Assembly: GCA_001938485.1 (NCBI GenBank)
Contig: MQRK01243661.1
Span: 1 to 64,000, forward strand
Direction of reading: 5' to 3'
Length of the DNA: 64,000 nucleotides
From: Girardia tigrina
Lineage: Eukaryota
A program made the translations under genes and the position numbers. This document shows positions 1 through 64,000 of this stretch, in pieces (within the stretch, counting starts at the first letter, position 1; every line of letters begins with the position of its first letter). The notes under the pieces are model-generated. The model ran no database searches. It worked only from the letters and a program-made list of their open reading frames with translations, and had not been told where the DNA came from.

Positions 1-118
1 TGTAAAACTAAATATTATTTTATTTGAAATTAATGATTTTATTAAAAGAATTATTTAAAAATTTTCCTTTATAAAATTTTATCAAAAGTGTTCATGTATT
101 TTTTCAGAACCCTAACAA

Positions 119-214
119 TTTTTCCACATTAAATTCAGATTTTTTCATAATAAATTGATATTTTTCCACATTAAATACAGAATTTTTCATAATAAATTGA
201 TATTTTTTCACATT
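119..214. repeat. 42-bp tandem repeat, ~2.3 copies
   Basis: TTTTTCCACATTAAAT(T/A)CAGA..TTTTCATAATAAATTGATA at 119-160 and 161-202, partial third copy. Confidence 0.85.
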
Positions 215-265
215 TATTTTTCAACAAATAATACTATTATTACGTCAACAATTATTACGTCAGCG

Positions 266-1150
266 TTAGTGAAGCAGGCAGTGAGTGACTTGGGCTTTTA
301 TAATATAGATTCTATTAAGTAATAAACGCAAATGTTGAAAACTAAGATTAAACATTATATCTTGAATATTATATTTTTTCAAAGTTGCATCATCAACTTC
401 TTCTGGTTTAATATTCTCATTTTCTTTAGGGATATTAAAATTATACCTTCTTGAAAAGGAAGATAATGTACCTAAATATGAATTAATTTTTTGTTTTTGA
501 TAAACTAATAATTTTGCTTTTTCACTATAATTGAAAACATAATTAATTTTTAAATTCATATCAGAAATTGGTTTAAAAATTGTTAGAGAATCAATTTTTT
601 CATTTAATTTTTTAATTCCATCTTCACTCTTTTCCACATTCCGATTAATAATATTATTAATATATTCCACATTCATATTAATAATATTATTAATTTTTTT
701 CATATTCTCTTCAATATTATCATAAATATTTTTCTTACCCCTTTCAATAATACGATAAATTCTTTTTTTATCATCATTAATATCATTAATATCATTATTA
801 ATCTTTTTCATATTTTCACTCATTTCATTATATTGTTTCACCATTGAATCAATTGTAAGTTTCAAATTTCTAATACTTTTCTCAACATCTATATTCCCAA
901 TCTCGATTTTATCTTTAACTTTCAGCGAATTCACAGGATCGTTACCCCCTTCATTCACAAATATCTTATCTAACTTTTTATTATTCACCTCTATAGTTTC
1001 ATTTATTTTTTCTGCATTCGCATATCTCTGATCCGATTCTGATAATATTATCCGATTATTTGCTTGAATTTTTTCAAGTATTTTCTCTTCTCGCATTCCT
1101 CCAATTTGCATCACCATTCCCAATTTATTCACAGGAATGTAATTATTCAT
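266..1150 (-). CDS. Polinton hypothetical coiled-coil, Asn/Ile-rich protein (294 aa)
   Basis: Long ORF, CCAAAAAATG start, heptad-like central region with repeated ENMKKIN; no recognised catalytic motif. Confidence 0.7.
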   Translation of the reverse strand: MNNYIPVNKLGMVMQIGGMREEKILEKIQANNRIILSESDQRYANAEKINETIEVNNKKLDKIFVNEGGNDPVNSLKVKDKIEIGNIDVEKSIRNLKLTIDSMVKQYNEMSENMKKINNDINDINDDKKRIYRIIERGKKNIYDNIEENMKKINNIINMNVEYINNIINRNVEKSEDGIKKLNEKIDSLTIFKPISDMNLKINYVFNYSEKAKLLVYQKQKINSYLGTLSSFSRRYNFNIPKENENIKPEEVDDATLKKYNIQDIMFNLSFQHLRLLLNRIYIIKAQVTHCLLH

Positions 1151-1260
1151 TTTTTGGAATGATTTTGTTTTTGAAGAAAAAAAATCATTCCTATTTTATA
1201 AAATTACAATAACGTCGGCTGTACCGAGTTTCTATAAAAAGGGCCTCTTCGAGGCCACCT

Positions 1261-1839
1261 TTATAGAAGCGATTCCGGCCATAAACAATCTAATATTTCC
1301 TCAATTATATCATCGAATTTATGCGCCAATTGATTCTTCGAATAATTAGCGCATTTATTCTCTTTATTCCAACATTCACACTGATTCATTTTAAATAAAA
1401 AATATAAACTCAATTGTCCACATAGTCGTGTTCCGAAGGGTTGTACTTGTACAGAATTATATATACATTTTGGAAAATCTACTAAAGGCTCTATTCCATA
1501 TGGATCAAAATAGTAAGATACTGGCTCCTTCGTCCCATTATCTTTCTTTAAAGATACTGATTTCTCAAATTCTTTATCTCCATTAAAATATCCCACCCAA
1601 TGACTCCCCTGCTCATCTGAATCCTGGTAATTTATTATTGATAATTTTTTCTGATTTATTTTCGCATCCACTTCATCCGCCATCAAGACTTGTATTTCAA
1701 TTTTCAATTTTCGTCCCCAATCTTCCAACTGTTTATTCGTCGATGTATCAACACCAAACATTTGCATTATATCTTGTAAGTTGTAAAATTCGATCATTTT
1801 TGAGTAGAATTTGTTTTCGTAGAAAAAAATTCTACTCAT
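1261..1839 (-). CDS. Adenain/Ulp1-fold cysteine maturation protease
   Basis: IINYQDSDEQGSHWV (His), YFDPYG (Asp), QVQPFGTRLCG (Gln, Cys); likelier start is the AAAAATG at 1797. Confidence 0.9.
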   Translation of the reverse strand: MSRIFFYENKFYSKMIEFYNLQDIMQMFGVDTSTNKQLEDWGRKLKIEIQVLMADEVDAKINQKKLSIINYQDSDEQGSHWVGYFNGDKEFEKSVSLKKDNGTKEPVSYYFDPYGIEPLVDFPKCIYNSVQVQPFGTRLCGQLSLYFLFKMNQCECWNKENKCANYSKNQLAHKFDDIIEEILDCLWPESLL

Positions 1840-2028
1840 TAATTGATTTTATTCAAAATCAATTAATAAAACATTCACGAGGCTTCGCTGAGCTATCAAA
1901 GTCATTTTTATGACTTGTTAGAATTTTACACCTTCGGTATCCAAATTCTATCCTTTTTGAGTAGAATTTTTTTCTACTAAAACGAGTAGAATTTTTTTTC
2001 TATGAAAACAAATTCTACTCAATTCTAC

Positions 2029-2892
2029 TCATTTTTCCATTATTTGTCTCAGTCTCAAACATAAATTAATTCGCTCATTTCGGAAATCAATTAATCGTCC
2101 TTTGTTGTCAATAATTCTCATAGTAAAATCATTTATCTGATAAATGTATACTGGATAATAAGTTACAAAAGCGGGACGCTCTAAAATCTTATACCCGATT
2201 CCAACTGAAAAAGCAGGAAACGAATAAATCACATTGGAATTCCGCACACTTTCAATAATACTCTTATTTTCCACTTCATTTTCACTTGAAACGTATCCCC
2301 CATTAGCAATATTACAATCGATATTACAAATATTTATATCAGTTATCTGAAAAGTATATTTCGATTCAAAATTTTCCATTGGTCCTGTTAAGAGAATATT
2401 TTCCACATCAAAGAAATAGTTGAATTTGGATTTTTCGAATCCATGCATTGAGTGTAGAATCGATTGATTAGTGAATTCAATGGAATAATTATCCAGGATC
2501 TTGATTCGGGATTTTGATGTTTTCTCATCTGTCNNNNNNNNNNNNNNNNNNNNNNNNNNNNNNNNNNNNNNNNNNNNNNNNNNNNNNNNNNNNNNNNNNN
2601 NNNNNNNNNNNNNNNNTTTTGTATAAAAATAAGCATCATTGTTTTCTCCCCGAATAAGCGAATTCCTAATTCCCTTGATTTCCTTTGGTAAATCTTTTCC
2701 TTTATGTAGAATAATAAAAGAATTGTTTTCCGAAGTGACATTTGCAACAGTATTATAGGTCGAGAACCAGACCAATCCGATTTCGTATTTGTATCGCGGA
2801 TCCAAATTCAACTGAACAGGCAGCTTAACCTTGATTTCTGATTTCGAAGCCGATATTGTAAACGTCGTAGAAAATCCACTAGTCTCGCTCAT
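2029..2892 (-). CDS. Minor capsid protein (penton, single jelly roll)
   Basis: YEIGLVWFSTYNTVANVT..NNSF, NIDCNIANGGY, IYSF, C-terminal IIDNKGRLIDFRNERINLCLRLR typical of Polinton pentons; spans an N-run. Confidence 0.85.
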   Translation of the reverse strand: MSETSGFSTTFTISASKSEIKVKLPVQLNLDPRYKYEIGLVWFSTYNTVANVTSENNSFIILHKGKDLPKEIKGIRNSLIRGENNDAYFYTKXXXXXXXXXXXXXXXXXXXXXXXXXXXXTDEKTSKSRIKILDNYSIEFTNQSILHSMHGFEKSKFNYFFDVENILLTGPMENFESKYTFQITDINICNIDCNIANGGYVSSENEVENKSIIESVRNSNVIYSFPAFSVGIGYKILERPAFVTYYPVYIYQINDFTMRIIDNKGRLIDFRNERINLCLRLRQIMEK

Positions 2893-4099
2893 TTTTGAGA
2901 AAATTTTTTTTCTATGAAAACTTTTTTCAATAATTCCTCCTGTTTTTCTTTTGATAATAATTTTTTTCGTCTTAATTTCTTCATAATATTCAAAATATTA
3001 TCATCCACACCATCATATGACCAGCCTTCTTTGCAGCGATATATTTATACAAATACGAAAACATTGAAATCGGGTCTGAGGGTATTCCCTGTCCTTTTTG
3101 TGATCGTAACCGTGGTAATGATGATGTTTTTTCATCCGTCTCTTTTTTCAGGAGTCCTACTGGTCCCGCAAATTCTCCTACATTTCCTTCAGCTTTATTT
3201 AAAGCATCAAAACAAAGTTTAGTATAATAAAAACTTCTTTCTCGAGCGTTTATTCCATTATTTAATAGAAATGATAAATACTTATCGAATGATGTATGTT
3301 TTTCTTCCATAGTATATTTCTTTTCGAAAATAATTTCATAATTCCCAATTAGGAAATTATTGAAAATCTCATCAAGCTCTACCCGAACCCGATTATCATT
3401 TCTCACGAAATAATATTTTCCACCCTCATTCACGAGAATATATGTATATTTATTGAATGTCATAAATTGTTTTCCCTCAATATTCTTTCCAAACGTTGGA
3501 CGCAACATCGGAGAAGATCCGAAATTTTCATAATATTTTGTCTCAAAGAATATTTCCAAAAATGGAGCAGGTTGCAATAATTGAGGTTCGAATTTCGTTC
3601 CCAATTTCTGTGCCAACTGTTCCAAGAATTTTTTCGAAACCTCATGATGAGTGGTGATAAATTCCTTATCTTGTGGATATTTTTCAGTCATTTCCTGCAT
3701 TATTGGTGCTAATTCCTGTTGGATGAGTAAATATTCCTGTTGGTATTGATCAAAAAACGATTTGGATTTCACATTATCATAATTCTTAATATCGACCTCA
3801 ATAAAACGTTTCAAATCATTTTCCAATTTAACGACTTTGGTTTTTAGAGCTGAGATTCTGTCTGTGATGGGGCCTTGTAATCCAGTCATTAAAGGTTGAA
3901 ACATTTTCGACATTGACGTTTGAAAATCGGATATACCGCTTTTATATTCCAATTCTTGGCGATTGTATTCATGGATTGCTAGTGAGGATTGAATCAAACT
4001 TTTTCGTAAATAATCAAAATATTTTTGATGTTCATTTAAAGGTTGTGAATCTTTGAATACTCGATTTTCTAATAGTGTTCTCATTTTTAAAGCAAACAT
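2889..4099 (-). pseudogene. Polinton conserved protein with 1-nt frameshift near C-terminus
   Basis: 369-aa ORF ends IPSDPISMFSYLYKYIAAKKAGH; after a shift near 3016 it continues DGVDDNILNIMKKLRRKKLLSKEKQEELLKKVFIEKKFSQK*. This matches the recurrent Polinton PSDP..L..L.A.K.AGN helical motif; the stop overlaps the penton ATG (ATGA). Confidence 0.7.
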
Positions 4100-4770
4100 T
4101 TAAATCTGATTCTGATTATTCGGATCCCAAGGTTCCAAATATAATCCCTTTCCCATGAAATGATATTTCAATTTCCCTCCCAATTTTTTATTTTTATTCA
4201 ATAGAGCCTTTTTCGATTTCGGATCTTTATCCGATTGATTTATTTGTTCACGAAAAAATTTCTGAATTCCTTTACCAACATAATCATCCAAGTATAATCC
4301 TTCTCCGAGATCTGTATCTTTTATTCCCAATTCCGATAATATTCCTTTTCCTTTCGATTTCCGTAATCCCGATCCCGTTGGTGCTGTGGCAGGTGGAACC
4401 GCTGGTGTATTCATTTTATCAAGTTCCTTTTGTTTTATTTGTTTTTCAATATCTATTTTCTCTTTTTCAGCCTGAATCTTCTGTGCTTCACGAGAATTCG
4501 CAACAGTTTTTGATACTCCAGCGGCTACTCCAGCGGCTGCTCCTCCTACTGTGAAAAGAGTAGTTAAACCGGCGATTATAGCGGGGATAAACGGTAAAAT
4601 TCCTCCGCTGTGATAATATCCTCCGATCTCTCCTCCATTTTTTCTAAATCTTTAATCTTTTTCAACATTTCCCGATTCAAATAGAATTCCTTCCCATTCA
4701 CTCGAATCAAACCGGGAGTTTGAGTATCTATCAATTTTCGTATTTTTAACGCATCTGTTTTCGGAGCCAT
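4100..4770 (-). pseudogene. Adenovirus pX-like virion core/membrane-active protein, split by one frameshift
   Basis: ORFs 4576-4770 and 4100-4414 join if one A is added to the A6 run at 4638-4643: NGGEIGGYYHSGGILPFIPAIIAGLTTLFTVGGAAAGVAAGVSKTV...GEGLYL...GKGLYLEPW. Confidence 0.8.
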
Positions 4771-4812
4771 TTTTAGAGCAAATTTTGTTTTCCAAGAAAA
4801 AAAATCGTATCT

Positions 4813-6243
4813 TTATTTCTTATCCACGGTTCCTTTGAATGGTTCGATTATCGTGATTTGGGATCCGCGTAGAGACATTTTTATTTTTGCTTCTTCCAAA
4901 ATTACACAATACATTTTCGTTTGAAACTTTTCAGATTTCCGAATGAGAAGTGTAACGGTAACGTTGTTAACATGCAAAGTTTTATCGATATCACTAGTAT
5001 CAAAACACATTATCGGGTATAAACTTTTCCAATCTTTCAACGATAGCATTGGAGCTTTATCTTGGAAACCGCGGGAACATTGAACATATGAATTATATAA
5101 ATCATAGAAATTCNNNNNNNNNNNNNNNNNNNNNNNNNNNNNNNNNNNNNNNNNNNNNNNNNNNNNNNNNNNNNNNNNNNNNNNNNNNNNNNNNNNNNNN
5201 NNNNNNNNNNNNNNNNNNNNNNNNTAATTTGAATCTTGTAATTTCATTCCCACGAAAATATATCTTGGTAAATAATTTAGATATGCAACATTCCAGGAGA
5301 AAACTTTCTCGGTTTTCAAAGAATACTCTACGGATATGCGTTTGAGGAAATCCACATAAATCGGTTTGTCTTTAACATTTAATCGTTCTACCAATCGAGC
5401 ATAATAATCGATATTCAATTCCAATTGATTCATATGCAGTTCCAGGGAATTTATCGTTAATTTTCCTTTGGTTCCTTTTTCTGAATAAAAAATACTTTTA
5501 TCATCAAGTTTTCGCACCATTGTNNNNNNNNNNNNNNNNNNNNNNNNNNNNNNNNNNNNNNNNNNNNNNNNNNNNNAGAGATGTTTCAGTGAGAAAGCAC
5601 CTCTGAATCTATTTTTCTTAAACTGATCTTTCCGAATTTCAAATCCAATATTTTGGTATCGAAGACCCGCTGGAACTTCTTTGGAATTAGCGGCGCCTCC
5701 GCTCGAACCGGGAGTTTCTTCTTCATCTTCAAGAATTTTTGTACTCGTAGATGCGCTTAAGGTTGCGGATGATGCCGCAGCTATTTTCTCTCCATATGTC
5801 ATTTCATAATGATCTGGAATAAAATCAGTTATTTCTCCGCATGGTAAATAGTTTCTATCTTTAGACACATATAATAACATATCCGAAACAACTCCAGGAT
5901 TATTTATCGATTCAACAACATAGTTACCTAATTTCAAAGACATGCATGAAAATAATTTAGGGAAGAAGTTGGTCTCCAAAACACAGTCACTGTCTTCAAT
6001 TTTAATATCATAAACCAGTTTAGCGTTACAAATATCTATCGGATCAGTGGTTTGCGATAATTGGTAAACCAGAGTTCCGTTCTGATTCATGTATGCAGCC
6101 GATCCAGATGTTGGCGCCAGTTTTATTATATCAGATTTTTTCAAAACGTGAGTAAATTCCTTATTGTTATCGAGATCTAAGATTCCCAAGGGAATCATCC
6201 CTGTGGTTAATTGATTTATTGGTTTTTCAAAGCTTGTTTCCAT
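4813..6243 (-). CDS. Major capsid protein (double jelly roll, hexon-like)
   Basis: 476 aa; NFFPKLFS..SLKLG...VESINNPG, FSWNV....PRYIFVG, YPIMCFDTS motifs of Polinton MCPs; located between the pX-like and integrase genes; two N-runs. Confidence 0.88.
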   Translation of the reverse strand: METSFEKPINQLTTGMIPLGILDLDNNKEFTHVLKKSDIIKLAPTSGSAAYMNQNGTLVYQLSQTTDPIDICNAKLVYDIKIEDSDCVLETNFFPKLFSCMSLKLGNYVVESINNPGVVSDMLLYVSKDRNYLPCGEITDFIPDHYEMTYGEKIAAASSATLSASTSTKILEDEEETPGSSGGAANSKEVPAGLRYQNIGFEIRKDQFKKNRFRGAFSLKHLXXXXXXXXXXXXXXXXXXTMVRKLDDKSIFYSEKGTKGKLTINSLELHMNQLELNIDYYARLVERLNVKDKPIYVDFLKRISVEYSLKTEKVFSWNVAYLNYLPRYIFVGMKLQDSNXXXXXXXXXXXXXXXXXXXXXXXXXXXXXXXXXXXXXXNFYDLYNSYVQCSRGFQDKAPMLSLKDWKSLYPIMCFDTSDIDKTLHVNNVTVTLLIRKSEKFQTKMYCVILEEAKIKMSLRGSQITIIEPFKGTVDKK

Positions 6244-6285
6244 TTTTAAAATATTAAATTATTTTGTACTTAACAGGTTAGTTCT

Positions 6286-7744
6286 TCAAACTCCTTTGTT
6301 AAGTACGGATTTTGTTCCAATTTTCGTAATCTGTAAATCCGCTTCATAGAACCGACCGAATAATGCACCATCTTTGGATACGCGCTTTGCGCTATCAAAT
6401 ATGGTGCCTTTTTCAGTTGTAGGATTTATCAACTTATAAGTCACTGGATATTCATGATCCAAAACTTTTGAAATTACGTAAATTTCCCTGGTCCATTTCG
6501 GTTCATATCCTTTTTTAAAAGTCTGTAATTTCCGTTCCTGGTTTTTATTACGAGTACCTTCAGGTTTGTCTCCGCTAAATAATTTTGTTTCGAATACCCG
6601 AACTCGATCTCCGACTTTGAATTTTGGTTTAACTTTTTTCTTGGGTAATTTTTGAGGTTTTGGAAGCGGAATCGCATTATTAAACATTACATCGTGCGGT
6701 GATACGCGGATAGAACTATGAATTATATTATTATAATCAGATAATATTTTTTGCATTTCCAGCTCAGTGATAACTTTCTCTCCTTTCTCGGTAAATAGTT
6801 TATAGATTTCAGATTTTAATGTTCTATTAAATCTTTCAATAAAAACAGGTTTTTCCTTTACGAAATACATTTTAATATTATTGGCTTTTAGGAATTTTTT
6901 CTCGAATTCTTTGTTTGTAAACTCAGCTCCTTGATCAACCCATAAATATTTTGGAATTGGTAATTCGGTATTTCCTAATTCCGTTTAGATTGAAATGAAA
7001 GCTTGGATTATTGATTCAGATTTTTTATTGGGAAGAAAACGGAAAAAACCATACCGGGAATAAATATCTATAACTTTTAAGATATAATATTTCCAAATTT
7101 TTCTGGTTTGTCCTGATTTTGTTATTGTTGTCGCAACGACTCCATTTTCAGTATCTTCTTTAGCGTCAACAGTTATCAAGTCTGCAGACCAAATCCGATT
7201 CAATGATTTAACATTTATGCGGAGAAAGTCTTTATTTCTTTTATGTTCTTTATGTAATTCTTTAGCTAATTGTTTATTATTTTTATCATCAATGGTACCG
7301 CCAAATGCAATTTTACCTTTCATAATTGTTTTTATAAGAAATCTTTCGAATTTTTGTCGCAAAGACAGATCTTGAAGTTGATTAATATCGTGAATAAGAT
7401 TTACATCAGCCAAGTGTCGATCTCGTAAATCTTCAGATCTGTAAGCGATATCATGTTTATAACAGGCTTGATCTAATCCGTCTACTGGTTTATTATCTTC
7501 GCCGATTGGTTGATCTTGGTCGTCTAATCGGATATCCAATCTTGTTAGTGGACCGCAATAATTTTTTCCTGGCAAATGCAGTTCACCGTATTTCGTTTTC
7601 ATAAATCCAGGAATATATTTTGCAAAATTTCCCATAGATTGTTGAACCTTTGGATACGCGCTTCGCGCTATCAAAGACGCCTCCACCTCCGATTGCTCTT
7701 CGAGAATCGAAGTCTCCTCCACCTTCTTTTTTAATAATCATCAT
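6286..7744 (-). pseudogene. Parvovirus VP1u-like PLA2 fused to retroviral-type (rve) DDE integrase; one premature stop
   Basis: HLPGKNYCGP and DQACYKHDIAY (PLA2); IWSADL (D), LWVDQGAEF (D), IERFNRTLK (E), KFKVGDRVR..FKKGYEPKWT. ORFs 6985-7722 and 6286-6870 are in the same frame, separated only by TAA at 6985-6987. Confidence 0.92.
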
Positions 7745-7870
7745 TTTTGGAAGTAATTTATTTTTTAAAAATCAAATGTACTTCTTAATAAAAATTTCCA
7801 ATACTATCAAGCTATTTCTGTAGACATGATATTAAAGGAAGACGGTTAGTAAAGAATAATAATATTTTTT

Positions 7871-8815
7871 TTACTCGCTTTCATCAATTTCAAGATCTGA
7901 GTGCATGTTCGGATTTTCGATTGTTATTTCTTCTTCAGTAAATATATTTTTATAAATTTTTTTCTCAGTGCGATCAAAATAAATATAATTATATTTTTTA
8001 CGCTTCCAGTGATGAATGATTTCCCGCTGATATTCATTAATATTTTCGCTATTGGGTAAGAGATTAGAGAAGATATAAGATTTATCTCTTTTTCCTAATT
8101 CGAAAAAAATGAATCCAGTGGAATTATTCCGGATAGAATGTTTATCCAATCCGTAGAAAGTTTGGGAAATGTATATCGTATTACAGTTATTATGACGTCC
8201 TCTGGTGAAATACGATTTCATTATTTTCTGATCTGACAGATTCACCACGTCATCGAAAATAATGAGATTTTTTACATCTTTCGGTAATGAGTCGCAAGCG
8301 ACGATTTGATTAGGATCCGAAGAAAATAGGACGGATATTGACTTTTCAGGATCTCTAATTAAATATTTTGATTTATCAATATTATTTTTATTATTAATAA
8401 ATCTTTTATACGCATAAACGAGATATTCCGGAGGAGGAATATAATCTTTATCAGAATTATTTCCTAATTCCTCTTTTATCATGGATAATAACATATTTTG
8501 TTTATCAAAGATATCGCGTATTCCGGATTTGGTGAGAGATGATCCGTCTTCAAAACGGAAACCACTTGCAATCACCTTCAATTCCGGTTGATCAATAGTT
8601 GTGGAATAAAATATTAGATTGTTGAAATCTAAAAAATTATCCTCCAATAACATTTTTGCTAGTAAAAAATTTTTACCACATCCCGATTCACCAACGATTA
8701 GTAATCGAAAGTTCTTTGGGAACAATTTATTCTTGAATTTTGACTCATACATTGTTAAAATATTCAGTTTTTCCTTCATTTTTAAGTTGGAAAAGTATTT
8801 TCCAAGCTTAAACAT
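7871..8815 (-). CDS. Genome-packaging ATPase (A32/FtsK-HerA family)
   Basis: Walker A GESGCGKN, Walker B LIIFDD, YFTRGRHNN, YISQ; likelier start is the AAAAATG at 8779. Confidence 0.92.
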   Translation of the reverse strand: MFKLGKYFSNLKMKEKLNILTMYESKFKNKLFPKNFRLLIVGESGCGKNFLLAKMLLEDNFLDFNNLIFYSTTIDQPELKVIASGFRFEDGSSLTKSGIRDIFDKQNMLLSMIKEELGNNSDKDYIPPPEYLVYAYKRFINNKNNIDKSKYLIRDPEKSISVLFSSDPNQIVACDSLPKDVKNLIIFDDVVNLSDQKIMKSYFTRGRHNNCNTIYISQTFYGLDKHSIRNNSTGFIFFELGKRDKSYIFSNLLPNSENINEYQREIIHHWKRKKYNYIYFDRTEKKIYKNIFTEEEITIENPNMHSDLEIDESE

Positions 8816-8907
8816 ACGGAGGCTTCGCCGACCCTTTAGGCATTTTTTAATTTTTTCGAATTTTAGTGAAAAAATTTTGAAAATTTTTCAAATTGTTTTT
8901 AAAGAAA

Positions 8908-9420
8908 ATGAATGAGTCGAAAAAAAATTTGTTAATAAATAAATGTTTAGATTGTGATTTTTTAAAATCGCGATACAATTATGAAAAAGATAGATATATT
9001 ATAGATATATCATTTTATGAAAAAAAGACAGAAGAATATAAATTATTAGCATTTCAATTTCAAACAATGCTAAAAGATAAAAATGAATCATCTGATTTTT
9101 CTAATGAAAAAATATTAAAATTAGAGGAAAAGAATAGGAAATTAGAAAATACTATAAAACTTCTAAAAGAAGAAAATTATAATCTTAATGCGAGATTAAT
9201 GCAAAAAGAAAAAATTGAAGATGAAAATACAATTTTAAAAGATCTTAAAGAACATAATTTAGAAGAAAAAATTTCTTCTTGGGAAATAAATGATGATAAA
9301 TCTTCTTCTATTAATGAAATTACCGAATCTATAACATCTTCAAAAAGAAATGGAAATTATAAAGGAAGAGCAAAAGGACAAACTAATTTAAAAACAAGAC
9401 AAAAAGAAAATAAGATTTAA
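8908..9420 (+). CDS. Polinton accessory coiled-coil protein
   Basis: ORF with AAAGAAAATG start, divergent from ATPase; CLDC and a leucine-heptad segment. Confidence 0.6.
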   Translation: MNESKKNLLINKCLDCDFLKSRYNYEKDRYIIDISFYEKKTEEYKLLAFQFQTMLKDKNESSDFSNEKILKLEEKNRKLENTIKLLKEENYNLNARLMQKEKIEDENTILKDLKEHNLEEKISSWEINDDKSSSINEITESITSSKRNGNYKGRAKGQTNLKTRQKENKI

Positions 9421-9460
9421 TTGGATTTTGGATTTGGATTTGGATTTGGATTTGGATTTG
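9421..9460. repeat. (GGATTT)n hexamer array
   Basis: About 6 copies, intergenic. Confidence 0.9.
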
Positions 9461-9493
9461 AGAATTTATAAATTCTATTATATTTTAAAGAAA

Positions 9494-9789
9494 ATGAATA
9501 AAAATAATTTAAAATATGAAAATCAATACGATATTAATAAAATAGGTATACGAATAACAAAAGAAAAGATTATAAAAGATAATGAAATAAAGATTGGAGT
9601 ATATAAAAATGCTATAATAAATTTTAATTATTTTATTAACAAGAATGAAAAAAATACCCTAACTGGAAATTAATTAAAGATAAAAAGAAAGATAGAGAAA
9701 TGTTAAAAAATAAGATTATTGATCTTGAAAATGAAACCAATGAAATAAGAGAAAAATGTAATGATAATAATATTGATGATTTTATTTAA
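9494..9789 (+). pseudogene. Small Polinton accessory protein, frameshifted in A7 run
   Basis: AAAGAAAATG at 9494; adding one A at 9648-9654 gives continuation YPNWKLIKDKKKDREMLKNKIIDLENETNEIREKCNDNNIDDFI*. Confidence 0.5.
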
Positions 9790-9952
9790 AAAATAATTTT
9801 AATTTCTTATACAAATTGATTTTTTTTATTGAAAAATAAAAAATTATCCATTTGAATATTGAAATTAGTATGTCACTATCGTATAGATAGGGATTTATTA
9901 CAAATGGATAGAGTAAAACTACCGCGTTTTTTCTGGTTCATTTTGAATTGGA

Positions 9953-10438
9953 TTAAACTGGTTTGGATTGAATTTTATCACTGATGGCAATTTCACTACA
10001 AATCTCGTTATCAATTATTAAAGAATGGTAACATTCTCTTAATAATGAGGCATAACGCATATTTTTATTGGTGGAGATTTTTTTATGACTATTTTCCTTT
10101 ATTGATTTTAATTCATCATAAAATTCTCCAGCTTTATTTTCATCATATTTCCCGATTTCGGAAATAGTTTTATCTAACATTACTGCTAAGTCTTCATTTT
10201 CTTGTTTTAATCCTTCGATTTCATCTAAATCATTACATCGTTTCAATAATTGATCCTCAAGCATTAAATTTATTCCGTTTACCATATAATTCAGTTTAAC
10301 ATTATCAACAACGATTTTTTCTCCTTCAACAGCTTTTGTAGTTATATTCAATTGATTAAACTTCTTTAATGCTCTCGAAGAAGCATCTCTAAAATCCTTT
10401 TTCTTTTTCATCTCTTTTTTATAAATTTCAAGATCCAT
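9953..10438 (-). CDS. Polinton accessory helical protein (161 aa)
   Basis: ORF with AAAAATG start; no recognised motif. Confidence 0.6.
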   Translation of the reverse strand: MDLEIYKKEMKKKKDFRDASSRALKKFNQLNITTKAVEGEKIVVDNVKLNYMVNGINLMLEDQLLKRCNDLDEIEGLKQENEDLAVMLDKTISEIGKYDENKAGEFYDELKSIKENSHKKISTNKNMRYASLLRECYHSLIIDNEICSEIAISDKIQSKPV

Positions 10439-10470
10439 TTTTTATTTAATTAAAATAAGATTTAATCTTT

Positions 10471-10965
10471 TCAACTTAAACCAATAGCGAGAAGTTCTTC
10501 TTTAAACTTTTCTACTCTCGATGATTTATTCTGTTTTAAAGTTCTTAAGGATTCGGATTCATATTCGGATTCAACAACATCGAGTTTTCCTTTTCCAATT
10601 TCAACTTCTTTTTTCGATTTCGGTTTTGATTTTGATTTCGGTTTCGATTTCGATTCCGATTCCACTATCTCTTGAATTTTCTTTTTATTTTTCGTTTTAA
10701 GACGATTATCATATCTATTCAAAGATGGAATATTCAATTCTTGTAAAGCTCTTGAAAATTTGTATGGTGTAGAACCAATTTTTTTACAGATATCTTTATG
10801 TTTAAGACCAGTATTCATATTTTTCTCATAATCCTCCATCCATTTATAATATCTTTGATATCTCAGAAAAAATGCATTAGCTCGTACATCTTCTTTAATG
10901 AGATTTAAATCCAAATCCTCAAGTTTTTTTATATTATCATAATCAAGCGAATTTTTTTTACTCAT
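10471..10965 (-). CDS. Putative helix-turn-helix DNA-binding protein with SK/PK-rich basic tail
   Basis: LKHKDICKKIGSTPYKFSRALQELNI has HTH-like spacing; ESESKSKPKSKSKPKSKK encoded by hexamer repeats. Confidence 0.55.
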   Translation of the reverse strand: MSKKNSLDYDNIKKLEDLDLNLIKEDVRANAFFLRYQRYYKWMEDYEKNMNTGLKHKDICKKIGSTPYKFSRALQELNIPSLNRYDNRLKTKNKKKIQEIVESESKSKPKSKSKPKSKKEVEIGKGKLDVVESEYESESLRTLKQNKSSRVEKFKEELLAIGLS

Positions 10966-11687
10966 TTTTTCTTTAAAATAAAATGGTTTGTAAAATTTTT
11001 TATGAAAGTGGGGGAGATTTGTTAGAAATATACATAGATTCTTTTTTTCCTCATAAAAATCATATAAAATATTCTAAATTTTGAAATAAACTAGTGCAAA
11101 ATAGGGTAAAATCGATGAATTTTTCGATTTTAAGAATATTGTATGTAGTATTTTTTTATGCAAAATGTTCATTAACATTTTTTAATTAAAATCCCAAACA
11201 AAAAGTTAGCAAAAATATTCATATTAACCATTAAAAATTAAAATATATACATTTTTTAAAATATATTACTTATTAATTTATCAGTAATTAATGTTGATTT
11301 TTTTAGATATTTCATTTTTATGTGATTATATTTCANNNNNNNNNNNNNNNNNNNNNNNNNNNNNNNNNNNNNNNNNNNNNNNNNNNNNNNNNNNNNNNAT
11401 CAATTTTATTTTTAATAATTAATAAAAAACGGTATGTAAATAGATACATTAAAACTTATAACATAATATCATGCACCTAAGGTATTAGGCGCTATTTATA
11501 ATGAGAGCAACTCTCCAGTAGTTCAATACATTATTTAATGGGCTGCAGACCTGTTATCTTAATGCTATTGCTGCGCGTTGATAATATAATATTCTGGGAG
11601 ATTCTAGATAATCTCAGAATATTAGAAAAATCGACAGTCAGTTGCTCTTGGAACCGGTTCCTAAAAACGGCCGAGATCTCAAAACAA

Positions 11688-12116
11688 CATCCAAATCAAA
11701 TCAAATCAAATCAGATGGAATCAAATCAAATTCAAATCAAATCCAAATCCAAAATCCAAATCCAAAAAGAAAAAAAACAAAAAAAACAAAAAAAAGAAAA
11801 AAACAAAAAAAATCGATTTTTCTGAATTTTTATAGTGTTTTATCGATAAAATATTCGATTACTCATTTTTGTTATAAATAATATAACATTTTTTATATCA
11901 ATCAGCCATACTACGGTATGGCTTTTTGGTATCCATTTTTTTTCTTCGAGTTCTCATTTTTGATATAAATAATATAACATTTTGAATTTTATTAGTGTTT
12001 TATCGATAAAATAGCTATTTTATCGATAAAATATTTGATTTTTATATAACTTCGAAAAAGGTGCGAAAAACGTTATTTTTGAAGGGTTTAGGGTATACCC
12101 ACGAAACTATATTACT
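11688..12116. repeat. Candidate Polinton terminal (TIR) region: CAAAT/CCAAAT arrays, A-rich tract, direct repeats and palindromes
   Basis: (CAAAT)n ~11692-11765; TATCGATA at 11841, 12001, 12021; perfect 34-bp palindrome 11998-12031; hairpin AGCCATAC-TACG-GTATGGCT at ~11904-11923. Confidence 0.6.
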
Positions 12117-13155
12117 GGTGGGTCCAGCGATTTGTGAAAATTTGTTACACGTGGGATGAACCGGTCGAAAATTCCGATTTTTTGCTTTAAGTATTAAATG
12201 AATACTCCCTTATTTCTTAATATTTTGTTTAAACGATTTTATTTTTGTATTGTTAATAACGTTTTGAATAACTTTTTTTTACTTTTTATTTGAAATGGAA
12301 AATAATAATTATATGAAAATCTACCCAGTTAGCAAAGTAAAAGAAACATAATTTGAAATGCATAAACATATAACCATTGTAGGCATCTTATTAACTATTA
12401 TTAATCTAATGAAAAAATAATTAGGATTGAAATTAAATAAATTTAGTTCAATAATTTATACAATACTTTAATCAAAGTTTTTTCATAAGAAAAGTTTAGA
12501 TTATTGGGCTTAAAATGCTGTTTTCTTTTAATTTATTTTCATCATTGTTGATAAAGATAATGTACTGATGAATATTTCTAACCAACGCTTAATATTCACA
12601 TGCAATTAATTTTATAATAATTTTAATAATTGAACAAATAAAAAAATAGTCTTTAGGGTTTATTTTTATTTGACTTTTTAAATGAAATAATATATTAATA
12701 TTTGCTCATAAATGCTAAAAATTCGATTACATTAAATAAATTTAATAGTGAATCTTTAATTCAACTTAAAAGTTTTCATTTGATATTATGCTTGACTAAA
12801 TCGATCGGGAGTAGAAAGACACAAAAGGTTAAGTACATTTTTTAAACAAAAAACTTTTGTAGTAAATTTTTCTTCACTTTGTTACGGAGATGGGGCTAAA
12901 ACTGTAGGAAATATGTGAAGCAATACATAATTTTTCAACTGCTTCTTACAAATGAAATAATTTTATAAAATTTTACACTATTATAAAAAAAATCCGTTTA
13001 TTTAACAAAATTTAGATCATTATTTAAATACAAATCAAATCAAAATTAACATAAAAAATTAAATAATGATCCAAATCTTTTAATGCACCAAATAATAATA
13101 ATATCGAGAAAACAATTTAAAAACATGTTTTTTGAATTATGTTTTTATTTTTTTA

Positions 13156-13221
13156 ATGGAAAATTGTAATTTTGAAGAGGAAATAAAATTAAAGTTTGAT
13201 TTATCTGATAAAGAATTAGAA
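13156..13221 (+). CDS. PTPN9: PTPN9-like coding exon 1
   Basis: MENCNFEEEIKLKFDLSDKELE then GT; 49-nt intron to TTTTCAG; phase 0. Confidence 0.65.
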
Positions 13222-16200
13222 GTGGAATTCTATCTTTATCGTTAATTTAATTGTCATGGGATTTTTTCAGGATATCAAATCATTTTTAAAAGCGGTCCAA
13301 AGTGAATCTTTTGATAAGAAAAATGGAGAAATGGCAGTCAAATTTTTACGTGCCAAAAAATTTAATATTGATGCAGCTTTAGATTTGTATCAAAGACATG
13401 AAGTAGTTTCGATTAGTTTTTTTTAATAATTATTTTCAATCATGTCTCTTTATTTATCTATTAAGACAATTCGAACAAAAGAAAATCTTTTCGAAATCAA
13501 TCCATTTGATAAAGATATTCTTAATGAGTTAATGTCCCAAAAGTTTACATTTTTAGTACGATTATTATTGAAATATTTGGTGCAAATTTAGCGTGACGTA
13601 TGCTAACATGATATTAGTTAAAATTAATTAATTATCAAACTGTAATCTGTGAAAGAAACTACCTTAAAGGGTTTCCACTTTTAAATGTGATTTTTTTTCA
13701 TTTTGAAGTGTGAATATTTCCACTTTGAAGTGTGAAAACTTTATAAATAAATTTACTACTGATATATTGAAAATAATTTAATAAATATAGGCTTGTTTCA
13801 CGGGCTGACTGAAACAATTTCATCTTTGTTGATGAAGTTGGCTTCAATATAAGCATGCGCTGCCGATATGGAAGAAGTGAGCGTGGTCATGCAGCAATTC
13901 AGCGCCTTCAAAATATCAGAAGTAGAAATATTTCCGTTTGTTGTGGACTGCTTAAGACCAGTGTGCTGTACTATAAAAGGCAAAATCGTGCTTTCAATAC
14001 TGAAACCTTTCTAGAATTTATTGATGATACCGTAGCTAAACTGGCCGAAATGAATATGAGTAATGTGATGTTTATTATAGACAATGTCGCATTCCATAAG
14101 TTCCACCTTGTTGCAGAAAAAGTAACAGCTTCCGGGCATACCATTCATTTTTTGCCACCCTACTCCCCATTTTTGAATCCTATCGAGAACATGTTTTCTG
14201 AGGTAAACCAGTGTATTAGAGTTGCCCGCCCTCATAATGAAGAGCAGTTATTCACCAGTATCGACTCCTCTTTTAATGCAGTTGTATCAAATAGCTGTGA
14301 AAATTACTATCGGCACATGCTATCTTTTATTCCGAAATGTTTGAACAGAGAAATAATTGATGATGAAAATTATAATTAAATCATTACATGAAAGTGTTTT
14401 TTATTTAACAATTTTTTTACATGTTTTCATATAACTTTTTCATCTTTTTAATTTTCACACTTCAAAATGAAAAAAATCACATTTAAAAGTTGAAACCCTG
14501 TATATTGTATGTTCCAGATTTCTACAACCTTTACTAACTAGTCAGATAATAATAATTTCTAAATTTTATTCATGTTATTTTTCCACTAAGAAAATATATT
14601 TTCAGTATGATTAAACTGGTGAATTTAGTATAAAAATTGACAAATAAATGGCGTTTCCTGAAAAATTTATTATTCAAAAGCATATGCTTATTATTCACTT
14701 TGCCAAACAACTGCAACACTTATTGTTGAAATAATAGTAAGACATTTGTTCTTACAATGGTGACAACAAATCTTAAAATGTAAATATAAATAAGATTTAA
14801 TTGTTCTATAATCGATGATTCATTATAAAATTACTGTAATTCACGAAATCTAGATTTATATATATTGATCATTTGTTATAATGATTCCCGATTTAAAAAT
14901 GGAGATTTACTTCTGTTTTTATGTGACAAAAATATCGAATGTATGAGTCTTCAGATTAAAAAATAAAAAAACATTAAACTTTCTGATAGACGATGCACTA
15001 ATTTTGTACCAAATAAATTATATGTTTACTTATTTAACATTTTAGACCGATATCGATAGTAAATCAGGTGCATCTATTTGTATTTTTACTGCCAGACTTC
15101 ATCATCCTTCGAAAGCTTCACACCAACACGTTCTGAAAGCTCTCATATTTCAATTAGATGCAATCATTTTATTGTATGATTCGTTATTTTTGTAAAATTT
15201 AAATAAATTTCATTGAAGGCCGTCTACTCAAAAAAATGGATTGATATTTATCTATAATATGACCGGCTCACTGTATTCCAATTTTGACATGACTCTTAGT
15301 GTTAAAATTCTCAATTTATTAAAAGTAAGATTAAAGATTAATTAATTGTCAAAATAAAATTATATAACATATCAGTAAAGGTTTTAATAGAAGTTTTCTT
15401 TAATAAATAAATGAACGAAGAAAAGACATAAATGTTACTCATCATATTTTTAAACCTTTAAGTTAATTTAAGGCCTGATTACAGAAATTAAAAACACTAC
15501 CAATGATTATCTTGTTTTAAAATGATAAATTGTCTTTAAATGAACATGGAAAACAGCAAATTTGATGTTTTTAATATTTCCATTGGGGATTATGTACTAT
15601 CACTAAAGATTCTAGTTTCGATCTTTTTGTTAATTTTTTTCTAATGCTAGTTCAAAAATTTATTTCACCTTCATCATATGCAAATACACATAAAAACGAA
15701 GTTTGGAATTATTATTAATTTTATTATTCTACATATTTAACCCTTCGTAATTTGGTGTGACACTTCTGTAACAAACCGTTGTAACTCTTACAGGATCTAT
15801 AACTATTAACATATCACATTTTAAATCACTTTTGCATGTCTGTTACACACCGATCAATACAACATCGGTGATTTATTAGTACCTAAAGGTGGCGTTGGTG
15901 GTAGGATGATGAATTTGACAGTTCTCTCTATTGAGTTGCGAAGTTCTATTGAGTTACGAAGGATTAATAAAAAATTGATATTGATATCATTGAAAATAAA
16001 TACCGTATTTTTTTCTGAAAATTCCTTTATCCGGAAAAGCTAGGTGACAAAGAACTAAGTTTTCTTGTAAATAAACGTCCAGAGCTTATAAACGTAAAAT
16101 GTTACTGAAAGTAATTGTGCAAATATATTCGCGGTATTACATCATTGTACTCTAATCGGACATGAAACTTAGTAAAAAAATTACATTTTCCTAACGTGAA

Positions 16201-18278
16201 TTTATACTAAAACAGATAAAAAGGTCAATATCCAAAGCAGCACACGTGTAAGACACGAGGAATACATAGTTTTCGGATTTGCGAAATTTAATAATTAATT
16301 AATTACACTATTTAGTAAAGAATTCATAATAAAAAATGGATATACGGTAATTTAATATTTTTGTATTTAAAACAATTACAGTAATTTTAATCCTAATTAA
16401 CAATATAAATTATACATATTCTATAATATTAATTATACAAAAAACACAATAATGTATTATAAAACAATCACCACACAGTAAAGTTAAATATTGCATGTTA
16501 AAATCTAGAGTTATTTTACATCTTCAATGTCAGTACTGTCTGAGTCGGTGTCCAATAAGTCAGTGAATTATAAAAACAGTCCACAGCCTTCTTAAAGTTC
16601 TTATTTTCAATTTTGGTAACGTTGATTGGAAACCAAAACATAAAGACAATATATAAAGCCCATGGACGTAAAATCGGGTGGGTGTATTCTCAGAAAAATA
16701 CGGTAATTAGTTTTAAAGCATTGCTATTAAAATCTATTAATCATTGATTACAAAAATATTTTCCCGATAAAATTTCAAATTTTTTAATACATTTAAAATT
16801 TTATCAATATTAGTTTTAAATTAATTTAAAAAAAAATAATTCAATAAAAACAATCTATTTAATTTTTGTCGATTTTCAAAAAGTAAATAATATATTGTTT
16901 AATTTTATTTTATTTGTTTATTAATTTCTCTTTACTTTTTTGTGTTTCCCTTAAGCAAATTTTCATTGCGCAATTATTCTATGTTATTCACACATAAAAA
17001 TTAGTAATGAACTTTTTTAATCGTCAGTTTATGTAACAAAGTTTTTGTGTTTGATTATTTTTTTATTTTGAATATTTAAATTTACTTAATATTATAACAA
17101 CCTATTTCTGAGACATTTGTAATGTGACTTAAAATTCGTCAGTTGATTTAGATTTGTTTGTTTGTCTGAGATGTCGTTCGACATATACTTTCATACTTAT
17201 AAAAATTGTGAGAATATTTTCATATGTTTTATAAATAGTGACGTGCTATAGAGAAATAATCCGAACACCAAGAAACGATTGCTCTATAAAGTAGCTGGAG
17301 TTAGATAGTTGGATAATAGAGATTGTCATGCTGATTAATATAATAATAAATTATTCTATTTTTTATATTCTATAACATCCAAATACTTTCGTGTTTCTCA
17401 AAGTGTGGTTTGTGTATCAATATGTGTACACAAAAGGATACGCGAAGAATTCTGGAACATTTATATTTTTTCATATACTCACTCTCATTTGACTTATTCG
17501 TCAAGTACAAATTCTTTTCTAGTTCGTTTGACTTATATATATGTCGTGTAAATAAAGTACCTTTTGTTTTCAGTATATTTGCTATCTCTTTGGTATATTT
17601 ATATCTATTGACTACTCTACCTTGCGTTTGGCGTATAAATATGCGAACACTAATTTTAATTAAACGCCCGGAAATATTTTTTGAAAATAGATTATTCGTT
17701 TACCTCTTACTATGAAAATAATTTCAAATATTTAGTGACCTTTCAATAAGTTGCTTACGAGTAAAATAGGTGTTCAAATTAAAGTTGTAATAATAACAAA
17801 ATGAAATCGTTATTGGGTAAATGATTTCATGATTTCAATATACATTAGTATAAATATTTGTTTCGTTTCTTGTCAGTCATAATTAATATTTGTGTTGAGT
17901 TCCAAATGTCACTTATATTATTATTTTACGTCGTTTATCTTTATTAGCCCAAAAAGACTTTACACAACGTTCCCTAAACTAAATAATGCAAATGAACAAG
18001 CACTGTAGATTCGTTCTAACGTCGTGGGTCAAGATATAATGTCATCGAGTATCAAAATCTTTATGAATTATCCATAACCACATGAGCGATACGAATATGA
18101 TTTTGGATGTGACACCGCATCTTATGTTAAAATGGAAAACTAAGGACAAAATTATTTTAAAGTTCCGTTTTAACATAAGTCCTATTGACCTTCTCATAAC
18201 TTAAATTACTTTTATTTAATAATATTGTTACTAAATTTGTGTACATATTATTTATTTTTCCTCTTTATATTTTATATC

Positions 18279-18335
<57 letters not shown>

Positions 18336-18385
18336 NNNNNNNNNNNNNNNNNNNNNNNNNNNNNNNNNNNNNNNNNNNNNNNNNN

Positions 18386-18433
<48 letters not shown>

Positions 18434-21400
18434 TATATCACTCGGATTCCATGAATTAAAAAAGAATAAACCGAAAGTTTCGGTTTTTCATGTATGACGA
18501 CATTTGTAGTGAAAGGGTTCGTGTCAAATGACCGAAATTTATTATTTTAAAAATACAATAAATTTAAAATTAGTTGTTTTGAGGAAGATTTTAAATGTTA
18601 TGTACGCCGTTGTATGGTATATTGTATTATGTTATTTTTCATTTTAAATTGAGATTTTTTTATTTTAAAATAAAAGTGCAATAACACATTACTTGTCTCT
18701 TTAAATAAAAGTTTTTATCTTTGGATTTTTTTAGAAAATTTCTTTTATTATTTTAGATTATTAATCTTTTTAATTTATACTTAGATTTTTGATTTAAATT
18801 GAAGATATTCGATTTCGATTTGTATTTTTTATTTAGAATTGAAACATTTGATATAAATTCTGAAATTTTTATTCTGAAATTATTTTTATAATTTTAAAGC
18901 ATTTATATTTTATAATTATAATTTAATACTTGAGTAATTTCATATACAGGTAATAAAAATAATGTTTATATTTCCATTATTATTTAATTATTTATTTAAA
19001 AAAAATATAAAATTAAAAAATATCTTTCAAAATTAAAAAAAAATTGATAAAAAATAAATAAAAATCTATGTTATTAGAGTAATTAAAAATATTAAAATAA
19101 ATATTATATTTAGATATTTATAAATGACCAAGAAAAGGTATTGAAATAAAATATACATCATTTTAAAATAAAAAAAATCTCAATTTAAAATGAAGAAAAT
19201 ATCATTTTAACATGAAAAATAACATAATACCACACAAAGACATACATAGCATTTAAAATATTCCTCGTTATCCAATGATTATTAAAAAATCATCCTCTGT
19301 ATCCACGATATCACAGAATCGTTAATCATGATCTTTAACCATATTTAACAATAAGTTTTTCTTTAAATAATTAATTTTTTTTATTTTTCTGTTTTATATT
19401 CATCCACATTTACATTCCTCAAGTTGACTGAACTATTTTCTTTTCCATAGTCTCTGGTTAATTTTTTTCTAAATTTTCCTCAATTAAACTTATTTAAAAA
19501 TTTGTAACAATAAGTGTGCAAAAATTTATAAAATAAAAAAAACTTTTCCATTGAAAATTTCACATTCATTTTTTAAAATAATGTGAAATTAGTAATTATC
19601 TAATTTGTCAATCCAAAAAATTGCAGCGACCGAAAAAATATTTCTTTAATGTTAAACGACTTAATGTCTTCTTGTCAGTCGTGTTTTAAAGATATGGTAT
19701 CATCAGAATATATTTCTGGTTGTCTAAAGATCAATGTGAAATGAAAATTAAATACTATTTTTGTAAATATATTTGCATTTATTATTGTAAAAAAACAAAA
19801 ATGAATATTTCGGTTTATAAATAATTTAATCAACAGATTTGTTGAAAATAAATGAATAATAAAGTTTTACATAATAATAAATTCAAGAATTTCCATTTAC
19901 ACTGTGTAACAATTCTGATACAATCACAAAGTTGCGTGTTTTTTTTATAATTCGAGCTCCTGAATACGAACATCATATTAGTTTTGCTTCAGAGTCTGTT
20001 GTTTTATCAGCAAGGAAATATTAACGGAAAATGCAATGAACTGGAATTATTTTGCTGAATCGGGTTATAACAAATTCAATATGTTCATAAATCGTTGGGA
20101 CTCAGATTTGCATCTGTAAATAGCATCAGGAACATCTTGTAAATGCTTAACAATAATCAACCGACTTTGAGGCCTTCTTATTACCTTGTTTAATATTTCT
20201 CTAGAGCGTCAATATTCTTATGGAATCTTTCACCGTGTTCATCAGTTAAACTGCTTAGATTTTCGGAAGAGAAATTCAGGTGTAAATGACAATCAATCTT
20301 TAGGGACATATTGACTTTCTTCCAAGCTGTTTATGCATTCAGCACAGGTCAATCAAACAAGGTTATGAAGTTCAAGTCTTTCTCAAACTTCTTCATTTGT
20401 GGACTCACTAAAAAATTCTTTTAACTTCGTAATTTAAATTCATAGAAGAAAGAAACTAACATTTTTGAGATCAATGGAATGATGGTGAATTGGATTTTCT
20501 TTTCTTTTAGTTCCAAAGTCGTACTTCATGGACAGTCTTCAACAAAATAGCATTGAGTCCTGTATCGAATGTGTCATCAATGAAACTATAACACTTATGT
20601 GTATCCCAACTGCAACCTCAAAATAAAGGCTGGAAAATTTAAATAATAACATATCTAACAGTTATAATCATTGTGCTTAATTTTATCCTAAAGATTCGAG
20701 ATTTTTAAATGTATTTTTCATCTTAACTGCATCTTAATTTATACTAATTGAAATTTATTACCATATGTAAGAGTTACGTTTGGAAACATTAAATATCTTA
20801 GGATTCGATTCTGTCCAAAGTTAAAGAAACATTCACAGAGAAAAAATGTAGTATAAGTTTGTAGTAATCACACCAACAATAATTAATAAGATTAATCACA
20901 ATAATAAAATCTCTGTACTAAGTAAACCCAATTTGTGGTTTACAATAATTATAAAATTTTACATTCAATAGAGAAAGTCCACGCTTTCCACATCATTTTC
21001 TCCAACACAGCAGTTGTTGCTGCAACACTCCCTACCATTGCTGCCGATTTAATCATTTAAGCATCAGTTCAACAAATTCTCTAAATTAACTTTATTTGTA
21101 ATTATAAAATAACTTATCGAAAAAGTCTAAACAAATAAAGAATTTAACTGGTAAATATTTTCTAATTTCAGTTTCTAAGAATTTTATGAAATCTTATAAT
21201 TTTACTATTTATATTTACTTATTTATTCTTTAATAAAAATTATTTTTACATTAAATACCGAATTGGATTTATTAGGTTGATGCATAAGTTTTTAGCCTAT
21301 TTTTAATACTTTTATCAAAGAATTTCTAAAGGAACTACAAAATATTAATCAGTGAAGTATTCGCCGTTACAATCAATTACTTTCTGTCATCTTTCTGGTA

Positions 21401-24400
21401 ATTTTCTAATTCCATCGGTGAAAAATATTTCTGGTTTCGATGTAATTTCACACAATACTTACTTATTTGAATCGCTTACCAGCCAGAGTATGTTGTAGAG
21501 AGCGAAACAAATGAAAATCGGATGGAGCAATGTCTGGAGAAGACGCCGGATGCGGTAAAAATTTTATTTTTCGTCGCTTTCGCAACATGTAGTGTAGCGT
21601 TATCGGGGAGTAGGATGATTTCTTTCATCGAATGTCCATGTTGCGGCCGCAATTCTTTGATTTTTTCACTCAGTTTCAACAAATGTCCACTGTAGCGCTG
21701 TGCCGTGATTGTTTCTCCGGGTTTAAGTAACTCATAGTTGAGGACTCCCTTCATGTCCCACCATATACAGAGCAACAATTTCTTACTATGAAGATTAGGT
21801 TTTGGCGTTGAAGTTGAAGTTTGACCCGCATCTACCCATGATCTTTTACGCTGTGGGTTTTCGTAATACACCCATTTTTGTCCCCGGTGACAATTCTCCA
21901 CAAAAACGATTTACGGCAGTTACGTGAAAGAAGTGCAACGCACAAATTTAGTTTTTGTACAATATTTGCATGTGATAACTGGTGCGGAGACCAATGTCCA
22001 ACTTTCAAAACTTTTCCCATTGCCGTAAGTCTTCGTTGCACCGTTGATTGATCGATTTCGAGGATCTTAGCCATATCTCTTGTCACCAGGGTTAAATCCT
22101 CTTGAAGTAATGCCTCCAATTCAGAATCTTCAGTTTCTTTATGTCTTCCGTTTCTCTGTTTGTCCTCTAGGTCGTACTCACCATTTCTGAACTTCTTGAA
22201 CCACTTCTTGACCATGGCATATGAAACAGTATCAGCTCCATAGGCTTGCATAATTTGATCCAATGTTTCGGTGTTTTTTCCTAAATTAAACATGAAAAGC
22301 ATGCAATGTCGAAGATGAATTTTGTTCATTTTTGAACGTCTTAGAAAATACGAGCATTTATTTTTTAATCAATTAAATCAAAAAGTTATATTTCTTTTAT
22401 AATAAATGGAGGGATAAAAACTTATGCGTCAACCTAATAAAGTTTTGAACATTTATAAACAATTTAAATCTCTTAATGGTAAAAAGGAAAACTTTTCTTT
22501 TTCTTCTATCTTTCTCGATATAAGCTATATTCTAAAAATTTGGACGATCTGAGTCATTTCTTGGAACACTAATTTCGAGATCTCTTTCTCAATATATTGA
22601 TTGTTTTGGAATTTATCTAAATATTTAGTTTATTAACTCAAATGTTAATTCAAAGTAAAATTTTCTTTTAAAATATCTTTCTTAATCTTAATGCTTTTTT
22701 TCAGTTCTTTACACTGATATTAAAACAATGATCATAACCTCTAAAACGCATATTTAACCTTTCACATATGACTATAGAATAATTGAAAAGAAACTTAAAT
22801 TACTTTTATTGAATTACATTAATTACTATAAACCCGGTAAACGAAATCGTAAATAAATATAAAAATAGAATTTAATAATTTATGTAAATTCAAAAATTTT
22901 CTAAGATGTATTCTTCAGAATGTGCATCCTAAATGCGTTAGTATGGAAAGACTTACGTATGTGACTTCTTGTTTTCTTTTCTCACTGATAGTACTTATGA
23001 GCTTCCTTTTAAGTTAGATGGAATGGTTTAACTCAGCTCTTTTTGGTATGATGTTATAGAGTCACGAAAATCTTTTGAAGTAAATCAGGATCAATCTTGT
23101 TAACATGCCATAAATTACTTAGTAACCAAATCCAGGTTACGTTATGCAACAGGATATATTAAATAAGTGAACTTAATATTCAGAAATTGCTAGGTTTTTT
23201 GAGACAACATTCGCTAAATGAAAAGATCCCTTAGAATCCGAAATAACTCATAGAGTATACGAGTATTTGATCTCTCATGTGAAGAAAATCAATTCTTCCT
23301 TCACGCTGAAGTATTCTAAAAATGGTAATCCATTTAATGAGAATATAGAAAAAAATGGATGTAATCTTACAAGAAGTGCTCAGAATAAATGTTAATGAAG
23401 AGCTTTAAGTATAATTTAAAAAGGATATCAGCTCTTTTGTCTCCACAAATATATCTCGTAATTATATAATTTACGGAATATTACTAGAAAGTTTTTTTTG
23501 CATTTCCATACTTATACCTCGATGAAAGATATTTCAACACGGTTTCCAGGTTAAACCTAAATAAATTTAAACATAATATTGAAAATTTATTATCAAAGTA
23601 TCAGATTCATTTCTACCCCTAAAAAGCATTATTTTTTCTTTGTTGATTTCATGTAATATTTATTAAATTTTATTTTCTTTCGTTTTAATTTGAATTTCAT
23701 TAATAAATATATTAAACTTAACAAGTGTTTTTTATATATTTTTTTCACTTTTCACCGTGCTACAGCTGGAAATCAGTTAAACACATATTTGAAGTTGATG
23801 AATTTGCTAAGATAAGTAGGGGTTCTAAGAAAAACTGGAAAACATGGCAAGTGGTCTACAAGACAAAAAGTTTAAGAATCTTTGTTTTAGAGTCTTAAAA
23901 GATATATGTTTCAAAATTTTGTTTAGTCGAAGATGATTAATTTTACGAGGAGAGTATTATAGAGCTTTTTATATGATAGTTGCATATCATAGATAAAAAT
24001 ACTTCAAATTTATCTTTGTAATTTCTTGCCTAATAACAGTAAATTATTTTTTAGCCAACCCAATATTGCATAAAAAGCTGCACAATGTACGGTTTATCCG
24101 TCCTTGGTTTGTAAATTTAATGTGGAGTTCAAAAATTTAGTGACATAAAATTATGCTAGGATCTTATAGGAAACTGATTTTGTAAAATATATATGTGAAT
24201 AATCAATATTCATAAATGTAATAATATGCTCACGGATATAATTCAAGTGAAAATTATATTGAGTAAAAAGTTATTTGTTGAAAGTAATTTTTATATATAT
24301 CGACCAATCATCTTGCTATTAAATAAATAGTTATTTATGAATTAAAAACGATTTAATTATTTATATAGTTCTACACATAATTTATTCATTATTCATTTGC

Positions 24401-27400
24401 TTTTATACAAAAAATTGATTAAACAATGATTAGAATAATTACTTAAATTATTGTTTTAAATAATATATGAATAGAAAAGTCTTGTTTTGAAAAATAAATA
24501 GTCTTTGTGAACGCTAATTTGATATTATTCACAGAAATTTATAAATTAATTAAAGCTTTTTTTGAGTAATGGTATCATACTTCATACTTATAATGGCACT
24601 AGAATAAATAAAACAAAAACTCATTTCTTAATGTTTCCATTAATCCAAACCAATCCGTCATTATTTAAGTATTTTCAGATGACTAATTGAAAATTTCAAA
24701 TTTAATTCATTTATATGACAAAATGTTATTACATAATATTACTCAATTATTCTTGTTTAATTTTCATGTGGGGATTAACTTTGAACATTTAATCATCGAT
24801 AAAAGTAGAGGTTCCAATCCCGATATGCTGAGGATTCCGCGGGATTGAAATCCCGGGAAAACGAGGTCGGGATCCCCGGATTCAGAATTTATTTACCTTT
24901 CTCAAAAATTTAAATTACTCGATAATAAGTGAATTAAAAGGAAGTCAATAAAAAGATAAAAATTTCATTACGGTATTTTCAAATCTAATATTTGAAAAAA
25001 TGATGTAATTTTATTAAAAAAATGATTTTAGTATATGAAAAAATTATTTAAATTTAAAAAAGATTTTAGTTTATGGAGCGCTCATTTTTGACCACAAAGC
25101 GATTTTACAGTGCCCTCATTTTAAGACAATAGTTTCTATCGACTTGAATTTTTGATACTTTATAATTTCGATAGGTATTAACAATATTTATATGAGCTTG
25201 AAAAAATTCGTTATTTGATTACACCTAACCGGTGCGATTAAATTAAATTAAATAGATATTAACAATATTGTTATGAGCTTGAAAAAATTAAGTTATTAGG
25301 ATTTATTGTCTTAAATAAGGTTCAGTTTAAAATTGCCTTGCAGTCCAAAGTGACCGCTCCGGCATTCTAGTGTTAATTTGTGAAATAATAATTTTAGTTT
25401 ATGAAAAAAAGATTTGTCTCTAAGAAAATGATTACATAATACAGAATCACGTAATTCCAAGATCCCGGGATTGGAAAAATACCGGGATTTAGAACCCCTA
25501 GTTAAAAGTGCATTATAAAAAACGCTTCAGTGATTATCCTTTTGTAATTTTATTTTTTTTACATAAAGTTTGAACACTCTATCTATTATGATCTAGCATG
25601 TATCAAAATGCAATTGATGGTTTAATATGGAGTTCTTTCCACTTGTCTAATTCCATTTCGAAAATTTTTGAATGTTAAATTAAATGTAATTTAATTAAAG
25701 AATAAGGCAAAAAGTTTTTAAATTAAATCGTGATACGTAATATCCGGTTTCTATATAAATGAATCCAATTCGAAATGTTCAATCAGTCAACTGAAAATGT
25801 CTAAATGATACCGAAAAATAGAAAATTATTGAATGTCAGAAATAAGACATGATTTTTTTATTCATTCGTTAGATCGTAAATTTATTTTCATTTGTCTACG
25901 ACATTCTTTATAAAACTTATAATTCCGATGAAACTGAACAAAATGATTTTAAAACCTAAATTGGTTTTGACGTAACTTTTGTAATCATGAACGAGTAAGT
26001 TAACTGACACTTTATCACGTGCCGATGAAAACATTTGACATTACTTTTGGTGATAACTTATATTTTGTTATTGTGGTAAGCAATATATTGCAGTTTATTT
26101 TTATAATTCAAAACCAAAAATCCTGCATATAAGGATTAAAAGAAATCGGAATTAGATTTATTGTAACTTGCTAATAATTATCGACGATATGTGACGGTTT
26201 TGGGTAATGTTATCAAACATTTGTTGTGGTATTTCTTTCCGTAAAAGAATATCTTGTATTTTTAATTCTTTGTTCTTTACAATGAAAAATAATATATTTA
26301 TTTACCTATTTAATTGTGATTTTATGGTGTTAATCTAAGTATAGTAAATTTATCAAAGAAATAAAATAATCTTAATTTTAAAAACTTTAAATAAAAGTAG
26401 ATAAAAACAAAATTTGTAGTAAATTTGTATAATTTTTTCGCGTTTTTAAATTTAATAAATCCCACTCATGAAAAAGCTTTTTAAGCATAAGAGATTATGC
26501 GTTCAAAGTTATGATAAATATTCCTACTCAAGGCTCATAAACAATTCCTGATATCACTTGATTTATATATTAGTAAATATATTAGTGAAATATTAGTGAA
26601 TCAACAATTACACCAAAAACTAAAGTCTTGTAACAACTTGCTATATTACTGATGTAAAATTAATTAATATTGATTCTTTGTATCAATATTATCCAGTAAT
26701 TTATCGGAGCTTGGACTTTGTTGTATAGTAAATATCGTTGTATCATTTTAACCAGAAAGCCGTGATTCTTATTTGCACAAATCTAGTTTTTTCTATCAGA
26801 CCTTACACGCGAGGTTTAAGACTGAGGTTTATGAAAAAGATCCAGGAAACACAAAGCATTGTCATTGATACTTATATAAGTATTATTTATAGAGTTATCT
26901 TGAGATAAAGTTTAATAGTCTGTATGGATAATATGTCTGTATGATATGGGAAAACACGTCATACAAATTTTGCCCAATGAAAACTTTTTTGAGTTTCGTT
27001 TTTTAAATATTTAAAAAAATATTATAATATAATTTTCATTTCTGATGACGGTTTGACGTTTTATAACCAATTTATTACTTCCAAGAAGCAAAAAAGAATA
27101 TTAAATATTTCCCCAAGTATAATACTGTCTCGTTCATTTTTGTCCAAAAATAGTAACAGTTTATGTTCTTTAAATTAGTTCACAAAAAGTACAATTCCTG
27201 ATTATCATATGATATTATTCTAACCGTTTTTATTTCATTTATTCGATGAATAAGAAAGAAATAACACGATGAAAGTTCAAGGGTCTGGAGTGAATTTACA
27301 AAACGAGGACTGGGAGAAATAATATGTTATGATATTTTGTAAATCAAAAATTCTTTATTTATCTTTTATGATGAAACATGGCCAAGTATTTTTTTATGAT

Positions 27401-30400
27401 GAATAATCTTATTATGTAATACGGTCGTATGCGTTGTTATGAGACTTAACACAATGTTTATAATCATTATTTAAACACAATTCAGATCATCTTTGGGAGA
27501 ATTCGTAGTAAAGCTTTCGTACAAAGACATGGTTCTTAATTAAAATATAAGAGTATCTTATTAGCTCTTATTCGAAGAAAGTTTTATAATTCATTTTAAT
27601 AATAATTCAAAAACATACTATATTAATTTAATTTTTCTGAATAATAATAATAATTCATCTTTAGAATTACTGAAATTCTATTTTAAAAAATAATTATTAT
27701 AAGTTAAAATTCTAAATTTCAAATTCCTTTCGAACAACCTGAAACACAAACAACTCAAAAAGACATCATTCAACTTTCTGGATAGGAGACAATTCAAAAA
27801 CGAAAAGCAATATACGAGACTGCAATACACATTGCATCATTCAAAATATTTCTCACAATAGTATCAGTATATTTCGACGAAAATTATTTTTTATTTATTT
27901 CTCGCGGCACATTAAAAAGAGAGATTTAGATTATTGAGAATAGGACTTATGTCGGCCTTATAACACATTATAAAACAGATATAGTATTAATATATATACA
28001 TATATATGAATCTACAATCTCAAGAAAATATCACTTAATTAATTTCATTATATGACAATATTTAATTAAAAAATAATTATAAACATTAAATTAATTAAAA
28101 ATAGTACCAAATTACCATTAGATTTACTTACCGATAATTTGATGAAATTTCTACAAAAAAATATAAAAAGAATAAAATTTAAAAGAGATAATTTTTTTTA
28201 GGGAAAATAATTATATCAAAATCCTTCTAATCTAATATTTACACTGAACGTAATGTTTTAACATTCTACTTTATTTGAATCAAGTTCAAAAACCAAGTAT
28301 AAAATACATTCCAAAATATATATTAGTATAATGTTCTTATGAACATGTCATCTTTGATTTCATTCAAGTACAACAAATCGCAGATTAATTGAAATACGAG
28401 AAGCCACCTCCATACATTTGACGGCATTGGAAAGATCTAGTGTAGCGACCACTTATAATTAAATAAAAAATCTAATAAGAAAGAAAATCTTTATTAACAT
28501 AAAAATACTAATATTAGTATTTACATCAAAAATTACATATTTTACTTTAATAAAAAAATTAATGTTACTAAAAATGTCAAAAACAATATTGTTTAAATAA
28601 TATCATGGAACACTTTTCAAATAAACGAATTTTTTTCTGTTATGATCTTTATTTAATCTTTTAACGAAAATAAACATTTCTTACAATACCATCAAGCGCT
28701 ATTGTCATTATTTAACACGAAATGTCAACAACAGCAACAATGAGTCACCATAACAGACAATTCATTACACTGAAACAACCGGGTTGTCAAGAGACGCCGA
28801 CCATTCTCGTCATCGGCAGTCAACAGAATTCTCTGGTCGGTAATAAATGTACAGTGGTCACATTCCTTAACGACCACAATGACCGATGTACCGTATTCAG
28901 AAATTCGGTCCGCATCGTGCGCGGGTGTGATGGCGGTCCCTACAACATTCAAACGCCATCAAAATACGGTAACGATGCGGCATTGATGTCAGAGCACGTG
29001 GACACCCTGATCCGATCGGCGTGCTTTAGGCCGACCTCGTCTAGTAAATAGTTTCAACTTGTAATGAACGAAAGACCACAAAAAAAGGAAAAACCATTTG
29101 TATAATACTGATGGCTAGGTATCAAAAACAGTAATTTCTTCATCGAATTGTGATTGGTGATAAAGTTTATATATTAAAAAAATTCTAAGCATCAAAAGTC
29201 ATGTATAAAGCTGTGGGATCCATCTATATTGACTGCAAGGACAAATTGGTATAGACGGATAATAATGCTGTGTTCGATGAGATAAGAAGAGTGTAATATG
29301 TACTAAAACCTGAAAAGACTGCTAATACTGAACGTTTCCGATTACAAATGATCGGCTTGAATCAATCTTTGCTTGAAAAGCTATCAGAATATCAAATAAG
29401 GCTTCGTCGTTTTATATGTCCCATGGAGAACTGCCACAAAACTTATAAAGCTAATGGATGGCTACAACGGCATTTATTAATTGATCATCGAATCCAATCC
29501 TACGAACATCCAAGTAGTACAAAGAGAAGAAACAGAAAGACGTATTGGGCCTTTAAACTTGAATGCGGAACACGATATACCAGTGTCTGTCGGTGTAATT
29601 GATGAGGACTGTCCAAGAGTAATCCCTAGTGTGGTGCTGAATTTTCGGTTGGATAATATAACGGATAATGGAATGTTTCATTGCCCATTTCCCCGTTGCA
29701 CTAAGTGCTTTTATACAGCCATAAGTCTCCAGAATCACGGAACGAAAGAACACGACTGGTCATTTCTCAGATGGAAGCCGAAGCGTGCCTGTGCATTGAA
29801 AGCTCGTACTCTTGCATCTGAAGCCGTAAGACAAGATCAGAAAACATTGTATTTGTCAAATGGTTTCTTCCCGATACAGAGTCTACGGCATTCACCCTGG
29901 TTGCCAATGCTGAGTATTATTTTTAATACACAGTTATCCGTAACAGTCGGGGAGGCTTAGGCTTATAAATAAGGCTTCATAAAATGAGGTTGCTTTATGA
30001 TAATATACATTTCACTCAAAAACTGATGAGAGACAATTGAAAAGCTTAACTAGAAATTTAAAAGATTTGTTCTTCGTTTATTTTTCACTATTTTTCATCG
30101 ATGGGATGCGCATTGGTTGAGCAGCGCTTCACTTAAAAAATATATGAAAATTACTCGATTACTTATTTACCTCAAAAGAGCAACACGTTTTTTGGGCTGA
30201 TCACAGGTATGTCACAACAATGGACAATACTTCAAATAAAATATTTTTATATAATAAACGTGTATTGTATGTACAACAAAATATCATGGTATAATAATGT
30301 AGATTGCTTATCTAAAATAAATAAAACTCGTGTTCAGTCACGTTCAATTTTTTTTAATTTGTTCTCAATTCATTCTGTAAAAACAACACCAATAAATAGT

Positions 30401-33400
30401 ACGAATAAAAGACAAATCCAATTTTACAATAAAATATTCAAAGAAATAAAATTTTAAGAACTCGAATTTAAGACGGATCTTGTTTTATAATGTATTTTCT
30501 GTGATATGGTAGCTCCTTGTGAACTAATAGTGAGCTTATATTATAAAATTAATATTTTCTTGATGACCTTGCGATAAAAAATAATTTAATTAAAGATTTT
30601 GTTTTAAAAATTGATTATGTTTCAGAATTTCGTACTTCATCATCTGCAATTATAATTTAATATTTGTTTTAATGTTATTTTTTTTTAAAAAAAGTTAGTC
30701 TTAAGAGTGATTTTAATTTATTTTAATTAAGATATTATTGGATAATAATGGCAATATGTTTATAGAATTTAATTTAAGATTTTAAGATTTGAAACGGATT
30801 TTCTATGTCCATGTTGAATGTCTATTAATGGTATGAGGAGTTAGTTAATTTTCTTTTCGGAATCATGTAATCCAAATAGGAAATCGTTGTCCTCTGTCTG
30901 TTGGACAGATATTTTAAAGATAAGTAAAAAGCAGATGATCAGCAATAATTTCTTATAAAAATCGATTAAGATAAGCATTCAATCGGTCATAATTCTTCTA
31001 TGAAGACCTGACAGAGGTGGGCCGGTACCTGATGAAGGACAACATACCTGAAGTCTTCTTTGAGAATATAGAAAAACTCGCAATGAGGATTTTAAAACCC
31101 ATTTAAAAAACCCTAACCGAAGCATTATTGTTGCATTGTTGTAATGATATAGATATAAAAAACACAGCGCGGTTAAACACGGTTAAAGGAAAAGAGGAGA
31201 TAAACGACAAGATAAAGGCAGTCCATGACAAGATAAATATTTAAAGACTATGCAACGAATGCTAAGACATTAGAACACCTTTGTGAATTGAACAAAAACA
31301 AGTTATTATGGATAACATTTGTAAAAATGAATGATGTTTTAAGGACATCACCGATTATAGGAATCTTAGAATTTGAGAAAGAATTTATTTTGGACAATAT
31401 TAAAGCGGTATTATGCCAGAGAGACAAGAACGGACGCGAGAGGTTTATTGCATATGATCAATTACAAGAAAGAGTACTGCTTAACTAGGAAAGAGATGGC
31501 TATATGTTATTTTTGGGTTTTAGTGTCTTATGGGCCCATTAAAACTGTTTCAAATTCTAAAATCTTTAATTAAATTTTAAAAACATTTTGACAATATCAT
31601 CCAATAATATCTAAAATAATTAAAATAAATCGAAAAATCATTCCTTTAAAACTAACATTAAAAACAGCAAATTTAAAATTATAAATTCTGATGATGGAAT
31701 ACAAAATTCCGAAACATGTTCAATAATCAATTTCTTAAAAAAAGCTTTTACAAAATTATTTTCATGTATGTATATATATATAAATTGATGAATCTCTTAT
31801 AAAACAACTTGTATCCGGAGACGGTTTCAATTTAATTGCAACTGAACATTGGGAAATGAAATCAGCACATTGTTAATAAATAAAAGTATGCGTGTTTTCC
31901 CAGAATAACCTAATATCCAGCAGATGGTGTTATTTACCAATTAGACGACTTCTTTATCGATTTTCATTTGAAAATAGTGAAAATGCAATTGATATATCAA
32001 TCTGTATTGAAATGTATATTTATATATGCATTGGTGAACTAGCATCTAATTGATCACGAATTTGCTTTCTCTTCGTTTCGATAGATTTGTTATTAGTTAT
32101 CAGATGTAAATTGTGATTAATATCAGTAATTTGTTACCAAACATCGTTTTTATATATTATACATTTTGATGAAAATAAATGTTTCCTTTGATTTTTTTTA
32201 ATATGTAACTTGAATAATTTAACATTTGCACTTTCTCAACTTCTGCAAGTACCAAAATGCATTTTAAAATTGTTTATTTTTGTTTTTTACTAATAAATGT
32301 AAATTAATTGTTTTATTTTCGTCATATCAGGAACTTTAGAGAGAATAAATAAAAAAATCCTTCATTTCCAATAATGTATAATATACCCTGTCTTTTCCAT
32401 CGATGAAGTCAGCTGCTGCTGCTTAAGTCAATAATTGAAGGAAGATAATATTCTGTGTTTGTAGTATTCGACACGAACGTGTTGACATTGTAAGAAATTA
32501 GTTTTTTAAAGTAATTTACGACAAAGGTAATGCTAATAAATACATTTGAAATCAGATGGCAATTGGTCCTAATATAAGTTTATGGCAACATTTACCTATA
32601 TTAAGATGATATTCAAATTTTCTCTTTCTGGACAAAGTTTTCAAACATCCAATGCATTAAATTTTGCGGAGATTGTGTCGAGATTGAGGTACTCCATGTG
32701 ATTCGATATTCTTTTTTATTTCTTACAATTCATTTTTCAAAGACTTTACAGTTTCTACTTTCTTTATTAAAGAAACAAATTAAATTAATTAATAAAAATC
32801 GTAGCCTCAAAAATCCCATCTTATAGTAACCAAATATTAAATAAATACAAATATATTAATACCGGATTGAGTCATTTATTTAAAACCAAAACCAATTTTT
32901 AAATTTAGATGTGTTCTTGCAAATTGTTACGTCTTAAAAATATTGTTTCGTGGCCAGACCTGATTCTTATTGAATTTACAATGTACATAATAATGCAAAA
33001 ATAATATAAACTTCAAATATATTAATATATTTTTACTTGTTTTATTATCGCAATTTTAACATTCGCAATATGGTAATAAAAGATACATAATGTTATCTAA
33101 AGGTCAAAAGTTACGTGTGATAACGTAAATATAGATATTCATTCAATTCTAATTGTTCGATTCATATTATTCATAAAAATGTTGATTTTAATGATTTAAT
33201 AGTAAACATGATTTGCGCTTTGGTTTTGTTTGTTTTAGATTACACCATGTCGTTTAATTAACGTATTGTAAATGAATTGTACGGTTACTGTAGAAGCTAT
33301 ATAGAACACATCAAACAATCTTTTAAGACCATTTTATTTTGTGAAATAGTTCAAAAATCATTAATTCTCATGATTAACTTTTTATGATCATTCAATTATA

Positions 33401-36400
33401 ATAAATCAATGCTTTTGAAATTCCTTAAAAATTTAATGAAAAATTTAAATTAAATATTAAATATATATATTTTCATTATTTTTTACTTTTTGTCATTTTA
33501 GCTAATGGAAATGTATTATTTGATTCTCTTTTAACTTGAAAAGTTAGAAAAACTAAATAAATACACTAATCACTCGATTTATGCGGTTGATACGTTCCAT
33601 GAAAAATCGCGTAGAGTGAAACGCAGAATCCATGCTAAAACGATTTGTTCTCAAAAACTAAAAATCGCGTAAGGAACTCATTGAAAACCAAAGATACGTT
33701 CCAAAATCTGCTTAAACTGAAATTATAAGTTCATGCTAACTACAAAGATTGGAATTTTTAAAGATTTTGAAGACAGTAAACATACAGTTTCTTTATCGTG
33801 TATTTTTACAGATTATTACGAATATGAAGTTTTTGATAACGCATAAACTACTAAGTTTTAATTAATTAAAAAATCAACTGCTCTAATTATCAAATCCAGG
33901 ATAATTTTGTCGTAACTGGTTCTACATCACTGTCACATGAAATAGATTGGGCACTCTCAATTTTATTTCTGGTAATAGATTCCTTTTTAGTCTTGTCTGT
34001 AACGCTTGTTATTAATTGCTATTTTTATTTTTGGTAAATTCTTTAAAAAATTCGTCACACTAAACACTAGATTTGTACGGTTCTCGGATCGATATGTAAA
34101 ATTTAGTTTACACATTTTCTGACAAATTGAAGTCTTCTCAAAGGCTTTTGCAGTGAATGTATTTACCTCATTAAGTTCGGTGCAAGAAGCAGTTTCCGGA
34201 TCAGGTGTCGATTCACTTACTAAATTTATGAATTCATCATCATCTATTTCCTGTTCTGCAAATGATTCTCTTACATCGTCAACAGTCAAATCAATAAGTT
34301 CATCTCCTATAAATTCGCGAGACAAACCTATAAGACCTGAAATGTCTGTATCCATTTTCTAAATTATTTTATTTCTTCTAAAAAACGTTTTTGGGTTGAT
34401 AAACTAATTTCGGCAAATGCGAAAGCAAAACATTTCATGTAATTTGAAATCTTAATTGCTTTTCCAACTTTTAATAACAGTTAATTCGTAATTTTCATCT
34501 ATTTTGTTTAATATGTATTCCAAGAAGTGGTGTCAGCAGGAATGTATACGACTACAAATTTTTGTTTTTTTAAAGAATCGTGTATTATGATTGCCCCATA
34601 TACCGAGTCCGAACGAATCGATGCCATGCAAAACGAAAGGCAGAGTTCGTACAAAATTGGAGAATTTCTTCGCTTAAAAATACAAACCATATGAATTGAG
34701 GGATAAGTGTTAATCATTCTTTTGCAACACGAGGCTCCGAGTATCAATAAATTTGTATTTATTTAACCCCTTTACCGTGTGTCACGAGTTAACTCGTCAT
34801 ATGAAACCTTGGACTTAACCCCAAAAATTCTTCTTTATATTTACCTCATAAATTCTAAATGTCAACTCATTTTCACTCACAATGATGTTTTATTTTGTCA
34901 GGACAACATAACAAATCAAATAAAGAAAAAAGAAAGAAAACAATTACACAGTTTCCAAAAAAAATTTTTTTTCCATGGTAAAGGGGTTAATATTTGATTA
35001 CTATAAGATGAGGTTATTGAGACTATGAATTTTATTATCTTATTTCCAGTTCTTGAAATTTTGTCTATTTTATTTTTTGTTTTTTTTAACTCAAGTTATT
35101 TTGTAGCGTATGAAAATAAATTTGTTTGCATTAACAACAAACAATAAATTGCAATATTCTCATTTAACAAATTCATTTGAAAATAGAACAACTAGCTCTA
35201 CCAGTGGCGATATTCCAATAATGACCACATGCAATTATACAAATATTTCGGATTTGCGTTTTGCCAATTATTACGAAAATAATTTGTTGCAATTTCAAAT
35301 TATGTTCTTAAAATGTATTTTTATAATTAGTTATTTATTGTGGCTTTTTTAATTTATTTGAAGATCGTTCTTATATGTAATCATTGTTCAATTGTAATTT
35401 GTACCAATAAAAGAAAAAAAGCAGGCCAAAATGGTTGAATATTAATATTAAATAATGTAATCGGCCAAATAAGGTCCTCTCATTTCTTAAATGTTTAATA
35501 AAAAAAACAAATTTGCTATTTATTTAATTAATTTAAATAAATATTTAATAAAAAACTTTTAGAAGTGAGAAAGCCTTATTTTGGATATTAATTAATGGGT
35601 TTTAGTGTCTTTTCAATAATGATTCACATTTTGGCAGTTTGTTTTGGGAATTGAAACACTTCAATAGAACATAAAACTTTTTTTGGATTACATTACATTA
35701 TATTTTTACAAAGTAACCAATGATCAAGAACCTGACTCGATCGACTCGACTGCGAATTCGAAATAATCCGGATTTTCAGATGACGATTTGTCTTAAACGT
35801 TATTGAATAGTAGAGCATCATTTGAGATATAAAAGTAATCATATATAAAGACAACGGGTAGAAGTCTATATAACACGGAACAGAGTTTTCGTGAAGAAAA
35901 ATTAAGAGGTGGTATGAAAAGGGGCTTAGTTCGAAGATTTTGAGATTTGTCTTGCAAATTTCAAATATTCTTAAAGAATGCTTGAGGGACAACATGCATA
36001 CAAACAAACAGATGAGGAAATGTTTGAAATGATTTTGTTATTTTCTCTCATTATTATGCATACTTCTACATGCAAATGTGGAATATTGTGCTGTTGATGA
36101 AATTCTATTTGGAATCAATTTAAATGTTTTGTTCTGATTTTAAAGAAAAATTTTAATCAACAGACAACAATTTATCAATATGCACGATTCTGGAATGTAT
36201 TTGAAATGTTTTTCAATGTAAATATATGAAAGTTACATTGGATATATTTTGTACTAAATCTCGGTGTAAGAAGGGATTAAAGTAAGAAATTGTTAAATGA
36301 TGCAAACAAAATATTATTATACCATATTGTGAAGAATTTAAAGCATTTAAGAAGAGTATATGCAAAAATATATGGAGTGCCACAGTGGTTGCGATGGCAC

Positions 36401-38531
36401 TCAAAGTTCAAAGCATACTCTTTAATAAGTCATAAATGATTTGTGGATCTTTATTTTAAAATTAATTGTTACCGGTGTATAAACTCAAAATTAGGAAAAA
36501 CAAATCGTCATCGCAAAACCCAGATTAGGGAGCCTTCACAATCATGTCGATTGAGTAAGGTTCTTCATCATTAGTTACATTGTAAAAATTGAATCTCTTG
36601 TTTCAAAGGATGAGTTTTCTGTTCTACAGAAGGGCTTTGATTAGCATTACAAGCAGCAATTCTATGAATCAGCATTAATAGGATGCTATAATCAATTTAT
36701 TAAATTTCAAAATCGGCAAAGTAAGACCATCTCAATTCCTAAAATAAATAAAAAGTTTTTGTCATTATTATCCAATAAAATCTTGAAAAATAAATGTTTC
36801 TTTTAATTTTACATTTTAAATTTTCAATATTATCACATTAAAAACAAAAATATTTAAATTGACATTCAAATATTAAAGACATTATTTTCCCATAATAAGT
36901 ATCGAAACTTCAAAATATGTTTAATAATGATTAAATAATAATTAACTAAATTATTTTCGAATTTTCTTTTGCACTTCCCTTTTATATACATTTTTCATTA
37001 AAAGTATTTTTTCTTTAATAAATGGTCTTATAGCCATCAATGATTGCTTCTGGTCAAGACGATTCTACCTATCTCCAAAGTCAGTTCTCAAATTGAAGAA
37101 ATTTACCTTTCAATTATATTTTTTGTTTGTTCTACAAAATCATTTTATTATTTTATAATTTTTTTAAATTTTTATTGTTTACTTGTTTTAAAAAAATAAG
37201 CCTAAATGTTATTTTTATTATTATCAATTTTAATTATTATACTAGAAGTACTACAGAAATGATTAATAGTTTCACGTTAATCCATATTCTCAGCAAATAA
37301 TAAGATCATTAGTAGTTAATATTTTCAAAATGTACTTTTACATTGTTTATGTGGAAATAATTTATCATTTTATCCAACTGATTTATGTTATATATATAAA
37401 TTAATATTTATTTGAATATAAATTTGATAACAATTTATCAAACGAACCATTTATTTTATTAAAGATTAAATAAATAGAATTTCATTTTTTTTTAGAATTT
37501 TTACAAAAATATTCAGTTGTTAATTCTTTATTAAAGACGTTAAATTTTTTAAATAATTACATTAAATGTATAATAAATTACGTTTATTTAATCCTGATAA
37601 ATATATGTATAATGAGAGTTAAGTATAAAGAACGTTAATAGAACGTTATAAAGTTAAGAATAAATAAACAACGTTACATGAAATAAAAAGGACATAAAAT
37701 ATCATATATTGAAAGTTATTTTGTAAATTAAATCGTTTTTAATGTAATATCTGCTTATGACCTTAATTTATGATTTAAGCATTCGGTAAGAGTTACATTA
37801 TGGTTTATATGCTGTGAGAGGATGTCACAGAAGTCATTCCTTCTGGTAATATTCTATTTATTGTTGGATTATCAAAAATATTCTAATCACCTCTAATTCA
37901 ACATAAAATACTTTATCGTTGATATAAAACGCAACTTTTACAATAGAAAATTATTAGAATAACTTTAAATGTATTGATACAAATTTAAGACGATTGTTTT
38001 TTTCTATTGTTCTTACTTCAACATTACTTATAAATTGACATTAAAAATTTGAAATATTTTTTTTACAAAATTGCATTAAGAGAAAAAAATACAAATCTTT
38101 TCACATTTTATACATCTTTTTTTTCTTAAAATTAGTGGTAAATTTTATGTTCATTGTTTACTTTCATAAATTTCCTTGATATAAACAATAAAAGTTTACA
38201 AAAACTTATTAATCAATTACACCTCAAAGATAGAAAAGATAAAAATTACGAATAAAAAATATTTATATTTAATAGATACAATATCGATTTCTTTGTCACA
38301 TTTGAATTCCTTTTTAATCTGTAAAGACCTCTTTAAGACATTTTCAAGTGGAAACTTAATATTTTTTTAATATTTATATTTTGTACACCATTTTTTCCAA
38401 CTATAAAATAATAAGAATTGGTCATGCAATTTTATTCATGATTGTAATATTTTCTAAATTATTTTAACTATCAATTTTTTATTTGGATATGTATAATAAA
38501 GTGTATATATCTATCTATCTATATATATATC

Positions 38532-38582
<51 letters not shown>

Positions 38583-41500
38583 ACATATTTTGGGATTTTA
38601 TGTTAATTTTAAGAGTATTCTGTATATTGCATGCGTATTATAAGAAAAAGAATAAAAGGAAATTAAAAAAAAGAAAATTAGTCATAAATATTACCACCTT
38701 TTGAGGTAGTAAACACCGATAAGAATATTTGCAAAATCTTTGAAAATTATATAAGTTGTAATACTTATGTAAAAACTGGATCAAAACTTTTTTTCTCTTA
38801 ATTTTGTTATGATTCTGAAAAAAATATATAAAATTTGAAAAAAATTATAGAAAAGTTTAAAATAATTTTACAAAGAAAATATTAGAGTTTGGATCAATAT
38901 TTGTATTAACAAAAATCAGCTTAATATTTTATAATATTCTATGATTTCTTTTACTCAACTAATTTAATAAATAAAAAAAACTATGTAAGCAAGCAAAAAA
39001 TAAGTACCAGAGCACAATTAATTCTCGAAAAAGAAATCTTTGAATATTGAAATTAGTTATGGAGCGTTAAAATTAAATTTAATCTTTCCATATTATTTCT
39101 TTCGAAACCTTTGTTAAAAAAGGCTTTGCTCGATCTCCCTATTTTTCTCAAATACAACTTAAAACTACTTTTACCGAAAAATTCTTCAAAGATTTACGTT
39201 ATTTGTGATGTGAATAATGCTTTAAAAAGTCTTTTATGTTAATGATCTAGAGCAAAGTTAAACTAGAATAAATCAGTATCAGAATTTAATTAAAAAGTAT
39301 TAAAGATTCTAACAAATTATGTTTTTCTCTTAACGTTAATTATTAATTAACAATTTTTTAATTGTCAAACAATTGATTTTACTGTAGATATAAAAATATT
39401 GTCTGATTATCCTTTTTTATCATTTTGTATTCATTAAGGCGCTGAAAAAATATTTTTAAAGTATAAACCAAAATAATTTTTTCAAAATATTATAAAGAAG
39501 AAATCTGTGAATTTTATTTTGTAATGCTTAATAGATTTTTGTCACGTTCACGATTTTCAGTTTCATTTATTGCTTTTATTAAACAATTATTAAAATATTT
39601 AATAAGAATTTTATATACTTTTAGGGAGCTTATCCTGCTAGATTGTGTAAAGTCATTATTTTCACTCCTCCTCTGTGGTTTCGGGCAGCGTTTAATTTTT
39701 TACGTTTGTTCGTGAAGGATAAACTCCAAGACCGAGTGTGGATTTTAACCAAGAATGAAGATTTACATTGTCATTTAACAAAAGAAATTTTACCAATTAG
39801 TCTTGGTGGTTGTAAAAATCATAGTCATAAATCTTGGCTTAGAAAAGCCTTTAATTCACTTGGTTATTCGTACGAAATACTCGATCAGAAAATGAATAAC
39901 ATCAGATACAATAATGATTTACTGGTATCTTTCTTTTCAAATGTTTATTATTATTAAATTTTCTTTAATTACTCTAAAATAAGTTTTCAGTATTTTATAT
40001 TTCGGAAAAATATTTAAAACTTTGATGGAAAAAAGTTCTAATTTATATACCTGAATTTATGTGTGAAACATAAACTGTTACCATTGATTCGTTATGAACC
40101 TGTAGAAAAAAAAAGATAGCAGAATTGAATGACATTATGGTTCATTAATAAGGAGTTCATGGCCTCAATAATATTTATTTTATTTAGTTCTGACGATGTT
40201 TATTTTAACATTTATATGAACATCATAAATTAAATTAAAGAATTAATGTTTCTTCTAAATACCGGTTTTTTAGAACATTCTTGTTATTTCTTTTCAATGT
40301 TTTTTTATAATGTCTAAGATACTCAAATGATAAGAAACCAATTATAAAATGTTCTTTTATATTTAAAGCATTTTTGATGAAATAAAATTATTTTTTAATG
40401 TCCTAATCAATTTTGACATTAAGAACATTTAGCTCTTTGAAAAATACCGTAATGGCAATGAATTCAGGTGTACTCGAGTTTCGAAAATTTCAATCTACTC
40501 TTAATTTAGATAACTGTATCGAGACCCCTTCTTCATGCTTCAGTCATTTTGCATTATAAATTTCAGACTTATTTTTAAAAAAAAAACTTACACCACATCA
40601 TTTTTCTATTTACATTGACTTCTATAGCTCAAGCCTTAATACTGAAAAATAAGTACTTAAATAATGTATGACATGTGTATTTATTTATATCATTTAACCA
40701 TAAATTTTATAGAAAAATAAAATTTTTTAAAATCTATTTTATTAAATCTTTAAAATGATAAACAAATATATAATACATACACAATTATTACATATTGTAT
40801 AAAATAAATAATTTTAAGATTCGTACTTTTACTTATAAAAGTCAGTAACAAATAGGCATTCCAGTCTATTTTGCTTTATTATTAAAGGATTATTATCATT
40901 TGAATTTTAAATGAACCAGGAAAATGTTTAAACTTTTTGACAAAAGCATTTACTCATTTAGTATCGCAGATATACAATATATATTGAATTTAATAAAGTT
41001 AAAGTTGAATCTAATATGAATACCCAACAATTTTATATGATATTATATATCACTATGGTTTCAAAAAGGCTCATATCACTGTTAGGTAGTATAATAGGTG
41101 ACTAAAAGTAGATAGTTCCCTGTCGAAGTAAAATATACAAAGGTTTTCGCTCATGTTGCTTGGTAGTTAGTACAAGGAGATTTATGCCTTTGTGGAATAA
41201 AGATTTGAAAAGTGAAATGAATTTCTTTTAACTTTTTTTAGAATTATTAAAACTAATCTTTATTTGAATTTATTAGATTATAAACATAAGTATCGTCTGA
41301 ATCTTTAAGTATCTAAAAACTAATATGTTTATTGAACACCGTTCTACTGAACTTTATGTTCATGGTATTTTACAATTGGTATTTTTAGCTGAATTTTTAC
41401 GTCACTCTAAGTTTATTAAAGTACAAGTAGATTGTAAACATTGTACAATCAGTAAGTTTGAAAGTTAAAAAAAAGATTTATCGAGAGGAGATTTCAAAAA

Positions 41501-44500
41501 GTCAAAAATATTCAATTGAACGGACTTATACTCCCAAATATATCACCAATTTAGGAAAGCATCAATACAAACATTGAAATAATTTTACTAAAAATATATG
41601 ACCTATTAACAACATCATAATTTGAATGCAAACATTTATTGACAACACAAACAGTTTCTTCACAACAATTTTCATTGGTAATCTTTCTTTGATTGATATA
41701 GTTTTTTGTTCCTATATTCAAATCTAAAAAACAATGAATGGGAAAGTTTAATAATAAATTTTAATTTCTCATAATTTTTATTGGATAAAAGTCATTACAT
41801 AATTTTTTAAATAAACATTAATTTTTAAAATATNNNNNATTTAATAAGTTAAAATCATTTACTGAAAATATTATTAAAATTCATAATTATCAAACTTTAA
41901 TTAATTAGTACTTAAAATTAATATCATTAAATTAATTTCATTAGATTCAAATAATCAATAAAATAACATATCAATCCCATCTGAGTAGGAGAGTCACAAA
42001 TCTAAACAGCATACAAACAACAAACTTACAACATTCCAAATTATCCCTCACATGATCAAATGTGTACTAAAATTGTACAAAAATTGTTATTTCCTGACAG
42101 ATAGGTTTTAATTTACGAAAACTATTATATTTTGATAATGCATTTATCTTTGAATATTATTTTAAATTAAAATCTAGTTAATTTCGGTTTTATATAAAAG
42201 ATTTTGTCTCATGATTGAAATCGAAATGTCTGTATTGAAATCCACTTTAAATCAGTACTTAAAATAAAATGATTTTTCTGACAGACAACATACTTAATTA
42301 TAAAGAAATAATTAATTTGAAAACTAATTTTTTTATGGTTGACGAAGAAGTATGAAAAACCGGATACCAAATCTATTTGAGAACGGCTTAACAACCGGCA
42401 TTAGAGAGATTGTAGGAAGCTGCATAATATTATGTATATTTCTGTCCTTTAATCCGTCTTTGATTTTATTCATTTTTAATTATAAAACAAAATTATAAAA
42501 AATTATAATGGATAAAACTTTCATACATATTCGTATATGTAACGCTTTGGTTTCTTATTTACTGGATGATAATCAATGTACAATACAAGGGTACAATATG
42601 AAATAAGTTTTTCTTGTTTAGAAAAGATTCTGAAAAAGGAGATTAAGGAATGAAGTGACAAAAATGTTTATTTTTATTCAAAAAAATTTTTTATTAGTGA
42701 GAATATTATTTGAAACTTGCTTTTCTGTAAACCTTTCATTTTTAATGATTTCATCAGCATTAATTTATTTTCCATATCATTTTGCTTCTTCCATACATTA
42801 GATATTTCGTCCGATATAGTCTTAAATCAAGATCGTTTGAGTTCCTCATTCATCAATTTATTTTCTTGTGTGTTTTTCTATACATATTGGCTACTAAATA
42901 TTCTCGGGTAAAGAATTCACTATAAGATCCCAAAATAACTGCAGACACATTGTTTTCATTCCTTAAAGTTTAAACATGCACCGCTTTGAAAAATATATAT
43001 TTTATATTAGGGTGAACCAAAAGTCTTTTCGTATTTTTTATTAAAAATTTAAACATAATTTTACAACAAATAAAAAACATTTAAGTTTCAAAGTAAAGGC
43101 CATTTGAATCTATAGCTTAAACCCATCTATGGGTAAGTTGTGCGATCCCGCTGCGGTACCAATCCTTGTTCTTAGAAGCGAAGAACTGGTGACACCCGTT
43201 TTCGATCTCGGCCAGATTATTGAAGCTGCGACCACGAAGAAAGTGTACCATAGAGCGGAAAAAGTGATAGTCGGATGGTGCAAGATCCGGACTATACGCT
43301 GGGTGTAGAAGAAGTTAAAAGGTGTCGAGATTTTTGATTTTTCCTTTGTTTATTTGGCGGTGTGCGGTTTTGCATTGTCCTGTTGTAGAAGAACTCGCTT
43401 TCGATTGATCAAAGCGGGGTATTTCTCGCCAAGTGCCGCTTACATTCGATCAAGTTGGGCGCAGTAAAGGTAAGCGTCTATGGTACGACCATTTGGAACC
43501 AGCTCGTAGTGAATTACACCTTCGAAATTCCACCATACACACAAAAGTGCCTTCCTTGAGAAACGATCTCGTTTTGCTACCGGTTTCGTCATTTGCCCGG
43601 GATCCAATCAATGATTTTTTTGGTCAGGATTACTGAAGTAAACCAATTTTTCATCGCAAGTTACAATTCAACGGATGAAACGGTCATCGCATGGATTTTC
43701 AAGCAATTTTTGACAAGTTTCGAAACGCTTTTCGGCTTGAATTTGTGTCAATTCACGAGGCACTTCTCGACATGTCTATTGACCTTGCCAAGAGCGTGAA
43801 GGTGTCGTACAATAAATGTTTGAGGAATATCGAGTTCGGCCGATAATCTGCGAGTACTTATTGACGGATTTGTCTAGATGGCTTCTCGAATTGCTCCGGA
43901 ATCTACAGTGATAATTCGGCCTGAACGTGCATTGTCTCCGAGGTCAATGTCGCCTTCGTTGAACTTTTTGAACCAATTTTGTGCAGTACGATTTGAGACC
44001 ACATTATCGCCTTCAACTTCACATATCTTCTTTGTTACTGCAGTTGCGTTTAAGCCCTGTTTCCAGTAATGGCGTAAAAGAACACGAATTTCAAAATTTT
44101 CCATGATTTTTCTAAAAGACCATAAAAATTATATTAACGACTAATTAGAAGTTTTAATATATATTGTGATAGAGTAGTTCAAGAGCTTTAAAACATATAA
44201 CACATGTATATAAAATATCTTTATTTGGTAATAAGAAACAATTGAACAAAAAGATGTAGAAAATACTTTTGTAGAAAAGAGTTTTAGTTCACCCTAATAT
44301 ATGACAATATGAAATGAAAATAATAAAGGATAAGTAAACACTTGTAAAAGTTATGGATGTGTATAATTGAATAGAAAAAACTATTTGTATAAATTTAAAA
44401 TGAATTTGTAAACCTTTTGCAATTTGGAAATAAGTCATGAAAGTCAAGATTTTCCTCAATTAAATTTAGTAGATCTTTTGGCATGAAGGACGAAATACTT

Positions 44501-47500
44501 GGTCTTAATATCTGAGTTTGCTTCTTCATTTCATAGACACTCTTTGAAGGAACATGGTATCGTGCTTCTGTCCATTTAGCCTACGCAAGTCATTGAATGT
44601 CGCATTTATAATAAAATAGTATCAACATTTTAAGACCAAAATTTGAAATTACTACAATTAATCGAGTATTAAAATAATTAAGCTTTCAATTAAATTATTA
44701 TTAAGTTATAAATCAAATATTTGTCATTTTATGACTGAATCTAAGTATATGAACAGGTAAAACTAAGATTACATTATAAACTTTAAATAGCACAATGCAT
44801 AATCAGTTGATGTCGTTAAAATAGTTATTTGTTCATTTTATTTGTTTATAATAATAAATTAAATTAATTAGGATTTGAATATTTTCGATCTTCGATTTTC
44901 TAAATTTATATTTAATAAATTTAATAACAAAAATTTTTTTTATGAAATATTATTTAAAAAATTATTGAAAATTCAAATAAAAAAAATAATATCTATTTTA
45001 TTAAGGAATCAATAAATATTAAGACGAGGTTTAAGAGAAGTGAAGTTTTTAAATTATTATTAAAACTTATCTCAATCAAACGTTTAATTGAATAATATTA
45101 CATTAATAAAAATATAATGATATTAAATATATAAATCTGAAAAGAAGACATGAAGAAAAATATAAAAAATCGATTTTACAAAATATTAATTTTTATTAAA
45201 AAGAAACATGATTTGAAGTAATCAGTAACAATTAAAATTATATAGATAATTAAATATTTTTTAATGTATAAGTGTCGTGTTTCTCCTATTACAAGCTCTC
45301 TACTGAATTGATAGCCCGGGGTTAAAATTTGGAAAATATCACCAAAACAGCCTTCTTCAAAATAAAAGTCCACAAAAAAATAATGAAAAGTTTCACGCAT
45401 TTCAAATTTGTTTAAATATTAATTTTAAAATACTATTTCTTTTGCTTCAACTGGAAATGTAAGCAATCGCGTCTCTTTCATTCTAGCTACAAGGGGTGAC
45501 GGAACGAAATGCATTCTGTTTGTGATAATGGGGTACATGAAAATGCCTATTGAACTACAACACAGAGTTCTTATTGAAACTAAAAGAGTATGTTTTGATA
45601 AAGCATATTTTTTCCATTGTATTTGAAGATGTTTGAAATTTCAATTAAGTTGTGTAAAATAAAATTTAAAGATTTTATAGCATATTGATATTATTGGATT
45701 GAGGAATAAGTTCCCACCGTTTTTTGAAAAATTAAAATTTTATTTTTTAACAAAAACGTTACTACAAATTAATCACAAATATAATCTCCGCCATTGTTCA
45801 CGACTTCTTCCTAACGTTCAACAAATTTTTCAATGCCTCTTTGGTAGAAATCGCCCGGTCTTGACTCGATGAATTCAGCCAACCAAACTACGCAAACAAT
45901 AGATGGTGTCGGAAATGCTCATTTTTGTCGACTTGACACTCCATTTCAATGGTCTAAAAAAACGACAAAAATTAATCTGAATAAAAAAACAAAATTTTTT
46001 AGAGCAAAACAATAGCTTTCAAATAATATAACATTACATCAAAAAATTTGATTTAAATATTAAATTGATTAAAAATTCAAAAAAACGGCGGGAACTTATT
46101 CCTCAACCTAATATTTAGTATTGAAATTTCATTTTACATTAAAGCTTACTATACAAGTTAAATAATAGTTTCAAAAGAAGGTATTCAACTTCATAAATAT
46201 CCAACTTATAAAATGTTTAATAATGTTTAAGTAAAAACAGAAATAACTGTCATTTAATCATACCTTAAAGAATGTTGTCTAAATACTCGTCTTATTTAAA
46301 GTTTAAGAGTATGAATTTTTATCCCTAGAATCATAGTTGTCAAAAATATAATTCATAATTTTTGTTTAGTGTCTTTAAAATAAAAGCTTAAGATTATACT
46401 TCAATGAAGATTATTAATTTAGTAAGGAGTTTGTCTTATTATTGCTACAGCCTAATTAATAACTCAAACACTTCTCATAATTAATACTCCTTACAGAAAG
46501 TGGGAAAACTCTATTAGTGTTTTAGAAAGATAATTTTATTATATTATATGAATTCTAAATAGAATCTAAACCGAAAAAGATATTTTATTTACAATTAACC
46601 AATTTTTGTTTTGTATTTTTTAAGATACCTAACAACATGGGACTTTTTTTACATACAGCGAAGTTTGTTTTAAATTCCAGTATCGAAAATCAATAAAATT
46701 TTTTCAAAACTTAAAATATAAAAACAAGAGATACCAACAATTTGGAAAGAGAACTTCTTGATGAAAAAAGGATGAGAGTAGGAATATCGAAATAAATTAT
46801 TTGACTAAAGTTTAAATACATTTTCTAAACTTGAAAATAGAATTTTAATTTTCTATTATTTCTTCACAGGGATAAATAATTGTTTAATTCTTGTACGTTG
46901 TAAGTTGGATAAAAGTAAATTTTTGAATAAATTATATAATATTTTCCTTTTTGCAAAGTCATCTATATAATTTATTGGTCAAAGTTTATTGATAATTAAC
47001 CAATACAAATATTTAGGTCATTCATCAAAGTATGCACCCATATTCTCGACACACATTAGTTATTTGAGTGGTAGCTTGTTGATGACATATGAATAACAAT
47101 TTTGTGAACGTGAATTTATAAATTCTACAAATTTAGGAAGAAATTGTAGTTAGTTGGGGACTAGGTCTGGTGAGTATATAGGATGATGCAGAAGATTTAA
47201 CTCAAATTCATATAGTTTTTTTCACGGTCTTGAGTGCAGTATATGCTTTTTCATTGTCGTGGAGAAAAATTAGAGTCGACCTGTTAACAAAATGCAATTG
47301 TTCTCATTGAGTTTTTGCATAATATCTTCCAATCGATTGAAGAAGACATCTGCTGTGATCGACGAATCAGGTTTCATGATGTATTACATCTGCGACAGAC
47401 CACTAAACATTCACCGTCAGTTTCTTTTGATGAATGTTGTTCTTTGGACTGGGTTTTAGTGCTTCATTTGTGTCCACCCAGCTTGCTAAATATTTGTAAT

Positions 47501-50500
47501 TATCATATTGCATCCACTATTTATCACAAGGGATGATTCAATTCAAAAAGTGATCACATTTATAACGAGAAATCACCCAAACGCTTTTGTTTATTAAGCA
47601 ACTTCGTATTATTCATTTTTGCTTTTATTGTGTGATTATAGTTAAAAACTTCAACTGTCAGATTAACAGTTTCCTATTTCTAAACTTAATTTGATAAAAC
47701 ATATCTCAATTCTTATGGACATATTTTCTAAAATACAAGTTTTCATATCTTCAAGTCCACCAGTGGTTTATCAAATCTTTTTCTTTAATATACAGGGTTG
47801 TTATCTAAGTTTTTTTCCGAAAATAACAAAAACTATCACATAAAATGTCCAATCATTCATCATCATCAGCCAAGTATTCAAAATGGCAGCCATTATTATC
47901 AAAGCAACGTTGCCAACGTCCTGGCAACTTATTGATACCATTCTCGAAGAAGGATTCGGCCTTGGTGTTCAACGACTCCTGAAGTTTCTCCTGAACCTCC
48001 TCAGAAGATGCACAGTTCTGACCTTTCAAAGCTCTTTTCATTGGTGAAAATAGATAGTAGCCTGAAGGAGCCAGATCCGGCGAATAGGGGGGATGTGGCA
48101 GGATGTTTAGATGCATTTCAGCAATCATGGCCTGGATGAGATGTACCATATGTGGACATGCGTTGTCCTGAAGATGGTACAGAATACCGTCCGTGGTTTT
48201 CCGTCGCCGTTTTACCAGGATAGCTGTCTTCAGCTTTTCCAGCAAACTGCAGTTGTATGTTTCCGTCATGGTTTTTCCATTTTCTAACACATCCATCAAG
48301 ATCACACCTTTCGAATCCCAGAAGACGCTAGCCAGATGCTTCCTCGTAGTTAACCTCACTTTGGATTCTGTAGTAGGCTCATCGCCACTTCCACACCAAG
48401 ATTTGTGAGCGTATGAGAATGTATTCTCCCAGAATACCCACATCTCATCCACAGTCACTATAAGTTGCAGGAAATTGTTGCTGCGGTACAAAGCAAGCAG
48501 TTTTTTACACACAGACATTCTCTTTTCCTTAGCAGCTTCTGTTAAAACATGTGGAACCCATACGTTGGCGAGGTAACGTTTGTTCATTTTCATGAGATTC
48601 TGATGCACTGCTTTGTGGCTAATTCCAATTTCTTGGCCAATGAATCTCGTTGTGGCAAATTTGTTTTCCTCTAGAATTCGTTCTATATCTGCAGCCACCT
48701 CATAAGAAGGCCGCCCACTGCGAACTTTTTCATTTACCTCGAAGTTACCGTTCTCGAATTTCTTTACCAAGTTGGAACATGTAAGTGACGTAGTTGTTCC
48801 TTCTCCCAGTGTGTTGTTTATCTCTTCTGCAATGTCTATAACTGATAATTTACGCTTCCAACAATATAAAATAAACTTTCTCACGTCTTCTCTATTGAAA
48901 TTCATAGATTAATTTGAAAGATGGCAAAATATTGTAATATCGTATTACTCTAAATAAACAATTTTTAATTTACTGCATTTTTATTATGTAAACTGAAATA
49001 AATATTAATAAACTTTTGATAGTTAAAATGTGTATTAATCATACAATATGCACACCAAATTTGGATTTCTTAGCGGTCATAGATCTCCAGATACAACGAC
49101 AAATACATCGGAAAAAACTTAGTTGACAACCCTGTATTAATTAAAATATTGTTGATGTTACAAAAATTACTAGGTTACGAATTATTGTTTCAAAGTTTGG
49201 GTATTCTGTTGTACGAAAAGGTGTTTATTCACATTACAAATGGTAGACATTATAGCTCATTAATAACTATTTGAATTGGACAAAGTGAGGCCGTCTCAAA
49301 TCTTAAAGTCCTTTTCTTCTATTTCCATTGCTGATGCATTAGACATAGAAATATGTTTCATGACATTTTGAAAAGGTCTTTAAGTAAATTCAAGTTATCA
49401 ATCAAGAAAGATGAATTATCTTAGAAGCGTTGATTTCCCTATCGCAATGAAGATTCCAATTGTAATAATTTGAAATCTTTCAATAACCATGTTTATAATA
49501 AAATGTAAAACCAGTCATAGAAAACATGTACATTTATGTAAACTACTAATGATTAAAAAATATATTAGTATTTAGTTTACAAATAAAAAGTTAAAAGATC
49601 AACAAAAATCGTCAAAGATATTGTTTACTATATGATAATGACACCAAATTGTTTTTTTATCGATTACTTTTCATAATTTAAAATAATCACAATTAGTGTG
49701 TGCGTGTTTTTGAAAAGACCAATTAAATGAATATGTACACAAATACACTCACCAATACACACAAGCACGCACACACATTAACCTATTATTCACTGCGTTG
49801 AAATTTTCTACTTTGATGATTTTCATTGTTTATTAACGTTTATCATTGTTATTAATGATTTTATTGAAAATCTCGTCCGAAATTATCGTTATATCGTTTG
49901 GGTTTTTTTCTGGATAAATTTACTCAGATTTTTGATTATGAAAATATCGTTTTCGAGAAACTTGTTTGAAATATTATTTTGTCTATAAGTAGCGGAATTG
50001 TCACTGACATTTGTTATCACAATCTCAGTCGCATGCACGTGCCACTGAACATCGATACTGTTGTTACATTTTTTTTATTTATTGAAAAGTAATTGAAAAA
50101 TATTCAATATATCTATGAACACAATCACTTATAATCAGGTATTTTATGATTTTATTTGATATTATGTTTTTAAATAAGACTTGTCATTACAATTATTATT
50201 TTAACAATTTATTTTAGTTATTGAGTTTTTTGTAAAATAATATTGTCGACAGTCATTTTGATACGTTTTAAGACGGGTGGCGACGCGATCTGCCAATCGA
50301 AATCTTGATGCTTTTTGCAGACGGTACAGTTCGATACACACATACACACACCTGTTGATTGTGTAATAAAAGAAAAGGATGTATTATTCACACTTCTTCT
50401 TTTATCTTAAATACTAAGGTGTAATTGATCGTACTTCTATCAAAGAGATCTTTATAATCATCTGGTAGCGAGAATGTTGTCTCTCATTATTGATCAATTT

Positions 50501-53500
50501 ATAAAGACATCGTACTCAGGAATCGAAAATAACCTTCATAACCTAAACCGGAATGTACATAAACTAAGAAATAAATTACTAAGATAAATAATTGGTGTTA
50601 AATTAATTATTTTACACTGTGTTTCATATATTTATGAAATCACATATCTGAAACAAATTCAAGATCGAAAACCTTTAGTTTAAATTATTTGGAATATTCA
50701 ATGAAAGAATCACATAAGTTCATTTATTTTCATAATGTTTTCTTCTAATTGATAAATTGCATCTCGCAATTTGTACCAGATCAATGGGAAAACATTTTCG
50801 ACGGAAGAAAAAATGGACTTTATCAGATTCCTCTTGATGTTTCAGTTGCCATTTACACATCTTTTCTAACAGAAGATTAATTGGATCGTGTTTAAATTCC
50901 GTGTTGTCAGAAAACATTGTGGAAATAGTCCCGATCTTTTCAAGCTCGTCTATCATCACTTTAATTGGTGTTACTAAGCGAATATCAATGTTTAATTTTC
51001 GATCAGCATATCTCCTTCAAATCATTTCGCTCTCAACGATTTCCAAATCGCAACTATTGCTGTTTTCACTCGACTATCTATCGGCAATAAAATCAACTTC
51101 TGTTCAAACATAGACTCAAGTTTGGCCACCAGCTGGCTCATTTGTAAGTAACAGTCGAAATATCGATAAAAATTGAACAGCATCAATCGAAAATTGCAAA
51201 TATACTCTGATGTTTTGATGTTCAAATTCATCCATCGTTGTCTTCATCTAATCCAAACAGATTGGTTCTCTGATCACTCGTAAATAGTTTCTCAAATTGA
51301 CTCCGTCTCGATACTGATCGATCGCGTCTATAAACCGACTCTGGATCTCAGGATAACTATTCCAGGCAAAATGTTTTGTGAAAAAACAATTCCTTTTAGA
51401 ACCATTCTTAACATTCTTGAATTGTCGTCATCATAAAAATTCACTTCAGAATTGGAAGTCAATAACAAACTTCCTTTTGTTGACGTACTTGTCGTTAGGT
51501 TGAATGTGAAATATCGAATTGAATATACACAGAAAGACAACAGATACATGTCTCTACATAAAATCACAGAGCTTTTATGAGGAAAAATATAGAGAAGATA
51601 TGATAAAGGGTTAGAGTTTTGCAGTTTGTCTTCCAATTTTGAAATCTGAAATCATGGTTCAAATATTCCTAGGGGACGTTTTGAGGGATAAAATGTACAC
51701 AAACAAAAAGATAGAACACAAAATTAAGGTTACATTGGACAAATTATGCACAAAAACACCGGTTAGAAAAAGATTAAATAAACGAAACATTGAAAAGTGC
51801 AAAAAAATAATCAAAATCTCATATTCTGAAAGATTAAAAGCATTTAAGAAAAGTATTTGCAAGAATATATGTAGTTTCAAAGTAGTTACAATTACATCCA
51901 AATTTCAAAGCTTCCTCTCGAATAAATTGAAAACGATTTTTGGATTGCAAGCTAATCTGGTTTATAAATTTGATCGTACATAGGAGAGAAAAATCGTCAT
52001 CAGTGAGCATCCACAATCAAATCGATCGAGTTAATTTCTCTTTTACACTGAAAAAATAGAATCTCTTCTGTTTTAAAGGATGAACTTTCAGTTTTACAGA
52101 TGGCCTTTGATTCGCATTATAAGAGGCAGTTCTGTGAATCATTATTAATAAGACACTACAAATATTCAAAATGGATAAAGTAAAGCCGTTTCAAATCTTA
52201 AAATCTTTAATTAAAATTTTGAAAACATTTTGCCATTATTATCCAAAAAATATCTTAAATTAAATAAATATTTTATTACATTATTCCTTTTTAAAAATTT
52301 AAGTTTAATTGTTTTAAATTTATAAAAAAGTAATATGTATATAAAAAAAGAAGAAAAGCAACTAAGAAATATAATTAGCAAATATAATTGCTGATGATGG
52401 AAGAAGAATTTCCGAAACATGTACGATTTCTTTAAAAAGCTTTAAAAAATTATTTTTCAAAGATATATATATATATATACATATATTAATAAAAATTTTT
52501 AACTTAGTAATTTATCTGTTTTAAAGATTTTATTTACTCTCCAAAAACTTTATTTGGATCTTAATGAAAACAACCTTAAGAACTCTGTAGTTTCAAACTT
52601 TTCTTCTCATGTAATTGCCATAAAAATATTTTTTTCTAAATGTCTAATTTCTTTAGTTGTACTATATTTATATAATATCAATAATATTGCCAGTATTAAG
52701 ACTTTGCAAGCCAATGGCACATTTATGAGCCAAACTTGGATAATTCTTTGATTTCAAATTTGAGTTATAATAATTTAGTATTTAATCAGTTGTTCTTCAT
52801 TCACAATCTTTCAGCATCAGCGGAGCACAAAGTTTTGAGTATTTTGAAAGTAAGAAGTTAAGCAATCGCAAACAATATTGGTACTATACAAAATGATACT
52901 AAGATTTTAATTTTAGAATAATCACACTTCTCAATTTACTTGTATTTGTTCGAGTTTTTAAGTCTATAAAGTTTAATCAAATCTCAGACATTTTATTAAA
53001 TTGTACGATTTAACTTGATAAATTTCATTCAAAATTCACATGCTAAAATACATTATTAATTGACATCTTATATGTTCTGTTTGAACCTGTTTATCTCAAG
53101 TTTTAATTTTATAATTATTTAATTTATTAATAAATTAATGTTTATTTCATTTCAGCTCAATGATTCACCCTCAAATGATATTGCAACCATTTCAGACGAT
53201 GTCTCTTTTCTCTCTAATAATTGTGAAAATGGACATTCTATATCTCAAGAATTCGATGAACATAACGTTATAGATTTAGTAGACACTAACATCATTTGTA
53301 ATGAAATACTTTCAAAAATTGATGATGGGATCAATCATCCCACCATGATTATGCACAATAAGTCTGTAACATCAGAAAGTTCTCGAGAGATCAGCTTTGA
53401 TGCCTTCTCTCCTACTGTTGAGATTGTTGATCACGTAACAATTAGTAATAATCCTGGACATAGTTCTCCTACATCGACATCTTCTGGTTTTGGAAGCTGT

Positions 53501-56500
53501 GTTCTCGATACTAAAGAAAGTGATTATGATATGCTTTCAATTAGTAGTTGGGAATTAAATCTTATTACAAGTGGTGATGAAGATGCAATCGAAGAAGAAG
53601 ATAATCGTGACAAACAACAGCAAAGTAGCGAATTTAATAATGGAACAAAAACTATAGAAAATTCTCCTAATGTTGAATGTTCTAGTGCAAGGACACCTTT
53701 TAAAATTTTAGAAAAACCTTCGTTCTTTCAAAAAGTACAACTTAAACGTCGAAACGCAGTAAGAGAAGAGTTCAAAACGTCAGACAAAAAACCAAATTGG
53801 GCACTCTATCGGCCTGAACCTGTTCGATCTTTACATAATGCTTTATCAGTAGATTCAGACTTAATTGAGGACAATGATGCTGATAAAGGAGTTACGATTG
53901 ATTTCTTTTACGAATCTGAATTACATTCCTTTTATGCTACTCTTGCTGAATTCCGAAATGAAACAATATATGGAGAAATGCCACAATTTACATCTTATAG
54001 GTATTTATTTTATGATTTTATAATTGTTACTAACATGTGAAATGTTCTTTCTTTCTATTAAAAAGTTAAAAAATGGTTATATTTATTTAATCTTTTTGTG
54101 CTGACTTCTTAGAAAGGTAGAGCATTTAAAGAAACCAAATTCTTTTGGAAATTTTAGACGCGAAGGAATTAATTTATTTTCAAAACTATTAAACTTTAGT
54201 CATTTATATGCGTAAAGCGTATATAGTCGCTCTGATTTAATGTTTAATAATGTTTTTCGCATTCAAAGGATTTAAGACTTTGCTTATTTAAATTATAATG
54301 ATAAATTAATAATAGAAATAGTCCATCCTTTAAATTTAATAAAAAATACCAATTTCCATCTGGGTGGAAGAATCACCATTCTAAATTCAACATACTTAAA
54401 TCAACATACAGCATCCATACATTTACACATTCAAACAATTTAAAATATTCCTCACATCCCCCTCGGTTTAAATGGCTTTAGCCATTCTATATTTCTGATC
54501 AAGATTCTGCCGTCCTCTAGTTGTATCTCATAACTTCTTTCGTGTCTTTGCTTTATAATTTTAGCTGGTCCCATATAGCGGTCATCATCTTTTGATGGGT
54601 TAACTTTCTTTATCAAGACTTTATTTCCGACCTGAAATATTATTTTTTTTCAAATATATTTTTATTTACTTTTTCTCCACTTTTTCCTTCTGTTGTAGTT
54701 TTCCACCAATGTCTTAGTTTTCTTCCGAAGATGATCTCGACTGGAGATATTCCAGTTGTTGCTTGAATTGTACCGTTTTACATGAATTCTATTTCTGCCA
54801 ACATTTCTACCCAATCTCTATACATTTATGGCGTCTTTTATTGATCTGGATTGTCTTTCAATGATTCCGTTAGTGTTGTGGTGATAAGGGCTTGAATAGA
54901 CTATCTCCTTTTTAAATCTTTTCGTCGTTTCTTTAAAGAGTGCTGATTCGAAAATTTTTCCTCTATCAACCTGTATCCCCTTTGGCTGTCCGAATTTCCA
55001 AATCCATTTATCCAATAGTACCTTCCGTGTAGTCTTCTCGTCTTGGTGTGCCACTGCGGTCAAGCTGATGTACCTACTAAATTGATCGATTATTGCTAAA
55101 ATGTATTGGTATCCAGTCATAGTCCTTCTGAATGGTCCGCAAAAGTTCATGTAAATTTTTTGAAATGGTTCGTCGGTAGATTTTTTAATTTGTGTCTCTT
55201 TCGTTTTTGTCGTCAGTGTCTTCCTTTTCTGGCAGTTTGCGCAACTTTGTACGATGTTCTTTATATGTTGTCTCATTTCATACATATCTTAGTCATCTTT
55301 TATGTAATTGGAAACTTTCTTACTTCCTGCTTGGCATAACATTTTATGTATATCTTCTATAAACTCTGTTCTCTTCTTCAGAGGGATCCAATATTTTTTT
55401 ATCTCTTGTCGTCACGATATTGTTTTTTAGAAGCCATTCTTTTGTCTTGCCCATTCTAATATTTTCTTTAATCTGTTCTATTTCTTTATCATTCGTCTGC
55501 CAAATGAACTCTTCTGAATCTTCAGTTAATGTAAAGATTTTAATTGTGAAATTAAAAATATGAACTTATCAAATGATTATTTTAATTATGTTCGAATAGT
55601 CAATCCTTTAAATTTAATAAAAAATACCAATGTCCATCACCATTCTAAATTCAACATACAGCATCAATACATTTACACATTCAAACAATTTAAAATATTC
55701 CTCACAGAAATTATAAATTTTGAAAAGAAACTTTGATAGAATCCAAATTCATATAAACATAAAAGTTAATTATTTATACAAACTGTTTAATTAGTGTAGT
55801 ATTATTTCCAAGCTTCACAACATTACAGAAATTGGTAATACCGTGTATTTTAGAGTATAAGAGAACTCTTTATCCCATCTTACATAACAGTAGTATCATG
55901 TAAAGATTACAGGATCAAATGTTCAATTTTTTCACTGTTAGATAAGAGGATTCCCATTTTGGCACAATGTTATCGGGACAAATGCGCCTTTTACACCGAA
56001 ATATATGGTATATCCCTTTACAATGATTTAAAACGTAACAAGACAAATAAGACGAATAGTTCAATATTATTTTTGATGGACAAATATTTTTGGTTACATT
56101 CTTTAATTGATAAACAATATTTAATTGATGCAATATTAAAAGAATTTATAGATTATTCTTTCATGCACAAACATATTATTTTTCAAACTTTGGTCATTAT
56201 CATTTTAAATAACGTACGATAACAAAATTTAAAATAGTAAATATGATATAAATTATGAGAGTCTTGGATCTATGAGAAAAGACATCAATTAAAATGATCA
56301 TTTTAATACCGGTCAATATAAGGATCAGCTCAAAGTTCTGCTAAGAATTCGTCTTTTTGAAAGTTTGCCTAGGAAATTGAATTTTTCGTTAAAATTGCAT
56401 TATCGTATTATTCCGAAATGTTGGGCCTCCCATCTCTTTCAAGAATGGTATTGAGCCTATAGGCTCTTTAGATGGTCCACCCAAACCAAATAAGTCTGTA

Positions 56501-57855
56501 AGCCCCCGACAGGCCTCCTACAAGGACGTCAGCCTTTTGCTTCTGCGCACGCTTTGGCAATCCAGTCAGAAACGACCAGTCGTGGATAGTAGTTCCATGA
56601 TTCTGCATCCCTTTGGCTGTGTACGTGGACTTTACACATACGCGAAACAGGCATCTGAAGTTTCCTCTCGCAGTTAGATCTGTAAAGTGGTAGTCCAGAT
56701 GGGTTTCTAAAGGACTCGCTTCTGACTTTCCTATCGAAGTAGCATTCGAATCGGCGATTAGTATTTGAGTTGTGTAGTCTTCTTGGTATCACATTCAGGG
56801 GTTGATTCCCATCTTGCCTGGACTGATTGGTTCTGCTCGAAAAAGATTTGGACTAATTGTTCTTCTTCAATTTTGTGCGCTGTTTTGAGATATCTGATTA
56901 GCCGTCCTTTGGTCTTGTAGTTCTTTCGGCATAAATGGCAATTGAATCCCTCTGGCTCTTCTTCTTGAGGGACTCTTGGTCTATGATCTTGTTTCTCGTG
57001 TTGATTCAATTCTGTCTGTTCCCCCAATTCCCTGAAATATTTGTATGAACATTGAAACAGTTTCATCCGCGGTCTGATCAGTTTTGCATGTCTTCTGATC
57101 TCCGCCCAATTATTCGCCTCTCGTATATTATTGAGTCGATCCTATCTTTCATCTTGAGTTGAGCGTTTTCCTGCTGAATTAATTTTAAAAAATCATCAAA
57201 AGACAGTAATTTCAGTATTGTATTTCATGTGATTTTGTGTATTTACTTATAATAATTCATATTTTAAAATTAAGCAATCCTTTAAATGTTCCCAAAAATC
57301 GGTATTCTGACATACCTTGTATTGAGAGCAGTCGTGTAAAATTAGTGCGAGATATAAATTGTAACGGGATTCTAAGTGAAGGAGAATATCCGTCTCTGAG
57401 ACCTACGGATTATATCCACGCCAACTGGGTTGACGGTTACCGACAAATCAATGCTTATATTTGTACTCAAGGTATTCTTTTTGAGGTTTTTTCACAGACT
57501 TATATAAATCATTTTAGGACCCTTAAGTACAACAGTATCAGATTTTTGGCATATGATAATTCAGTATCGAGTACCAATAATTGTCATGACAACCAGGTTT
57601 TAATTTGAATACATTTTCCATTTTAATAATTCTTTCAGACCAAAAGAACAAAATCGTGAAAAATGCTATCAGTACTGGCCTGAAGTAACCAGAGAAACAA
57701 AAATAATTCAAGGAATAAATAGTTTATACGACAATTTTCAAGTTACATCTCTCAGATCGAAAGAATTCGGTCCGAACTGTCCAGCCGAAGGCGTCTGTGA
57801 TAACGTCAGTGCTCATTGGTATCGAGTAACGTTACTCCACATCAAAAATTTGCGG
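13156..57855 (+). CDS. PTPN9: PTPN9/PTP-MEG2-like Sec14(CRAL-TRIO)-domain protein tyrosine phosphatase, multi-exon, 3' incomplete
   Basis: Phase-consistent GT-AG exons 13156-13221, 13271-13402, 13466-13555, 15046-15173, 15219-15324, 39625-39924, 53156-54000, 57275-57471, 57518-57596, 57639-57855. Motifs AVKFLRAKKF, GASICIFTARLHHP, TQKNGLIFIYNM, GAYPARL, KNRYSDI, DYIHAN, YICTQGP, DFWHMI, KCYQYWP. WPD and HCSAG exons not found in window. Confidence 0.92.
13271..13402 (+). CDS. PTPN9: PTPN9-like exon 2 (CRAL-TRIO N)
   Basis: DIKSFLKAV...AVKFLRAKKFNIDAALDLYQRHE. Confidence 0.88.
13466..13555 (+). CDS. PTPN9: PTPN9-like exon 3
   Basis: TIRTKENLFEINPFDKDILNELMSQKFTFL. Confidence 0.85.
13667..14500 (+). 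mobile_element. Tc1/IS630-like DD34E transposon, internally deleted
   Basis: ~47-bp TIRs AGGGTTTC.ACTTTTAAATGTGATTTTTTTCATTTTGAAGTGTGAA, TA flanks; FVDEVGF, IIDNVAFH, LPPYSPFLNPIE (D-34-E); N-terminal HTH missing. Confidence 0.88.
15046..15173 (+). CDS. PTPN9: PTPN9-like exon 4 (Sec14)
   Basis: SGASICIFTARLHHPSKASHQHVLKALIFQLD. Confidence 0.9.
15219..15324 (+). CDS. PTPN9: PTPN9-like exon 5 (Sec14)
   Basis: TQKNGLIFIYNMTGSLYSNFDMTLSVKILNLLK. Confidence 0.9.
15741..15963. mobile_element. piggyBac-type MITE
   Basis: TTAA|CCCTTCGTAA ... TTACGAAGGA|TTAA. Confidence 0.65.
16003..16703. mobile_element. Non-autonomous Tc/pogo-type element
   Basis: TA|CCGTATTTTT..CTGA ... TCAGAAAAATACGG|TA inverted ends. 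Confidence 0.5.
18283..18428. repeat. (TA)n microsatellite with N gap
   Basis: Direct observation. Confidence 0.95.
18580..19266. repeat. Degenerate long inverted repeat (foldback/MITE)
   Basis: GAGGAAGATTTTAAATG..TATTATGTTATTTTTCA..TTTAAATTGAGATTTTTT near 18580-18672 is mirrored at ~19160-19266. Confidence 0.6.
19900..20560 (-). mobile_element. Chapaev3 (CMC) transposon remnant
   Basis: Terminus TTA|CACTGTGTAACAA; minus-strand NMSLKIDCHLHLNFSSENLSSLTDEHGERFHKNI matches the MSLKIHFLHSHLDFFPENLGAVSDEHGERFHQDI motif; right boundary approximate. Confidence 0.7.
21272..22437 (-). mobile_element. mariner transposon, frameshifted
   Basis: TIRs TTAGGTTGA(T/C)GCATAAGTTTTTA, TA flanks; WSPHQL, RIVTGD/KWVYYEN, LLCIWWD, LPDNA. 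Confidence 0.92.
22900..23884 (+). mobile_element. Possible hAT (Charlie-like) remnant
   Basis: Degenerate FPY.YL.ER.FS-like stretch ~23500-23540 and end AAAAAGTTTAAGAATCTTTG; boundaries approximate. Confidence 0.3.
24806..25500. mobile_element. hAT-type MITE with 8-bp TSD, containing a nested ~290-bp inverted-repeat element (~25075-25360)
   Basis: TAGAGGTTC...GAACCCCTA ends, subterminal ATCCCG/CGGGAT repeats, flanks GATAAAAG / GTTAAAAG. Confidence 0.72.
29150..29960 (+). pseudogene. C2H2 zinc-finger-bearing repeat remnant (probable retroelement 3' end)
   Basis: CPMENCHKTYKANGWLQRHLLIDH and CPFPRCTKCFYTAISLQNHGTKEHDWSFL in shifted frames; homologous to 56520-57180. Confidence 0.55.
31200..31540 (+). 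mobile_element. Gypsy RT/RNase H remnant
   Basis: PIIGILEFEKEFILD-NIKAVLCQRDKNGRERFIAY followed by YCLTRKEMAI. Confidence 0.6.
31683..31725 (+). ncRNA. Degenerate minimal type I hammerhead ribozyme in Penelope terminal repeat
   Basis: CTGATGA-T-GGAAT-ACAAA-ATTCC-GAAACATGTT; helix I poorly paired. Confidence 0.5.
33564..34760 (-). mobile_element. pogo/Tigger-like remnant
   Basis: TA|CACTAATCACTCGATTTATGCGGTTGATACGTTCC terminus; acidic C-terminal ORF 33987-34355; VVYIPADTTS resembles DDE_1 FLPPNTTS. Confidence 0.6.
34767..34986. mobile_element. piggyBac-type MITE
   Basis: TTAA|CCCCTTTACC(G)TG ... CATGGTAAAGGGG|TTAA. Confidence 0.85.
35690..36790 (+). mobile_element. Penelope-like element remnant
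   Basis: Nucleotide similarity to 51330-52445 (AAAGCATTTAAGAA.AGTAT.TGCAA.AATATATG; TGAATCA..ATTAATA.GA); heavily decayed. Confidence 0.6.
38503..38580. repeat. (TA)n/(TATC)n microsatellite
   Basis: Direct observation. Confidence 0.9.
39625..39924 (+). CDS. PTPN9: PTPN9-like exon 6 (Sec14 C-term)
   Basis: GAYPARLCKVIIFTPPLWFRAAF...LPISLGG. Confidence 0.9.
43007..44297 (-). mobile_element. mariner transposon, degenerate
   Basis: TIRs TTAGGGTGAAC, TA flanks; MENFEIRVLLRHYWKQG..TAQNWFKKF; HPAYSPDLAPSDYHFFRSM at ~43250-43305. Confidence 0.92.
45694..46111. mobile_element. Internally deleted mariner (MITE-like)
   Basis: TIRs TTGAGGAATAAGTTCCC(A/G)CCGTTTTTTGAA, TA flanks. Confidence 0.85.
47013..47725 (-). 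mobile_element. Old mariner remnant
   Basis: Minus-strand HPIYSPDLVP at ~47158-47187; boundaries approximate. Confidence 0.55.
47793..49134 (-). mobile_element. Full-length mariner transposon
   Basis: TIRs CAGGGTTGT.A.CTAAGTTTTTTCCGA, TA flanks, 1342 bp. Confidence 0.95.
47853..48905 (-). CDS. mariner transposase (350 aa), third catalytic Asp replaced by Gly
   Basis: WVPHVLT, VTVDEMW, LQDNACPH, YSPDLAPSGY (canonical YSPDLAPSDY). Confidence 0.92.
   Translation of the reverse strand: MNFNREDVRKFILYCWKRKLSVIDIAEEINNTLGEGTTTSLTCSNLVKKFENGNFEVNEKVRSGRPSYEVAADIERILEENKFATTRFIGQEIGISHKAVHQNLMKMNKRYLANVWVPHVLTEAAKEKRMSVCKKLLALYRSNNFLQLIVTVDEMWVFWENTFSYAHKSWCGSGDEPTTESKVRLTTRKHLASVFWDSKGVILMDVLENGKTMTETYNCSLLEKLKTAILVKRRRKTTDGILYHLQDNACPHMVHLIQAMIAEMHLNILPHPPYSPDLAPSGYYLFSPMKRALKGQNCASSEEVQEKLQESLNTKAESFFENGINKLPGRWQRCFDNNGCHFEYLADDDE
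51330..52445 (+). mobile_element. Penelope-like element, 5'-truncated and decayed
   Basis: FTSELEVNNKLPFVDVLVVR (PLE RT thumb), ANLVYKF (start of GIY-YIG), ESLLI near end, terminal repeat with hammerhead. Confidence 0.75.
52386..52428 (+). ncRNA. Minimal type I hammerhead ribozyme
   Basis: AATTG-CTGATGA-T-GGAA(GAAGAAT)TTCC-GAAAC-AT-GTA-CGATT: helix I AAUUG/CGAUU, intact core, helix II, palindromic ACAUGU, GUA cleavage triplet. Confidence 0.72.
53156..54000 (+). CDS. PTPN9: PTPN9-like exon 7 (long acidic/Ser-rich linker)
   Basis: TTTCAG acceptor, 845-nt open frame, AG|GTATTT donor; phases 0 and 2 match flanking exons. Confidence 0.78.
54310..55706 (-). mobile_element. Gypsy-type LTR retrotransposon, internally deleted (integrase only between two LTR copies)
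   Basis: LTR copies ending ...AAAATATTCCTCACA at 54456 and 55706; polypurine tract GAGGGGA before TG on minus strand; CANCQKRK, AIIDQFSRY, VDRG, NTNGIIER; left boundary approximate. Confidence 0.85.
56520..57180 (-). pseudogene. C2H2 zinc-finger-bearing repeat remnant, homologue of 29150-29960
   Basis: FNCHLCRKNYKTKGRLIRYLKTAH; RGNFRCLFRVCVKSTYTAKGMQNHGTTIHDWSFLTGLPKRA. Confidence 0.55.
57275..57471 (+). CDS. PTPN9: PTPN9-like exon 8 (PTP domain)
   Basis: KNRYSDIPC..SRVKL...DYIHANWVDGY...AYICTQG. Confidence 0.92.
57518..57596 (+). CDS. PTPN9: PTPN9-like exon 9 (PTP domain)
   Basis: GPLSTTVSDFWHMIIQYRVPIIVMTT. Confidence 0.92.
57639..57855 (+). CDS. PTPN9: PTPN9-like exon 10 (PTP domain)
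   Basis: EQNREKCYQYWP...YRVTLLHIKNLR then GTAAC. Confidence 0.9.
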
Positions 57856-57979
57856 GTAACTTTTAATTTATTTCACAAGTATACATCAATATTATTTAGC
57901 AAATATAGAATAACTTGAAACACTTGTAGTTTAAAAAGTTCTTTTATTTTCATTTTACAAAAGAGACTGGTGTTATATA

Positions 57980-59162
57980 TAAGGACTGAGTGCGAAAAAT
58001 ATTACTAACTCTAAAATCCTCTATCTTCAAAACCATCTTTTTGATTGAAAAAGTACCGACTGTTTTGAAAAATGTGTTTAATTCAAAATAATCTTATTAA
58101 GCTAAGAAAGATTATTTTTTTTAATAAATTCTGTGAGCTTTTCCGGAATGCCTGCCATTAGACTTGCAATTGTAGTTTCTGTCACGTTTTTGGCTGCAAT
58201 TGTCTGTGCCCTCTTATTTATCGTCTTTAATTGCCTTTTTACCAGGGCCCAATATCTTTCGATTGGGCGAAGCTCTGGAAAATTTTGTGGGTTTGCCTCT
58301 CTTTGCACCGAATCGACGCTATTGTCTTCGTACCACTTCTTGGCTGCCTTTCCATAGTGACACGATGCCAAATTCGCCCAAAAGGAAGTAAGACCTCCGT
58401 GCTGGCTTATGAATGGTAGTAAAGACTTCTGTGTTTATTGTGCCAGCATATATATAGCCTGCCAAACAAGAAATGTTTTGGGAAACTTATATTTTTTCTT
58501 CCTTCTAAATTTTTCTTCAACTCCTCCTCTCTTAGTTGCACAGTAAAATTAGCTGGGAAAACTCCCAGAGCACATAAGTCTCATCGTTCATAATGCAACA
58601 TTTTTTCTTCACAAGAAAACCAACTTTCTGGCTCGCTGCTGCGCCTTTACGTTCTTGTTAACGCTCCGGTCTGGTACTGTTAGAACTTTATACGTTTTTA
58701 AACTTACAGACTAATTTTAATTTTCCGAACTGTTTTCTCGCTACAATTTGCCTATACCGCCAGTTTTCGATTTGATAGACGAGGATTTCTCTCTAACAGA
58801 CCCTTTACTTTCTTCACATTATGTGTACACGAAAAACCATTTCTTCTTCCCGAACAAATTTTTCAAAAAACGTTCAAGTTCTTATTGAAGTTTTTAATAA
58901 CGTTAGAAACTGTTTTCTGACAAACCTTGGCCTTTCTGGCAATTATTTTCTGACTTGATTGTGGATTTTTTTTCAAATAAACGAATAATTAATTCGTGAC
59001 TTTCTGTTTCTAACGACATATTCATGAAAAATGAATACTAAAATGAATTTTATTTTGATTTATTCAAGCAACAGCCTACTTGATTAGTTTTTTGTAATTT
59101 GTGAATTTATGTTGGAGTTATAGAGATTTAAAGTTAGTAATATTTTTCGCACCCAGTCCTTA
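57980..59162 (-). mobile_element. ITm DD37E transposon, degenerate
   Basis: TIRs TAAGGACTG(A/G)GTGCGAAAAATATTACTAACT in TA context; W.[D>N]LASCHY...NPQNFPELRPIERYWA with 37-residue spacing. Confidence 0.85.
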
Positions 59163-61644
59163 TATATGTAGTTTCCCAAACACCTTCTGAGCGGATTAAC
59201 ATTTTATAAAGATTAAGGTCTTATTCTTATGAAAATTGAATGTATCACATTTTTATATGTTATATGACTATCTGGTAAAATTGTTTTCGTTAAATCCACC
59301 AATGCTGGATGAAATTTTAATTAAAAAATCAAATAAATAGAAAAGCACATTTGTCCTCATTTCATTCAGTGTACATTCAAAGTCTTTTCCTCTCTATCTT
59401 TTATAACTTTGAAATTTACCACTAGACGTTTTCAAAATATTTCAAAATGATACTGGGCAACGAAAAGCCGTAGTTTTTATACAGATTCGAACAATGTACT
59501 GACTAAAAGAACAAGGTTTTTAATGTAAAGTATTTAATGCAGGTATCATCTTGTTTGTGTTTAATCATACAAAAATGCATATAGTTATACTGTAAACTTG
59601 TATAATGGAGAGACAAATCGTCACTTCAATACACAAATTAGTGAACAGTTACAGTTGAGTAGTTCGAGTAAGACTGTTGATTACTGAAATGTTGCAAAGA
59701 TCATCAATTTCAAAAGACGAATCGGCACATTTCAGAAAACTGATAGAAAGCAACCACATATTTCAACAATGGATTGATGAAAATCTTAATAAAACGTTAT
59801 ATGAAGAGGAAATAAATTATTTCAAAAAATCTTTGTCATCTAGTGATTGGCATTTAGCTCATATTTCTCTACTCAACTGAATAAAATCATATGAACTATT
59901 TTTACGGTCGTATTGTCCAAAAAAAGAATTACCTAAACTTGGTGTCCTACAGTCTTAGCCCTAAAAATAGCCGCCACATATCACTGCTATTTTTAACAAA
60001 ATTGGTAAATCAGTCAACTGGGCATATGACACGTCCGTCGATTTGTGTATTTCTGACAACCAGAACGGACGTGCAGCGGTCTGTGTAACAGATAAATTTA
60101 GATTCTTCCTGGTTTTAATGAAGTAAATTTTTCCAGTAAGTTAGAGATAAAGTGATGGCAGAGGTGATGATATGAGTCAGTAAAACATCAATAAAATAAT
60201 ACTTATTAATAGATGAAGAACTGTGACTAATGGTAAAATGATACAGTTCGCCAGAAGAGCGTCTGTATATGACGGTGTTGATTGACTAACCCTCATCAGT
60301 AAGTCTTCGGTGATTCATTCTGACCTTGCGTGGTATTTTTAGGTAGTACGAGTTTGCATTCATCCAATATTACATCCTTTTACCTGTGAATATCTTCTCT
60401 CGTTGGCGATTCACCAAATATTGCTTTCCCAGTGGGGGCACAGATAGAAAAGCCGATCTATGCTGTCTCATTTTTAACTCTACTTGAATTCAAGATTAAA
60501 AAATTCAATGATTTTATTTATGTCATAATTAAAGTATAATTGATAATCGAATTATTTTTGATAAAATCTCTATTGTTATTGATCATATGATTGTAATAAA
60601 TAACAAAATTTATTTATGTATGTTCACCAAACAGGTTATTGATCTATCATTACTTTGATTTATTTTCAATAAATTGTCCATCAGTTTTGATAAAATTTCT
60701 ATTCAACAAATCTGGGATGCAAACATTCCTATGTCTTGGTTCGATTCATTTGGCATTCATGACCCACCTTGAGATGAAATTATCGTAGCATTTAGTAGCC
60801 AGAAATCTTTATTTGCAACAATTTAAAAATTTATTTTCTTGAATAACTTCATTGTCCAATACTTTTGCTACAACTGTTTAAAGTCAATCAAAGGGTTATC
60901 GTGTGTTATGAGCAATGATTCACAATACAACATATCATGATGTTAATCAAAATTTTCCTGAAGAATAGACAATTCCTCTTTTTAAATTGTTGAAGTGCTA
61001 TATTTGCAACATCGAGAACCTTATTCAATCTACACGACTGTCAGTGTTCACTAATGAGACACTAATCAATTAATTAACAAAGTTGGAAAAGTAAAGCAAC
61101 CTTAAACTTAAATATCTTATAAATAAAATAAATAAATTTAATGTTTAATATTAACAATATCAATAAAATTGAACTTTAATATTAATTTCCTCATATATTA
61201 TAAAAATTAAATGAATTATTAAAATAATTCACAATACAAATAAAGTTATTGAAGGTTATCAAAGAATGTGATTGAAACATGTCTAGCAATGATTTTTTAA
61301 TAAATTTTGTTTGGTTATTATTTATTATTATTTATTAAGAACATTGAAACAAGTCTCGTTTGAATGTTTATTACAATCACATTTGGAGTCATTATGACTC
61401 TCCGAAAGTCTTTCATTGTTTGTCATTCTTCTAATTGGTTTTCTTAATTCTGTTTTTAATCATGATTATTCGAACAATTTTTCTAAATTATTTTTAAAAA
61501 TATTTAACCTCTAAAAATATTAATTAAAAAATAATAAGTTTTACCATTTCTCAATAAATCTTAAAATAATAAAAATGTCTTCAAATTATTAAAAATACAT
61601 TTAATTCAAATTTTACTAAAAAAATATTAAACTTAATATTAATT

Positions 61645-61821
61645 TTGAAATTACAAATATGAACTTATCAAATGATTATTTTAATAGTCAATCACTTTAA
61701 ATTTAAAAAAATACCCATTTCCATCTTGGTGGTGGAATCACCATTCCAAATTCAACATACTTAAATCAATATACTGCATCCATACATTTACACATTCAAA
61801 CAATTTAAAATATTCCTCACA
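61645..61821 (-). mobile_element. Solo/partial LTR of the 54310-55706 Gypsy family
   Basis: High nucleotide similarity to both LTR copies, same TCCTCACA end. Confidence 0.8.
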
Positions 61822-62647
61822 GCATTCATGACCCACCCCGAGAAGAAATTATCGTTAAATTTAGGTTTTCTTGATTAAGTATTTTAAATTTTAAAGCTAA
61901 GAACTACTATATATGTAACTATATGCAATCCTATACCAAGTAAAAGTTTCAAATTATTATTTATTTAATTAACAACAGCCTTGATAAATTATAGATTTAA
62001 CTCAAATTATAAGTAAACATTGAGTTATAAAATTTAAATATTATTTTATACAATTAAGACTTTATTGTATAAACTACAGTTCTGCAATTAGCTTAAATTT
62101 AAGTAGTTCTCTTAACTGGAAAATAGTCTTCAATACATTAACAGACACAAGTATGAGATGTATTAAAGTAACATTTTATCAATTAGGAATACATTTAAAT
62201 GTGGTACAATACGATCTGGGTAAAAGTGTATTCTTTTGGCAAAAACATCGAAGTGACCCTTTCGATATCAAATATGGTTTCTCAAATGGTGATAGACACC
62301 ATGAATTTATTAAAAACATTTTTTGTCGTGTAATAATTTCTTTTAATTGTTTCACTTCAACTAGTTGAAATGAATTTTATTCAATCATCTGGGATAATTA
62401 GGTGTCCCTTTCATCAAACAAATTTGCAAACTTATCCATCACACTATGAAAAGGTTTTACTGAAAATCTAATAGCTGTCAAGCTAAAGAAACAATATAAA
62501 GTTAAAAATACAGTTCATCTTCTTAGTGGAAAGAAATCATTTTTTATAGAAATTATTTACATGGAAATATAATTTCATATATAGCGCAATTTAAAGACTC
62601 ACTCAATCAATTACAGGGTTGTTCGTAATTATATATACAGTGTGCAG

Positions 62648-62649
<2 letters not shown>

Positions 62650-62712
<63 letters not shown>
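62650..62712. repeat. (TA)n microsatellite abutting LINE 3' end
   Basis: Direct observation. Confidence 0.9.
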
Positions 62713-62713
<1 letters not shown>

Positions 62714-64000
62714 CTTCTTTTTGACCTTAGCCGTTGGGCCGTGGGTGCAATTATAAACAAGGTACAATTATAAACAAGCCTTCGCCACATCTTTCTACTT
62801 ATAGCTTCTTTTCTCAGAAATTCCATACTGAGTCCAGTCCATTATTTTAAATCGTCCATCCATTGCCTCTTTGATCTTCCTCTTGGACTTTCTCCTTCCA
62901 CTCTTCCCTCAATCATAACCTTTGCTAATGCTTGTTTTCTTATTTGATGACCGTAAAATTTCAGCTTCCTTCTCTTGATGATCTCTTCTATTGATTCCGG
63001 TCTTTTACCTAGTATTTCTGTCATTCTCCTCCAAACAAAGTCATTTATCTTCTTTTCTTTCCACATGATCTTCAGCATTCTCCTGTAGCACTTCATTTCA
63101 AAAGCTTTAAGCCTATTCATACTCTTTTGATTTATTGCCCAACTCTCGCATCCATAGAGGAGTGCCCAGACAACAGCCTTAGTGATCTTCAATCTGCTCT
63201 TGAGATGGATTTCTTTGAGGTTAAAAACTGTGATAAGCTTAATCATTGCGCTTGTTGATATACCAATCCGGCTTCTGATTTCTTCTGCGCTTCCCCCATT
63301 CTCTGTGATAGTAGAGCCTAAATATTTGAAACTCCTTACTGGTTCCAGCTTCTCCCCTTCAATGAAAATCTCCAGTTTAACCTCGTTGTTATGGTTTCCT
63401 GAAACCATTACTTTGCTTTTTTGTCTGTTGATTTCCATTCCGAAATTGTTTGACGCTTTGTGTAATCTGTTCGCGAGTTCCTGAATCTCTGCCTCATCTT
63501 TGCCGATTAGGTCTATGTCCTCAGCAAATCGTAGGTTGGTTATTCTTGTTCCTCCGCAGCTTATTCCAACATCGTCTAGATCTTCTATTGCTTCCATAAC
63601 AATTCTCTCAAGAAAAAGGTTGAACAGTGTTGGTGAAAGAATGCAACCTTGTCTTACTCTTACTGATGATTTAAACCAGTCGCTAAATTGCTCACTTGTC
63701 AACACTTTTATCTTTGCATCTTCGTAAAGGCTCTTAATAATATTCGTGATATGTTTTCCTATGTTGTGTTTATTTATTGTGTGCCATAATGCTTTGTGCT
63801 ACACCCTGTCAAAAGCTTCTTTGAAATCTATAAAGTTATGACATTATTCGTTTGTGGTCTCTTGTTTTCTCACAAATTAGTCTTAAGTTGGTTATCTGCT
63901 CCGTAGTGCTGCGGTCTCTTCTGAAGCCTGCCTGCATCTTACTAAGAACTTGCTCCACTTTCGGTGTGATTCTTCTTTGTAAGACTTTCAGCATAACCTT
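62713..64000 (-). mobile_element. RTE-like non-LTR retrotransposon, 3' part, inactivated
   Basis: QAGFR, NFIDFKEAFDRV, VRQGCILSPTLFN, LRFAED (FADD mutated), FKYLGS, LLYGCESW, EGRVEGESPRGRSKRQWMDDL. Confidence 0.92.

Follow-up and report, generated by a model that had tools for sequence, protein, structure and literature searches.

A probable Polinton fossil with a PLA2-integrase fusion gene upstream of a PTPN9-like host gene

Introduction

Polintons, or Mavericks (class Polintoviricetes), are described by Krupovic et al. 2014 (PMC4028283) and Barreat and Katzourakis 2021 (PMC8097293) as sharing a double jelly-roll (DJR) major capsid protein (MCP), a penton, an A32 packaging ATPase, an adenain-type protease and an rve integrase. 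Their further marks are a protein-primed PolB (pPolB), a target-site duplication of 5-8 bp and terminal inverted repeats that end in AG or AGT; the Mavericks of vertebrate genomes are reported to be mostly degraded (PMC8097293). A Maverick-Polinton virion is reported never to have been observed (bioRxiv 10.64898/2026.06.19.733378). Alpha adintoviruses and group 2 Maverick-Polintons have a parvovirus-type PLA2 and a pX-like protein (PMC8502044; bioRxiv 10.64898/2026.06.19.733378). In alpha adintoviruses, these form one protein, PLA2X, with pX at the C-terminus of PLA2, and a C-terminal chromodomain is given as typical of adintovirus integrases (PMC11071296). A PolB bearing an OTU domain at its N-terminus, and a hexon that BLASTp links reciprocally to reference adintoviruses, are further adintovirus marks (Starrett 2021; Buck 2024). 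Group 2 elements commonly have PLA2 and often have a replacement for pPolB (bioRxiv 10.64898/2026.06.19.733378). Among virophages, which are parasites of protist giant viruses, mavirus is reported to carry an rve integrase, pPolB and a lipase as well (PMC3671162).

Here we analyse a 64-kb stretch of DNA (the window), positions 1-12116 of which belong to an endogenous Polinton/Maverick; its right part is what the window shows, the left part lying beyond position 1. The element has the shared Polinton gene set, intronless packed genes, a candidate AGT-type end and an animal genome as its setting; it differs from described Polintons in its distant sequences, a GKN Walker A motif and several broken genes, and no pPolB, second terminal repeat or target-site duplication was seen in the window. 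We consider it probable that the source was a Polinton/Maverick (polintovirus) infecting animals, which inserted itself ~1 kb upstream of the PTPN9-like gene of its host, and that this copy is by now a genomic fossil at an early stage of decay.

Results

Gene content and right end of the element

Folds, profiles and alignments confirmed the MCP, penton, ATPase, protease, pX-like and PLA2-integrase genes that a first-pass annotation had proposed from the sequence, and its "about six ORFans" correspond to the 5-6 that we found (Table 1). Coding sequence, broken genes counted, fills ~90% of the interval between 266 and 10965, but the tight TAAATG/ATGA packing claimed earlier was overstated: such junctions occur at only two of the nine between successive minus-strand genes, the others being six gaps of 32-235 nt and one of 1173 nt that holds two plus-strand ORFs. 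No Rfam families or tRNAs were found in positions 1-13200, and protein scans and a hairpin-pattern scan of IMG/VR gave no match.

Table 1 Features of the element and its host flank
Positions	Strand	Feature	Basis or remark
266..1150	-	294-aa low-complexity ORFan, probably coiled-coil	ORF call
1154-1193		start hairpin upstream of 294-aa ORFan	
1261..1797	-	unbroken cysteine protease of adenain type (C5) for maturation, start probably at 1797	profile of relatives
1940..2022	-	degenerate duplicate of protease start region and second start-hairpin copy (1984-2020)	repeat family D13
2029..2892	-	penton (minor capsid protein) with a single jelly roll; frame open, some stretches N-masked	fold
2889..4099	-	conserved Polinton gene (369 aa) between pX and penton, likely start 4084	frame change near 3005
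4100..4770	-	pX (mu)-like core polyprotein, 10 GG/GxG motifs in last 183 aa	relatives' alignment
4813..6243	-	double jelly-roll MCP, 476 aa, open frame, partly N-masked	fold and weak profile
6286..7635	-	fusion of PLA2 and rve integrase with the DDE motif and the His-Asp motif of PLA2, without chromodomain	PF08398 E 3.9e-10
7636..7744	-	probable original integrase 5' end, AAAAATG at 7744, frame differs from PLA2 domain	inference
7871..8779	-	unbroken packaging ATPase of A32/FtsK type with Walker A GESGCGKN	Pox_A32 E 3.1e-8
8908..9420	+	170-aa ORFan, divergently oriented from ATPase	no matches in Pfam, 80 loci, PHROGs
9494..9788	+	small ORFan that seems to run in two frames	without homologue
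9953..10438	-	161-aa ORFan	no matches above cut-off (Pfam, 80 loci, PHROGs)
10471..10965	-	164-aa basic ORFan, weak helix-turn-helix hint	HTH_Crp_2 E 0.085 only; no PDB or PHROG match
10966..12116	.	non-coding end region, short tandem repeats and palindromes, candidate terminal inverted repeat	no partner repeat in window
13156..57918	+	flanking host gene, CRAL-TRIO and tyrosine phosphatase, PTPN9/MEG2-like architecture	not part of element

Read on the minus strand, the right end at 12116 reads 5'-AGTAAT, matching the published (AGT)2 end at five of six positions, and 12116 is a plausible candidate for the element terminus. Repeat searches of the 64-kb window returned no partner for the candidate terminal repeat. 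With six letters, the motif AGTAAT may occur by chance in DNA as AT-rich as this.

The host gene lies ~1 kb downstream of this end. Profile searches matched it to CRAL_TRIO (E 2.2e-8) and Y_phosphatase (E 5e-13), and PTPN9 is among its PDB matches (E 9e-10), with receptor PTPs scoring higher. Its first exon was read, and its introns carry Tc1, mariner, RTE-type and gypsy-type relics. The element's relatives come from environmental metagenomes and adintoviruses have been reported as genome-project contaminants (Starrett et al., PMC8502044), as would suit a viral contig of a co-sequenced organism mis-joined to host DNA. We judge such a mis-join very unlikely: the virus/host join falls at the end-like motif, the GC content of the element (30%) is close to that of the host (27-28%), and several disabling breaks (see below) point to residence in the genome.

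Capsid, packaging and maturation genes

MCP and penton had been put forward as jelly rolls, and both model as such. The MCP matched PF21738 only below the Pfam cut-off (E 8.2e-5), while Foldseek matched its AF2 model (pLDDT 85.9, pTM 0.85) to PBCV-1 (E 3e-10), Sputnik (1.8e-8) and mavirus (2.8e-8); an insert of ~45 aa is lineage-specific. An AF2 model of the penton built from 20 sequences (pLDDT 69) resembled a PBCV-1 chain (VIA Z 12.5), the mavirus penton (11.6), Sputnik (11.5) and aviadenovirus (9.3), and a MELD-virus penton matches it at E 1.4e-9. The element thus has two Polinton marks, a DJR MCP and a single jelly-roll penton near it. Mavirus and Sputnik share both folds at only ~10-14% identity, and differ in being virophages and in their lipase, which is of Lipase_3/alpha-beta type rather than PLA2. 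Short N-masked stretches in both capsid genes could conceal more breaks.

The A32/FtsK packaging ATPase, a third mark, has 84 homologues, the best full-length one at 54% identity. Its GKN Walker A occurs in 9 of 10 rows of one small clade that includes the window ATPase; a lesion was ruled out because eight relatives have GKN too. As a single query, the window protease found no Pfam or PDB match. The profile of its family, however, matched adenain 1avp (E 4.5e-6) and ASFV S273R (E 8.2e-5), and Peptidase_C5 was matched by six of 15 family members, though not by the window protein alone. In the alignment, His, Gln and Cys are invariant in all 15 rows and Asp is kept in 13, so that the adenovirus-type cysteine protease, also a Polinton mark, is identified through its relatives.

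For the pX-like gene, the homologue in the related locus L001 matched Adeno_PX below cut-off (E 9e-4). The 369-aa protein ends in a GxG..P.DP..L..AA.KAGH-type domain that matches an L001 ORF (E 2.6e-4), and an L005 ORF aligns weakly to its gene in two frames (E 0.002). Pfam, PHROGs and Atlas held no family for the 369-aa protein; bacterial LXG-type Atlas clusters were dismissed, with scores under 0.9 and low recognition. Neither it nor the pX-like protein matched GasderminX/cupiennin, marks of beta adintoviruses, in Pfam or Atlas.

An integrase fused to PLA2 and bounded by glycine motifs

The L001 integrase aligns to 7647-6331 in a single frame (39% identity, E 1.7e-84), across an in-frame stop at 6985-6987 that lies in the catalytic core between the first and second catalytic Asp. 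The stop is not a natural PLA2/integrase gene split, since split relatives break at the domain junction. The rve DDE integrase of Polintons is present, though interrupted. A profile search found no Chromo domain in the window integrase, whose frame stops where the chromodomain of relatives starts; 7 of 12 related integrases have one.

Fusion of PLA2 to integrase is common among related metagenomic loci, and GG/GxG motifs bound the PLA2 domain, at its C-boundary in 23 of the 26 ORFs aligned, at its N-boundary in all 19 that have a leader. Two column blocks at the PLA2 borders hold 42 of the 64 GG/GxG motifs in this alignment. These motifs do not match the adenovirus P4 preference. Some relatives have their integrase in the -1 frame, following an A run where PLA2 and integrase meet.

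A divergent element that is not a textbook adintovirus

Our comparison set consisted of 80 metagenomic loci selected by ATPase, in which we found ORFs for protease (20), penton (25), MCP (19), integrase C-half (32) and pX-like protein (8). The best full-length relatives reach 32% identity for MCP and 54% for ATPase, and all are unnamed. Unnamed metagenomic Polintons such as L001, L005, L007 and L056 have the same gene set and PLA2 and integrase in one frame; L001, L005 and L007 likewise lack a chromodomain, and L056 keeps the gene order MCP, pX, (ATPase), conserved ORF, penton, protease. They differ from the window element in protein sequence (~27-47% identity), unbroken frames, ATPase position, a GKT Walker A and the absence of start-proximal hairpins. 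By sequence, the element represents a divergent lineage, and none of the collections searched yielded a close relative that has a name. The first-pass annotation had called it possibly undescribed as well; yet fragments at 75-90% identity are already public, unnamed.

That annotation had also called the element adintovirus-like and treated its gene set as defining. Polinton identity holds, but the gene set alone is insufficient for an adintovirus, and the defining pPolB would lie outside the window. The element shares PLA2 and a pX-like protein with alpha adintoviruses and group 2 Maverick-Polintons, but its PLA2 sits on the integrase, its pX-like gene is separate, beyond the MCP, and the integrase chromodomain is missing; it is not a textbook adintovirus. 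Hexon searches gave no named adintovirus among 7 and 23 matches; the one match of this kind was structural (10% identity). The presence of PLA2 points to group 2, but is only a hint.

A tblastn search with three related pPolBs found none in the window, where the element runs off position 1. As PLA2 is common and pPolB often replaced in group 2 (bioRxiv 10.64898/2026.06.19.733378), this could reflect a group 2 Polinton-like element whose replicase is a helicase or primase-polymerase, or else a truncated piece that depends on a helper and keeps only the virion module and integrase. We judge either to be unlikely: the window simply ends, an element of 13-25 kb seen in part can well leave the 12 kb observed, and pPolB accounts for three of seven large neighbouring ORFs scanned in related loci (L022, L059 and L016), though none of these belongs to the window's nearest ATPase clade.

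The assembled element is broken in several genes

In the assembled sequence, three genes are broken in comparison with unbroken relatives: integrase (6985-6987), pX-like (~4640) and the 369-aa gene (~3005). For the pX-like gene, relatives align in frame -2 and then -1, the change falling in an A run. Further breaks are likely at the integrase 5' end and in the ORF at 9494. Outside the masked stretches, MCP, penton, ATPase and protease keep open frames. The assembled element thus departs from the "intact" Mavericks of Barreat and Katzourakis 2021, whose core ORFs are without stops or frameshifts, and the present copy would be unable to make whole integrase or pX-like protein. A "full" virion module, and an endogenization recent enough to keep long ORFs, had been claimed, and both need qualifying: the capsid, packaging and protease genes are present with four core frames open, but the pX-like, 369-aa and integrase genes are not whole.

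If the stop and frame changes were assembly errors, the element would be intact and potentially active. The pX-like break does sit in a homopolymer run, the frames of four core genes are open, and the best two sequencing runs contain 0.49 and 0.47 of sampled words, which indicates that other sequence versions exist (five runs, X5-X9, with word shares under 0.2, were left out). The integrase break, however, is a stop codon rather than an indel, three supported and two likely breaks occur together with a partial duplication, and nearby host exons and long frames read cleanly. A degraded state is, moreover, reported for most Mavericks in vertebrate genomes (PMC8097293), and we find intactness quite unlikely. 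Open capsid-module frames beside broken integrase and pX-like genes might also arise if the host had co-opted MCP, penton, ATPase and protease, with these under selection while the integrase decayed. This seems extremely unlikely, because the pX-like and 369-aa genes, both members of the virion block, are broken too, and 3-5 breaks in 12 kb can spare four genes by chance.

Discussion

The integrated polintovirus that we favour is a further case of a degraded Polinton, here in an invertebrate-like genome; many animals are known to carry elements of this kind. It adds a divergent unnamed lineage that has close fragments in public data. In its infectious form, MCP trimers and penton vertices, whose folds we modelled, would have assembled into an icosahedral shell, into which an ATPase of the A32 family would pump the linear genome. 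The adenain-type protease would then mature the particle, cutting core proteins at putative GG/GxG sites. From the roles of these domains in the literature, the parvovirus-type PLA2 would breach the endosome at entry, and the rve integrase would insert the genome. Replication was probably by a protein-primed PolB, presumed to be encoded left of the window.

Since PLA2 and integrase share one frame bounded by glycine motifs, they were probably packaged together as one chain and then freed by the protease, which suggests a virion-packaged, protease-processed PLA2-integrase polyprotein. More tentatively, and with more doubt than confidence, we propose from sequence comparison that a widespread undescribed set of Polintons may deliver its integrase as retroviruses do, as one section of a virion polyprotein, after a zinc-finger leader and PLA2, that the viral protease cuts at GG/GxG sites, the window element falling in a further unnamed subclade with a GKN Walker A, no chromodomain and hairpins directly before start codons. 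If so, the -1 frame arrangement would yield abundant PLA2 and scarce PLA2-integrase, as in Gag and Gag-Pol. Because an entry enzyme is here fused to the integrase, with conserved glycine motifs at both borders, packaging and proteolytic release are directly testable.

The 294-aa ORFan is possibly a fibre or core protein; it had no Pfam match above cut-off, no PHROG and no match in the 80 related loci, and showed no similarity to a 538-aa neighbour ORF in L074 considered as a relative. The hairpins stand directly before start codons, and relatives are without them; a 28-bp hairpin repeat has one copy in 7636-7744 and another at 6372-6399. A Mimivirus-like 3' hairpin rule is not favoured, as divergently oriented starts have hairpins between them too and relatives lack them. 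GNA-triloop mini-hairpins with a stem of 3 were not enriched (8, against a shuffle mean of 3.4 and maximum of 9), and those with a stem of 4 were borderline (4, against a maximum of 3 in 60 shuffles).

Identity and gene content of the element

The element is a real, divergent and partly decayed Polinton and works like one. Five of the seven family features were found; the remaining two are pPolB, which would lie outside the window, and the repeats/TSD, of which one candidate end is in the window. That end reads AGTAAT, and the accessible text of PMC8097293 gives (AGT)2 for a published Polinton end. Leftward, the element continues past position 1. Between 266 and 10965, coding share is ~90% (broken genes included), mostly on the minus strand, and introns are absent, bearing out the intronless block proposed in the first-pass annotation. 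Of the TAAATG/ATGA junctions it listed, only two of nine are of that type; AAAAATG stands at 9 of the 11 candidate starts listed. From the right end, gene order is two ORFans, two plus-strand ORFans, ATPase, PLA2-integrase (phospholipase A2 and rve integrase in one gene), major capsid protein (MCP), pX-like, a 369-aa conserved gene, penton, protease and a 294-aa ORFan.

Folds, profiles and family matches upheld the earlier calls for MCP, penton, ATPase, protease, pX-like and PLA2-integrase. The MCP matches PF21738 weakly (E 8.2e-5, below the Pfam cut-off), and its AlphaFold2 model (83 sequences, pLDDT 85.9) matches the MCPs of PBCV-1, Sputnik and mavirus (E 3e-10 to 3e-8). All top six matches of the penton model (20 sequences, pLDDT 69) among 48,161 chains compared are viral capsid chains, the mavirus penton (Z 11.6) being one of the six. 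Rather than failing to model as jelly rolls, both candidates thus match viral capsid folds. The ATPase matches Pox_A32 (E 3.1e-8). The protease sequence alone gave no direct match in Pfam or PDB; adenain (E 4.5e-6) was reached with a profile built from 15 sequences, all of which share the His, Gln and Cys. The integrase gene encodes a parvovirus-type PLA2 (E 3.9e-10) followed by a DDE domain in the same frame, and a pX-like homologue in the related metagenomic locus L001 matches Adeno_PX weakly. What we observed are fold and family assignments, catalytic motifs, the host flank and gene breaks in comparison with related loci; judged by family, MCP and penton would assemble the capsid, the ATPase would package the genome using ATP, the protease would mature the particle, PLA2 would assist endosome exit (a role given in the accessible text of PMC4642659) and the integrase would insert the genome.

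Strictly defined, adintovirus is not a fitting label for the element: published adintovirus marks include a chromodomain on the integrase and PLA2X (accessible portions of PMC11071296 and PMC8502044, respectively), whereas the window integrase has no chromodomain and PLA2X is absent. A recent preprint, in its accessible part, uses adintovirus and Maverick-Polinton as synonyms (10.64898/2026.06.19.733378). PLA2 hints at group 2 membership.

Relatives

The lineage is divergent, as had been suggested, and its best full-length relatives are unnamed. With an E-value limit of 0.001, an MCP profile search yielded 1054 representatives (150 of them listed); full-length identity reaches 32% among proteins compared, fragments reach 89.5%, 83% and 75%, and none of 20 homologues looked up has an informative name. 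For the ATPase (84 homologues among 1029 candidates), full-length identity peaks at 54%. A quick 71-row tree groups the window with nine unnamed proteins (SH-aLRT 99). Walker A ends in GKN instead of GKT/S in all nine motif-bearing rows of this clade (the window and homologues P0173 and P0175-P0181) and in no row outside it. A metagenome scan confirmed at least 257 of 599 pattern matches; the 80 loci kept share the element's set of genes, though arranged differently. Three of seven large neighbouring ORFs scanned in related loci are pPolB. Four large ORFs beside related ATPases have no Pfam match at E 0.001 (Table) and are possible divergent replicases. Sampled words of the window sequence are present at 0.20-0.49 in four sequencing runs from three studies, and the run with the largest share may stem from the source. 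IMG/VR scans gave no match.

Broken genes

Three genes are broken relative to relatives. The integrase has a stop between its first and second catalytic Asp; the intact integrase of L001 aligns across this stop without changing frame. Related proteins align to the pX-like gene in two frames. The 369-aa gene likewise has a relative that aligns to it in two frames, a weak match (E 0.002) that the L001 sequence also backs. The integrase 5' end and ORF 9494, which have no homologue for comparison, also look broken, and the protease start region is partly duplicated. MCP, penton, ATPase and protease frames are open outside short masked stretches. A "full" virion module, endogenous "recently enough to keep long ORFs", was thus an overstatement. 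Assembly error is a possible source of the breaks; most likely, this copy is a fossil at an early stage, able at best to donate its proteins in trans or to use those of others.

PLA2-integrase fusion

The fusion is not peculiar to this locus: PLA2 and rve co-occur in 11 of 12 related integrase ORFs (chosen for matching both halves), seven of the 12 with a chromodomain. ESM Atlas clusters auto-named for the fusion (scores 0.81-0.88) are leads only. We found no description in the literature covered, but the fusion may already be known, for instance from Repbase, subscription journals, figures or bioRxiv supplements. No fusion term matched in the accessible text of PMC8502044, PMC4028283, PMC11071296, 10.64898/2026.06.19.733378, PMC11161782, PMC11296320, PMC3671162, PMC4642659, 10.1101/2023.08.22.554363, 10.64898/2025.12.11.693146, PMC6431247, PMC8097293, PMC5803895, PMC11131425 or 10.64898/2026.10.13.758929.

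Among 30 PLA2 ORFs, the integrase starts in frame in 14 (window included) and in the +1 frame in two; seven (L017, L031, L034, L041, L069, L072, L073) have it in the -1 frame, preceded by an A run, and in seven others the start was not found. Six of the seven -1 junctions hold an in-frame X XXY YYZ heptamer, and the offset could be programmed, Gag-Pol-like shifting. However, the state varies between near relatives (L073 vs L078, L017 vs L016), one close group apparently accounts for five of the seven, and the window, which has no slippery site, keeps its integrase in frame; the offset may instead be homopolymer noise.

Adenain, ASFV S273R and mavirus proteases cleave at glycine motifs. Of 26 aligned PLA2 ORFs, 23 have a GG or GxG motif at the end of the PLA2 domain, and all 19 that carry a leader have one at the start of the domain; six more begin exactly at the N-side point. 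In the window, the fusion carries the motif on the C side, and 10 such motifs lie within 183 aa of the pX-like protein. These motifs suggest, as a reading less likely than not, a virion-packaged polyprotein processed at maturation, in which PLA2 and integrase would be packaged together and then cleaved. This is the best lead from the locus.

Hairpins and host flank

Related AT-rich hairpins end 0-5 nt ahead of start codons in the element, which has nine palindromes vs 1.2 (max 4) in 25 block shuffles. Hairpins occur at 7 of 12 element starts vs 9 of 49 host AAAAATG controls (shuffles: 0 of 300), at a threshold set after seeing the data; the excess weakens without the two best. At 30 starts of relatives, none was seen except one TA repeat. 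Short GC-rich hairpin repeats lie in coding regions of the window and L001.

To the right of the element lies a host gene whose exons encode CRAL-TRIO and tyrosine phosphatase, a PTPN9/MEG2-like architecture that points to an animal host. The start codon of this gene is just ~1 kb from the element end, which lies in the gene's likely promoter region. A 305-aa open frame without Pfam match is probably a large linker exon of this gene. The window also holds transposon relics and inverted-repeat pairs 0.7-2.1 kb apart, the latter probably MITE-like or decayed DNA transposons.

Positions of features in the window and related loci
Feature	Sequence	Position
Element	window	1-12116
Intronless coding block	window	266-10965
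ATPase with GKN Walker A	window	7874-8779
Integrase stop	window	6985-6987
pX-like frame change	window	near 4640
369-aa gene frame change	window	near 3005
Start-proximal hairpins	window	1154-1193, 1801-1838, 1984-2020, 2895-2930, 8781-8815, 8869-8899
28-bp hairpin unit, integrase gene	window	6372-6399, 7648-7675
11-bp hairpin unit, genes	L001	882, 4460, 5795
Large ORFs beside ATPases	L013	31-2982
	L016	1398-3014
	L074	6044-7657
	L041	2-1561
Element end to PTPN9-like start codon	window	12117-13155
Tc1/mariner transposase relics, near full-length mariner ORF (351 aa), gypsy-type integrase fragment, RTE-like reverse transcriptase	window	13813-14379, 21476-22368, 47853-48908, 54818-55288, 62842-63798
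Inverted-repeat pairs	window	24660-25809, 30713-31629, 32782-35045, 35690-36601
305-aa open frame	window	53123-54040

Follow-up and report, generated by a model that had tools for sequence, protein, structure and literature searches.

Hairpins ahead of gene starts in a Polinton of Girardia tigrina: a possible optional cassette

The window, i.e. the whole stretch of 64,000 nt analysed here (Girardia tigrina, contig MQRK01243661.1), contains a Polinton/Maverick (adintovirus-like) element in which genes for an rve integrase, an A32-type ATPase, a protease and major and minor capsid proteins are present together. A Pfam scan covering 15 proteins of the window placed PF04665 and PF08398 above the cut-off, and PF00665 and PF21738 below it. 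Eight genes are co-oriented, from 8779 down to 1150. Polintons have a protein-primed polymerase B gene, terminal inverted repeats and a 6-bp target duplication; no polymerase ORF was found in the window, where the element is interrupted near 309 by another repeat and is incomplete. This copy is also decayed, the integrase gene and the gene starting at 4770 both being fragmented. The main genes are:

1261 to 1797, minus strand: cysteine protease gene with close homologs P0085-P0088, which we take from family motifs to be adenain-like
2029 to 2892, minus strand: presumably a minor capsid (penton)-type gene, with homologs in the loci L009, L010, L012 and L014
4813 to 6243, minus strand: double jelly-roll major capsid gene (PF21738, below cut-off), without the family hairpin at its start
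6286 to 7744, minus strand: gene for a PLA2-like domain and rve integrase, split into several frames
7871 to 8779, minus strand: A32-type packaging ATPase gene (PF04665)

The earlier note described six AT-rich hairpins in this region, and its coordinates and sequences for all six proved accurate. Five copies have in common a core made up of T7-8, C, a three-base loop, GAAAA and a bulged C, and copies of the family are of near-constant length (35-38 nt). The core lies forward at 1156, 1802 and 4775 and flipped at 2895, 1984, 1959 and 8890, and cores also occur nested and in tandem. The copies, including the weak look-alike at 7750, are:

1156 to 1191, minus strand: 36 nt, forward core, 5 nt ahead of the ATG at 1150
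1802 to 1837, minus strand: 36 nt, forward, 4 nt ahead of the protease ATG at 1797
1959 to 2030, plus strand: interrupted flipped copy enclosing a full flipped 37-nt copy (1984-2020) and adjoining a start-like duplicate
2895 to 2930, plus strand: flipped, outer arm decayed, ahead of the ATG at 2892
4775 to 4812, minus strand: forward, outer arm decayed, taking up all of the space from the major capsid stop to the ATG at 4770
7750 to 7784, plus strand: weak flipped look-alike, 5 nt ahead of the ATG at 7744
about 8890 to 8913, plus strand: core only, without outer arms, running into the plus-strand ATG at 8908

Leave-one-out scores of the copies at 1156, 1802, 1984, 2895 and 4775 were 16.4-27.7, and none of 103,774 host positions scored as high (best host scores 10.8-13.7), so for these five the claim of a shared motif beyond chance holds. 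The copy at 7750, proposed earlier as a looser member, scored 4.2; as 33 host positions reach that score, its membership is not supported by sequence. The best non-training match was the core-only copy at about 8890-8913 (score 18.1), which the earlier note had missed. The broken copy at 1959-2030, with 1984-2020 nested inside it, had also been missed. The copies at 1802 and 1984 are a local duplicate and not independent. A sequence-model search found no family copies in 52 kb of host DNA or in coding DNA, and exact-pattern searches of IMG/VR and GTDB did not find the family. An Rfam scan of positions 300-12000 gave two matches up to an E value of 1, both far below the gathering score and neither on a family copy.

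The hairpins end at a nearly fixed distance from the next start codon. For the starts at 1150, 1797, 2892, 4770 and 7744 the gap from hairpin to ATG is 5, 4, 2, 4 and 5 nt respectively, in agreement with the earlier statement that five of the six lie within about 5 nt of a start, while the gap from the upstream stop is 69, 191, 59, 0 and 86 nt. Spacing of 2-5 nt would arise with a probability of about 2e-6 if the five copies were randomly placed in their own spacers, or about 6e-5 without the 7750 copy (arithmetic on slot counts). A supported core is present at five of 11 starts (1150, 1797, 2892, 4770 and 8908), is weak at 7744 and is absent at 6243. Describing the bearers as virion genes, as was done before, was therefore too wide: the major capsid start (6243) and the start of the 4084 gene have no family hairpin, and the ATPase start has a hairpin of a different kind. 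Neither 8779 nor 8908, each with a start-proximal hairpin or core, has a long same-strand gene directly upstream. The fixed ATG spacing and the copy at the divergent start 8908 support a tie between the family hairpin and the downstream gene start.

We folded each copy as RNA and compared it with shuffled sequences. The z scores were -3.75 for 1156, -6.81 for 1802 (folded jointly with the adjacent 13-bp stem) and -5.87 for 1984, and +0.19, +0.45 and -0.22 for 2895, 4775 and 7750, which fold no better than shuffles. The term hairpin thus fits 1156, 1802 and 1984 strongly, and not the decayed copies at 2895 and 4775 or the one at 7750. Stem length is 13-16 pairs and loop size 3-6 nt at 1156, 1802, 1984 and 1838. 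The mimivirus hairpin rule asks for a stem of at least 13 pairs and a loop of at most 5 nt; 1802, 1984 and 1838 reach these thresholds, 1156 about does so, and 2895, 4775 and 7750 do not. Across copies the inner stem is conserved and the loop variable, and the outer stems are different at every independent site. Each of the 11 outer pairs forms at both 1156 and 1802, and five of them have both bases changed between the two copies. The covariation reported for the outer arms holds for this one independent pair of copies, but not elsewhere, since four of the first 12 outer pairs at 4775 are broken and 1984 duplicates 1802. RNAalifold on the six copies gave zero consensus pairs, on a MAFFT alignment that is not structure-aware.

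The family hairpins lie among other hairpins of the element:

1210 to 1268, minus strand: GC-richer double hairpin of about 57 nt with a C-GAA-G loop, at the protease stop (fold z -4.4); a second Leu-stop pair lies just past it at 1204-1209
1315 to 1362, minus strand: 36-nt hairpin insert, in frame within the protease gene, alike in layout (triloop, bulged C) and different in sequence
1838 to 1867: perfect 13-bp stem, with 14 of 16 bases in common with the 1156 core
1912 to 1951, minus strand: C-GAA-G hairpin, its outer arms made from the duplicated protease start region (repeat and fold analysis)
6358 to 6414, minus strand: long bulged hairpin within the integrase gene, towards the 3' side; the 30-nt GC core of this hairpin matches about 7648-7680 at 28 of 30 positions
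8783 to 8810, minus strand: different bulged triloop hairpin directly ahead of the ATPase ATG (z -4.9)
8811 to 8840: GC minihairpin preceding the last, related to 1868-1890

Between 310 and 9000 there are 10 strong hairpins. Six block shuffles each had none, three host stretches had 3, 1 and 1, and the distant loci had 49 in 371,397 bases. The 231-nt protease spacer is a stack of about five hairpins, including the nested copy and the duplicated start region. The stem at 1838-1867, noted before and confirmed as 13 bp with a 4-nt loop, is probably an older family copy with its asymmetry erased; of 1500 AT-rich host 30-mers, 1.2% match the 1156 core at least as well. Other hairpin inserts, 33-57 nt long, are variably present in this Polinton lineage, some of them in frame. 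The 36-nt in-frame hairpin is not in any of five protease homologs, and in six variants from sequencing run X1 the protease gene is a net 36 nt shorter, i.e. without it; another hairpin-forming insert (39 letters) at 1647-1654 is in X1 copies and not in the window, and is encoded by P0085. Coding inserts, as defined from protein alignments, are 12-102 nt long and all multiples of 3. The hairpin propensity of 10 in-frame inserts had a combined p of 0.009, which rose to 0.15 without the strongest, six of the 10 being unremarkable. Polymorphic GC-richer hairpin inserts were also found in a distant lineage (L009, L012 and L014), the one in L012 having the layout of a sequence, an inverted copy and a direct copy.

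In run X1, from which 3770 contigs of this Polinton family were placed on the window, sister copies without the start-proximal hairpins were present. Two contigs join 1801 to 1838, so that 1802-1837 is precisely missing (depth 728); in these copies the 1838-1867 stem becomes start-proximal. The hairpin at 1156-1191 is missing from three variants, which differ in their junction letters (depth 141, 138 and 100), and the joints lacking this hairpin or the 57-nt one run from 1154/1155 to 1267, from 1154 to 1228 and from 1216 to 1274. Copies that keep the 1156 region have a depth of 5139, far exceeding that of the hairpin-less variants listed. Hairpin-less joints at gene starts were all found in one of four runs (X1), in short contigs, among the 15 of 49 joints listed. 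In two of the three variants without 1156-1191 the 57-nt hairpin is missing as well, and the protease gene ends at a Leu-stop pair; this pair persists in the window at 1204-1209, so that the 57-nt hairpin reads as a gain. Given the third variant, without 1156-1191 only, one gain of that hairpin would be simpler than two losses. The upstream translated extension of the homolog P0087 (88% identical) appears incompatible with encoding the 3' arm of 1802. Junctions show no target-site duplication; they lie in T-runs, where short duplications are unreadable. The arms of 1156, 1802, 2895 and 4775 show no special similarity to their own flanks. In 46 distant loci the family core and start-proximal hairpins are absent (best model match 15.7 bits). 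AA-ATG starts were folded in distant loci of low GC, and none of the 56 reached z below -3 (mean 0.06). The earlier proposal of a shared late promoter thus keeps its tie to the downstream start, but the refuting condition that the note itself had set weakens it as a conserved feature, the hairpin being missing at the orthologous 1150 and 1797 starts in X1 contigs, at the major capsid start and in the distant loci.

The reading that we tentatively prefer is that the hairpin is a derived, lineage-restricted and optional cassette, copied between gene starts, with template switching flipping it and keeping its arms paired, and with any function lying at the DNA level. The asymmetric core, its two orientations, the nested and tandem copies, the fixed ATG spacing and the presence and absence among copies were observed, and from them we infer the copying step. 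A nascent strand that ends at the A-run/ATG of one gene could, in strand-displacement replication, re-anneal at that of another, copy the hairpin behind it and return to its own template; re-annealing at the A-run/ATG would therefore fix the position of the hairpin without an enzyme of its own. The T-tract/A-tract core could then seed local template switches which would leave site-specific outer arms paired, flip the core, erase the bulge, and duplicate or delete the unit. Template switching is described as yielding stems, multiple compensatory changes and loop inversions without selection (PMC8794818), and a hairpin as precisely deletable by slippage (PMC13334657). If the paired arms arose in this way, the apparent covariation would be largely mutational. 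A functional cassette would most likely act as double-stranded DNA at the downstream start (promoter-like or nucleosome-excluding), because a flipped copy is the identical DNA duplex but has a different RNA loop and bulge. Several points weigh against the cassette. The hairpin-less joints are confined to short contigs of X1 and have far lower depth than the hairpin-bearing region, and precise slippage deletion, either in host copies undergoing decay or within the library, could mimic absence. Family copies were found neither in coding nor in host DNA, target-site duplications were not visible, and the arms are not especially similar to their flanks. Copies without 1802 keep a related start-proximal stem, the one of 13 bp, which is compatible with a required slot, and hairpins are not general among in-frame inserts.

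An ancestral, required late promoter or operator is possible but less likely; here a dyad would be read in either direction by a factor of the element, the host or a helper virus, the arms would be selected, and the hairpin-less copies would be deletions in dead elements. The improbable 2-5 nt spacing, the out-of-sample core at the divergent start 8908 and the five doubly changed outer pairs between 1156 and 1802 are what such a promoter would give, whereas the absence of the family hairpin from the major capsid, 4084 and ATPase starts, the hairpin-less X1 sister copies and the results from the distant loci and AA-ATG starts are not. Motif evidence is divided. TCTA, the mavirus/CroV late motif (PMC8547959), lies within the core of 1802, 1984 and 2895 but not of 1156 or 4775; none of the six listed copies contains the mimivirus late motif with one mismatch allowed (nearest at 1949-1973); and the resolution-site pattern matches four of the six copies but occurs at chance level in the window (36 versus 29.9 ± 6.4). 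The copy at 1802 has an 11-base identity to the vaccinia resolution site/late promoter. It is conceivable, if rather unlikely, that the core is a poxvirus-late-type promoter, hairpin-forming and orientation-free, spreading from start to start within an animal Polinton; with such a self-propagating promoter cassette, the Polinton would be rewiring its genes start by start so that a co-infecting large DNA virus transcribes them, which would point to a dependence of the virophage kind.

We consider it improbable that the hairpins process RNA as in mimivirus, a long co-oriented transcript being cut at each gene boundary to give the upstream mRNA 3' end and perhaps the next 5' end. The eight co-oriented genes and the stem and loop sizes at 1156, 1802, 1984 and 1838 suit this mechanism, an RNase III-like enzyme reading structure would accept flipped hairpins, and there are precedents in mimivirus R343, which cleaves within such hairpins (PMC4402537), and in Sputnik, 16 genes of which end with the hairpin signal (PMC6723459). 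Placement, however, tracks the next ATG (2-5 nt) and not the upstream stop (0-191 nt), the hairpin or core at 8779 and 8908 has no long same-strand gene directly upstream to process, three of the six copies fold no better than shuffles, and cleavage at the equally strong in-frame protease hairpin would destroy the mRNA; the 15 proteins scanned from the incomplete element include neither an RNase III nor a poly(A) polymerase. The earlier suggestion of 3' end processing is weakened accordingly. The chances are also poor that the hairpins are neutral scars of host replication or repair after integration, with no role in element replication. The window copy is decayed, the family is very numerous in X1, and small inverted triplications are known from cellular replication (PMC13334657), but host repair would not place one core at five gene starts, the window's host DNA has few strong hairpins, and the coding inserts keep frame, one being common to P0085. 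Least probable is a miniature transposon that a transposase or HUH nuclease would direct to the A-run ahead of start codons; the constant length, precise presence/absence and nested insertion recall one, but the termini are different at each independent site, there is no visible target-site duplication, and copies are found neither in the host DNA nor by exact patterns in IMG/VR or GTDB.

Among known systems, the preferred cassette resembles virophage promoters in being a repeated AT-rich motif at a fixed distance ahead of start codons; such promoters are shared with helper viruses (mavirus/CroV TCTA, PMC8547959; the PgVV early motif, 10.1101/2022.07.28.501842). It also resembles the vaccinia resolution site/late promoter in having a T-tract followed by CTA (PMC8956199). 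Unlike the mavirus motif, which is at all genes (PMC8547959), the Polinton hairpin skips the major capsid gene, and the virophage and vaccinia motifs are not described in those sources as orientation-free hairpins. The word promoter is absent from the adintovirus and entomopoxvirus-satellite papers checked, and the cassette bears on animal Polinton transcription and its possible need for a helper virus. A start-anchored cassette that is present or absent among copies provides natural with/without pairs in one genome for testing 5' ends. As under the mimivirus/Sputnik rule (PMC4402537, PMC6723459), AT-rich stems with at least 13 pairs and a short loop lie between genes, but the Polinton hairpins are spaced to the next start, share a sequence core and are optional, and the processing enzymes were not found. 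Rickettsia palindromic elements, at about 100-150 nt, are far longer than the Polinton hairpins. They too are palindromic inserts tolerated within protein-coding genes (PMC6649704), whereas the start-site family is non-coding and the Polinton in-frame hairpins differ in sequence.

Short-range template switching together with inverted triplications accounts for arms that pair although they have diverged, for inverted loops, for the lost bulge and for precise deletion (PMC8794818, PMC13334657), and the L012 insert has the layout of a small inverted triplication (PMC13334657). Local switching alone cannot place one core at five or six starts, for which longer-range copying or selection is needed. 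Hairpin elements of organelles include the repetitive hairpin-forming elements of sponges, of which AT-rich types exist (PMC2800124), yeast GC clusters such as GC42 (PMC4478555), and fungal double-hairpin elements (named in both sources). GC42 has a target-site duplication, which the Allomyces elements lack (PMC2800124); none is visible at the family hairpins, whose junctions lie in T-runs. Like organelle elements they are short, gene-less, repeated and patchy, with tandem or merged copies, variable loops, occasional in-frame inserts, several related copies per replicon and, in X1 only, presence/absence at orthologous sites; they differ in their nuclear Polinton host, their site-specific stems (conserved in the organelle elements) and their tie to start codons. 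If the cassette is selfish, hairpin invasion of the organelle type would extend to a virus-like element of the nucleus, and would show that arms which differ yet stay paired in such elements do not by themselves imply selection on structure.

Positions ~309-11,300 form part of an endogenous Polinton/adintovirus-like element. Its genes are listed below by start codon, followed by frames from the flanking DNA; the protease and minor-capsid labels are presumed from motifs, together with homologs.

1150, minus strand: gene
1797, minus strand: protease (presumed name; homologs, no Pfam match)
2892, minus strand: minor-capsid-type gene (presumed name; homologs, no Pfam match)
4084, minus strand: gene of no named family
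4770, minus strand: broken gene
6243, minus strand: double jelly-roll major capsid gene
7744, minus strand: PLA2-like plus integrase gene, in pieces
8779, minus strand: A32-type ATPase
8908, plus strand: gene
13855-14379, 21476-22329, 47853-48905, 54818-55285, 62842-63597: frames of host transposon remnants, which we take to be Tc1/mariner-like, LTR integrase-like and LINE reverse-transcriptase-like (putative)

No polymerase gene was found within the 64-kb window, and a convincing Pfam match was absent for four open frames (8908-9420, 9953-10438, 10471-10965 and 2990-4084). A search of 5.8 billion sequences gave 1297 candidates for the 4084 protein, none of them a homolog. The major capsid protein carries a low-complexity insert of more than 30 residues (5710-5811), common to its close homolog P0100, and its N-terminus (6184-6243) is longer than in most homologs. 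The 1150 gene contains a 20-bp perfect AT-only inverted repeat (644-694) within tandem 33-nt repeats, and is interrupted at 262-309 by a short repeat with a contig depth of 1.6 million (bin 260-335) in the public sequencing run X1, compared with 1e4-1e5 for the Polinton; many contigs diverge from the window sequence at 307-309, and the end of the repeat resembles what we take to be a Helentron-type terminus (putative). Short direct and perfect inverted repeats lie at 11807-12040, close to what is probably the element's right end or an adjacent element. The host is probably an animal, its flanking DNA presumably including mariner-like and LINE-like frames and a CRAL-TRIO tyrosine phosphatase-like exon (putative labels).

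The sequences described in the earlier note at six sites are present in the window. When anchored on the bulged C, five of the ~36-nt hairpins (1156, 1802, 1984, 2895 and 4775) have a 24-base core in common, and each scored 16.4-27.7 when left out of the model, a level reached by none of 103,774 host positions. The sixth, at 7750, scored 4.2, a level reached by 33 of those positions, so that its membership of the family is unsupported by sequence. In this scoring, the best match outside the training set was a core without outer arms, running into the ATG at 8908. A covariance model was built without base pairs and so scored sequence only. The perfect 13-bp stem at 1838-1867, which adjoins the 1802 copy, has 14 of 16 bases in common with the core of 1156, a match reached by 1.2% of 1500 controls. 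Three copies (1156, 1802 and 1984) form RNA folds well beyond the level of shuffled sequences, whereas those at 2895, 4775 and 7750 do not. The proposed covariation holds between 1156 and 1802, where 11 of 11 outer pairs form and five have changed on both sides, but 4775 has 4 of 12 outer pairs broken. Because 1802 and 1984 duplicate each other locally, a single independent pair carries the covariation. RNAalifold returned no consensus structure from a sequence-only alignment of the six copies, there was no Rfam match above threshold, and exact motif patterns had no matches in IMG/VR and GTDB. An origin of the outer arms as copies of local flank was unsupported for 1156, 1802, 2895 and 4775. 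The family hairpin is real and restricted to its lineage; it makes a weaker case than described for a conserved structure, and a more interesting one for a structure that moves.

The gap from the hairpin to the next ATG is 2-5 nt, compared with 0-191 nt from the upstream stop, a spacing with a chance of ~2e-6 under random placement in the copies' own spacers. Among 11 starts examined, five have a supported core, 7744 has the weak look-alike and the ATPase has a different hairpin, while 6243, 4084, 10438 and 10965 have neither core nor hairpin. Orientation is not fixed: the copies at 1156, 1802 and 4775 are forward and those at 2895, 1984, 1959 and 8890 flipped. A flip alters the loop and bulge of the RNA but leaves the DNA duplex identical, and shared recognition, if any, would therefore more simply take place at the DNA level.

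We compared contigs from 4 of 24 listed runs over 260-2530; joints lacking a hairpin, i.e. contigs skipping window bases, came from one of the four (X1) and are known from the 15 of 49 joints listed. Copies of the element family abound in X1, with 3770 contigs over this interval. Two X1 contigs skip 1802-1837 exactly (depth 728; mean of 2763 in bin 1856-1931), and in copies without 1802 the 13-bp stem adjoins the start. The hairpin at 1156-1191 is missing in three X1 variants with different junction letters, at depths of 141, 138 and 100 against 5139 at 1176. In two of these three a GC-richer hairpin of 57 nt at the protease stop is missing too, and in a fourth X1 joint 57 nt are skipped at roughly that position. 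In the short variants the protease ends at a Leu-stop pair that persists in the window (1204-1209). A gain is therefore the best reading of the 57-nt piece, in which case one gain of the family hairpin would be simpler than two losses. Two other runs, X3 and X8, have zero cover at 1172-1247, which does not indicate absence. According to the available text of PMC13334657, slippage can delete hairpins precisely, which, together with the narrow source of the joints, limits the presence/absence evidence.

The reading that we tentatively favour, at a little under an even chance, is that the hairpin is an optional cassette, spread by copying from one gene start to another and then reshaped by local template switching. 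Polintons replicate by strand displacement, during which the cassette would be copied over long range via short homology common to all starts; local template switching may afterwards have reshaped it. The shared core, the flips, the nesting and the presence/absence are steps visible in the copies themselves, whereas the direction of gain, the long-range copying, the switching and any function at the DNA level are inferred. Stems, inverted loops and multiple compensatory changes are all reported as products of template switching (available text of PMC8794818).

A conserved late promoter, close to the shared late-gene promoter or operator that the earlier note suggested, is less likely, because the core is missing at the capsid start and a poxvirus resolution pattern, in what we presume to be its general form, occurs at chance level and does not single out the copies. 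The mimivirus late motif (available text of PMC11464507) also counts against it, missing six of six copies. Hairpins that direct RNA cleavage are quite improbable, as the position of the family does not fit the mimivirus hairpin rule (available text of PMC4402537 and PMC6723459). Scars formed after integration we hold equally improbable, and a true miniature transposon we scarcely credit.

The family is not the only source of hairpins in the element. Positions 310-9000 contain 10 strong hairpins, compared with none in each of six block shuffles; host stretches of equal length contain 3, 1 and 1, and 46 distant Polinton-like loci 49 in 371,397 bases. One of the 10 is an in-frame 36-nt insert in the protease gene with a triloop and bulged-C layout like that of the family; it is missing in five of five homologs and in six variants from X1, each of which is shorter by a net 36 nt. 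X1 copies have another hairpin-forming insert at 1647-1654, corresponding to the extra residues of the close protein homolog P0085. Hairpin formation is not, however, general among lineage-specific in-frame inserts: p is 0.009 for the 10 examined, but 0.15 once the strongest is omitted. A 30-nt GC core (28/30 identical) is common to 6358-6414 and 7648-7680, close to either end of the integrase gene; at 6358 the copy has long arms and a sub-threshold Rfam microRNA-precursor match. GC minihairpins with a C-GAA-G loop, which is unusually stable in single-stranded DNA, form a second family at ~1876, 7657 and 8820 (also 1245, 1930 and 6385); GCGAAGC occurs three times on the coding strand of the element and never on the other, against a single occurrence in 51.9 kb of host sequence.

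The search for close relatives with DNA found none: the ATPase query alone gave no loci in IMG/VR, and alignment queries recovered 8, 27 and 11 loci, with identities of 23-41%. The family was not found in these 46 loci (best model match 15.7 bits, one regular-expression match); at this identity they show only that the feature is lineage-restricted. Distant starts are AT-rich but unstructured: z was below -3 in 0 of 56 (each preceded by AA, from loci of at most 34.5% GC, after removal of 11 near-duplicates), compared with below -4 in 3 of 11 window starts. Nor do Polinton starts in general carry a dyad: a start-proximal hairpin occurs at 5 of 260 starts in 37 loci, nine near-duplicates having been dropped. 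A distant soil lineage (L009, L012 and L014; 32-34% protease identity) carries polymorphic GC-richer inserts made of triloop minihairpins, with z below -3 in 3 of the 12 listed, one of the three being a tandem repeat; one insert is laid out as sequence, inverted copy and direct copy. The three related Polinton-like fragments differ from one another by such inserts in and around the protease gene (L009:1450-1993, L012:200-830, L014:205-870), and each of the three has hairpins of different sequence directly after the minor capsid stop. Another locus, L045, and also L020, L027 and L028, have at many starts a two-part AT motif, TTTAAAAA ~30 nt upstream plus, ahead of AAATG, a TATA-like run; for that lineage the motif has the look of a conventional promoter.

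Among the papers listed by full-text searches, we found none whose title or abstract opening describes such hairpins in animal Polintons; the term 'promoter' does not occur in PMC8502044 or PMC11296320. Promoter motifs are known from virophages (available text of 10.1101/2022.07.28.501842 and PMC8547959). As far as the available text of the sources goes, the family hairpin works most like the repetitive hairpin elements of organelles (PMC2800124, PMC4478555) and also like coding palindromes (PMC6649704). However, it lacks the conserved stem of those hairpin elements and adds anchoring to the start codon, and is therefore not filed as a member of either class.

Follow-up and report, generated by a model that had tools for sequence, protein, structure and literature searches.

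A parvovirus-type phospholipase A2 joined in frame to an RVE integrase in a Polinton-like element of Girardia tigrina, and the recurrence of this architecture among its relatives

The alpha adintoviruses (group 2 Maverick-Polintons) are described as carrying a PLA2X gene, in which a phospholipase A2 (PLA2) leads into a pX-like tail (Starrett et al. 2021, PMC8502044). Near one end of the first 64,000 nucleotides of Girardia tigrina contig MQRK01243661.1 (positions 1 to 64,000, hereafter the window), a PLA2 appears to run straight into an integrase instead. The locus raises the question of whether this joined frame is an accident of one decayed copy or an architecture kept by a virus lineage, and, if the latter, what such a chain might do.

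The gene lies in a Polinton-like endogenous element (Table 1), which has the RVE integrase, the A32/FtsK packaging ATPase, and the adenain-like protease of that group. Element ORFs extend down to position 266, and the element probably runs on before window position 1. Neither a long PolB ORF nor a PolB motif was found within the window, and the PolB gene may lie in that preceding part. Positions 1-13000 were searched for paired long inverted repeats and yielded none; the one candidate for an end of the element is a stretch at 11820-12031 that is rich in repeats and palindromic, with a perfect 34-nt palindrome at 11998-12031. The major capsid ORF contains runs of N. ORF 2029-2892, for which neither Pfam nor PHROGs returned a match, is one that we take to be a probable minor capsid protein; PHROGs added only transposase matches. 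Two further ORFs are of unclear role: one of 369 amino acids at 2990-4099 (minus strand), whose end may be frame-shifted, is without library matches, and ORF 266-1195 encodes a coiled-coil-like protein of unknown function, with 21-nt and 33-nt tandem repeats near and inside it (118-222 and 648-846).

The sequence-only reading of the locus had assumed a protease encoded by the element itself, and an intact-looking gene for one is present at 1261-1797. By itself this ORF has no Pfam match, but it scores 0.96 to ESM Atlas clusters in which 19-62% of the members carry Peptidase_C5, and its His, Asp, Gln, and Cys line up in an alignment with those of the protease-integrase fusions described below.

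Several element genes share a motif immediately upstream that ends in AAAA-ATG (1148-1197, 1797-1844, 2889-2919, 4768-4817, and 7742-7791, minus strand). Some copies of the motif are palindromic (1800-1838, 1984-2022), and it may serve as a late promoter or as a signal for translation. Hairpins are not strikingly enriched over the element as a whole (18 in 12.1 kb versus 48 in the other 51.9 kb), and the idea of a general excess was set aside. Beyond the element, the window is AT-rich host DNA with host exons, transposases, and a reverse transcriptase; the pairing of CRAL-TRIO with a tyrosine phosphatase is the layout of animal PTPN9.

Table 1. Features of the element and of the surrounding host DNA, in window coordinates.
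Feature	Position	Strand	Remarks
Polinton (Maverick/adintovirus)-like endogenous element	first 12 kb of the 64,000-nt window	mostly minus	intronless ORF block
Adenain-like (Ulp1/C5) maturation protease	1261..1797	-	His, Asp, Gln, Cys motifs intact
Minor capsid candidate	2029..2892	-	probable; labelled by position and likeness
pX-like membrane/core protein gene	4100..4770	-	two frames: 64-aa ORF from 4770 and X-like ORF 4100-4651
Major capsid protein, double jelly roll-like	4813..6243	-	PF21738 E 8.5e-5, 22.3 bits, under cut-off 27
Integrase C-terminal beta domain	6286..6624	-	two in-frame insertions relative to relatives; without chromodomain; TGA stop
27-nt hairpin-forming repeat, copy 1	6373..6399	-	z -4.1
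RVE integrase, start helix and catalytic core	6676..7254	-	Pfam rve
In-frame TAA within integrase core	6985..6987	-	same site open in relatives
Linker	7255..7326	-	conserved K-x-K-x-x-x-G-G end of PLA2, candidate protease site, then short acidic/polar spacer
Parvovirus-type PLA2 domain, residues 18-113	7297..7584	-	PF08398
Probable true 5' end of fused gene	7586..7744	-	short frame from element-type ATG 7744, Gly-Gly motifs, out of PLA2 frame
27-nt hairpin-forming repeat, copy 2	7649..7675	-	one mismatch; z -1.9
A32/FtsK-type packaging ATPase	7871..8887	-	Pox_A32 33.5 bits, cut-off 22.8
Host exon, CRAL-TRIO N	13271-13402	+	
DDE_3	13813-14379		
Host exon, CRAL-TRIO	39625-39954	+	
Mariner-type transposase	47853-48908		
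LTR-type integrase piece	54818-55288		
Host exon, tyrosine phosphatase	57210-57605	+	
Reverse transcriptase	62842-63798		

Read on the minus strand, the PLA2-integrase gene forms a single frame from an ATG at 7635 to a TGA at 6286 with one in-frame TAA. When that TAA is read as X, Pfam places Phospholip_A2_4 at residues 18-91 (E 1.6e-9, 38.4 bits, cut-off 23.9) and rve at residues 146-258 (E 2.5e-8, 34.5 bits, cut-off 32.6), and three intact relatives used in tblastn cover 7647 to approximately 6330 in one frame, straight across the TAA. The passage of PLA2 in frame into the integrase, the central claim of the sequence-only reading, is thus borne out, and the motifs on which it relied (NYCGP, HDIAY, R..AD, IMKGKIAFGGT, and WVDQG) are all present in frame. 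The TAA sits between two catalytic Asp residues of the integrase; the codon of the second of these, in WVDQG (6936-6934), lies downstream of the TAA and upstream of the next in-frame ATG (6870), in the gap between the two listed ORFs where it had been placed.

The two ORFs are therefore one gene, with one TAA between 7635 and 6286, but the proposal that this TAA is its only break is doubtful, for there is likely a second near the 5' end. The ATG at 7744, to which the gene had been extended, is outside the PLA2 frame. Only 23 of the 239 minus-strand ATGs between 1 and 12000 share its AAAA-ATG context, and a weak copy of the upstream motif accompanies it; both features are missing from the first in-frame ATG (7635). 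The short frame beginning at 7744 contains a GG-D motif resembling that ahead of the PLA2 in relatives P0002, P0004, P0005, P0007, P0014, and P0058; its BLASTP comparison with P0004 was not significant (E 9). A frame break between the 7744 frame and approximately 7647 is the likely, although not proven, second lesion, and the G. tigrina copy is a pseudogene with, probably, two breaks. Searches by tblastn and blastn found no sister copy within the window. In the window and the database relatives, neither of the results that would have told against the fusion turned up, these being sister copies with PLA2 and integrase in separate genes, or an N-terminal domain lacking a PLA2 fold.

Of the two copies of a 27-nt hairpin-forming repeat (Table 1), one is part of a 15-residue in-frame insertion in the integrase tail and the other lies in the 5' region of the frame break. 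None of 100 shuffles gave such matches, and partial arms occur at 1892-1900 and 1937-1945. Short in-frame insertions of a similar kind, with many Gly, Pro, Ala, and Ser residues, are seen in relatives P0003, P0004, P0014, and P0058. The repeats are possibly a small palindromic element spreading in the clade of the fused gene.

The N-terminal domain had been assigned to the PLA2s of parvovirus VP1u, and several lines of evidence uphold the assignment. Besides the PF08398 match, a profile of the PLA2 family finds AAV VP1u at E 1.6e-6, and the expected sites are in place: the Ca-loop YCGPL (7560-7546), the His-Asp dyad (7455-7450), and the second Asp (7407-7405). In a predicted model built from a 90-row alignment (pLDDT 89.4), H61, D62, and D77 lie on helices 53-64 and 70-85. 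The best of 48,161 chains compared with this model is a rice secreted PLA2 (sPLA2), with Z 7.6 (middling, being under 8) and an rmsd of 3.6 over 91 aligned residues; the next is a helical bundle at Z 6.1. Foldseek ranks sPLA2s of plants, bacteria, and fungi among its leading matches, at E values of only 0.2-1.2, and gave no PLA2 match below E 0.001. Among the non-gap rows of 39 fused proteins, the PLA2 His is conserved in 36 of 37, the Asp in 36 of 37, the second Asp in 37 of 37, and the Ca-loop Gly in 33 of 34. The window protein keeps the first Gly of the Ca-loop and has Leu in place of the second, a position at which the 39 fused rows include G (14), L (8), and F (8); the PLA2 of AAV2 has Phe there and is active. 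The window domain thus has the family, the catalytic residues, and the predicted fold of a parvovirus-type PLA2, with putative Ca-dependent phospholipase activity. A zinc finger (U1-like C2H2 or DUF5679) precedes the PLA2, with GG-D between them, in P0002, P0005, P0014, P0029, P0164, P0165, and many of P0168-P0183.

The integrase is complete, as had been claimed. Its triad is D152 (7182-7180), D234 (6936-6934), and E267 (6837-6835); its sequence matches the Ty1, PFV, and MMTV integrases in the PDB, and its fold matches those of PFV and RSV (Foldseek, E 1e-8). The triad is likewise kept across 38 fused rows (D in 36 of 36 non-gap rows, D in 34 of 35, E in 33 of 35), and the retention of both active sites across the fused proteins argues for selection on both. 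Pfam found neither a chromodomain nor an HHCC finger in the window protein, in agreement with the sequence-only reading; chromodomains do occur in five fusions with an N-terminal PLA2 (P0009, P0027, P0029, below cut-off, P0030, and P0078).

In the window, the ORF of the PLA2 does not continue into a pX-like tail. Such a tail is encoded separately: an HMM of 89 PLA2X tails has a single match among the 992 window ORFs, ORF 4103-4651 (E 3.6e-10). This pX-like gene is itself broken, by a frame break and not by an in-frame stop. The PLA2X unit (Starrett et al., PMC8502044) is split in the window element, which shows it to be modular, with a PLA2 and a pX-like tail that can part. Many stand-alone PLA2s have the zinc finger and are without a pX tail.

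Is the joined frame peculiar to this copy? When proteins of 246-786 amino acids were searched with the PLA2 part, five of 34 candidates matched, and all five are open chains with both PF08398 and PF00665. Among proteins under 246 amino acids, 12 of 18 candidates matched: three run into the start of the integrase (P0157, P0058, P0167), five are cut short or shifted, and four appear stand-alone (P0159, P0161, P0164, P0165), which indicates that among close PLA2s the fusion is not obligatory. A HMMER profile search of 1.84 billion representatives returned 39,388 matches, and 33 of the best 150 have both domains, 32 with the PLA2 first and one with it last; the profile is biased toward fusions, and 33 of 150 gives no frequency for Polintons. 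Pfam scans of 53 representatives placed 21 above the PLA2 cut-off with an rve match. In the ESM Atlas, queried with the intact relative P0002, three clusters (184, 111, and 72 members) have PLA2 on 78%, 89%, and 99% of their members, respectively, and rve on 93-100%, at cluster scores (0.81-0.83) that have the standing of leads. These clusters have the same domain order as the window protein and bear automatic labels ([quoted passage not shown] and a form with a chromodomain); where taxa are known, they are mostly Preplasmiviricota. The domain-architecture search that had been suggested for this locus thus finds the PLA2-rve fusion well represented in databases, and not rare. A scan of bacterial and archaeal genomes for relatives gave 48 pattern matches, none of which was confirmed.

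Some representatives depart from this order. In P0087, the arrangement is integrase, chromodomain, PLA2, with a KGDG motif before the PLA2; it is a single cluster and possibly a chimera. P0018, P0051, and P0070 are protease-integrase fusions, the latter two being sisters (support 96) that both have a chromodomain. Together, P0087 and the three protease-integrase fusions show that the joining of integrase to a virion-type protein has happened on more than one occasion.

These comparisons bear on the simplest alternative, that decay or an assembly fault produced the joined frame of this copy by chance, or that its TAA is programmed or reassigned. The element is indeed decayed, with one break and a probable second in the fused gene and one in the pX-like gene, and some database proteins are clear chimeras; several database fusions, such as P0083, P0023, and P0085, may be chimeras of decayed copies. 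The window junction can nevertheless be aligned position for position with those of five independent relatives, and the TAA falls within the integrase core and not at a domain border. Reassignment of TAA as a sense codon was rejected, since TAA terminates eight of the 11 element ORFs and Gln is encoded by 102 CAA/CAG codons; the count of no TAA or TAG inside the 3041 codons of these 11 ORFs is zero by construction. As far as the junction goes, an artefact of the window copy is excluded, and this alternative as a whole is very improbable.

The history of the fusion was approached through trees of the integrase part. The 73 rows of an IQ-TREE analysis were selected from 151 by removing 13 that were truncated or chimeric and then keeping 37 of the 102 remaining unfused rows (15 neighbours of fused rows and 22 chosen at random); five proteins with a short integrase part had been excluded earlier. 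In this tree, the window protein falls within a group of 11 (SH-aLRT 88) that are all fused and only approximately 40-70% identical. Fused proteins are otherwise scattered: starred branches force at least eight changes, a count that does not separate gains from losses, and a single clade of fused proteins is rejected (AU p=0.0008). These topologies indicate more than one gain or loss of the fusion. In a FastTree analysis of 151 integrases, the window protein has a long branch (1.22) and falls among unfused proteins, which we take as a long-branch effect, although it is still a result against the placement above. In a poorly resolved PLA2 tree (109 columns), the window protein joins P0002 and P0004 (support 97) in a group that also holds stand-alone PLA2s.

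Such a scatter, with close PLA2 relatives that occur unfused, could also arise if the fusion were a neutral by-product, in which adjacent PLA2 and integrase genes occasionally lose a stop and the integrase serves intracellular transposition only, with no coupling to the virion. In coral polintoviruses, expression of the integrase is described as clustering apart from that of the capsid genes (PMC11131425), which would fit. However, the all-fused group of 11 and the Atlas clusters that are 78-99% fused point to long retention with both active sites kept, and if the PLA2 is a virion protein, a fused integrase would be made and delivered alongside it whether or not this was selected. We consider a neutral origin and persistence unlikely.

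What joins the two enzymes may be informative about their fate. After the last PLA2 helix, GG or GxG occurs within 10 residues of a conserved Lys in 32 of 38 fused rows, compared with 46 of 7947 background windows (0.6%). Two of the six exceptions (P0015, P0083) look like internal deletions and four (P0022, P0030, P0047, P0067) are apparently whole. The residues of the motif vary among relatives, and the distance from it to the integrase helix ranges from approximately 10 to more than 80 residues, being approximately 10-15 in many. The motif is also present in stand-alone PLA2s that stop a few residues later (P0169-P0171, P0159, P0161) and in PLA2X proteins, and over 90 mostly stand-alone proteins of the PLA2 family the Lys and the first Gly are at least 90% conserved. 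On these alignments, the motif is inherited from the PLA2 family and is not evidence for a linker that evolved for the fusion. It is nonetheless not solely a PLA2 trait, since the three protease-integrase fusions have GG or GxG just ahead of the integrase start helix.

The mavirus protease is reported to cut at GG↓X and GX↓G, and mavirus virions to contain the integrase MV02 and the cleaved hydrolase MV13 (Born et al. 2018, PMC6048507). The Gly-Gly linker of the window protein is consistent with this rule of a related protease, with GG↓T, the bond named in the sequence-only reading, as a candidate for the exact cut. It does not fit the stricter P4 rule of adenain, and neither does the common K-L-G-x-G of its relatives; the window residues are A-F-G-G.

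We consider it probable that the window gene descends, as a pseudogene, from a functional PLA2-integrase fusion of a Polinton (Maverick/adintovirus) lineage, which in active members is a virion-packaged precursor cut at the Gly motif by the adenain-like protease. In such members, the two enzymes would be made as one chain and loaded into the capsid, where the protease would cut at the Gly-Gly or Gly-X-Gly that ends the PLA2, as in mavirus, with a probable further cut at the Gly-Gly-Asp motif ahead of the PLA2. The freed PLA2 would help to breach the endosomal membrane, and the freed integrase would travel with the genome and insert it. Because the motif is the ordinary end of the PLA2 family, fusion is cheap, although cleavage is not thereby proven: we propose that fusions recur because a PLA2 that already ends in a protease site can be joined to the next gene at no cost. 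Against the cleavage of such a precursor, conservation of the Gly motif in stand-alone PLA2s means that it may be structural.

That last point also favors a fusion that works uncut, in which the PLA2 stays attached as a head that targets or breaches membranes and takes the complex of integrase and genome across the endosomal or nuclear envelope membrane; in a stand-alone PLA2, the motif has nothing to release. The short linkers of many relatives, the four whole fusions that lack the motif, and the C-terminal position of the PLA2 behind the chromodomain of P0087 fit an uncut chain as well. The prevalence of the motif in fused rows speaks against it, as do the same kind of junction in the protease-integrase fusions, the KGDG before the PLA2 of P0087, and a variation in linker length that suits a disposable spacer. 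A model of the full-length fusion (pLDDT 58, pTM 0.40, low pLDDT at 112-145) gave no confident packing of PLA2 against integrase, which is weak evidence, as its alignment is shallow; the model says nothing on contact between the domains. An uncut fusion is, in our estimate, quite unlikely.

The cleaved-precursor reading draws on several known systems. Alpha adintoviruses share with the window element a Polinton virion module in which a PLA2 like that of parvovirus VP1u accompanies hexon, FtsK ATPase, adenain, rve integrase, and a pX-like protein. As described in PMC8502044, they differ in that the window PLA2 is joined to the integrase, with the pX-like tail in a separate gene 2.5 kb downstream, past the capsid gene, and in that their integrase has a chromodomain, whereas that of the window does not. 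In mavirus, one particle contains an RVE integrase together with a lipase-type hydrolase and a protease of clan CE that has GG↓X or GX↓G specificity, a grouping that the window element would share; MV02 and MV13 come from separate genes and MV13 has an alpha/beta fold (PMC6048507), whereas the window hydrolase is a PLA2, of unrelated fold, and is fused to the integrase.

The PLA2 of parvoviruses, as in AAV VP1, belongs to the same family, with the same His-Asp dyad, second Asp, and Ca-loop, and is likewise tethered to another virion protein; the partner in the window is an integrase and not a capsid protein, and the second Ca-loop Gly is Leu in the window copy. In the Gag-Pol of retroviruses, the integrase enters the particle within a precursor that is cut by the viral protease. 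The likeness to Gag-Pol, an integrase packaged as part of a protease-cut precursor, holds only under the cleaved-precursor reading. The window element belongs to a DNA virus without Gag, reverse transcriptase, or aspartic protease, its cysteine protease would act in trans, and homology is confined to the integrase core.

Full-text literature searches gave no description of a PLA2-integrase fusion; an earlier mention is possible, for instance in Repbase, in subscription journals, or in the largely pictorial map figure of PMC8502044. In the portions available of PMC8502044, PMC5803895, PMC4642659, PMC3671162, PMC6048507, PMC11161782, and PMC11131425, PLA2 or PLA2X and integrase are separate genes or PLA2 is not treated, and the same applies to corresponding portions of five preprints (10.64898/2026.06.19.733378, 10.1101/2023.08.22.554363, 10.64898/2026.10.13.758929, 10.64898/2026.07.28.741253, 10.1101/2025.02.07.637071). 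Parvoviruses, mavirus, and retroviruses already provide the parts and their logic, databases annotate the architecture automatically, and the window copy is a pseudogene. The fusion is a real, conserved, and recurrent architecture in a known virus group, and one that has apparently gone undescribed.

Particle formation by animal Polintons, and the presence of integrase in their particles, are still argued mainly on the basis of gene content. Recurrent precursors that join integrase to a PLA2 (or to a protease) would give the uncharacterised protease of Polintons a defined substrate and would allow a prediction to be made for proteomics of virions. More tentatively, and with a little less than an even chance of being right, we suggest that animal Polintons have repeatedly made the integrase a passenger of protease-cut virion precursors, with a PLA2 at either end or with the maturation protease, as a DNA-virus counterpart of Gag-Pol. 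If true, the fusion would be genetic evidence for the delivery of integrase inside Polinton particles and for integration right after entry, and the membrane-breaching enzyme and the integrase would be loaded one to one.
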